37,788 nt of DNA from a virus (taxonomy: Duplodnaviria; Caudoviricetes), in IMG/VR virus record IMGVR_UViG_3300020045_000475, positions 1 through 37,788 of that record, one strand, 5' to 3'. A program made the translations under genes and the position numbers. A model generated the notes under the pieces. The model was not told the origin of the DNA and ran no database searches. It saw only the letters and a program-made list of their open reading frames with translations. The stretch's first letter is position 1; the number at the start of each line of letters is the position of its first letter. Of this stretch, positions 1-37,788 are shown in pieces.

Positions 1-257
1 GCCAGCGTGAGTTAATGAGTCTTGTCAGGAAGCTGAAGCCGATTCAAACTAAGGCTATTCAAGCTGCGGTAAATATTCTAGATAATAAGGATGCCTCTGA
101 AAATGGTAAGCTACGTAGCGCGGCTTTGATTATTCAGACGTATAAGGATTTAGTTAAAGATTTATATGACTACCGCTATGATGATGATGAGGCAGAGGAG
201 ATTATGGTTGATAATAAACCAGTGTTCTCACTTAAAATTATTAATAACGAAGAATGA
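1..257 (+). CDS. Probable terminase small subunit, 5'-truncated by window edge
   Basis: Frame is open from position 3 (CAG CGT GAG TTA ATG); helical protein upstream of terL; assignment mostly by synteny. Confidence 0.55.
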   Translation, partial: QRELMSLVRKLKPIQTKAIQAAVNILDNKDASENGKLRSAALIIQTYKDLVKDLYDYRYDDDEAEEIMVDNKPVFSLKIINNEE

Positions 258-263
258 TTAGTT

Positions 264-349
264 ATAACAGGATAGGTTGGCCGACCGACAAGTGAGTTCC
301 CTCGCTCATTTCCTTGTTATTTATCGAGGTTTATTTATTAGGGAAAATA
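264..349 (+). ncRNA. Structured leader copy 1 (three-way junction plus pseudoknot) upstream of endonuclease
   Basis: P1 ataacagga(264-272)/tccttgttat(311-320); UA; hairpin ggt-tggccg-acc; GACAA; hairpin gtgag-ttccctcg-ctcat; loop cctcg complementary to cgagg(325-329) and ttccct to agggaa(340-345, SD). Confidence 0.7.
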
Positions 350-1624
350 ATGGAAAAAGATACAGTCGTTAAACGCGACAAACTAAAGAATAGAAACGAT
401 ATTGAACTTCAAAGTATTCGTGATGAACAAATTGGTTTCTTTATCAAACGACAGAAACATACAAATGAGACTCTAAAGGCAACTGCAGACGATACCACAT
501 TTACTGTACTTGGGGATGGTGCCGGTATTGAGTGTGGAAATAGGTCAATGTTACTTTGCAAGTGCAATGTCTGCGGGTTCCTAAGCAATAATGCAATGCA
601 CTATCTGAGGAATAAATCAGTGTCGTGTTATAAGTGCTTCATGAATAGACTTGAAGGTGAAGCTACTTTGATGGGTCTTGAACTGATTGGCGCTGGAACC
701 TCCGGAACTCAACGTAGACAATATCGTTTCAATTCTTGTGGACACGTTCGTGATATTTCAACAGGAGATGTTCGCGCAGGACATGTCTCTTGTACAGAGT
801 GTACCGAAAATAAATTAAAAGATGCTTGTGACTTATCTGGATTTAAGCTGCTTGGTAGTAATGGTCAATACAGATTAGTTTCATTTGGTTGCTGTGGCTC
901 TGAGCGTGAAGTACTAAGAACACATCTACTTGATGGTAATGTTAAGTGTAGAGTTTGTCACTCTGATGAGGTTGCAATTACTGCAAAAGCTAAAGGGTTA
1001 ACCGTTGTTGAAATTCTACCAAAAACATTCAGAAAGTGCATCGTAGATGCATGTGGTCACGAAATTATTATTGGGTTGTCAAATCTTCGAAGTGGTAATT
1101 TTGAGTGCAAAACATGCTTTAATGCAAAAATGCAAAGAGAAGCGAAAGCTGCTGGTTTAGTTTACGTTAAGAAATCAGTAGGCAGGAAGCATGAGTATCT
1201 CGCGCCTTGTGGACATTCTTTACTTAATAAACCAGCACATATACGAATGGGTCATTGGACTTGTCAAGAATGTGAAAAAGGTTATTTACACTTCCCGAAT
1301 AAGTTATACCTATTTAAAATAAAGCATAAAGACTTCACTTGGTTGAAGTTCGGATATAGCAAAACACCAGAATACAGGAAGTATGACTATAAGTTAATTG
1401 AAGGTTGTGAGACTCAGCTATTAATGAGTGTAGAAGTTCCGACTGGAGCTATTGCCGTACTATTAGAGAATTCTATACATGCTACCTACTCTAACTATAA
1501 CTACTCTAAAGTAAAAATGAAAGAGTACATGACTGAATCTGGATTTACAGAGTGTTATCCTATAGAGATAGAACATAAGCTATTATCTGAGCTAAATAAA
1601 ATAAAGGAACAATATGGCAGTTGA
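350..1624 (+). CDS. Free-standing homing-endonuclease-like protein: tandem Cys/His zinc-ribbon repeats plus C-terminal GIY-YIG (T5orf172-like) nuclease
   Basis: About five repeats of CGH/C..C...CxxC; C-terminal LYLFKI..WLKFGYSK..R...E...GFTECY; ATG 350 has SD (agggaa), preferred over TTG 314; stop overlaps terL start. Confidence 0.75.
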   Translation: MEKDTVVKRDKLKNRNDIELQSIRDEQIGFFIKRQKHTNETLKATADDTTFTVLGDGAGIECGNRSMLLCKCNVCGFLSNNAMHYLRNKSVSCYKCFMNRLEGEATLMGLELIGAGTSGTQRRQYRFNSCGHVRDISTGDVRAGHVSCTECTENKLKDACDLSGFKLLGSNGQYRLVSFGCCGSEREVLRTHLLDGNVKCRVCHSDEVAITAKAKGLTVVEILPKTFRKCIVDACGHEIIIGLSNLRSGNFECKTCFNAKMQREAKAAGLVYVKKSVGRKHEYLAPCGHSLLNKPAHIRMGHWTCQECEKGYLHFPNKLYLFKIKHKDFTWLKFGYSKTPEYRKYDYKLIEGCETQLLMSVEVPTGAIAVLLENSIHATYSNYNYSKVKMKEYMTESGFTECYPIEIEHKLLSELNKIKEQYGS

Positions 1625-1712
1625 GAAATTCACACTAGCTCCAGCATCAGTACCGCAGGAGCAGTTCCTAAAAAGTGAGAGTACAATAACTTTGTACTCA
1701 GGATCAGCGGGT
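1614..1712 (+). CDS. terL: Terminase large subunit exon 1 (MAVEKFTLAPASVPQEQFLKSESTITLYSGSAG)
   Basis: SD aagga then ATG 1614; 33 codons with Q motif (PQEQFL) and first half of Walker A; next codon TAA is the intron start. Confidence 0.9.
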
Positions 1713-1971
1713 TAACTTAGCCCCTTTATGGAGTAATCCATATAGCAAACCATGTGAATTCGGTGAAACTCTTAATAAGACAATACCGAGCGAAGCCCAG
1801 AAATGGGAACGTGTAACGACTATCCCCGGCAGGGGAGTAGGGGCAAGTGCTCCGAAGTACATGGGTTCCAGTAATGGAATATGAGATAGTCTTTTCTTAT
1901 AGGTGACTATAAGCAGTTATTGTAGTAAGCAATGACGGGTAGATAAATCACGCAATCTACTGAAAATCAAG
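1713..1971 (+). ncRNA. Group I self-splicing intron (IA2-like), ORF-less, 259 nt
   Basis: Exon ends in U pairing with G of IGS gccc; terminal G at 1971; P2 tatgga-GTAA-tccata; P3 ccatgt(1750-55)/acatgg(1859-64); P7 gactat(1818-23)/atagtc(1886-91); P7.1 tcccc-ggca-gggga and P7.2 ggggc-aagt-gctcc; P8 ttcca-GTAA-tggaa; P9 cttatag-GTGA-ctataag; removal restores frame. Confidence 0.92.
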
Positions 1972-3375
1972 GCCGGTAAAACTTTTGCAATTATTATTAA
2001 TCTAGTTAAGTTCGCAATGCGTAAGAATACTACTGCGGTAGTCTTTCGTAGGACAAGTACACAACTAAGGCAAAACGGGGGTATTTGGCAAGAGGCTACA
2101 ACAGTCTTTAAACAAATGTTTGGTAAGGATGTTATTATTCGCAGTAGGGACTTAGAAATCTATGTTCCATCTACGAATTCAACAATTAAATTCTCACATT
2201 TACAACACCTATCTGATATTAATAATCATTTAGGCGCACAATATTCACTTGTAATTTTTGACGAGGCAACTTTGTTTCCATTTGAGGAAATGATACTTCC
2301 TTTGATGGGACGAATGCGTAACGCGAATGTAGACTATAAGCCACAAATGATGTGGGCAACTAACCCTGCCTATAATCATGGAATCTACCACTGGATTAAG
2401 GATTTTTACCTTGATGAAAATGGAATCCCGTTCGAGGATAAATCCAATATTGAGCGCTTCTTTATACTTCAAAATAACAAACCATTATGGTATGATACTA
2501 GAGAAGAAGCAGAAGCTATTCATGGTAGTGGTTTAGAAACTCCAGTTCAGAGCTTTAGAAGTATTCGCGCACACATTAGCCAAAATATCCCGCTTCTCAA
2601 GGCTAATCCCGGATACATAACTAACTTGAAATCCTTGCCTGACATCAAGCGTAGGATTTTCTTGGATGGCTCTTGGACAGCACGAGAGGAAGAAGCAGGT
2701 TACTTTAATAGAGCATTCTGTAAAGTTGTCCCTTATCCCAATGTGCTTGCAACTCGCAGAGTACGAGCTTGGGATTTAGCCGCAACAAAACCCTCGACTG
2801 CCTCACCTGATCCAGATTGGACACGAGGTACGTTAGTAAGTAAAGATAAGAACAGTCTCTACACTGTGGAGGACATTCAGAGTATCCGAGAAAGACCTCA
2901 TGAAGTTGAGAAGCTAATTTATGCAACAGCGTTAGATGACCCTCCGGGAACTGTCCAGTGTATCGCATGTGATCCGGGCTCTGCTGGGATAGCTTACTCT
3001 AATACTATTAAAGTCAGATTAGCGGAACTCGGTGTCTCTTGTAGGATTGTGAAATCTAACAAGTCTAAACTACTTAGATTTTTACCATTCTCCGCATTAG
3101 CAGAAGCAGGTGTTGTTCAGTTCGTCAAATCCGAGTGGCTTGAAGAAGCATTTGAAGAACTAGAGAACTTCAATGGAGCTAAGAACAACGGAAAGGATGA
3201 TATTTGCGATACCTTATCGGATGCAATATATGTTCTTAACCAAGGTGGTGCAGAACTACCCCAATTTACCCTCCCGGACCTACACCAGTCCAACAACTAT
3301 TCCAACCTCGGATTTTCCCAACCTGATTTACCCATCGGTGACGCGCCAAGGATTATCCAAGGAGAATTTCAATGA
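1972..3375 (+). CDS. terL: Terminase large subunit exon 2
   Basis: Begins GCC GGT AAA ACT (AGKT), in frame with ATG 2017; Walker B VIFDEA, ATNP motif, nuclease motifs RAWDLA and KDDICD. Confidence 0.95.
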   Translation, partial: AGKTFAIIINLVKFAMRKNTTAVVFRRTSTQLRQNGGIWQEATTVFKQMFGKDVIIRSRDLEIYVPSTNSTIKFSHLQHLSDINNHLGAQYSLVIFDEATLFPFEEMILPLMGRMRNANVDYKPQMMWATNPAYNHGIYHWIKDFYLDENGIPFEDKSNIERFFILQNNKPLWYDTREEAEAIHGSGLETPVQSFRSIRAHISQNIPLLKANPGYITNLKSLPDIKRRIFLDGSWTAREEEAGYFNRAFCKVVPYPNVLATRRVRAWDLAATKPSTASPDPDWTRGTLVSKDKNSLYTVEDIQSIRERPHEVEKLIYATALDDPPGTVQCIACDPGSAGIAYSNTIKVRLAELGVSCRIVKSNKSKLLRFLPFSALAEAGVVQFVKSEWLEEAFEELENFNGAKNNGKDDICDTLSDAIYVLNQGGAELPQFTLPDLHQSNNYSNLGFSQPDLPIGDAPRIIQGEFQ

Positions 3376-3457
3376 GAATTGAAATCTTGGTGAGTTTCAG
3401 TAAACCGAGGTTAATCAGTTAATGATACACAAGATAAACACAAGGAGTGCCTAATTA

Positions 3458-4936
3458 ATGACTGCACGTAAAACAAAAGAAACTATTACAAAAGCAACAC
3501 AAGATACTCCTGACCGTTTTCGCTTAGGTGAAATGGGTAGTTTAGGCTTGAGTACATTTGGAGGCGTATCCACGGAAGAGTTAAAAAGAGAGCTTAACTG
3601 GCCAAACAATATTAAAATCTACAAACAGATGACGTACAGTCCATCAGTGAATTCTTCATTGACACTGTACGAGAATATCATTGGTAAAGTCGAATGGAGC
3701 TACGTACCACCACAGAATGCTACACCAGAAGAAATCAACCAAGCCAAAATCATCAATGAAATGATGAAGGACCTAGACGGTAGTACTTGGCGTGAATTCA
3801 TCAATGACATTCTATCAATGATGGTATATGGCTTCAGTATTCACGAAAAGGTCTATCGCCGTAGATACAAGAGTAATGGCTCTCGTTATGATGATGGTGT
3901 TATTGGCTGGAAGAAACTAGCGATTCGTAACCAAGAGACTATTGAGAAGTTCATCTTCTCGGATGATGGCTCGGATGTACTTGGTGTAAAGCAGAATCTA
4001 TCAGCGATCAACGACAGCTACGGTAGGTATACAGCGCGTGGTTCACAAGAGGTTGTGCTACCTAGGAGCAAGTTCTTGCTGTTCCGTACAGGTAAGCACA
4101 AGGGTAATCCATTTGGTGTAAGTCATCTACGTGATGCTTATAGTTCTTGGAAGTACCTGACTGCGATTGAAGAGATGGAAGTCGTTGGGTTCTCTAAGGA
4201 CTTAGCCGGTCTTCCAGTGCTCCGCATTCCGCCTCAGTATATGTCAGAGGATGCTAGTACCTCACAAAAATCCGTGTATGAATACTACAAGAATGTAATT
4301 CGGAACCTACAGCAGAATCAACAGTCCGGTGTTATCTTGCCTCAAGCATTCGATCCTGAGACAAAGCAACCACTGTTTGATCTGAAGCTCCTCAGTAATG
4401 AAGGTGGAAAGAAATCCTTCGATTCAGACAAGATCAAGGACTACTACAAACGAGCGATCTACGTTGCTTTATTTGCTGAAGTACTTATCTTTGGTTCATC
4501 CGAGGGTGGTAGCTTCAACCTAGGTGTAATCAAGAATTCAATGACTGGTGCTGCTGCGGAATCAATGCTGAAGAATATTAAGGATGTTCTCAACAATGAT
4601 CTACTCGTTCAGACTTTTGAGTTAAATGGGTGGAATACTGCAAGGCTAGGCTCGTTTGATTTTGATGGCGTAGATAATACCGATCTGGAAAGTTTAAGCA
4701 AGTCAATACAGAGATATAGTTCCACAGGTATGTTAGAACGTGACCGTGAAGTAATGAACGTAGTACGTATGAGTATCGGTGTTGATCCACTTCCTGATGA
4801 TATGCCCGTACAAGAAGATAAACTCACAGGTAATACCTCCCGTAGCGGAGATGGTTTAGCTACAATGGGTGAAGGTACGAGTAATTCTATATCTGGTGAA
4901 GATACTTCATCAAATAATCTAGAAAACGCGAGCTAA
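3458..4936 (+). CDS. Portal protein (DUF935/Mu gp29-like)
   Basis: 492 aa after terL; motifs YGFSIHEKVY, GNPFGVSHLR, GLPVLRIP; SD aaggag. Confidence 0.9.
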   Translation: MTARKTKETITKATQDTPDRFRLGEMGSLGLSTFGGVSTEELKRELNWPNNIKIYKQMTYSPSVNSSLTLYENIIGKVEWSYVPPQNATPEEINQAKIINEMMKDLDGSTWREFINDILSMMVYGFSIHEKVYRRRYKSNGSRYDDGVIGWKKLAIRNQETIEKFIFSDDGSDVLGVKQNLSAINDSYGRYTARGSQEVVLPRSKFLLFRTGKHKGNPFGVSHLRDAYSSWKYLTAIEEMEVVGFSKDLAGLPVLRIPPQYMSEDASTSQKSVYEYYKNVIRNLQQNQQSGVILPQAFDPETKQPLFDLKLLSNEGGKKSFDSDKIKDYYKRAIYVALFAEVLIFGSSEGGSFNLGVIKNSMTGAAAESMLKNIKDVLNNDLLVQTFELNGWNTARLGSFDFDGVDNTDLESLSKSIQRYSSTGMLERDREVMNVVRMSIGVDPLPDDMPVQEDKLTGNTSRSGDGLATMGEGTSNSISGEDTSSNNLENAS

Positions 4937-4985
4937 ACGATATTAATAATACCCTAATTACTCAGGGTTAACTAAGAAAGAAACT

Positions 4986-6677
4986 ATGGCAACAAAGATA
5001 GTAAAAGAAATTGTTACTGATGTAGGTGGCAACGTAAGTGTAGAATACAGTGATGACTCAACGGCTAAGTTCAATATAGCTGATACAGTAACTGCAGTTA
5101 CTAACCCCCTCACCGGGGGGATTGATTTAACTGCCGGTGGTGCGCCTGTTGTAGTAGGCGGTGGAACTAAAGTTTGGCGCGGTATGGGGCAGGGCATGTC
5201 TGTGGACATTCAGGGATACAGCGGAGGGGCGGCGTACTCAATGACGCACCGCACGCGGCATTACAGTAGCGTTAAGTTCCGGCGTGCTCGTGCTGTGTTG
5301 CAATGCTTTCACACTATGGGCGTACCTCTTGTGGATACGCTTTTTACCAATGACTACAACTTTCAGGTAGGCTTTGAGTTGGGTTACACCAACGCCACAA
5401 CTGGCTTGCTTCCGCGCAAGATGTTCAAATTTTCAAGCAGCGACACGGCCCAGTATCGGCAGGCGCTACCTCCTGCGAACGGTTACATCGTCAGTGATGT
5501 GCTTGATCTCGGGCGCGACGTTGCTCCGCAGGAATTTTTTGGCCTGTGGACAACGGTTGAAGAGGCAACGGCAGGAACGCCAGTTGCGGGCCGCATCCCG
5601 TACACCCGATCAACCAGCAACTTTTTGCAGCGGTATGTTGGCACCGTATCGGCCAATGGGTTGACGCTTGCGCAATCGCAAATTGCGTTGAATACCGCAG
5701 CGGTAGCAACTAGCATTACTTCAGCCACGGCTTCTCAAGGTGGTGGCAGCAACTATTTCACGCCCGTAATGCTTTTGATCGAAACTGATTCATCTCTGCC
5801 ATTTATCGTTCACCTGTCAGATTCAATCGGCTACGGTGTGGGTGAGAGTGTGCCCGGCAGCGGCACCGAAGGCGACGGCATAGGCTCTGCCCTGAGTAAC
5901 CGTGGATTCATTGATCGAGCAATTTACGAGAACCTTGGCTACTCAAGCGTCAATCTGGGCCGGGGATCGGATGGCAACAAATACCTATCTACTCCGTCAA
6001 ATTGGCCTTATCGCCGCTCACTTTTGGCGCTTGCAAACCCAACGCACGTCATCAACGCAAACATTCACAACGATCCCGGCTCTGTAACTGTGGCAGGCTG
6101 GGCTACTGCAACTTCTTTTGCCAAGTGGGACTGCAAGACTGCGAATGGCAACGTCTATGTGTGTGTTGTTTCCGGTACGTCTTCAGCCGTTGCAGGCGGG
6201 CCTACTGGCACCGGCGGTGGGATCATTGACGGGACTTGTGTGTGGGCGTATTTGATGCCGTACCCGGCGCTTTCTACGGCTCGCAGTGCAAGTATTATGC
6301 TGGCGCAAATGGCAGCGGTTAACTCTCAGATCAAAGAGGTCTTGCCAAACGCCCCCATTATCGTAATGACAGGGACGCCGGATGCGGCATCTACAGACGC
6401 ATGGCGTACCCCCGAAAATCAAACTGTTGCGATTGGCTGGGGCGATTCAACGTCACGAAGAAATCTGGTAAATGAGCAAATCAAGGCCAAAAACCCATTG
6501 CTGCAAATCTCTGAATTTTTTGACCCATCCTCTGTTCTGGAAGACGGCTACCCAACGGTCACGGGTAAATGGGTGAGTAACGGAAGCGCCTCGTATGTGA
6601 CCAATGATGGAACCCACCCTAACAGTGTTGGCTACAAGATTGGGGCGGCCACTCTGACTGCTGACAAGTTTATCTAA
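4986..6677 (+). CDS. Virion-associated SGNH/GDSL-like esterase with inserted carbohydrate-binding-like module
   Basis: Blocks LSDSI (I), NLGRGS (II), NIHND (III), DGTHPN (V); WATATSFAKW...GNVYVC insert resembles CBM5/12; GC-rich after ~5110. Confidence 0.65.
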   Translation: MATKIVKEIVTDVGGNVSVEYSDDSTAKFNIADTVTAVTNPLTGGIDLTAGGAPVVVGGGTKVWRGMGQGMSVDIQGYSGGAAYSMTHRTRHYSSVKFRRARAVLQCFHTMGVPLVDTLFTNDYNFQVGFELGYTNATTGLLPRKMFKFSSSDTAQYRQALPPANGYIVSDVLDLGRDVAPQEFFGLWTTVEEATAGTPVAGRIPYTRSTSNFLQRYVGTVSANGLTLAQSQIALNTAAVATSITSATASQGGGSNYFTPVMLLIETDSSLPFIVHLSDSIGYGVGESVPGSGTEGDGIGSALSNRGFIDRAIYENLGYSSVNLGRGSDGNKYLSTPSNWPYRRSLLALANPTHVINANIHNDPGSVTVAGWATATSFAKWDCKTANGNVYVCVVSGTSSAVAGGPTGTGGGIIDGTCVWAYLMPYPALSTARSASIMLAQMAAVNSQIKEVLPNAPIIVMTGTPDAASTDAWRTPENQTVAIGWGDSTSRRNLVNEQIKAKNPLLQISEFFDPSSVLEDGYPTVTGKWVSNGSASYVTNDGTHPNSVGYKIGAATLTADKFI

Positions 6678-6763
6678 TCCCCTCATCACGAAGATAACAA
6701 CACAAGGTCAACTCACATAACCCGAGTTGGTCTTCCCTGAAGCTAACATAATGGACAATTAAC

Positions 6764-7030
6764 ATGAAATCAAATTGCGTATTCTGGGCTTTACCTAAGT
6801 TCTTACAAAGAGCTAAACCCGGAGAAGAAACATATCTCATTTTCCGCAGGTCCAGAATCGCATGGGGTTTCTTCCATTGTCTTCTGGGGAGACTAAATCC
6901 ACTCACTGGTGAAATCCAAGTAGAAAGCTACAAACCACCAGCAGGTCACAAGAAGACTAAACCAGCCCCTGTATTTGAAGGTGTAGTAATCAAGGGTGAC
7001 GCGGATACTTCTCATGGTGACTTATCGTGA
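6764..7030 (+). CDS. Hypothetical protein
   Basis: 88 aa ORF with SD-like gga, fills gap in operon. Confidence 0.6.
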   Translation: MKSNCVFWALPKFLQRAKPGEETYLIFRRSRIAWGFFHCLLGRLNPLTGEIQVESYKPPAGHKKTKPAPVFEGVVIKGDADTSHGDLS

Positions 7031-7055
7031 GCCTTTATGTTACGTGCCACATTCT

Positions 7056-7376
7056 ATGACACTTTATAACTACAAAATAATCATTACTCATTGGATTGAC
7101 GGTGACACATTCGATGCTATAGTTGATCTTGGGTTTAACGTAATGAGTAAAATCCGCTTTCGTCTTTTGGATATAGATACTCCAGAGCGCGGAGAGATTA
7201 ACTACAGAGAAGCACAGAGTTGTTCTGCTGGTGTATATCCAGTTGGTACTGAGGTTCAAATCTTGAGTATCAAGGGTAGAGCTACTGATAAGTACGGACG
7301 TTGGCTTGTGCATCTACCAAAGGTCAACGAGGAATTAATCCTGAAGCAATTAACTAAAATAAAAGCAAGCAAATAA
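7056..7376 (+). CDS. Thermonuclease (staphylococcal nuclease-like)
   Basis: IDGDTF..VDLGF, RFRLLDIDTPE, DKYGRWL; ATG 7056 avoids overlap with previous gene. Confidence 0.85.
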   Translation: MTLYNYKIIITHWIDGDTFDAIVDLGFNVMSKIRFRLLDIDTPERGEINYREAQSCSAGVYPVGTEVQILSIKGRATDKYGRWLVHLPKVNEELILKQLTKIKASK

Positions 7377-7388
7377 ATAGGAGCATCT

Positions 7389-8897
7389 ATGCCTTGGGGA
7401 ATCCTGAAAGATCAAACTTTACCAGCATTGAAGGATGCTTCACTAGAAGAACGTAAAGCATTTGCTAAAGTAGCCAACGCTGCATTGCTCAAAGGCGAAT
7501 CCGAGAAGGATGCTATTGTTGCTGGGTTGGCTGCAGCTAAGAATGCCAAGGATGTACAGAAGGCTAAACTTCCTAAACATCTACAGGTTATCCTTGATAT
7601 TGTGGATAGTGCCCGGAATACACCATTGGTTGAACCACAGGAGCCCCAGCAGGACGCACCAGAACGCTCTGTAAGCTCTTCTAGCTGGTTCAGTAGTACC
7701 ATTCATACACCAGAGGCTATTAACGCAACTGAGGACGTTTTAAAGGCTTCTATGAGTCAAGGACGTAACCTCATTGGCGCTAACTTCGATACTAAAGGTG
7801 CATTGATTCTTAGGTTCGATAACGGAGATACCATCAGGACTAACGAACAAGTCCTCAAGGAGTACATCGAGCAGTACGTTACAGTAGCTACTACTCCGTT
7901 CTTTGATTGGATTAAGTTCAATACTGAAGCGAACGTACCAAACGAAGATTTCACTTCAGGTATGATGCGCTGGAATGCCTTTGATGGTACTCTGGATTTA
8001 CGCATGGGTGACAACGCTACATTGCAACTAGGAATGGAGATGTACTGTCCACCCCTCTTGAATAATACAGGTGTTACTATCCCGGAAGGTTCTGTTGTGT
8101 ATACCACTGGTGGCGATATGTCAACATCAAGGATTACCTTTGGTCTAGCCACAGCAGCACCTGACTTTGATAGCTTCCGTGTACTTGGCATTACAACTGA
8201 GGATGTAGCCAATGGTGAAGTTGGTTTTATTACTAACTTTGGATTAGTACGTACATTGAATACCACAGGGACTCCTTATGGTGAAGTGTGGTCATCAGGA
8301 GATGTACTTTACGTATCTCACCTCGTAGCTGGTAGGTTAAGTAATATTAAACCAACAGCACCTTACGAGAGTATCCCTATTGCTATCGTTGGTATCGTAG
8401 ATGCAACTGCAGGTACTATCTTCGTTAAACCAAGTCCAGTATCTAGGCTGGATTATGCATCGTTCTACGATACCACTACCCAAGTACAAACTGCAACAGA
8501 AACACCAAGTGCTATCACTCTGAACACCACAAGAGAAGCCTATGGTATCTCTGTGAATAATCAATCAAGAGTAACCGTGAGTAGAGCAGGGTTATACGAG
8601 TTCCAGTTCACTATGCAGGTATCTAAGAGCAATTCAAACGCTCAGAACATGTGGGTGTGGGCTAGGATTAACGGAGCGGACGTACCAGCATCAGCGAATA
8701 AACTCAGCGTACAAGGCTCAAGCACATTGCTCGTACCTAGCTGGAGTTTTCAAGAGGCGATGAATGCGAATGATTACTTTGAGTTAATGTGGGCTGTAGA
8801 CAGCACAACTATTACTCTTGTAGCACCACCAAGTACACTGTTTTGCCCTAGTACTCCAAGTGCTACTTTGACTGTAGCTCAAGTTAATATCAGCTAA
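7389..8897 (+). CDS. Multi-domain virion protein (ChaB-like N-terminus; head-fibre-like middle; C1q/BclA-like beta-sandwich C-terminus)
   Basis: MPW...KAFAKVANAALLKGESEKDAI N-terminus; GITTEDVANGEVGFITNFGLV; VTVSRAGLYEFQFTMQV...ANDYFELMW. Confidence 0.55.
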   Translation: MPWGILKDQTLPALKDASLEERKAFAKVANAALLKGESEKDAIVAGLAAAKNAKDVQKAKLPKHLQVILDIVDSARNTPLVEPQEPQQDAPERSVSSSSWFSSTIHTPEAINATEDVLKASMSQGRNLIGANFDTKGALILRFDNGDTIRTNEQVLKEYIEQYVTVATTPFFDWIKFNTEANVPNEDFTSGMMRWNAFDGTLDLRMGDNATLQLGMEMYCPPLLNNTGVTIPEGSVVYTTGGDMSTSRITFGLATAAPDFDSFRVLGITTEDVANGEVGFITNFGLVRTLNTTGTPYGEVWSSGDVLYVSHLVAGRLSNIKPTAPYESIPIAIVGIVDATAGTIFVKPSPVSRLDYASFYDTTTQVQTATETPSAITLNTTREAYGISVNNQSRVTVSRAGLYEFQFTMQVSKSNSNAQNMWVWARINGADVPASANKLSVQGSSTLLVPSWSFQEAMNANDYFELMWAVDSTTITLVAPPSTLFCPSTPSATLTVAQVNIS

Positions 8898-8908
8898 CCT
8901 TCACTCAC

Positions 8909-8937
8909 TTGACTTGGTTATACCAGAATGTTATAGT
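8909..8937 (+). promoter_or_regulatory. Sigma70-type promoter
   Basis: TTGACT-17 nt-TATAGT with extended -10 TG. Confidence 0.7.
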
Positions 8938-8977
8938 GAACGCTACAAATACACAATACGAATAACGTAAGGATATT

Positions 8978-9622
8978 ATGCCAGCAGCTAATTATGATTT
9001 AGATATTGAACAAGGTGTACCTTACGAACGTGTACTATTCCTGAAGGATGCTCAAGGTGCTATCTTGAATCTAACAGGCTACTCCGCGCGTATGCAAGTA
9101 CGTCCTTACGTATCCTCTAGTGAAGTCCTCGTTGAATTAACCTCAGCTAATACAGGTCTTGTACTTGATCCAGTGCTGGGTTCTTATATTGTACGTGGTA
9201 GTCTCAGCAGTGAAGCGCAGTTGGATTATACGGTAAGAGCAGAGGTTAATTCCGAGGGAACTCTGAGCTATACCATCCGTGCATCCTTGAGTAAAGACCA
9301 AGGGTTAATGTACGATATATTGGCTGCTAATAACGTATCTTCTAGCTCAGGTGGATCGTACATTATCCAAGCGACTACAGCAAATAATACTTCTTGTTCT
9401 TATCAGATTCAAGGTGAGATTATTGACGTACCGTTGACTAATGCAGAGATGCAGCAGTTATACGCTTGGGTTAGCGAGCTAGTTACTAAGAGTGCAACCA
9501 AGGAAGAGATTGCGACTGCAGTGTGGAGTAAACCCACAAGTGAGCTAACAGTAGAGAATTCTATTGGTAAATGGTTAATGCAGAAGGTGTTAACTGTTAG
9601 TAAGTTCTTAGCGTTGAAGTAA
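8978..9622 (+). CDS. Virion structural protein (beta-sandwich N-terminus plus ~14-aa repeats)
   Basis: YDLDIEQG...NLTGYSARMQVR is typical of phage tail-associated beta-sandwich domains; then SYIVR/DYTVR/SYTIR/MYDIL/SYIIQ/SYQIQ periodicity. Confidence 0.55.
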   Translation: MPAANYDLDIEQGVPYERVLFLKDAQGAILNLTGYSARMQVRPYVSSSEVLVELTSANTGLVLDPVLGSYIVRGSLSSEAQLDYTVRAEVNSEGTLSYTIRASLSKDQGLMYDILAANNVSSSSGGSYIIQATTANNTSCSYQIQGEIIDVPLTNAEMQQLYAWVSELVTKSATKEEIATAVWSKPTSELTVENSIGKWLMQKVLTVSKFLALK

Positions 9623-9696
9623 ACGCATACGCAGGTTTCATTAAGTTGAGCCTGCGTATACCGCATGTTGCTTACTTGCTAGCTCATTTCATTCAC

Positions 9697-9725
9697 TTGA
9701 CATAAACCCAGCACAATGCTATCAT
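9697..9725 (+). promoter_or_regulatory. Sigma70-type promoter
   Basis: TTGACA-17 nt-TATCAT with extended -10 TG. Confidence 0.75.
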
Positions 9726-9788
9726 ATTAGCTAATTGGATTACGTGGGATTACTCCTGCGTAACTTCCTACAGAATATAAGGAGTACA

Positions 9789-10181
9789 GTGGATACTAAA
9801 GATACAAAATCAAAAGTAGTACCAGTTACTAAAGCACTTAATGAAGAGTTAATGCAGGTTACTTACGTGGCAATGAAGCCCGGTGTTGATTTACATTATC
9901 ACTCAGTTGATCTAGAAGAAATCCGGTTAGCTAAAGAGTCATTTAACAAGAGTTTAATGCGGGCTAATCTTTTCCACATGACTATGACTGAGAGCTTCAG
10001 CATAATTGAGTCGTACTTGGCACCTACCGACATAGTATTGAATAAACAGTTAGTCACTAAGGGCGAGTGGTTGGTTACTCTTCAGATTCATAAAGGTCAT
10101 GAAGAAGTTTGGGAAATGATTAAGAACGATGAGATTACAGGTGTATCCATTGGAGCTATGGGTATTCTCGAAGACGTTTAA
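9789..10181 (+). CDS. XkdF-like putative prohead serine protease
   Basis: ANLFH, IIESYLAP, KGEWLV, VWEMIKNDEITGVSIGA; GTG 9789 follows SD aaggag. Confidence 0.8.
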   Translation: MDTKDTKSKVVPVTKALNEELMQVTYVAMKPGVDLHYHSVDLEEIRLAKESFNKSLMRANLFHMTMTESFSIIESYLAPTDIVLNKQLVTKGEWLVTLQIHKGHEEVWEMIKNDEITGVSIGAMGILEDV

Positions 10182-10188
10182 AGTATTT

Positions 10189-10270
10189 AGCACGGCTACC
10201 TCGACGGAGGGAAAAGATGATTCATCCACATCCTGCCATTGCTTTTCGGATGCATTCTTGATGAGGAATT
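10189..10270 (+). ncRNA. Structured leader copy 2 (three-way junction plus pseudoknot)
   Basis: P1 agcacggc/gccattgct; UA; cctc-gacg-gagg; GAAAA; gatg-attcatcca-catc; CU; loop catcc complementary to ggatg(10248-52) and tcatc to gatga(10260-64, SD region). Confidence 0.7.
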
Positions 10271-11116
10271 ATGAACAATATATACTATGTGTATCTACAT
10301 AGGCGTGCGACAGATAATAAAGTTTTCTACGTTGGAAAAGGTAAAGACAAAAGATCTCACAGCACCTTCGGTAGAAACGAGCACTGGCAGAAAACAGAAG
10401 CTAAACACGGATTGGTTGTTGAGATTGTATTCGATAATCTAGAAGAGGAAGAAGCCTTTCAAGTAGAAAAGGACACAATTTTAGAGTTCAAGTATTTTGA
10501 TCATCCTCTTTGTAATATGACAAACGGTGGTGAGGGTCTTTCTGGCTTTAAGTGGTCAGAAGAACAAATGAAGAATCACCCAAGTAAGAATAACATAGGT
10601 CGAAAACATACTCCAGAGTCAAAAGCCAAAAGAAGTAAGTCGCTCATGGGACATGTTACAAGTGAAGAAACTAAACAAAAGATAAGTAAAGCACATCAAG
10701 GTACTGCAGTATTTGCTTTTATTGTTAAAACATTAACTAATAAGTTACTTATAACACACAAAGCACGGGCCGAGATACTTGGTATCAACCCTCGTGAACT
10801 ATATAAAGAGTCTTCATACAAGCCTTACTTTTCTCGCCTAGCTATCATGAAATCTGCTGATATTAGAAGAGGTAAACCTGCTTGGAATTCTGGGAAAAAG
10901 TTACCTGAAAGTTCAGGTACTCTCAATAGTTCTGCAGATAACAGAATATTTAGGTTTGAAAGATTGTCGGATGGTTTGATTTTTGACGGAACAAGATATG
11001 ATTTATGTGATAGTTTCTCATTGAAGTTATGTGAAATTGGAAAATTATTCTATAAGAAAGCAAGAAAAACCAGCCAAGGTTGGAAACTTATAAAGGAATT
11101 AGATGGAACAAGTTAA
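10271..11116 (+). CDS. Free-standing GIY-YIG homing endonuclease with NUMOD3 repeats
   Basis: YYVYLH...FYVGKG..KR...E..LCNMTNGGEG; NUMOD3 GRKHTPESKAKRS and SEETKQKISKA. Confidence 0.85.
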   Translation: MNNIYYVYLHRRATDNKVFYVGKGKDKRSHSTFGRNEHWQKTEAKHGLVVEIVFDNLEEEEAFQVEKDTILEFKYFDHPLCNMTNGGEGLSGFKWSEEQMKNHPSKNNIGRKHTPESKAKRSKSLMGHVTSEETKQKISKAHQGTAVFAFIVKTLTNKLLITHKARAEILGINPRELYKESSYKPYFSRLAIMKSADIRRGKPAWNSGKKLPESSGTLNSSADNRIFRFERLSDGLIFDGTRYDLCDSFSLKLCEIGKLFYKKARKTSQGWKLIKELDGTS

Positions 11117-12215
11117 CAGCAGTGTACCACGAAAGGCACAGAAGAGGCTCAAGTCGATTGACTTCTCGGGTAAAGATTCCCATATGGCCCTAGTACACAC
11201 CGACCAAGGCGGGTGCGCGTCTGGGGCGAATTATAAATTAGTGTTAAAAAATACTGATAAGTTTTCTGACTCTTTTATTGCTAAAGCTAGCAAGATCAAA
11301 GTAGAGATGGACATTAACGAATATCTAGAGCGATTCTATCACATCTACGGTGTTGATAACGAGTTACTTGCTCGTGCTATGGGTTTTACAACCCGTGGTC
11401 AAGACAAGGCTGCTCTGGAGATGAAAGAGCAAGCTATTGAAGATCAGGAAGAACCTGAGTATCCCGATTGGGATTCTAATCCCGGTGATGACAAATATGA
11501 AGCATGGATTAATTCTAAGCTCTCGTCTATGGAAGTAATGAAGGCGCTCTACGAAGCTGACCACATTGCTGAAATACTGTCCGGTCTTAGTGAAACAGAA
11601 TATCTGGTTATGCTCAAAGATCAACTCTTGCTTGAGAAAGCATTTAAGAAAATTGACCGCTTGAGTAAATCGAACAAAGCTACTAACGTAGCAAAAGAAT
11701 CTAAGCCCGTGGTTGAAGCCACAGGTGCAGATACCTCAGTCGCTAGCGAGGTAAACGGGGTATCTAACCCTTTGGTTAAAACTAATACTAACAAGGAACT
11801 AAAAATGACTGTTGAATCAACTGTAGTTGAACAGGAAGTTGAAGTAGTTGCTAAGAGTGCATTCGTTGAACTTGAGAAGAGCCTAGATGCTCAGAAGCAA
11901 GAACTGCAAAAAGCACTTGAGTCAATCGCTCAATTCCAAGAGAAAGAAAAACAAGCAATTGCTAAAGCGCGTAAAGCTGAAGTGCTATCTGCTGTTAAAG
12001 ACGCAGGTAAAGCGGAAGTACTATTCAAAGCTGTAGCTGACGCTTCTAATGAAGATTTCGCTGCTGTGGTTAAAGCACTCGGTGATATGCAAGCACAGGT
12101 TGAGAAATCTGCGTTGTTCGTGGAGCAAGGTGCGAGTGTAGAAACTGAGGTTCAACCTGAAGTGTCTCCGCTGGAACGTATGCTCAAAGCTAAGTTCGCT
12201 CAATCCGCTAAGTAA
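11103..12215 (+). CDS. Head scaffolding protein
   Basis: Between protease and decoration/capsid; acidic, coiled-coil C-terminus. Confidence 0.7.
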   Translation: MEQVNSSVPRKAQKRLKSIDFSGKDSHMALVHTDQGGCASGANYKLVLKNTDKFSDSFIAKASKIKVEMDINEYLERFYHIYGVDNELLARAMGFTTRGQDKAALEMKEQAIEDQEEPEYPDWDSNPGDDKYEAWINSKLSSMEVMKALYEADHIAEILSGLSETEYLVMLKDQLLLEKAFKKIDRLSKSNKATNVAKESKPVVEATGADTSVASEVNGVSNPLVKTNTNKELKMTVESTVVEQEVEVVAKSAFVELEKSLDAQKQELQKALESIAQFQEKEKQAIAKARKAEVLSAVKDAGKAEVLFKAVADASNEDFAAVVKALGDMQAQVEKSALFVEQGASVETEVQPEVSPLERMLKAKFAQSAK

Positions 12216-12231
12216 ATAATAAGGAAATAAC

Positions 12232-12633
12232 ATGCCCGTAATCGCAACTGACACACTGCGTGTCTCAAATCTAGTTAAAAAAGAACAATGGGCCGAGCTT
12301 GGCTATTGCCGCGAAGTAGTTACTGTAAACGAAGCAGTCGCTAAAACTTACGCAGTTGGTACTGTTCTTGGTAAAGTTACTGCTGACGGTAAATATAAAA
12401 TCGCTGTTCAAACTGCTGTTGATGGCTCTGCTGTCGCTGCTGCTCTAGTATTGGAAGATAAAGCAATCGCTGCTACTACCGATACTAAGCTAGTAGTTAT
12501 GGTTAAAGGTCCAGCAAGTATCAGCGTTGGTGGTCTAGTTCTAGACGCATCTTATGACCTTGATGCTGAAAAAGCTGTAGTGTATGCTTCCCTTGAATCC
12601 AAAGGTATTCAAGTTCTAAACAAAGCTGCTTAA
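12232..12633 (+). CDS. Head decoration protein (lambda gpD-like)
   Basis: GTVLGKVTADGKY..DGS..AAALVL; directly before capsid. Confidence 0.85.
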   Translation: MPVIATDTLRVSNLVKKEQWAELGYCREVVTVNEAVAKTYAVGTVLGKVTADGKYKIAVQTAVDGSAVAAALVLEDKAIAATTDTKLVVMVKGPASISVGGLVLDASYDLDAEKAVVYASLESKGIQVLNKAA

Positions 12634-12682
12634 TAAATAATAGAGCCTGAGATTTCGGGCTTATTAAAAGGAAAAATATATA

Positions 12683-13711
12683 ATGGCAATTATTCGCTCA
12701 TACACTAATGCTTTTGAGGTCACGGACTTCACACAAGAGCTGCAGATTATCCCGAATTCATGGACACTTTTGAATGACTCTGGTTTGTTCGCTGAAGAGT
12801 TCTTGAGTACCAGTACTGTTACTTTTGAAGAGCAGGCAAGTACTCTTGGTTTGATCGGTGATCAATATCGCGGCGCTAAACCACAAGCTAACAAAGATGA
12901 TAACCGTAAGATTCGTTCTTACCCTATCGGTCACTTCCCGATTGTTGACGCTGTAAAACCTGAAGATATTCAAGGTAAGCGTGCATACGGTTCTAACGAT
13001 ATGGCAGAAACTGAAGCTGCTGTTATCGCACGTAAAATGGAACGTATCCGTCGCAACATGGATATTACTATGGAAGTGGGTCGTTTTAGTACCTTGACCA
13101 CTGGTAATTTGTACGCACCTAATGGTACTATCTCCGGTAACTTGTTCAGTGATTTTGGTATTACTCAAACTTCAGTTGACTTCGTACTAGGTACAGCTAC
13201 TACTGATATTATTGCTAAAGTCGAGACTGTTATTGCATCTATGCAAGACAATGCCAATACTGGTGATGTTATCTCTGGTGTTGTTGCTTATTGCAGTCCT
13301 GAGTGGTTCGCCAAATTGATCTCTCATGCAAAAGTAGTGGATGCATTCCGTTATTTCACTGCAACTGAAGGTCAGTTGATTCAACGTAACCGCGCAGGTG
13401 GTACTAATGGTCTTTACCGTGAATTCACTTATGGTGGCATTCGCTTTATTGAGGTTCGTACAGTACTTGCAGGTCAACGACTAATCCCTGCTGGTGAAGT
13501 TGTGTTTGTTCCTGTCGGTACTTCTGAAACCTTCGTTAGCTACTTCGCACCTGCTAACCGTATGGATTTCGTTAATACCCGCGCAGAGCGTGGTTATATG
13601 TGGACATATCGTGATCCTAAAGGTCAAGGTATTGACATTGACGGAGAGTTTAACGTCACTCACATTGTACGTAGACCCGCGTTGGTTGTTAAAGGTACTA
13701 CCTCTAACTAA
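12683..13711 (+). CDS. Major capsid protein (lambda gpE-like)
   Basis: 342 aa; LNDSGLF, HFPIVDAVKPEDIQGKR, FTYGGIRFIE, RRPALVVK; strong codon bias. Confidence 0.92.
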   Translation: MAIIRSYTNAFEVTDFTQELQIIPNSWTLLNDSGLFAEEFLSTSTVTFEEQASTLGLIGDQYRGAKPQANKDDNRKIRSYPIGHFPIVDAVKPEDIQGKRAYGSNDMAETEAAVIARKMERIRRNMDITMEVGRFSTLTTGNLYAPNGTISGNLFSDFGITQTSVDFVLGTATTDIIAKVETVIASMQDNANTGDVISGVVAYCSPEWFAKLISHAKVVDAFRYFTATEGQLIQRNRAGGTNGLYREFTYGGIRFIEVRTVLAGQRLIPAGEVVFVPVGTSETFVSYFAPANRMDFVNTRAERGYMWTYRDPKGQGIDIDGEFNVTHIVRRPALVVKGTTSN

Positions 13712-13717
13712 ACGATT

Positions 13718-13778
13718 AACCTCTTAACTGAGGTTTTATATTGGAAGGTGTTCTCACAAGGGGCATCTTCTGATATAA
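13718..13778 (+). terminator. Terminator-like hairpin followed by 19-bp G.U-rich hairpin
   Basis: aacctc-ttaact-gaggtt-tt, then ttatattggaaggtgttct/ggggcatcttctgatataa. Confidence 0.55.
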
Positions 13779-13791
13779 TAGAAGAATTATA

Positions 13792-13870
13792 AAGTAAGCT
13801 AGGCTGATCCCCGAAAAGACGACTATCCACCGTCCTGCTTATTTATTTCAGTGGAATTTCGGGAGAAATA
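13792..13870 (+). ncRNA. Structured leader copy 3 (three-way junction plus pseudoknot)
   Basis: P1 aagtaagc/gcttattt; UA; gg-ctgatcc-cc; GAAAA; gacg-actatccac-cgtc; CU; loop tccac complementary to gtgga(13851-55); cccgaaa complementary to tttcggg(13857-63) overlapping SD. Confidence 0.7.
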
Positions 13871-14893
13871 ATGAGAAAAAATATGTGCGTTTATCTACAC
13901 TTAGATAATGAAGGTATTATTCGATATGTTGGTAGCGGTACAAAAACTCGACCGTACCTTTCATGTAATCGGAATACAGCATGGAATAATCTGTTTAAGA
14001 ACAGTCCACCAAAAGTTGTTATAGTTGATTCCGACCTAGTATATGAGGATGCAATAGCCCTTGAGTATTACATGTATGTGAGTTGTCTTGATAATCTTGT
14101 AAATACAACCGAGCCAAGAATTACAAAGCAACTTGACTTTGAGTATTTTAATGAGTGGTTTTATATTGATAGTAATAGTCCTTCGGGTCTTAGTCTTAAA
14201 AAGAAGTCACCTCAAAATAATACAAATATTGGCGAAAATGTAGGGACAGTTGTTACATGCAATAGTCAAAAGAAGTATTGGAGAATTAAATCAAATAGTT
14301 CTGCGTATCTTGCTCATCGAGTTGTTTATCTATTAGAGCATGGCACTATAGACCCACATTTAGTTATAAACCATATAGATGGAAATGGCCTTAATAATTG
14401 TGTAAGTAACTTAGAACAAGTTACCCAGAAAGTTAACTGCTTTAGGAAGAAAGTGGGATCAAATAATTCAACAGGTTTTGCTGGAATAGCTTATACAAAG
14501 TACAAAGGTTTAGTTGATGGTTATAGTTCAAAGTACGTATCAGATAAACCTTACTCACAACGGTTTAGTTTTATCGCTTATGGTGGTGCAGAAGAAGCCC
14601 TAGCAGCAGCTATACGCTGGAGAAGCTACAAACTGCATATCAATAAGATTGAAGAATTTAAGGGAGACTTTGATGAACTGTATTATCTTGTTTGTCAAGA
14701 CTCAATAAAAAGCCAAATGATACGCGCCAATGCTGCAGCTTATTCAGATAACGGAAAGACTTGGTATTGCAAATTAAAATTACCGAATACTAGATATATT
14801 ACTTGTGGATATTTTAATACACCAGAAGAAGCAATAGTCGCTCGTAACAAAATAGTAGATGATTATCATAGTAAATTGAAATATAACCTCTAA
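13871..14893 (+). CDS. Homing endonuclease: GIY-YIG-like N-terminus, HNH domain, AP2-like C-terminus
   Basis: VYLH..RYVGSG..R; AHRVVY..NHIDGNGLNNCVSNL; STGFAGI; GYFNTPEEAIVARN. Confidence 0.85.
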   Translation: MRKNMCVYLHLDNEGIIRYVGSGTKTRPYLSCNRNTAWNNLFKNSPPKVVIVDSDLVYEDAIALEYYMYVSCLDNLVNTTEPRITKQLDFEYFNEWFYIDSNSPSGLSLKKKSPQNNTNIGENVGTVVTCNSQKKYWRIKSNSSAYLAHRVVYLLEHGTIDPHLVINHIDGNGLNNCVSNLEQVTQKVNCFRKKVGSNNSTGFAGIAYTKYKGLVDGYSSKYVSDKPYSQRFSFIAYGGAEEALAAAIRWRSYKLHINKIEEFKGDFDELYYLVCQDSIKSQMIRANAAAYSDNGKTWYCKLKLPNTRYITCGYFNTPEEAIVARNKIVDDYHSKLKYNL

Positions 14894-14992
14894 CCAAACA
14901 CGCCCGCTACTCGCGGGCTATTTCCATAGTGCTACTTTAAGTCCTACGGAAATAGTACCTACTCGGAACTTCAGATAAAAGGACAATACCCT

Positions 14993-15427
14993 ATGGCGCT
15001 TAACTTAATTCAAATCATCCGTCTGAACATCCAAGATACTGCCGCTGGTTTGTACATTCTCTCTGACGCTGAAATCGAGTACTTCCTCCAGAAGAACGAG
15101 AATAATATCAACCGTACATCTCTGGATTGCGCTAGAGTTATCCTACTGAACCTCTCTATGCGAGGTGATTCTACCGTGGATATTCTAAGCATAAAAGGTA
15201 GTAAAGCATCCTCTGAGTACCGCATGTCGCTACAGATGTTCCTACGTGATCCTAATATGAACCCTGTGCTGACTAACTGCCAAGGTTATGCCGGTGGTAT
15301 CTCCATCAGTGACATGCAAGCTAACGTAGATAATCCAGACAATAACTACGCGCGTACTCCCGAGGATATTCCAGTTAACCCAGTAGTGTACCCCTCGATG
15401 TACAGCGCGGATTACTTCCGTATTTAA
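14993..15427 (+). CDS. Head-tail adaptor protein
   Basis: IRLNIQDT..ILSDAEIEYFL; position after capsid. Confidence 0.7.
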   Translation: MALNLIQIIRLNIQDTAAGLYILSDAEIEYFLQKNENNINRTSLDCARVILLNLSMRGDSTVDILSIKGSKASSEYRMSLQMFLRDPNMNPVLTNCQGYAGGISISDMQANVDNPDNNYARTPEDIPVNPVVYPSMYSADYFRI

Positions 15428-15439
15428 CGAGGACTGAAT

Positions 15440-15805
15440 ATGAGTATGCACCTTCAGTTCATCCGATCAGCTAAACAACTAATCTACCCTAATGGTGTAA
15501 GCGTAGTATTTACTGCAGTTACTAACCAAGCCTATAACATCGAGACTCAGACTGCAGGTACTACTGAAGTTCAAACTACTGTAATCGCTTTCCCTAAAGT
15601 AGTGAAGGTATCTCAGTGGAACTATCCGAACTTAGTGAATAAAACCGTAGAAGAGTTCTTGATTGTAGCAACTGATTTGACACAAGCACCAAAGCCCCTA
15701 GATAAGCTCACAAGAGGCTCGGATGTATTCACTGTAGATAGTACACGTGAACACGTTGCAGGAGGTTCTGTGGTGATCTACAAGGTTCTAGCGTACAAGG
15801 GATAG
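15440..15805 (+). CDS. Head closure protein
   Basis: 121 aa beta-rich; synteny. Confidence 0.6.
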   Translation: MSMHLQFIRSAKQLIYPNGVSVVFTAVTNQAYNIETQTAGTTEVQTTVIAFPKVVKVSQWNYPNLVNKTVEEFLIVATDLTQAPKPLDKLTRGSDVFTVDSTREHVAGGSVVIYKVLAYKG

Positions 15806-15836
15806 CTATGATTAGTACCACTCAAACGAGGTTCTC

Positions 15837-16364
15837 GTGATTACCTTCGATACTACTGCTCTTGTAGCCAGTCTTGATGCTGCTCATAAAGACGCTGTTA
15901 AACGTATGAAGAACATGGTTGAAGGATTCGCATACGAGTTCATATTGACCGTATCATCCAAGACACCAATAGGTGATGAGATGTCCATCAGTCTAGGTAT
16001 TGACGGGGTTAAGCCTTATTCTGCTTACTACGAGTACTACGATAAACGCTATGCTGAGTACGACATAGCTATTAGACCGGGTTATCACAAAGGTGCATGG
16101 CAGTATAGCTCAAGTGGTAATTTCCAGTTCAGTTCAGATATTAACTCAGTATATGACTCTGCAGATTCTGCAATGAACAGAGCAGAGGATGCATACCGTC
16201 TGGGTTCTACATTCTACATTGGTTCCAATACACCCGGTATGGTTTTCCTTGAGAATAATTCCTCAGATCAGACTAACGGTATGGGTATCATGCAACCAAC
16301 TATAGATGATGTTACATCAGCTTTTGCTATTAACGCTCAACGGTACTATCAAATGGGTAGTTGA
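15837..16364 (+). CDS. Neck/tail completion protein (HK97 gp10-like)
   Basis: KTPIGD..GYHKGAW..YIGSNTPGMVFLENNSSDQ motifs. Confidence 0.65.
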   Translation: MITFDTTALVASLDAAHKDAVKRMKNMVEGFAYEFILTVSSKTPIGDEMSISLGIDGVKPYSAYYEYYDKRYAEYDIAIRPGYHKGAWQYSSSGNFQFSSDINSVYDSADSAMNRAEDAYRLGSTFYIGSNTPGMVFLENNSSDQTNGMGIMQPTIDDVTSAFAINAQRYYQMGS

Positions 16365-16388
16365 CCTGAATAAACAACAGAGGTATAA

Positions 16389-16799
16389 ATGTCACCTATT
16401 CTACTAGCCAAGAAAGCAGCAGAGCGAAAGCTAAGTACGTTATCTCCTGCGCTACCAACAGCATACGAAGGTATTAAGTTCATTCCTCCTGCTGGTATGT
16501 ACTTACGCACTCAGTTCACTATTCAACGTCCAGATGATCCTGTGATTGGTGACAAATACTACCGTGAGCGTATTAGCCTACAAGTGTTCATTGTGGATGT
16601 ACTAAACACTGGTACAGCCAATGCATACGCCAAAGCAGAAGAGATTAGAACTCTCTTTGAAAAAGGAAGTACCTTCCAAGAGCAAGGAACAAATATATAC
16701 GTCCTTGGTACACCACAGATTACGGGAGCAGCAGTGGCAAGTGATCGGCTGATTGTACCTGTGATTGTTGAGTTAGTTGTTGAGGTGTATAAGGATTGA
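16389..16799 (+). CDS. Tail terminator-like protein
   Basis: TAYEG..F.PP..YLR, LQVFI, GTANAYAKAEEIRTLF; precedes tail tube. Confidence 0.7.
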   Translation: MSPILLAKKAAERKLSTLSPALPTAYEGIKFIPPAGMYLRTQFTIQRPDDPVIGDKYYRERISLQVFIVDVLNTGTANAYAKAEEIRTLFEKGSTFQEQGTNIYVLGTPQITGAAVASDRLIVPVIVELVVEVYKD

Positions 16800-16923
16800 T
16801 ACGTAGGTTGGACTTGCGTTCAAGTAAGAATAAGGTTCTGTTTTAGCTCCTTGTAAAAGCTAAATTACTTTGCAAAGTAAATCAAATAAGACTTGTAAAA
16901 GTCCAAATTAAGGAATATAATAT

Positions 16924-18141
16924 ATGGCAATCGCAAAAGGAACTGCAAAAATCCTGTCGTTCAAAAAAGAGACAGCTTGGGGTGTTGCTGCATCCGGTAC
17001 TGGTGCTAAGCAGTTGCGCCGGGTTACTGCGGATTTTAACCTAGTAAAAGAAGCCTATAGCTCGAATGAGCTAAAAACTTCACGAATGCAGTCCGATCTA
17101 CGCCACGGAGTTCGCTCTGCTGCTGGTTCGTTGAATGGTGAACTAAGTCCTAATAGCTATTTTGAGTTCATGCAATCTCTGGTTGCACGAGATTTCGCAG
17201 TTATTGCACCTGTAGCTAGTTTAGCATTCGCTATTGCGGGACCTACCAATGGTTTGTATACGTTGACTCGCTCAACTGGTTCTTGGTTAGGAGCTGGTTT
17301 TCAAGTAGGTCAAGTTGTTCGTATTACTTCTGCCACTGGCGCAAATGCAGATTCACTAAATAAGAACTTACTTATTGCGGCAATGTCAGCTTTAGTGCTA
17401 ACAGTGTCTGTTGTAAATGGAACTGTACTAACTGCTGCACCAACCGTCACTGCTGCTACTGTTGCACCCGTAGGTAAATCAACATTCGTACCCCAAACTG
17501 GTCACTCTGACGATTCTTATACTGTTGAAGAGTACTACCAAGATATTGCACAATCCTCAGTTTACACTGGCGTAAAAGTCGGTTCAATGAATGTTGCTCT
17601 ACCTGCTACTGGTTTGACAACTGTTGACTTCTCATTCATGGGTAAGGATTTAGCTGTTAAAGGTACATCTCAGTACTTCACCTCTCCAACTGCTCAAGGT
17701 ACTAATGGCCTATTGGCTGCCGTATCTGGTGTGATGCTTGTAAATGGTGCTCCAGTAGCTCTCGTTACCTCCGCTGATTTCGCAGTTGAGCGTGCAATGG
17801 AAAATGCAACCGCTGTTGGTTCTAACAGTATTGCCGAAGTGTTCACTGGTCGTATCACTGCAACAGGTAGCCTATCAATCTACTTCCAAGATGCTGCCTT
17901 CCGCGATTACTTCGATAATGAAACACCAGTTTCTTTAGTAATGGTACTTTCCGCAGATAATACCGCGACTTCACAATTCTTGGGTTTCACACTACAGAAA
18001 ATTAAGTTATCGGACTTTAATTTAGCAGATGCCGAGCTCGGAATTATGGCTACTGCTAGCTTTACTGCACTAGAGAATGATATTACTACTGGTGGTCTAC
18101 TGAACACTGTTATCACTATTCAAGATAGTACTCTAGTTTAA
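16924..18141 (+). CDS. Major tail tube protein
   Basis: KKETAWG..LRRV, SYTVEEYYQDI..YTGVKV, ATGSLSIYFQD. Confidence 0.85.
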   Translation: MAIAKGTAKILSFKKETAWGVAASGTGAKQLRRVTADFNLVKEAYSSNELKTSRMQSDLRHGVRSAAGSLNGELSPNSYFEFMQSLVARDFAVIAPVASLAFAIAGPTNGLYTLTRSTGSWLGAGFQVGQVVRITSATGANADSLNKNLLIAAMSALVLTVSVVNGTVLTAAPTVTAATVAPVGKSTFVPQTGHSDDSYTVEEYYQDIAQSSVYTGVKVGSMNVALPATGLTTVDFSFMGKDLAVKGTSQYFTSPTAQGTNGLLAAVSGVMLVNGAPVALVTSADFAVERAMENATAVGSNSIAEVFTGRITATGSLSIYFQDAAFRDYFDNETPVSLVMVLSADNTATSQFLGFTLQKIKLSDFNLADAELGIMATASFTALENDITTGGLLNTVITIQDSTLV

Positions 18142-18158
18142 TAAACTAAATAAGAATT

Positions 18159-18196
18159 AACCCCTAGTTCCTTAAATGGTTCTAGGGGTTTTCTTC
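18159..18196. terminator. Bidirectional intrinsic terminator
   Basis: aacccctag...ctaggggtt-ttctt between convergent genes. Confidence 0.75.
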
Positions 18197-19451
18197 ATTG
18201 CGGCTTGAAAGACCAACCTCTATTACTACTTGTCTTACTCCTGAACATAACACCTGTGTCAATTCCAGTTAAGCGTTTAAACTCTGACCTTGTTGTAATC
18301 AAGATTTTATCGTCATCACTTGTAAATACGTACTTATTGTAATCTTTACCTCCGTTTCTTGGGCCAAGAACTTTTGCTATATTCTCAAACAGACACCAGT
18401 CCTTTATGTATAAAGCGTCCTTGTCGGTAAACAGCCAGCTTATCTTTGGAACTATCTTTGACATTTCAACCCTAGTACATTCTATAATTTCTTCGGTTAA
18501 AAGATTGTAGAATTTATAGATTGTCTTAATGTGGTTTGGATTGTTTGTACCAGAGGACTTGTCTACTTTCTTGGTCAGTTGATCATCTGTTAATCTAACT
18601 CTACCATTCAGTATAAATTTCAAATGTTCAGCATCGAATAATTCTAGGACTGTCCACCCATGAGTGGTCTTACTTTTAAATAACTTGTTTTCTCCAAAGA
18701 GGTGTTGAACATCTAGATTGTACTTATCCTTGAACTCAAATCTTGTTCCTTTGAATTCTTCTTTAGTCTTAACATGCACAAATGTGTAAGTGTTCTTGTC
18801 GCTGTTAGGATTATGCTTTCCTTTAAAGTTAGCAAGAATACCTGCAAGTTGATTCTCTGTCATTACATCCACAGCATACCAACCGCGTATTGTATTTACA
18901 CATCCTTTATTAAACAATGAAGCAGCGTTGATACTGTATTTATTTTCAAAATCGAACTTATTACTGAATTCTTCTTCATTTGTTTTATAGTTCTTGAAGT
19001 GGTAAATAGTTAAGTCAGCATTTCCATTCTTCAGTCCTGTATTAGCTTCACTTAATTTCTTACGGGTTTCCTCGCTCACAATTACACCTAACCCTCCATC
19101 ACCTCCATCAGTAAGGTTAGTTAAAGTTCCAAGCCCAAGGTCGCGCCTACCGTAGTAATTTACAAGTGTCTTTTCAAGAAGTTTAGCCTCGTGTGTTAGC
19201 AAACCTTGTGCAACTATCTCTACAACACATCCGTACTTCTTCGCTGTCTTATTCCAGAACTTATTTCTAGTGTCTGATCTGTACCTAGCTCCTTTACCAC
19301 GACCTACGTAGAATACCTCACCATCTGTCTCTTTCTTGTGAATATAGACGTACTCATCCCTTGGAACTGTATCAAAACAGCATGTGATCTTGATGCCGTT
19401 ATTCTCAATAACCCGCTTCCGTATAACTCTGTGATCAATCCTGCGCTTCAT
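18195..19451 (-). CDS. Antisense GIY-YIG homing endonuclease with NUMOD3 and four C-terminal repeats
   Basis: YVYIH..FYVGRGKGAR..E..LTNLTDGGDGG; SEETRKKLSEA; four G.xN..Y.F...TR.EF..LF...W repeats; ATG 19451 has SD aaggag. Confidence 0.85.
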   Translation of the reverse strand: MKRRIDHRVIRKRVIENNGIKITCCFDTVPRDEYVYIHKKETDGEVFYVGRGKGARYRSDTRNKFWNKTAKKYGCVVEIVAQGLLTHEAKLLEKTLVNYYGRRDLGLGTLTNLTDGGDGGLGVIVSEETRKKLSEANTGLKNGNADLTIYHFKNYKTNEEEFSNKFDFENKYSINAASLFNKGCVNTIRGWYAVDVMTENQLAGILANFKGKHNPNSDKNTYTFVHVKTKEEFKGTRFEFKDKYNLDVQHLFGENKLFKSKTTHGWTVLELFDAEHLKFILNGRVRLTDDQLTKKVDKSSGTNNPNHIKTIYKFYNLLTEEIIECTRVEMSKIVPKISWLFTDKDALYIKDWCLFENIAKVLGPRNGGKDYNKYVFTSDDDKILITTRSEFKRLTGIDTGVMFRSKTSSNRGWSFKPQ

Positions 19452-19500
19452 GTCTCTCCTTATTAGTTCATGGCTAATTCTACCACAGATCAACAGAACC

Positions 19501-19529
19501 TTGACAAAATAAACCCCCAATGGTAAACT
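19501..19529 (+). promoter_or_regulatory. Sigma70-type promoter for tail chaperones, back-to-back with an extended -10 (TGG TAGAAT) on the - strand
   Basis: TTGACA-17 nt-TAAACT; attcta-cca at ~19477-19485. Confidence 0.7.
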
Positions 19530-19585
19530 ACGTTTAACTACAGTCTAATCCCTGTAGTAACTTATTAATCTGAAAGGAAACAACA

Positions 19586-20014
19586 ATGGCTAAAACTACC
19601 CAAGGTCTATTTGACCTGTCTAAAAACGACGTATCTAAATCAGCAGAAGCTGGATATGAGTTCGAGCTAGTACTTCCCGGTTCTGGCGAAGCAACTGGTG
19701 CATTTATTACAGTACGTGGCGAACAATCACCCGTTGTCAAAACCTTCGCTAAGAAGAAGTACAACGAGTATCAAATGCAAGTACAAGCCGCTAAGCGTAA
19801 AGGTAAAGACTATGAACTCGATCTTGATACAGCAGAAGAACTCTCGGTAGAATCCGCAACTAACCGCGTGATCTCTTGGCGTGGTATTGCCAATGAAGGT
19901 GCTGAGGTTCCATTCACAAAAGAAGCCTGCGCTACTATCCTCAAAGATCATCCTTGGATTCGTGAACAAGTACTAGAGGAAAGCCAACAGGCTTATAACT
20001 TTCGACCCAAGTGA
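19586..20014 (+). CDS. Tail assembly chaperone (gpG-like)
   Basis: GYEFEL..P.SGE.TGAFITVRG..S, VISWRGI, HPWIREQV; between tube and tape measure. Confidence 0.85.
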   Translation: MAKTTQGLFDLSKNDVSKSAEAGYEFELVLPGSGEATGAFITVRGEQSPVVKTFAKKKYNEYQMQVQAAKRKGKDYELDLDTAEELSVESATNRVISWRGIANEGAEVPFTKEACATILKDHPWIREQVLEESQQAYNFRPK

Positions 20015-20393
20015 TATTGAAGAACTACTTTTATTCGCTAAACAAGAGTTCAAGCTCGGTTCTGGAAGTAGTAGCCTCCGTGCTCAACTGGAGAACGTGC
20101 AAAGGCAAACAGGCGTAGCACCTCCTGAGTTACTTGAGCTAAAAGAGCTACCTGAATCAATGCTGCAAATATGGAGTATCTTTATTGATCTTCATAATAC
20201 TAGAACAGCAGGTATGTCAGGTGCTAACCCAATAGCTTACTCAGAGATACTCGCCTATTACTCCTTGAATAAAGAAGAACCTGAAGTATGGGAAGTTAAA
20301 ACAATAAAAAGACTAGATACAGTTGTACTTCAGTACTACGCTGAGTTACAAGCCAAAGAGCAACAGAAGGCTCAAGCAAAGAATAAGAAGTAA
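20001..20393 (+). CDS. Tail assembly chaperone C-terminal extension (gpT-like), probably reached by +1 frameshift
   Basis: +1 frame open across gpG stop (FDPSDIEELLLFAKQEF..SLRAQLENVQRQTG); GTG 20097 has only 3-nt SD spacing. Confidence 0.7.
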   Translation, partial: FDPSDIEELLLFAKQEFKLGSGSSSLRAQLENVQRQTGVAPPELLELKELPESMLQIWSIFIDLHNTRTAGMSGANPIAYSEILAYYSLNKEEPEVWEVKTIKRLDTVVLQYYAELQAKEQQKAQAKNKK

Positions 20394-20409
20394 ATAATAA
20401 ATAACAGTT

Positions 20410-20484
20410 ACCCCTTAGTTGTATCCACGACTACAGGGGTTTTCTTTTGTTTGTATATACGCGATTGTGTACAAGCAAAAGAGA
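20410..20484 (+). terminator. Terminator-like hairpin with overlapping downstream long hairpin
   Basis: acccct-tagttg...cgacta-c-aggggt-tttctttt; then cttttgtttgtatata/tgtgtacaagcaaaag. Confidence 0.6.
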
Positions 20485-20523
20485 TAATACAGGCACTCGC
20501 CTTTAATCCAACAGGAGAAACCA

Positions 20524-23500
20524 ATGGATTTAGCTGAACTAAAGTTCAAAGTAAATACTGACGAATTAGCCCTAGCTGCTAAGAAGATTGAAGCATTGGG
20601 TACAGCCGTATCTGATCTTAATGCTATCCAAAAGCAAAGCGCAACTATCAACCGTGAAGAAGCAAAAGCATCAAAGGATAAAGTACAGTCTGATACTGCA
20701 CAAGTACAAGCCAAAAATAAGCTCACAGAAGCAACTGAGAATAGCACCAAGGCATCTAAAGCTGCAGTAAGTGAAACTGATCGCCTTAATAAACTAACGA
20801 CTAACCTAGAGAATACCTTTAAGGATTTATCTAAAGGATTTACTCGTGGGGAGTCCTCAGTGCTGAACCTAGCTCGTAGCTTTGGTGCAAGTGCTGAGGG
20901 TATTGAGCGCGTAAAAGCCGAGCTAGCTAAAATTGGTACTTTGATTAAAGACCCATTTGATGCTGCTATTGGATCAGTGCGTTCAATTAATCAAGAGTTT
21001 GATAAAGTAACTAACCGCACGAACTTAGCGGCTCAAGGTATTGTACTTACTACTAAACAACTCAGTGAATACAGCCGTGTAGCTACTGAGATTAGTGCTA
21101 AGATTCTCTCTGCTGGTCTTGATCCAACTTCAGGTAAAGGATTAGCTGATTTCACAAAAGGACTAGAGCGAGTACAGCAGAAGTACTTAGGTATTGCAGA
21201 GAGTGTGAACATAGCTAATAATGCAGAGAAGGAGCGCCAGCGTATTGCTAAAGAAGCGCAAGGCCCGACCTCTGGTTCTATGGATCAAGCTGTTGGTCTA
21301 TATTACAAAGAACAAGCACGTGCTATGCGTGAATCAAGTAGTGCTGCAGCTTACCTAGAGAAAGAGATGAAGCGTGTGGACTTTGTTCTGAATGAGGTCA
21401 ACGCTGAGCTACAACTAAGCACAAGTAATCGTCTATTGAAATTTGAGGAATCTCTAAAGCGTACTGGTGTTACTGGAACACAAGCTGCTTCTCAGATTGA
21501 AAGCTACCGTAAAAGCCTACAGAAGATCGACGAAACTCGTGCATTTAAACGTCAGACTGATGACCTCAAGGTCTACCAAGATAAAGTAAACTATGTTACA
21601 CGCGCAGTAGGTCCACAGTTAACGGACATTTTCTCTGGTCTATTGACTGGTCAACAATCACTGTACACAATCGCTGTACAACAAGGTGGTCAATTAGCGG
21701 ATCAATTCTCGTTGGCTGGTATTGAAGCTGATAAGATGGGTGGTATTCTTGCAAGTGCATTGCCGAATATGTACACGAATATTGCTAATATTGGTAAAGC
21801 CTTTGGTCAAATGGCTGTTGGTGGTTTTCTCCAGTTAGGAGATACGCTTGCTGATGTATCCATGAAGATTATTCCTTTTGGTAAAAATATCTCTGAAGCT
21901 GCTGTAAAAATGCAAATGATGGGTGAAACCGGAAGTGTAGCTAACAAGATGTTGGCTAATGGGTTTATGATTATGGCCGATACAGCAAGAATTGCATCTG
22001 CTATCTTGGCTACTACTCTGATTGGTTCAATTATTGCTCTTGGTGTAGCAGCATATCAAGTAATGAAAGAGCAGAATGAATTATCTAAGGCACTTACATT
22101 AACTGGCGTATCTCTCGGTATGTCCCGAGATGCTGCTGTACAATACGCGGAGTCATTGAAGAGTATTTCAGGTACTAAAGCTATTGGCGTGTTGACTGAG
22201 TTCGCTAAAGCTGGTGTTAATTCTTCTGAATCACTTGAGATGATGATACAAGCGGCTGTTGATCTAGAGAAATACGGTGGTGTTGCTATTGCTGATACTG
22301 CTAAAGAGATTAAAAAGCTCCAAGACGAGCCACTGAAAGCATTAGTTGATCTAGCAATTGCAACAGGTAAAGTAACTACCGAAACTCTAGAGAAAGCCAA
22401 GGCTTACGCTAAAGCTGGTGATGCTGTTGGATTACTTAAACTAGCTGAGGAAGAGCAAGCCCGAGTAGCTATTGAGAACTCAGGTATCATGCGTGATAAC
22501 CTGACTAGCCTAGAACGTGGTGTAAACAACGTAACAAGTGCTATGAAGTACTTATGGGAAGAATTCAAGTCCTTAGCGCGTGGTGGACCTATTGTAGATG
22601 CAATCGCATCTGCATTAAAGCTAGTTGCTAAAGTTGCAGTTGAAGTATTTTTCTATGTCAAGAGTATCGCTCTGCAAATGAACGGCTTATCTTTGTTGGC
22701 TATTTCAGCTATTCAAGATATTGGAAGTGCTAATTTCGACTTCAGTGCAACCAAGAAAGCAATGTCCGAAATTAAGACTGCGAGTGCAACTATCGTATCT
22801 GAACGTGCTGCAGCAATGGCACAACTAGAAGGTACAACTAAATCCGTTGTTAGTGTAACAGCAGAAGTAGCTAAAGCGCAGTCTGAGGCAGCAAAGTCCG
22901 TCAAAGCTAATCTAGATATTAGTCAAGAGTTAGATAATAAGATTCTACAAAGTAGCAAAAAGAAATTAACCCAAATTGAATTCGAGAATCAAGCCGTAGA
23001 GAAGTACAGAAAGTCCCTCAAAGGTTTAGCGTCTGATGAGTCTGTAGTAGCAAAAGTACGTCAAGTAGCTGCTCAAGAGTGGAAAGATGCACAGACTAAA
23101 CCCAAGGCTAATCCTGCAGTTAAACTATTAAATCAAGACTTAGAAAAGCTAACTGATATTAAAAATAAAGCCCTTGGATTGAACAAAGATTACAACAACT
23201 CAGAAGCAACTTTAGTTCGTCTGCTGAACCAAGGACATATCAACTTAGTTGAATATACGTTAGCAATGTCGGACTTGAATGCTCAACAACCTAGAGCTAT
23301 TAAGTTAGTTCAAGAGCAGGAAAAAGCACAACGTGAGTTAAACAAAGCGTGGGAAGATACTGTAAAATCTCAAGCTAAGAATGATGATGAGTATTTCAAA
23401 CAATTCGATGAACTCAATAAATCAAAGGTTGAACTACAGAATCAAAATGCAGAGATTGACCAGCAGTATTCTCTCCTTGGTAAAACTGAAGAACAACAGA

Positions 23501-26304
23501 AGTTAATCACCCGTGAGTACGTTAAGCAAAATAAGCTAAAAGCAGCGCAAGCTGAACTAGATGCTGACCTTCGTAAAATAACTGAAAGCAATGCTAGTAA
23601 TCCTGAAAGTCTCCAGCTTGAAGTCTATGCTAAAAACGCAGATAAAATCAAAGCAATCAACGCTGGTGTAGCCCTTGAGTTCGCTCAGGATATACAACGC
23701 GAGTTCGACTCAATTAAAGCCACGGTTACAGACGCTGTAGTTACTGCTCTTTTTGATGGTGGTAAAGCCGGTAGTAAAAAGCTCAGAGATGCTATTGTTG
23801 CTCAGTTCAGGAACAAGATTACTGTTGTTGTTGATGCTGTGGTTAATACTGCACTGAACTCAGGATTAAGTGCTCTTGGACTGGGTGGTTCCTCTGGAAG
23901 TGGTAGTAGCTTGCTTGGTACAGCTTCCGATCTAAGCAGCATTGGTACAATGGGTTCTACATTGGCTACAGGTTTTGGTAAGATCGCCGCTTCGTCCTTT
24001 GGTCAGTCACTTGGTTTAAGTACAACTGCGGGGGTCGTAGGACCAGCTACAGCAGGTGGTGTTGCACCAACAATGCTTACAGGTACTGGTAGTAGCATCA
24101 GTGCTGGATTGAGTGCTGCTGGTCCGTATATCGCTGCTGCAATGGCTATTTACTCCATCGCTAAATCCTTGGATGATTCCGGCACATATCACACGGGTGC
24201 TTTGTCACAGTACAGCGCAACAGGTGGTGCAGCTACATCCCAGACTCACGGTGCATTCGGCATGGGTTTTGGTGGTGTTGATTACAGCGAAGGTACTCAG
24301 AAGTTAACTGGTGAAATCAGCAAAAGTATCGTTACTATGCTGGATGCTACCGCTGTTACTTTTGGTAAAGAAGCTGGATATAAAGCTGCTACTGCATTTG
24401 CTGACGATTCAAGCGGCGATGGTGCATGGGGTGGTTTACTGATCCAGAAGCTAGATGAGACTATCATTAATTGGGATACTACTCGCTCAAGCAAGTGGGC
24501 ACCTAGAGAGTTCTCAAATGCTGAAGCTGGACAGAAAGAGTACCTGAATGCAATTGCTGCAGATACGCGCAACGCGCTAGAGAGTATCGGTCTACCGACG
24601 TGGGCTACTAAGATGCTCGATGCCGTTGGTAACGCGCCTACTCTAGAATCTATTGCTGCCGTAGTTGACCAGATCAATGCTACTAAGGTTGCTCTAAAGT
24701 CCCTTGGTGAAGTGTTCCCTGAGTTGATTAATATCAGTGATACTGCGATTGATAACTTAATAACAGTGTTCGGTGGCTTAGGTAACTTCGCTGCTTCTTT
24801 GCAGTCTTACTATAGTAATTTCTACACTGAGAGTGAACAGATTGAACGTGCAACTGCCAACACATCAAAAGCATTCGCTGAATTAGGAATCACCATGCCA
24901 AAGGTAGACGAGAGTCTACGCACATGGTACAGAGGCATCGTGGATTCTGCACTTGCACTTGACCAAGGGGATATTGCGAATGCTAAAGCTACTGCTTCAG
25001 TACTTGCGCTACAAGGTGCGGTGAACGAGCTAGCACCAGCATTCGATGAAGCAGTTACCGATATTGCGAATATTCTAGAGGCTCTATCTACAGCGTCTAA
25101 TGCTGCGTATGATCAGCTAGAGCGTTCTGTCAATGCAGAGAAACGTACACTTCAGTTCCAATTGGATATTGCAAGTACTCGTGAATCCATAGCACAGACT
25201 ACTGTTGATTCTCTGAAGTCAATCTTTGATACTCTAAAGCAATCAGTAAAAGAACTCTACCAAGAAGTTGATAGTACTTCAGCAATGCAAGTACAACAGG
25301 CTAAAGGTATCATCGGTTCAGCAGTTGCTTCAGGTTCAGTTAATAACATTGATGACTTGAAAGAGGCCATTGATACTGTTCGTAGCTCGTTAGATACTAC
25401 TAGCTATAAAACAAAAGCGGATCAAGACAGAGCTAGACTATTACTCGCTAATGACTTGGCTAAACTACAGGCTAGTACTGAAGTTCAATTGACGAATGAA
25501 GAGAAGATTCTAGCTGAAGCTAAATCCCAAGTTAAGATGCTTCAAGAGCAACTAGATACTCTTGATGATATTCTGAGTACTGCGAAGGAACAAGTGGATG
25601 AAGCGCGCAATATTACTGGTGCTGTATTGTCAGTCAAAGATGCAATTGATGCTTTGGCTGCTGCTCTGTTGGCTGAACGCGCAGCAATCGCAAGTAATGC
25701 TGCTGCTCCATTAGCTGCTCAACAAGTCAGTGATGTCAAGGCTGCAATCGCTGGTGGTACTGTGTACAACGCAAGTGCTACTTCAGGAATAACTACTCGC
25801 GAACAAGAGATCGCTAAACTATACACTACTGTTCTAGGACGGTCTGCTGATGTTGGTGGTCTACAGTCATGGGCTGGCTCTTCACTGTCGGTCGCTGAGA
25901 TTGGTGCAAGCATTGCTAATTCACTAGAAGCACAAGCTAGAGCAATCGGTGTTGATGTACAGAACTCAATGATTGAACAAGTCAATAAGAGCCTAGGATT
26001 AACTACTGATATTAAAGCCTACGCTAACGGTGGTAGTTACAAAGGTGGTATGGCTCTTGTTGGTGAGCGTGGACCTGAGTTGATTAACTTCAGTCAACCC
26101 GGACAAGTCTACACAGCATCTCAGACTAGCTCAATGATGAACGGTGGTTCTAGCCTAGAAGAACTCGTGATTAAACTAAATGAGAATATCGAAGGTCTGC
26201 GCTTTGAGGTCAGAGCCGATGTATCTCACAACAGTAAAATCGCCAAGATTCTAGATCGTGTATCACCAGATGGTCAATCATTGTCCGTGACTGTGTTGGC
26301 TTAA
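20524..26304 (+). CDS. Tail tape measure protein
   Basis: 1926 aa Ala-rich helical; lambda-type QLTDIFSGL..IAVQQGGQL; C-terminal YANGG..ALVGERGPELI. Confidence 0.95.
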   Translation: MDLAELKFKVNTDELALAAKKIEALGTAVSDLNAIQKQSATINREEAKASKDKVQSDTAQVQAKNKLTEATENSTKASKAAVSETDRLNKLTTNLENTFKDLSKGFTRGESSVLNLARSFGASAEGIERVKAELAKIGTLIKDPFDAAIGSVRSINQEFDKVTNRTNLAAQGIVLTTKQLSEYSRVATEISAKILSAGLDPTSGKGLADFTKGLERVQQKYLGIAESVNIANNAEKERQRIAKEAQGPTSGSMDQAVGLYYKEQARAMRESSSAAAYLEKEMKRVDFVLNEVNAELQLSTSNRLLKFEESLKRTGVTGTQAASQIESYRKSLQKIDETRAFKRQTDDLKVYQDKVNYVTRAVGPQLTDIFSGLLTGQQSLYTIAVQQGGQLADQFSLAGIEADKMGGILASALPNMYTNIANIGKAFGQMAVGGFLQLGDTLADVSMKIIPFGKNISEAAVKMQMMGETGSVANKMLANGFMIMADTARIASAILATTLIGSIIALGVAAYQVMKEQNELSKALTLTGVSLGMSRDAAVQYAESLKSISGTKAIGVLTEFAKAGVNSSESLEMMIQAAVDLEKYGGVAIADTAKEIKKLQDEPLKALVDLAIATGKVTTETLEKAKAYAKAGDAVGLLKLAEEEQARVAIENSGIMRDNLTSLERGVNNVTSAMKYLWEEFKSLARGGPIVDAIASALKLVAKVAVEVFFYVKSIALQMNGLSLLAISAIQDIGSANFDFSATKKAMSEIKTASATIVSERAAAMAQLEGTTKSVVSVTAEVAKAQSEAAKSVKANLDISQELDNKILQSSKKKLTQIEFENQAVEKYRKSLKGLASDESVVAKVRQVAAQEWKDAQTKPKANPAVKLLNQDLEKLTDIKNKALGLNKDYNNSEATLVRLLNQGHINLVEYTLAMSDLNAQQPRAIKLVQEQEKAQRELNKAWEDTVKSQAKNDDEYFKQFDELNKSKVELQNQNAEIDQQYSLLGKTEEQQKLITREYVKQNKLKAAQAELDADLRKITESNASNPESLQLEVYAKNADKIKAINAGVALEFAQDIQREFDSIKATVTDAVVTALFDGGKAGSKKLRDAIVAQFRNKITVVVDAVVNTALNSGLSALGLGGSSGSGSSLLGTASDLSSIGTMGSTLATGFGKIAASSFGQSLGLSTTAGVVGPATAGGVAPTMLTGTGSSISAGLSAAGPYIAAAMAIYSIAKSLDDSGTYHTGALSQYSATGGAATSQTHGAFGMGFGGVDYSEGTQKLTGEISKSIVTMLDATAVTFGKEAGYKAATAFADDSSGDGAWGGLLIQKLDETIINWDTTRSSKWAPREFSNAEAGQKEYLNAIAADTRNALESIGLPTWATKMLDAVGNAPTLESIAAVVDQINATKVALKSLGEVFPELINISDTAIDNLITVFGGLGNFAASLQSYYSNFYTESEQIERATANTSKAFAELGITMPKVDESLRTWYRGIVDSALALDQGDIANAKATASVLALQGAVNELAPAFDEAVTDIANILEALSTASNAAYDQLERSVNAEKRTLQFQLDIASTRESIAQTTVDSLKSIFDTLKQSVKELYQEVDSTSAMQVQQAKGIIGSAVASGSVNNIDDLKEAIDTVRSSLDTTSYKTKADQDRARLLLANDLAKLQASTEVQLTNEEKILAEAKSQVKMLQEQLDTLDDILSTAKEQVDEARNITGAVLSVKDAIDALAAALLAERAAIASNAAAPLAAQQVSDVKAAIAGGTVYNASATSGITTREQEIAKLYTTVLGRSADVGGLQSWAGSSLSVAEIGASIANSLEAQARAIGVDVQNSMIEQVNKSLGLTTDIKAYANGGSYKGGMALVGERGPELINFSQPGQVYTASQTSSMMNGGSSLEELVIKLNENIEGLRFEVRADVSHNSKIAKILDRVSPDGQSLSVTVLA

Positions 26305-26385
26305 TTGCTCAATAATGCAATTGATCCTGAGAGGTACTTCTGTATCTCTTGGGTTCAAATAATAAGAAAGATAATAGGTTAATAC

Positions 26386-27276
26386 ATGCTCGTAATTAAA
26401 CCCACGGTTTACCAAGAATCAATGCTGATAAGTACAACCGCAACTGAAATATACGCTGTGTATTCCGCAGCTACAACTTATGCTCTAGCTGCTAGAGTTA
26501 CGTACTTAGGTAATATCTACGAAAGTCTACAAGGTACTAACCTAAACCACACCCCAAATACATCACCTACGTGGTGGTTGCTGATTGGGCCTGACAATAG
26601 ACACGCTATGTTTGACCAACAGACAAGCACAGCTACTACAGCAGGTACTAACTTGACTGTAGTTATCGCCACGGGTACAATAGATTCCTTTGCTGTGATT
26701 AACGCAAATACAGATACAGTTAAACTAACAGTACGAGATGGGATAGCTGGTCCGATTATCTATGAGAATACTATAGGATTATCTGGAGCTATCATTACTT
26801 CATGGGATGATTACTTCTTTATTAACCCTTTACTGAAAAGAACCCAGATTGTATTCCGTGATATTCCTCCTTATTTGAACTCACATTGTACTCTTGAGTT
26901 CGTCAGTGGTACGTCAATTTCAGTTGGTGCTGCTGTGTGGGGAATGATAACAGAAATCGGAAAGACACAGTATGGTGCAAGCGCAGGTATCGTGGATTAC
27001 TCCGTAAAAGAAACTGATGAATTTGGTACGACTAAGTTCGTTGTGCGTTCGTTCAGTAAACGACTAAATGCTAATGTAACTGTAGAGAATGCTGATCTTA
27101 ATAAAGTACAGCAGTTACTCTATGCTTTACGTGCTGTGCCTTGTGTGTGGATTGCTTCAGATAATCCTCTGTACGAAGAAGCCCTAGTTGTCTATGGTTT
27201 CTACAAGGATTTTGGAATGGACATTGCATACCCTTCGTACTGCTTATGCAGCCTAGAGATAGAGAGCTTGAGTTAA
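26386..27276 (+). CDS. Distal tail/tail tip protein with carbohydrate-binding-like insert
   Basis: Follows TMP; YSAATTYA..VTY.GNIYESL..P..SPTWW; DYSVKETDEFG. Confidence 0.65.
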   Translation: MLVIKPTVYQESMLISTTATEIYAVYSAATTYALAARVTYLGNIYESLQGTNLNHTPNTSPTWWLLIGPDNRHAMFDQQTSTATTAGTNLTVVIATGTIDSFAVINANTDTVKLTVRDGIAGPIIYENTIGLSGAIITSWDDYFFINPLLKRTQIVFRDIPPYLNSHCTLEFVSGTSISVGAAVWGMITEIGKTQYGASAGIVDYSVKETDEFGTTKFVVRSFSKRLNANVTVENADLNKVQQLLYALRAVPCVWIASDNPLYEEALVVYGFYKDFGMDIAYPSYCLCSLEIESLS

Positions 27277-27301
27277 TTCAAAGCTATAAAAGAAAGAAAT
27301 A

Positions 27302-28081
27302 ATGATTACACCTTTACCAACACCCCCTAGTAGGCAAGATCCTAGTAACTTCAGTACACGTGCAGATGCTTTCCTTGGTGCATTACCTGCGTTCGCTACT
27401 GAAGCTAATGCAGTGGCTGTTGACGTTAATGCCGATGCTGTATTAGCACAATCAGCAGCGTCGGATGCTAGTGCTGCTCTAGCTGCAGTTAACGCAACAG
27501 CTAACGTAACTAAGTGGGTATCTGGCACTACATACACAGAAGGTCAAGTCGTATGGAGCCCTACTACGTTCTTGAGTTATAGGCGCAAGACTACAGGTGC
27601 TGGAACTACTGACCCCTCTGCTGATGGTACTAACTATACTTTGATTGCAGGCACTGGTAATGTTACACTGGATACAGCACAGACTCTGACCAATAAGACA
27701 ATTTCCTCCACCAGTAACACTATAACTGTAGATGGTACTAATAAAGTAGGTTTCCGTGAGATTCCTCAGAGTATTCAATCAACAGCTTATACTCTAGTAT
27801 TGACCGATTCCGGTAAGCACATACTACATCCAAGCGCAGACACTACAGCAAGGACTTTCACTATTCCGGCTAATGCTTCAGTTGCATTCCCAATTGGTAC
27901 AGCGATTACGTTCGTTAACCAAAATACAGCTGGGGTGTTATCTATTGCCATTACAACAGATGTAATGCGCTTGGCTAGACTAGGTACGACTGGTACTAGG
28001 ATGCTGCAAGCTAATGGTGTTGCTACAGCAATTAAGCTCACAAGTACAGAGTGGATTATTTCAGGGACGGGATTAACATGA
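27302..28081 (+). CDS. Tail fibre-like protein
   Basis: ITPLPTPPSR.DP.NF..RADAF N-terminus; WVSGTTYTEGQVVW module; TAQTLTNKT; YTLVLTDSGK..TIPANASVAFPIGT. Confidence 0.65.
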   Translation: MITPLPTPPSRQDPSNFSTRADAFLGALPAFATEANAVAVDVNADAVLAQSAASDASAALAAVNATANVTKWVSGTTYTEGQVVWSPTTFLSYRRKTTGAGTTDPSADGTNYTLIAGTGNVTLDTAQTLTNKTISSTSNTITVDGTNKVGFREIPQSIQSTAYTLVLTDSGKHILHPSADTTARTFTIPANASVAFPIGTAITFVNQNTAGVLSIAITTDVMRLARLGTTGTRMLQANGVATAIKLTSTEWIISGTGLT

Positions 28082-28830
28082 GTACTAATCAACAAGTTCT
28101 ACTTGCTGGTGGAGGTGAAGAGTCTATAGCTCTGGCCCATTCAACAACACCCTACATCTCAGTCTATCCTTGGTCAGTCTCTGGTTTTGGTACTAAGTAT
28201 GCTAATCCAGCTACTCTACCTACTGGTATCGGTAGAGGTGTTAGCTTCAGTCCAGATGGTACAGCCTTAGCTCTTGCTCACGACACCAGTCCATTCATCT
28301 CAGTCTATCCTTGGTCAGTCTCTGGTTTTGGTACTAAGTATGCTAATCCAGCTACTCTACCTACTGGTAATGGTAATGGTGTTAGCTTCAGTCCAGATGG
28401 TACAGCTATAGCTCTGGCCCATTCAACAACACCCTACATCTCAGTCTATCCTTGGTCAGTCTCTGGTTTTGGTACTAAGTATGCTGATCCAGCTACTCTA
28501 CCTATTGGTTCTGTTACAGGTAATGGTGTTAGCTTCAGTCCAGATGGATTAACTGTAGCTGTTACCCATTCCACTTCACCATTCATCTCAGTCTATCCTT
28601 GGTCAGTCTCTGGTTTTGGTACTAAGTATGCTAATCCAGCTACTTTACCTACTGGTAATGGTAATGATATAAACTTCAACCAAGACGGTACAGCTTTAGC
28701 TATAGCTCATGATACTTCACCATTCATATCAGTCTACCCTTGGTCAGTCTCTGGTTTTGGTACTAAGTATGCTAATCCAGCTACTCTACCTGCTAGTGAG
28801 GGTAGCGGAGTATCCTTCGGTACTACATAA
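28078..28830 (+). CDS. Beta-propeller (WD40-like) repeat protein, candidate receptor-binding protein
   Basis: ATGA overlap with previous stop; five 47-aa repeats with VSFSPDG. Confidence 0.7.
   Translation: MSTNQQVLLAGGGEESIALAHSTTPYISVYPWSVSGFGTKYANPATLPTGIGRGVSFSPDGTALALAHDTSPFISVYPWSVSGFGTKYANPATLPTGNGNGVSFSPDGTAIALAHSTTPYISVYPWSVSGFGTKYADPATLPIGSVTGNGVSFSPDGLTVAVTHSTSPFISVYPWSVSGFGTKYANPATLPTGNGNDINFNQDGTALAIAHDTSPFISVYPWSVSGFGTKYANPATLPASEGSGVSFGTT
28123..28820 (+). repeat. Five tandem 141-bp coding repeats (one 147 bp)
   Basis: Core tcagtctatccttggtcagtctctggttttggtactaagtatgct at 28159, 28300, 28441, 28588, 28729 (last copy has one substitution). Confidence 0.95.
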
Positions 28831-28869
28831 TAAATGAAAGGACGGAGAACTTAATTCTCCTACAATAAC

Positions 28870-29193
28870 ATGCAAAAAGAACAACTCACCCAAAATATTG
28901 ACGCTCGTAAACAAGAGATTGAAGGTTACGAGATTAACATCAATAACTACGAGCGTATGATCTCTAAGATCAAAGTGAACTGGTGCCGCGAATCAGAACC
29001 TTACTGTGGTAAAGACAACACCGAGATTGCTAACGCACGTATCACTGAAGAACTAATGAACAAAATCTCGGATTTGAACTTCAAGGATAAACTCCAAGTT
29101 TCCCTTAAATTAGAAAAGCTCGAACAACGTAAAGTTCAACTTGTTTTATCTGTTCTTCAAGATCAGCTAGATGAACTAACACAGAAGGAATAA
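28870..29193 (+). CDS. Hypothetical coiled-coil protein
   Basis: 107 aa, in operon. Confidence 0.7.
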   Translation: MQKEQLTQNIDARKQEIEGYEININNYERMISKIKVNWCRESEPYCGKDNTEIANARITEELMNKISDLNFKDKLQVSLKLEKLEQRKVQLVLSVLQDQLDELTQKE

Positions 29194-29194
29194 T

Positions 29195-29728
29195 ATGCTT
29201 GGTCGATACCTAAATGGAAACCTACAAGAACTCGTAGGTAACATTCACTTCTCCCCTTCAGTATTCCAAACTGCTGAATCATTAACACCAGAGCAGAAAG
29301 TTCAGTTCTCTGTTTATAGTATTACTGATGTAGTGCCTGAAGTTCCCTCTGGAAGTATCCTTAACGAAAGTTGGTCTTACGAAGTGCAAGATCGTAATGT
29401 AATACGCACATGGAGTACTAGGTTAAAAACACCAGAAGAACTCCAAGCACAGAACGAAAGTACAATGCGGGAGATTATCCAAGGTACTCAACAGAGACTA
29501 GATACCTTTGCTAAGAGCAGAAACTATGACAGTATTTTGTCGGCTTGCACATACGCTACATCTGCTGTAGTCAAGTTCAAGAACGAAGGTCAATACTGCG
29601 TGAATTCCAGAGATGCAACATGGTCTGTACTTTATAGCATCCTAGCACAAGTACAAGCTAACACGCGCCCAATGCCTCAGAGCTACGCTGAGATTGAACC
29701 TGAGTTACCTCAGTTGACATGGCCTTGA
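29195..29728 (+). CDS. Tail fibre assembly-like protein
   Basis: QQRLDTFAKSRNYDSILSACTYATS...ELPQLTWP C-terminus typical of tail-fibre-associated chaperones. Confidence 0.6.
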   Translation: MLGRYLNGNLQELVGNIHFSPSVFQTAESLTPEQKVQFSVYSITDVVPEVPSGSILNESWSYEVQDRNVIRTWSTRLKTPEELQAQNESTMREIIQGTQQRLDTFAKSRNYDSILSACTYATSAVVKFKNEGQYCVNSRDATWSVLYSILAQVQANTRPMPQSYAEIEPELPQLTWP

Positions 29729-29729
29729 T

Positions 29730-29975
29730 ATGTTCAGCTATCTACTCAAGATCAGTATTTCACTAGATCAACTAGCCAATACTATTCTCAAGGGGGAACC
29801 AGACGAAACCCTTAGTTCACGTGCATATCGCGCAGATACTAAGGGGCGTTTATTCGGTAGGTTCTTCCGTCCTGTGATTGATGGTGTGTTCTTTTGGCAA
29901 GAGAACCATTGTGCTGACTCATACATATCTGAGGTTAAGCGCAGGCAATTACCCATTGAGTTCCAAGAGGTGTAA
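29730..29975 (+). CDS. Conserved phage hypothetical protein
   Basis: LDQLANTIL.G.PDETLSSRAYR...ID..FFW..NHC. Confidence 0.7.
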   Translation: MFSYLLKISISLDQLANTILKGEPDETLSSRAYRADTKGRLFGRFFRPVIDGVFFWQENHCADSYISEVKRRQLPIEFQEV

Positions 29976-29976
29976 T

Positions 29977-30516
29977 ATGCGTACTCGCTTGATTAATAAC
30001 CTAAGTAAAGCACTGTGGGATAGTGACCTGATAGCTACCCGCATTGCTTTATCATTAGCAGAGATGTTCTGGGCGGTTATGCTCTTATGGCCCGGAGATA
30101 CATTTACTCGGCCTACTTACGCTCTGATGAACAAAGCAACTAACGAGGAAGTATGGGGTGTACTCTTTCTAGTATCCTCCGTTACTCAAATGAGCATTGT
30201 TCTTCTGGATGACATGGGTAGTAGGTTCGCTAGGTACTTTGCTGGTTGGAACGCAGCATTATGGACCTACGTAGTAACCTCTATGCTAATCTCAGTTCAA
30301 CCACCACCTGCTGCTATCGGCGGTGAGATTGCGTTAGCTCTATTTGCTATATGGATATGGGCTAGACCTAACATACTAGCTAAAGGTATGCAAGCTGTAA
30401 CTGCTGCTGAGTATAAAGAACACCGTGAGGACTATCACGAGAGTCAATTCTTGATTAACCAAATACAAAAGGATATGCAGAACATTGCTGATCTGAATAA
30501 CAAAGGTACTACGTAA
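29977..30516 (+). CDS. Multi-pass membrane protein
   Basis: About four hydrophobic segments; ATG 29977 with SD gagg. Confidence 0.7.
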   Translation: MRTRLINNLSKALWDSDLIATRIALSLAEMFWAVMLLWPGDTFTRPTYALMNKATNEEVWGVLFLVSSVTQMSIVLLDDMGSRFARYFAGWNAALWTYVVTSMLISVQPPPAAIGGEIALALFAIWIWARPNILAKGMQAVTAAEYKEHREDYHESQFLINQIQKDMQNIADLNNKGTT

Positions 30517-30941
30517 TGTCCTATGAGAATAAAGATAACAAAGACAATAAACAAAACAATCAGTACAGCTACGGTATCCACAACGATTACTCTGACAGCT
30601 CATTAGAAGGCTCCAGTGCTCACCAGTACGAAAACAAGCACAACCCTAGCCTGCGTGATATTTATGCGCTCCTAGGGGCTATGCAGAGGCAGCTAGACAG
30701 CATTGAGCACAAGCAAGCTACGCAGATTAAAGCATTCACTAAGAATGATCTAGGTGAACCTGATTACGATGGACACCGTGCGTATCACTCCAGAAGCAAT
30801 AAAGCCAATGAGAACCTAGAGAAGTACAAGACGGGTTTAACTAAGTCATTACTTGAGTGGATTATGAAGGGTGGTATCGCTATTATGGGATTGGGTATTA
30901 TTAGCCTAATCGGTAATCGCCTAGGTGATATTATTAAGTAA
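30516..30941 (+). CDS. Hypothetical protein with C-terminal transmembrane helix
   Basis: TAATG coupling; coiled coil then GGIAIMGLGIISLIG. Confidence 0.65.
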   Translation: MSYENKDNKDNKQNNQYSYGIHNDYSDSSLEGSSAHQYENKHNPSLRDIYALLGAMQRQLDSIEHKQATQIKAFTKNDLGEPDYDGHRAYHSRSNKANENLEKYKTGLTKSLLEWIMKGGIAIMGLGIISLIGNRLGDIIK

Positions 30942-30992
30942 AGAATCAATAACAAAGGTAGCACTGAGTGCTATACAAATAAAGGAGGCACT

Positions 30993-31490
30993 ATGTTGCC
31001 AATTATCGCTAGCATCATTTCAACCCTTATCTCTAATAATCTACCTCGTGTAGCTGACGCTGTAGTGAACAAAGGCTTAGACTACGTTGAAGATAAACTA
31101 GGACTGAAGCTAGAACCTAACATGACCCAAGAGAAGATCGCAGAGATTGCACTTAAGGCACAACAACACGAAGAGTTCCTTGAGGAAAGCTCTCAGAAGA
31201 ATACAGCAGATGCTCGTGCAATGAACGTAAGTATCCAGACGAGTCAATTCGCAAGTACACTTGCACAGAACTCCGCGTACATCTTGGATTTCTTGATTGT
31301 TAGTGCTGCTGTTATCTGCTCATGGTTGGCTTTCTTTCAGGGTGTACCTGCTGAGAATAAAGAGCTAGTATACATGGGTTTAGGATCGTTGTGGACAATG
31401 GCAGGTACTGTGGTTAATTTCCACAGGGGTTCTAGCCGTGGCTCTCAGAATAAAGACGCAGTGATTGACAAGATTAGTTCTAGACTCTGA
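30993..31490 (+). CDS. Holin-like protein (3TM type)
   Basis: ADARAM, two TM segments, VVNFHRGSSRGSQNKD; next to endolysin. Confidence 0.65.
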   Translation: MLPIIASIISTLISNNLPRVADAVVNKGLDYVEDKLGLKLEPNMTQEKIAEIALKAQQHEEFLEESSQKNTADARAMNVSIQTSQFASTLAQNSAYILDFLIVSAAVICSWLAFFQGVPAENKELVYMGLGSLWTMAGTVVNFHRGSSRGSQNKDAVIDKISSRL

Positions 31491-31516
31491 TAAGAACAGC
31501 CCATAGTGATAAGATT

Positions 31517-32113
31517 ATGATAAGGGAAGAGCAACTAAAAGAACTAAAGATACACCCTAAGTGGTTAGAGGGTTTAAATCTTTGTTTCGAGCGTTTCGAT
31601 ATAAGTACATCATGGCGACAAGCTGGATTCATCGGTCAATGTCAGCACGAATCAGCTAACTTCACAATCCTTCAAGAGAACTTGAATTATTCCGCTGATG
31701 GACTCGTGAATACATGGCCTAAGAGGTTCACGAAAGACACAGCCATTAAGTACCATCGTAAACCCGAAGCAATCGCCAATAGAGTCTATGCTGATCGTAT
31801 GGGTAATGGAGATGAATCAAGTGGAGATGGGTGGCTGTACCGTGGTAGAGGTTTGATTCAACTCACAGGTAAACAAGCGTATCTGCTTTGTGGTATGTCG
31901 CTGGATACTGATCTAGTAAGTACCCCTGAGAGGGCTTCAGAGGCTCCATACGCTGTTTTAACTGCTGGTTGGTACTGGTACAATAATAACCTCAATCGCT
32001 TCTGTGATAGCACCGATTGGAGAGGTTTAACGAAGGCTATCAATGGGGGGTATCATGGGCTGGATGATAGATTAGCTAAGATCAGTAAAGCACTGAAAGT
32101 TCTTGGTGAATAG
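31517..32113 (+). CDS. Endolysin, glycoside hydrolase family 19
   Basis: QCQHES, ENLNYS, RMGNG..SGDGWLYRGRGLIQLTGK, TKAINGG..GLDDR. Confidence 0.93.
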   Translation: MIREEQLKELKIHPKWLEGLNLCFERFDISTSWRQAGFIGQCQHESANFTILQENLNYSADGLVNTWPKRFTKDTAIKYHRKPEAIANRVYADRMGNGDESSGDGWLYRGRGLIQLTGKQAYLLCGMSLDTDLVSTPERASEAPYAVLTAGWYWYNNNLNRFCDSTDWRGLTKAINGGYHGLDDRLAKISKALKVLGE

Positions 32114-32207
32114 AGAAGCGAATAGATAAACTAAGGGGTATTGCCCAATAAACCAAGGATTAGTTCTGGTATGTGAATAGATAGTAAATGGATATTACAA
32201 CAGACGT

Positions 32208-32260
32208 AAAAACGCCCGTAGCGCCTTGGTATTAACCTTGGTACTACGGGCGTTTTTTTT
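32208..32260. terminator. Bidirectional intrinsic terminator at module convergence
   Basis: aaaaacgcccgtag...ctacgggcgtttttttt. Confidence 0.9.
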
Positions 32261-33260
32261 ATGTGGTTACAATTGGATATAACGCAATGGCTTTCTCAAG
32301 TAACCTTCTATAGTTAGTTCCTGTACGTATCCTAGATACACATGACTTTTCAATCTTTGTTATTAGACTAATGTCTGAGTTTTTCATCCCAAGGGTTATT
32401 AACCTATCTGCTAAACTTAAAGCATATTCTGAGAAAGCACCTGCTGTTGATGACTCTGGAAATACTTTACCATATTTCTCATAAGTTTTCACCCAACGTT
32501 TGCCGTGTCTCACAAGTGAAATATACCTCTCGTGCAATCCGAATACTTTAGCAACTTCTTCGTTGGTCTTGTACTGTAGAAACAGATCATACATTGCTAG
32601 AATATCAACCTCTTTTACTTTAGCTGAAGGCATATCTTCGCTTGCAACTACAGGTCTAAGACCAGTCTCAAAGGCGTGTTTTGCGTTACCTTGCGGTGTA
32701 ACCAGTTCAAGGTTGTCAATTTGATTATTAGTCTTATTACCGTCTTTATGATTCACAAGCATGTGCCTAGGTGTACAACCGTGGTGAAGTGCATAAACAA
32801 TACGATGAGCACCAATCGAATCAAAAGTAGAGTATGAGCTTGTCACAGATCCAGCTTGTTCTCCTTTTCTACGTATAGTGTATTTACCATTTGACCTATC
32901 TTCATTCCAAGCTAAGAAAGTTGGAGAGTGTTCATCATAAACTAAGAACGTAAAGTCCGAGGCAATTATGTCCTTTCTATTTATCTTTCTTTTGTAATTA
33001 CTTAGATTAAAACCAAGACTAATTAAACCTTGCACTATGTCGATTTCTAAATCTTCAGATTCTGATTTAGTCAAGCAATCGTAAAGTATCTCTGAATAGA
33101 ACTCACGACCCTCTAGGCGAATAATCCAAGACTTAGCTGGTTTATTCTTGCCGTGTTTTCTATTAGCTCTTTGCAAAGTTCCTTCACCTACGTAGAATAC
33201 TTCATTTGTGTCTGTGAATCTCTGAATGTAAACACAGAATCTTTTGTCAGTTAACTTCAT
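32259..33260 (-). CDS. Homing endonuclease: GIY-YIG-like N-terminus, HNH, two HTH-like repeats
   Basis: VYIQ..FYVGEG..R; AHRIVY..NHKDGNKTNNQIDNL..NAKHA; EVAKVFGL..YISLVRHGKRW. Confidence 0.85.
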   Translation of the reverse strand: MKLTDKRFCVYIQRFTDTNEVFYVGEGTLQRANRKHGKNKPAKSWIIRLEGREFYSEILYDCLTKSESEDLEIDIVQGLISLGFNLSNYKRKINRKDIIASDFTFLVYDEHSPTFLAWNEDRSNGKYTIRRKGEQAGSVTSSYSTFDSIGAHRIVYALHHGCTPRHMLVNHKDGNKTNNQIDNLELVTPQGNAKHAFETGLRPVVASEDMPSAKVKEVDILAMYDLFLQYKTNEEVAKVFGLHERYISLVRHGKRWVKTYEKYGKVFPESSTAGAFSEYALSLADRLITLGMKNSDISLITKIEKSCVSRIRTGTNYRRLLEKAIALYPIVTT

Positions 33261-33267
33261 AATAAAT

Positions 33268-33304
33268 AAAAAGGATTACCTAGAGTTAACCAGATAATCC
33301 CTCC
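33268..33304 (-). terminator. Intrinsic terminator after nrdA
   Basis: On - strand ggagggattatctgg...taggtaatcc-ttttt. Confidence 0.6.
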
Positions 33305-33310
33305 TTTAGT

Positions 33311-35044
33311 TTACTGGCAAGTTTCGCAAGTTTCTACGCGCTTGATCTCTCCACTACCTCGCATAGAGTAGATGTAGTACAAGCTCAAAATACCCTCGTC
33401 TTCAAATGCTTGGCGGTGAATATCTGCAATGTATTCCTCGGAGTCATTTGACGTGAAGTATAGGTTAATACTCTGTCCTTGGTCAATGTACTTCTGGCGT
33501 TGGCTACACAAGCGCAGGAAGTCCTCCATGCGTACTTCAAATCCAGTACGAAACACAGCCTTCTCGTGATCGTTTAACCAATTAACATTCTGTACACTAC
33601 CTTTAGAGTTTGTAATCTCCTTGATATTCTCGTCGTTATAAATTCCTCGTTCTTTCATCAATTCTAATAGAACTTTATTAATACGGAAGAATTCACCACC
33701 TGCTGATTGCTTGGTAAAAACCATTGCTGTATCCAGTCCAATACCTTCAGAAGCCCCAGCCATGATTTCACATGTGGACTTTGTTGGAGGCATCATTAAC
33801 TTTGTTGCATTGCGTACACCCAATCCGCGACAACCTTCAGGTTCACCTAAAGTTTCAGCTAACCATTGGGTAGTCAAAGTAGCCTCATTGTCAATGCGCT
33901 TAAAGATTTCGTCATTCAAGTACATTGTTTCTAGGCTACCAATAACTAAGCGTTCCTTTTGTAGAAGAGTATGAAACCCTAGCACACCAGAGCCTAAAGC
34001 ACGGAACTCCTTGGTGAACTTATAAATCTTCTTCATTGCTGTTTTATCAAGCTCGGACATTTCATCCATTGATGCTAAGTATTCGCTGATATTACAGTCG
34101 CTCATAATCTGACCAATCCAGATTAAATGTGCAGGCCAATCCCGGTACAACTCAAGGTTGTAATTCAAGATCACGCAGGAAAAGGTGTATTCCTCGTCTG
34201 CTGGTAGTACTGTTTCTTGACATAAATTTGATGCCTTTACTGTCAGTCCTTTTCGTTTAAATGCTGGAGCTAAATGTCGATTCATCTTGTCAATAAAAGA
34301 GTAGTAACCCTTACCTCGTGGTAATTTAACACCAAGGGTTTGAGCGAATTTCTTTACAGATTCTGGATCATTATTTTGAAGTAAACTAATGAACTCGTTA
34401 TCAATCAACCAACCTACATTATTACTCTCTGTGCTTTCGTACAGGTGTTTAACAACACGATTAAAATCCCCGTGTTGTGGGCGAATACTATAAGCTAAAC
34501 TTCCGCGTCGAGATGCTTGTGTTACTTCTTCCATACAGGCGATAAAGTCCCGAATCAAGGGCATCACACCTAAACTACGACCTCCACGTTTTAAAGTGGC
34601 ACCCTCAGCAGGCCAATCATCAATACTATAGCTTGTACCGTGACTATGCTTCGTTAGTACTGCGGCCTCTGTGATAGCGTTGTAGCGATCAAAGAGATTG
34701 TTACCTACGTAACCACCAGCACAGGAAACTGTTGTACCTCGCTTACGAATACCACCGTTGGCTAGTAATGGCGTAGATGCACTAATGTAACCATCCCAAA
34801 AAGAATCAAAGAACACATCTGAGTAAGTTTTCCCTTTAGTGTAAGGGTCTACTTCCCACCACGTTGGGTATGTAGCTGGCGCATGATTTGCCATCGCTCG
34901 TGCAATAGTTTTAAATCTGGACTTGGGTGTTTCATTCTGGTAGGAATACTTCTCATAGAAAAGTTGTAGACCTCCTGTTGTGAACCAACTAGGTGCTTCC
35001 TCAGATAACTGGAGTTGTTTGCGTAACGCGCTATAGTCAATCAT
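33311..35044 (-). CDS. nrdA: Class I ribonucleotide reductase alpha subunit (short, no ATP-cone)
   Basis: VSC, SNLCQE, FSCVI, PPTKS, DQGQSINL, SLYY, C-terminal CETCQ. Confidence 0.93.
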   Translation of the reverse strand: MIDYSALRKQLQLSEEAPSWFTTGGLQLFYEKYSYQNETPKSRFKTIARAMANHAPATYPTWWEVDPYTKGKTYSDVFFDSFWDGYISASTPLLANGGIRKRGTTVSCAGGYVGNNLFDRYNAITEAAVLTKHSHGTSYSIDDWPAEGATLKRGGRSLGVMPLIRDFIACMEEVTQASRRGSLAYSIRPQHGDFNRVVKHLYESTESNNVGWLIDNEFISLLQNNDPESVKKFAQTLGVKLPRGKGYYSFIDKMNRHLAPAFKRKGLTVKASNLCQETVLPADEEYTFSCVILNYNLELYRDWPAHLIWIGQIMSDCNISEYLASMDEMSELDKTAMKKIYKFTKEFRALGSGVLGFHTLLQKERLVIGSLETMYLNDEIFKRIDNEATLTTQWLAETLGEPEGCRGLGVRNATKLMMPPTKSTCEIMAGASEGIGLDTAMVFTKQSAGGEFFRINKVLLELMKERGIYNDENIKEITNSKGSVQNVNWLNDHEKAVFRTGFEVRMEDFLRLCSQRQKYIDQGQSINLYFTSNDSEEYIADIHRQAFEDEGILSLYYIYSMRGSGEIKRVETCETCQ

Positions 35045-36036
35045 TTAGTTCCTTTATTCCATGTTTTCTCAAAAGATGATTCATCCCAAGAAGATTCATA
35101 TTCGCTTCCTAAACCTGCACTGAAAAAATCAATCACTTTGTAAGAGTAAGTATTCTTCTCGAACCAGTCAATAACTGTGCATACCTTAACTTCAAACTCA
35201 GGTGGTAGCCCGAGACGTTCTAGGTACATATTGAGCCTGTATTTAACGAACTCTTTATACTCTTGTTTATCTACACCATTGAACTTGTCTCCAGTAATAG
35301 CTAAGTCAATAATACGACTCTCGTGTAAGTATGCATAGTGTACAGCTTCTTTTACTTTCTCGTAACGAGCAGTATCTTCTAGTAGAGAAGTACCGAGTTC
35401 ATTGTAGTACGTATTTACAATCTCTGCTGACAGTTGACCATGCAAGTCCTCGTCAATTGCACTTTGGTTTGTCCCTCGAACAATCACAGGTAGTAGGTTA
35501 TAACCATTGGACTGGAAGCTCTTTAGAATAGCAAAGGAACTAAACAGTAAAGCAGTCTCTGTCATTGAGAAGATAATCGTAGCAAGAATTTTATCCTCTT
35601 GTCCAAGTACAGAACCCAGCCACTTAACACGCGCTGAAAGTTCAGGGTCTTTTGTGTACGCTAGATAATCTGCATCGGTGTCCATACCTAAAACAGTATT
35701 GAACTGATTGTAGAACTCTGCATGAATTGACTTCTCAACCATATCAACAACCGAAGCTGCGAGGCGTACCTCTGGTCGTGGAAACGTATTAGCTACAGTA
35801 TTACCCCAGAAGTCCCCTACCATTAGTTCATACCGTAGGAACAACTGCAGAACTGTCTTAACTGCATGTTGTTGCTCTTCTGTTAGTCCATATAGTAGCT
35901 GCATACGATCTAGTTCTACTTTCATCTCAGAGCTAACCCAGAACTGTTCTTCTAGTTGCTTATTAGCCAAAGCAACGATCTTTGGATAGTGTCGAACGTA
36001 GCTATCCGTTGTTTGTGTAATACGCGGTGCAATCAC
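35041..36036 (-). CDS. nrdB: Class I ribonucleotide reductase beta subunit
   Basis: FW..E, EKSIHAEFY, TETALLFSSF, DEDLH, DFF...SEY. Confidence 0.92.
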   Translation of the reverse strand: MIAPRITQTTDSYVRHYPKIVALANKQLEEQFWVSSEMKVELDRMQLLYGLTEEQQHAVKTVLQLFLRYELMVGDFWGNTVANTFPRPEVRLAASVVDMVEKSIHAEFYNQFNTVLGMDTDADYLAYTKDPELSARVKWLGSVLGQEDKILATIIFSMTETALLFSSFAILKSFQSNGYNLLPVIVRGTNQSAIDEDLHGQLSAEIVNTYYNELGTSLLEDTARYEKVKEAVHYAYLHESRIIDLAITGDKFNGVDKQEYKEFVKYRLNMYLERLGLPPEFEVKVCTVIDWFEKNTYSYKVIDFFSAGLGSEYESSWDESSFEKTWNKGTK

Positions 36037-36290
36037 TCAACACCACCCTTCAAAACCGTCAGTACATCCATTGGTTTATTCCCAGCGATCACCGTCCGTA
36101 CGCCCTGTGCATTAACCACCGTAGTCGGCAATGATCGCACATTGTACTCCTTAGCCAACGCTGGATTAGCATCAATATCAACATAGCTATAAAGCACATT
36201 GTTCATCTCAAGTACACCCTTTAGTTGTTTGCATCCAGTACACCATGATGCACCGAACACTGTTACTTCTGTTTTATTATCGTATTTCAT
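36033..36290 (-). CDS. Thioredoxin/glutaredoxin
   Basis: WCTGC, VRSLPT; coupled to nrdB. Confidence 0.88.
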   Translation of the reverse strand: MKYDNKTEVTVFGASWCTGCKQLKGVLEMNNVLYSYVDIDANPALAKEYNVRSLPTTVVNAQGVRTVIAGNKPMDVLTVLKGGVE

Positions 36291-36339
36291 TAATTCTTTC
36301 TTTGTTTAAATCAATCTTCCTGATCTGTCGGGCTAGTTC

Positions 36340-36792
36340 CTAGTCCTCTTGCACCACAGTATAGCGATCACGCTGCTCTAGCGTGTACTGTGCGTCAACT
36401 GTTTCATGCCGCTGTCGATAAATATCATCCACAATGTGATTATTCTGGTTCTTATCCAAAGCAGCACGACTGGCATTACCACTCTTTAACCATTCTTCAT
36501 CGCTGCGTTCATTACCATACCAGCGAGTGCATTGTACCACTTGGTTAAGACGGTTTCTGTGTTGGATGTTAATCTGCTTGGTGTAATCCTGTGATGTATC
36601 TAGTCCTAAATCCCACAGAATACTACTGAACTTACGAGGAAAGTTAACCTCCCATTCATTGTTGTAGTTCTCATACGCTGTTTGAATCTCGGATTCTGAT
36701 ACGTGGATAACCGCACAGATAAGGCTAGCTTTCTGTTGGTTACTCTTTGGTTTATTCCGCAGAGTTCCGTGTGTTTCTGTGTTTTGTTGCAT
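36340..36792 (-). CDS. Hypothetical protein
   Basis: 150 aa, SD aagga. Confidence 0.7.
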   Translation of the reverse strand: MQQNTETHGTLRNKPKSNQQKASLICAVIHVSESEIQTAYENYNNEWEVNFPRKFSSILWDLGLDTSQDYTKQINIQHRNRLNQVVQCTRWYGNERSDEEWLKSGNASRAALDKNQNNHIVDDIYRQRHETVDAQYTLEQRDRYTVVQED

Positions 36793-36825
36793 GTGTTCCT
36801 TATCTTTGTTAAGCAGCGGGTAGCT

Positions 36826-36854
36826 AGTATATCACGGTGATTCTAGTAAGTGAA
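36826..36854 (-). promoter_or_regulatory. Sigma70-type promoter
   Basis: TTCACT-17 nt-TATACT with extended -10 TG. Confidence 0.5.
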
Positions 36855-36863
36855 GTGCAAAGG

Positions 36864-36950
36864 TCACTTACGGAAAAGTAAATAATACACGATCATAACC
36901 GAAGCAATCACGAGTACATCCGAGAGTAATATCCAGTTATGACAGTTCAT
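36864..36950 (-). CDS. Small single-pass membrane peptide (MNCHNWILLSDVLVIASVMIVYYLLFRK)
   Basis: ATG 1 nt after upstream stop, SD aagga; hydrophobic core with basic tail; below ORF-track cutoff. Confidence 0.5.
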   Translation of the reverse strand: MNCHNWILLSDVLVIASVMIVYYLLFRK

Positions 36951-36951
36951 G

Positions 36952-37647
36952 TTAATCCTTTGTGATCTCTAGTTCTTTCTCAAGCAGAAACATCAAGTTA
37001 GTAATCGCGTGTGCATAGTGATGTAGCTTAGTCTCTTGATCGTGCGTTTGTCCTTTACGTACCCACGCTAGATGCCGTTGTGCTGCACTGAAGTAGCGGC
37101 GAGTAGCATTAGGTACTTTACGCCAGTTCTCTTCTTCGTAATCCTCATTGTACTTCATCGCACCGGCTGTTAGAACCTTAGCTACTTCTTCAAGTGCAAG
37201 TGCAGGTACTAGATCATACCGTTCTTTCTCTTGATCGTGCTTTACACCTGCTTTAACTGCTGGCTTATCGTTTGTATAATCTTTTGTTGACTCTGTACTC
37301 ACTTCAGTCTCCTTTTTAATCCAGATTGTTTTGTTAATAACGCAAGGTGTATAAAATCTTTTAGCTGCTAAACAACCTTCTTCAATGTCATCAAATACAC
37401 AACCCATACAAGATGGACTACTTTGTTGGCTGTAAATAATATCATCCCATTTTATTTCTTCTAAGATATGTTCTTCCATCTTTGGTTCTTTCTTAATCCA
37501 GATTGTTTTGCAAGGAGTGCAGCGGCTATAGAACTTTCTTGTTGCTGTACAATCCTCTTCTTTATAGAATGTACAACCCTCGCAGCTATTTGGCGTTGAT
37601 TCTTTTTGCTGCGTGTACACAATACTATCTTCCGTAATCTCTTCCAT
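36952..37647 (-). CDS. dATP/dGTP diphosphohydrolase (DUF5664-like) with duplicated Cys-rich N-terminus
   Basis: GVKHDQEKERYDLVP..VAKVLTAGAMKY..NWRKV..RYFSAAQRHL..DQETKLHHYAHA..NLMFL. Confidence 0.85.
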   Translation of the reverse strand: MEEITEDSIVYTQQKESTPNSCEGCTFYKEEDCTATRKFYSRCTPCKTIWIKKEPKMEEHILEEIKWDDIIYSQQSSPSCMGCVFDDIEEGCLAAKRFYTPCVINKTIWIKKETEVSTESTKDYTNDKPAVKAGVKHDQEKERYDLVPALALEEVAKVLTAGAMKYNEDYEEENWRKVPNATRRYFSAAQRHLAWVRKGQTHDQETKLHHYAHAITNLMFLLEKELEITKD

Positions 37648-37657
37648 ATTGCCTCCT

Positions 37658-37788
37658 TTATGACATCTTCAATTCTACACCAGCAGGAACGTACTTACTC
37701 AAGTTCGTACCAATAAATCCCTTGGGTTTACGTACTTTATCATTCTGGTCTTTCAGTACGTATACTTGATGTTCTTCGTTCTGTTCAA
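37658..37788 (-). CDS. C-terminal fragment, probable MazG-like nucleotide pyrophosphohydrolase
   Basis: ..VYVLKDQNDKVRKPKGFIGTNLSKYVP.. resembles the KVxKP tail of phage MazG/PRA-PH-like proteins; truncated by window. Confidence 0.4.
   Translation of the reverse strand, partial: EQNEEHQVYVLKDQNDKVRKPKGFIGTNLSKYVPAGVELKMS

Follow-up and report, generated by a model that had tools for sequence, protein, structure and literature searches.

Three int-alpA-like RNA leaders of phage homing endonuclease genes may act as translational throttles

The RNA motif int-alpA, to judge by its name, presumably adjoins integrase or alpA genes. It reportedly originates in Weinberg et al. 2017. Rfam (RF02996) types it as 'Gene; sRNA'. 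The word 'alpA' does not occur in the main text of PMC5737381, and no function for int-alpA was found in print among open-licence papers. Other leaders offer functional parallels. According to an excerpt of PMC2988022, hairpins sequester the ribosome-binding sites of I-TevI, I-TevII, I-TevIII and segB in T4 and of mobE in Aeh1. In an excerpt of PMC4825925, IsrK of Gifsy-1 and the CI RNA of satellite phage P4 are leader-derived RNAs that act on their own transcript and tune toxic or replication genes; the short isoform of IsrK activates its own long mRNA, whereas CI causes termination. Retroviral dimer-initiation kissing loops carry palindromes of 2-6 bases on short stems, GACG tetraloops make kissing homodimers in retroviral RNA, and a review ties the monomer-dimer change to translation (excerpts of PMC7357161 and PMC516450).

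The window is a stretch of 37,788 nucleotides of a virus of the Caudoviricetes (IMG/VR record IMGVR_UViG_3300020045_000475). A sequence-only reading of it had described three intergenic segments with a common P1-P2-P3 junction and a 5-nt pairing of the P3 loop to the tail. All three pair as described, and each precedes a plus-strand nuclease gene (Table 1). A post hoc descriptor built from the three copies recovered no others in the window and gave no match in 200 dinucleotide shuffles of it, both strands included. When a covariance model was run with filters off, no fourth copy was detected in the window; the next best score was 10.3 bits, compared with 38-52 bits for the three copies, which were in the training set of that model.

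Energy folding with flanks gave z-scores of -0.68, -0.14 and 0.08 for copies 1, 2 and 3, and in copies 1 and 3 the minimum-energy fold differs from the junction. With such weak z-scores, folding energy alone was rejected as support, and the junction was accepted because of its covariation. In an alignment of 39 sequences, 87.6% of the cells were paired and double-sided changes in the stems numbered 180, compared with 65 for shuffled alignments (0/500 shuffles), which bears out the co-variation noticed earlier. The junction bases are near invariant, the scans having selected for them. The junction variant of copy 1 is itself widespread, as a second sample showed.

Table 1. Coordinates of the leader elements, their pairing sites and the surrounding features in the window
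Feature	Position	Strand	Basis or remark
Putative homing endonuclease 1	350..1624	+	PHROG 681 'endonuclease', E 4.6e-13
GIY-YIG/NUMOD3 homing endonuclease 2	10271..11116	+	NUMOD3, GIY-YIG below cut-off (Pfam)
HNH/AP2 homing endonuclease 3	13871..14893	+	HNH_3, weak AP2 (Pfam); downstream of major capsid gene
Terminator-like hairpin downstream of major capsid gene	13718..13735	+	
Sigma-70-like promoter, extended -10, within long inverted repeat	13751..13779	+	consensus match
Copy 1 three-way junction (variant junction)	265..319	+	int-alpA 34.1 bits, covariance model, pairing check
Copy 1 stems	P1 265-271/313-319; P2 275-278/283-286; junction 287-291; P3 292-296/305-309		
Copy 1 loops	P2 loop 279-282; P3 loop 297-304		P2 loop is a 4-base palindrome
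Copy 1 site A, proximal P3-loop partner	325..329	+	5 pairs with loop 300-304
Copy 1 P4, marginal hairpin	331..350	+	-0.4 kcal/mol
Copy 1 site B, inside P4 at ribosome-binding site	340-345	+	6 pairs with P3 loop
Copy 2 three-way junction	10189..10243	+	int-alpA 30.4 bits, covariance model, pairing check
Copy 2 P1	10194-10196/10235-10237 plus 10189-10192/10240-10243	+	
Copy 2 P2, P3	P2 10199-10202/10207-10210; P3 10216-10219/10229-10232	+	
Copy 2 loops	P2 loop 10203-10206; P3 loop 10220-10228		P2 loop is a GACG tetraloop
Copy 2 site A	10248..10252	+	5 pairs with loop 10223-10227
Copy 2 P4, over ribosome-binding site	10254..10269	+	6 pairs, -2.6 kcal/mol
Copy 2 site B, in P4 loop and 3' arm	10260-10265	+	
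Copy 3 three-way junction	13792..13844	+	int-alpA 27.0 bits, covariance model, pairing check
Copy 3 stems	P1 13792-13799/13837-13844; P3 13818-13821/13831-13834		P2 has 2 pairs only
Copy 3 loops	P2 loop 13804-13810; P3 loop 13822-13830		4-base palindrome 13806-13809 in P2 loop
Copy 3 site A	13851..13855	+	5 pairs with loop 13826-13830
Copy 3 P4, over ribosome-binding site	13856..13869	+	5 pairs, -2.2 kcal/mol
Copy 3 site B, imperfect	13862-13867	+	P3 loop pairs at 4/6 positions

The sequence-only reading had not recognised a described family. In the Rfam search, int-alpA was the sole family matched at all three copies (E-values 0.0017, 0.015 and 0.12 for copies 1, 2 and 3), with every score below the gathering cut-off of 35.8 bits. 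This cut-off was passed by 16 of 20 relative loci that had been found by pattern, and copies in related contigs reached 37.0 and 35.8 bits. The three stems and the UA, GAAAA-like and CU junction strands of int-alpA are all present, copy 1 being a junction variant; copies 1 and 3 align over the full length, and high-scoring bacterial members also have two partners for the P3 loop. By sequence comparison, the window elements are divergent forms of int-alpA. They differ in that the Rfam model, as printed in the search output, stops at site A with an unpaired tail and has neither site B nor P4, and in that the window copies precede nucleases and lie beside neither integrase nor alpA genes, the viral sample as a whole preceding mostly replication proteins. 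Among the bacterial members, high-scoring ones included, several lie downstream of long integrase-like frames (judged by eye) or upstream of integrases. Beyond the Rfam alignment as printed, the element has a two-partner P3 loop, a P4 hairpin in about half of the copies and a self-complementary P2 loop. The fourth hairpin and the P2 self-complementarity were absent from the earlier description.

Covariation links the P3 loop to two partner sites that overlap, the proximal site A and site B at the ribosome-binding site. Among 56 distinct loops, 48 form at least 5 pairs with each half of the tail, whereas non-cognate tails reach this in 25% and 40% (0/10,000 permutations each, first sample); the sequences are related, so these and the following counts are not independent events. 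The second sample, with the other junction variant, gave 49/53 and 39/53, again with 0/10,000 permutations each. Since both sites use mostly the same loop bases in a register shifted by 1-2, they should be mutually exclusive. Site A forms the stronger helix in 31/56 and site B in 19/56. Site A thus being often the stronger, OFF is not the obvious ground state. Many replication-gene copies have just 4 contiguous pairs at site B, which is imperfect in several relatives as well as in copy 3. The hairpin P4 covers the ribosome-binding site in 44/82, compared with 22 when one arm was shuffled (maximum 32) and 15 when arms were swapped (maximum 24), and in 25/44 of the second sample compared with 9.6 and 7.7 for the same controls; it fails in 38/82 and 19/44. 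In copy 2 the P4 stem is retained with base changes in the relatives L002 and L003. Site B lies in the P4 loop in about half of the copies, and in 37/39 the Shine-Dalgarno-like match lies under site B or the 3' arm of P4. For copy 3 a different complementarity to the Shine-Dalgarno region had been proposed; the 7 pairs of 13810-13816/13857-13863 exist, but they are not kept in L431, L444, L453 and L437. This alternative pairing, which shows no co-variation among the same-site relatives, was rejected.

In the P2 loop, palindromes of at least 4 bases occurred in 17 of 28 distinct loops of the first sample compared with 10.2 in shuffles (26/5000), and in 22/28 of the second sample compared with 11.7 (0/5000); the P3 loops used as a control had them in 8/92. 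All 23 distinct seven-base P2 loops have a self-complementary central pair, of four kinds; 22 of them hold a 4-base and 14 a 6-base palindrome, all in one register, and the neighbouring register holds none. Self-complementarity is thus maintained in both samples despite sequence change, as expected of a kissing homodimer. Adjacent loop bases cannot pair within one hairpin, and the self-complementary centre therefore hints at pairing of two copies. The loops point to P2-mediated pairing between two RNA copies, with some exceptions that have no palindrome beyond a CG or GC step and a few that are plain GNRA loops. Eleven different hexamers speak against the P2 palindromes as the DNA-binding site of one protein, and this idea was dropped. 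The copies of one genome have differing P2 loops in the window and in several relatives; L174/L480, G007 and G039 are counter-examples.

Taken together, the pairing patterns suggest that the element is a translational throttle, a reading to which we give a probability of about three in four; in the window the leader likely limits nuclease translation within the late operon. Site A, transcribed before site B, would capture the P3 loop, and the 30S subunit could then still melt the weak P4 (ON). With rising transcript numbers, two leaders might dock through their P2 loops, where the second leader would belong either to another complete mRNA or to a short transcript ending before site A. The P3 loop would then shift to site B and lock the ribosome-binding site (OFF). 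In this way, synthesis of a protein that does harm when abundant would be capped or limited to a brief burst. As no regulator protein would be needed, unrelated genes could borrow the leader. For this full chain, with P2 self-pairing as the trigger and OFF as the outcome, we would offer slightly less than even odds. Against it, we see no structural reason for a P3 loop to shift once P2 loops dock, and by analogy IsrK, whose short isoform activates, puts the direction in question. A switch driven by self-pairing would amount to negative feedback through mRNA dimerisation, for which our search of open-licence papers gave no description in bacteria or phages. That int-alpA in general is a protein-free, self-counting regulator, in which dimerisation through a palindromic loop locks the ribosome-binding site, loop addresses can be swapped and target genes are capped, is a speculative extension that we rather doubt. 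Were it true, phages and islands would cap replication initiators, nucleases, antirepressors and integrases in this way, perhaps as a readout of genome copy number or multiplicity of infection.

The candidate hairpin P4 invites comparison with the T4 leaders, in which homing endonuclease genes have their ribosome-binding site covered by a hairpin. The T4 hairpin of the excerpt is stable and is escaped through an internal late promoter, whereas P4 is weak in the three copies (-0.4 to -2.6 kcal/mol) and a separate junction supplies a loop that could lock it; promoter-like sites, known as consensus matches only, lie upstream of P1 and not inside P4. The Rfam search of the window gave no match to IsrK or CI RNA, and the excerpt on them describes a palindromic loop for neither. 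The retroviral loops are an analogy only, as they are packaging signals of eukaryotic genomes and unrelated in sequence. The comparison yields a proposed mechanism with exact bases to alter, for a fold that is common in IMG/VR. If true, it bears on phage control of replication-protein levels and on phage tolerance towards homing endonucleases, and it would offer a small programmable part for synthetic biology.

The two IMG/VR scans found an estimated 4,000 and 1,400 matching stretches; among about 120 stretches examined, 86 fold in the one scan and no fewer than 62 in the other. A scan of bacterial genomes with a short pattern gave mostly chance matches (4/120 fold), and Limnohabitans phage DC31 gave no match. 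Curvibacter phage P26059A has copies at 11845 and 14575. The proposal of a nuclease-specific module did not survive: the 80 genes that follow an element include 38 for replication proteins and 18 for nucleases. Of 60 truncated downstream products from the second sample, 16 matched nuclease-type Pfam families and 37 matched nothing. Among relatives of the GIY-YIG nucleases, at least 23 of 145 loci carry the element, carrier counts being lower bounds because the model R1 passes over a further variant, noticed on inspection of L430 and L470. The leader does seem portable and to travel with its nuclease, as had been suggested: where inserts follow the major capsid gene, it is present in 25/30 filled and 0/8 empty alleles. 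Five other inserts at this site have a different leader, in which a hairpin loop matches a loop at the ribosome-binding site (by eye). At the protease-scaffold site of copy 2, 27 of 33 relatives are empty, and an empty allele was found in one contig too. Four of the six filled alleles there have no element, which is therefore not required. Promoter-like sites were found 8-22 bases 5' of the junction in 26/81, compared with at most 4 in other bins and 19/609 at control stops, and in 17/62 of the second sample, again compared with at most 4 (consensus matches).

Some of these observations are also accommodated by a purely cis-acting folding timer, in which site A forms first, a few initiations follow and site B then forms, with P2 serving folding or another partner. 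The site order, the mutual exclusion and P4 need no second molecule, and an upstream ribosome could reset the fold, as stop codons lie 10-26 bases before the junction in 43/81. We consider such a timer unlikely, since it leaves the 23/23 self-complementary P2 centres of four kinds unexplained and, in most cases, the site B helix is not the stronger of the two. The P2 palindromes would also fit a switch of opposite sign, where a kiss between the P3 loop and P4 keeps the lone RNA OFF until pairing with a second copy switches it ON. IsrK is a precedent (excerpt of PMC4825925), and loop-loop helices are possibly more stable than duplex energies suggest. Positive feedback appears ill-suited to nucleases in a strong late operon, however, and the weak site B of copy 3 makes a tight lone OFF state doubtful, so that we regard this arrangement as quite unlikely.

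A host protein or small ligand might instead set the balance between A and B by binding the fixed junction bases. Their near invariance, though selected for by the scans, would agree with an operator or riboswitch but also with a structural A-rich junction; no metabolite or protein family is common to the genes downstream and the P2 palindromes would go unexplained, which renders it very unlikely. The related proposal of an operator bound by the cognate nuclease is also unlikely, given that genes of unrelated families have the fold in common. If the element were instead an attenuator or a small-RNA gene, P1 and a U-run would terminate a short RNA that acts on other targets; this would agree with the Rfam type, the promoter-like sites just upstream and the U-runs after P1 (at least 5 U in 8 bases) in 30/82. 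Only 13/62 of the second sample have such runs, so a general terminator was rejected, and covariation ties the loop to sites downstream in the same RNA; we see little chance for this explanation, although a short terminated form could still be the docking partner in the throttle model. The slimmest chance falls to the generation of a new 5' end by a self-cleaving ribozyme, or its protection by an exonuclease-blocking knot. The junction with its loop-to-tail pseudoknot resembles flaviviral xrRNA and the A-rich strand resembles hammerheads. With E-values up to 5 allowed, no Rfam ribozyme family was matched; inspection shows no hammerhead core strand, and the second site at the ribosome-binding site would be superfluous for either. 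Nothing points to the ribozyme once suggested.

At the locus itself, gene 1 sits between a gene that, to judge by its position, likely encodes the small terminase subunit and terL, and gene 2 lies between the head protease gene and a likely scaffold gene. Of the nuclease architectures proposed earlier, NUMOD3 and HNH_3 were recovered with Pfam, while GIY-YIG stayed below the cut-off and AP2 was weak. Gene 1 had no Pfam match, and its zinc-ribbon and GIY-YIG labels are motifs read by eye, as is the GIY-YIG-like motif at the N-terminus of gene 3. Direct relatives of this third nuclease were absent from the viral contigs searched. The promoter in front of copy 3 likely belongs to the phage locus rather than to the insert, because some empty alleles have a similar -10. 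Both minus-strand nucleases lack the element, as had been stated (covariance model with filters off, whole window). For the one at 32259-33260, 'antisense' applies to the late genes only, since it is co-oriented with nrdA, and it is preceded by a 16-pair hairpin.

The three leader RNAs of the window, three-way junctions with stems P1, P2 and P3, were not recognised as a described family in the sequence-only reading, which asked for an Rfam search. All three match int-alpA (RF02996), the only Rfam family at these positions, with scores of 34.1, 30.4 and 27.0 bits, all below the family's cut-off of 35.8. Copies in related contigs scored up to 37.0 and 35.8 bits, and 16 of 20 pattern-found loci, picked for variety from the 86 folded matches described below, passed the cut-off. 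The elements are real and are a variant of an orphan RNA that was already known; judged by these scores, the window copies are divergent int-alpA variants, not formal members. The family reportedly originates from a 2017 survey. The term 'alpA' is absent from the main text of that survey (PMC5737381), and its supplement may already show the first pseudoknot. Two other papers contain the term, one in a table row and one in a gene order, and the main text of PMC10690425 did not mention int-alpA. A literature search for the accession returned no paper; among open-licence papers, queries on leaders of this type, or on autoregulation by mRNA dimers in phages, gave general reviews only.

The pairing scheme proposed for the three segments from sequence was confirmed in each of them. 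A descriptor search found only these three matches in the window and 0 in 200 shuffles, and a covariance model search of the window found no fourth copy. Energy folding alone supported the fold unconvincingly. When 39 copies were aligned, 87.6% of the cells were paired with 180 double-sided changes, and the covariation exceeded 500 of 500 shuffles and every slid control. In a junction variant, the 3' side is one base shorter and the third base of the A-rich strand is mostly changed (41 and 11 of 60, versus 8 unchanged). This hints at a tertiary contact, although the change is no free test because the scan pattern permitted it.

A gene-blind pattern scan of IMG/VR gave 86 folded matches among the 121 loci listed; 120 bacterial loci gave 4. 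Downstream products of at least 40 residues numbered 80: 38 matched replication proteins (initiator, primosomal, primase, DnaD-like) and 18 matched nucleases, 20 had no match, and the remaining 4 fell into other families, an antirepressor and a tail chaperone among them. Relatives of the second nuclease had the element upstream in at least 7 of 79 and at least 16 of 66 loci in two sets. int-alpA members above the cut-off occurred in 11 of 151 bacterial genomes, several of them, by eye, after long integrase-like frames. In many replication-gene copies (L175, L205, L218, L229, L263 and their kin) the element is flanked by the initiator and a short gene whose end looks Cro-like by eye, a position at which lambdoid phages have their decision elements.

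The P3 loop can pair with two downstream sites, the proximal site A and site B at the ribosome-binding site. The test used 56 distinct loops drawn from 83 elements, of which 74 had tails of 24-55 bases. With its own tail a loop formed at least five pairs in 48 of 56 cases, near half and far half alike; non-cognate tails reached this in 25% (near) and 40% (far), and the mean was reached by 0 of 10,000 permutations for either half. Site A starts 13-18 bases past the junction in nearly all, and its helix directly abuts the P3 stem. For site B, the loop bases involved are the same but displaced by 1-2; it ends 1-11 bases upstream of the start codon. The stronger helix was formed by site A in 31 and by site B in 19 of the 56. 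In a second scan, for the variant of copy 1, 120 loci yielded 62 distinct folds; the two-site pairing was repeated there with fixed windows instead of tail halves (49/53 and 39/53; 0/10,000 permutations each). Both sites were present in 106 of 115 parsed elements. A weak fourth hairpin over the ribosome-binding site, P4 (at least 4 pairs, starting at most 4 bases from site A, with site B in its loop), was found for 44 of 82 distinct loops, and roughly half of the family members fail the test; the controls reached 22 when the arm was shuffled and 15 when it came from another element. The second sample gave 25/44 versus 9.6 and 7.7. Site B or the 3' arm of P4 covered the Shine-Dalgarno-like match in 37 of 39. 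The P4 hairpins of copies 1, 2 and 3 are weak (-0.4, -2.6 and -2.2 kcal/mol).

The P2 loops were often self-complementary. Palindromes of at least 4 bases occurred in 17 of 28 (shuffles 10.2; 26 of 5000 reached 17; P3 loops 8 of 92) and, in the second sample, in 22 of 28 (shuffles 11.7; 0 of 5000), counts that are inflated by related sequences. All of the 23 distinct seven-base loops, each on a three-pair stem, had a self-complementary central pair, of four kinds. A 4-base palindrome was present in 22 and a 6-base one in 14 (11 different hexamers); the neighbouring register had none. The outermost pair could prolong the stem. Since adjacent central bases cannot pair inside one hairpin, the partner is most simply sought in a second molecule. 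Some P2 loops, plain GNRA ones among them, lie outside this pattern. Copies 1 and 3 carry 4-base palindromes and copy 2 a GACG tetraloop; GACG loops of retroviral RNA are described as making two-pair kissing dimers (PMC7357161, PMC516450).

From the anatomy, covariation and co-travel with inserted genes, which are established at sequence level, we infer that the element is probably a translational throttle (about 0.75). Site A would take the P3 loop first and leave the ribosome-binding site usable, whereas pairing with site B would lock it. P2-P2 docking between copies would increasingly favour the locked state at rising RNA levels, so that proteins harmful in excess would be capped. No cognate protein would be needed, in keeping with the variety of genes found downstream. 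The comparative evidence is strong both for a two-state translational lock and for self-pairing; the full chain from site A to a site B lock driven by docking is tentative, at somewhat under even odds.

The sign of the switch could be reversed, as in IsrK, which offers a precedent (PMC4825925). The switch could also act purely in cis. Copy 3 has a weak site B and four nucleases are leaderless, so the lock would be neither uniform nor required. Hairpin P4 would have the same role as the hairpins of T4 and Aeh1, but lacks their internal late promoter (PMC2988022). The element would resemble the CI RNA of satellite phage P4 and IsrK in principle, an RNA from a leader targeting the transcript it derives from, but the fold differs (PMC4825925).

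Of 81 elements, 26 had a promoter-like site 8-22 bases upstream of the junction (other bins at most 4), 11/45 near an upstream stop and 15/36 far from one; 19 of 609 control stops had such a site. The second sample gave 17 of 62 (other bins at most 4). Copy 3 has a promoter-like site, copy 2 a -10-like hexamer only and copy 1 nothing clear, so copies 1 and 2 may be carried on the operon transcript. U-runs after P1 occurred in a minority. The inverted repeat before copy 3 may serve as an operator or as a structure of a late promoter; relatives, whether their alleles are filled or empty, keep a similar repeat whose sequence differs.

Features of the window and of related loci
Feature	Position	Strand	Remarks
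Copy 1	265-319	+	before first nuclease (350)
Junction variant	287-311		also L003, L157, L406, L476-L595
Group I intron	1703-1913		terminase large subunit gene; RF00028, 67.1 bits; L007 too
Copy 2	10189-10243	+	before second nuclease (10271)
Inverted repeat	13736-13779		19 pairs; z -5.5 for segment; spans copy 3 promoter-like site
Copy 3	13792-13844	+	before third nuclease (13871)
GIY-YIG-like nuclease	18195-19520	-	antisense to tail genes; no element; start likely 19451
HNH nuclease	32259-33260	-	same direction as nrdA; after long simple hairpin; start codon ~10 bases past it; no evident ribosome-binding site
Terminator-like hairpin	33261-33305	-	16 pairs; separates nrdA from HNH nuclease
Element before apparent deleted-nuclease remnant	L461:5596-5860		337-base gap
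Second leader, ~120 bases, after capsid gene	L428:4425-4560		also L434, L446, L458, L464
Leaderless GIY-YIG genes, protease-scaffold site	P26059A 8661		also L445, L448, L449, L450; overlap or abut upstream stop

The record (37.8 kb) is about 46% complete and has five nuclease-type genes, three of them plus-strand and two minus-strand. The first nuclease gene is followed closely by exon 1 of the intron-bearing terminase gene. The nearest annotated phages by major capsid protein are Limnohabitans phage DC31 (52%) and Curvibacter phage P26059A (50%). Of 43 capsid loci, some near duplicates and 5 too short to judge, 30 had an insert after the capsid gene, 25 of these with the element; none of the 8 empty alleles had it. 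Among 33 relatives, the protease-scaffold site left no room for it in 27, held element and nuclease in 2, and in 4 had a nuclease overlapping the upstream stop without element, which is a second strategy there. One contig connects 10175 to 11158 across 73 other letters and is a close relative's empty allele. In L461 the leader looks to have outlasted its gene. The remaining 5 of the 30 post-capsid inserts had a different leader without Rfam match, a candidate new motif. It has a closing stem with an inner hairpin, whose loop contains a 4-base palindrome, and after it a further hairpin; the loop of this further hairpin matches a loop at the ribosome-binding site, and both change together.
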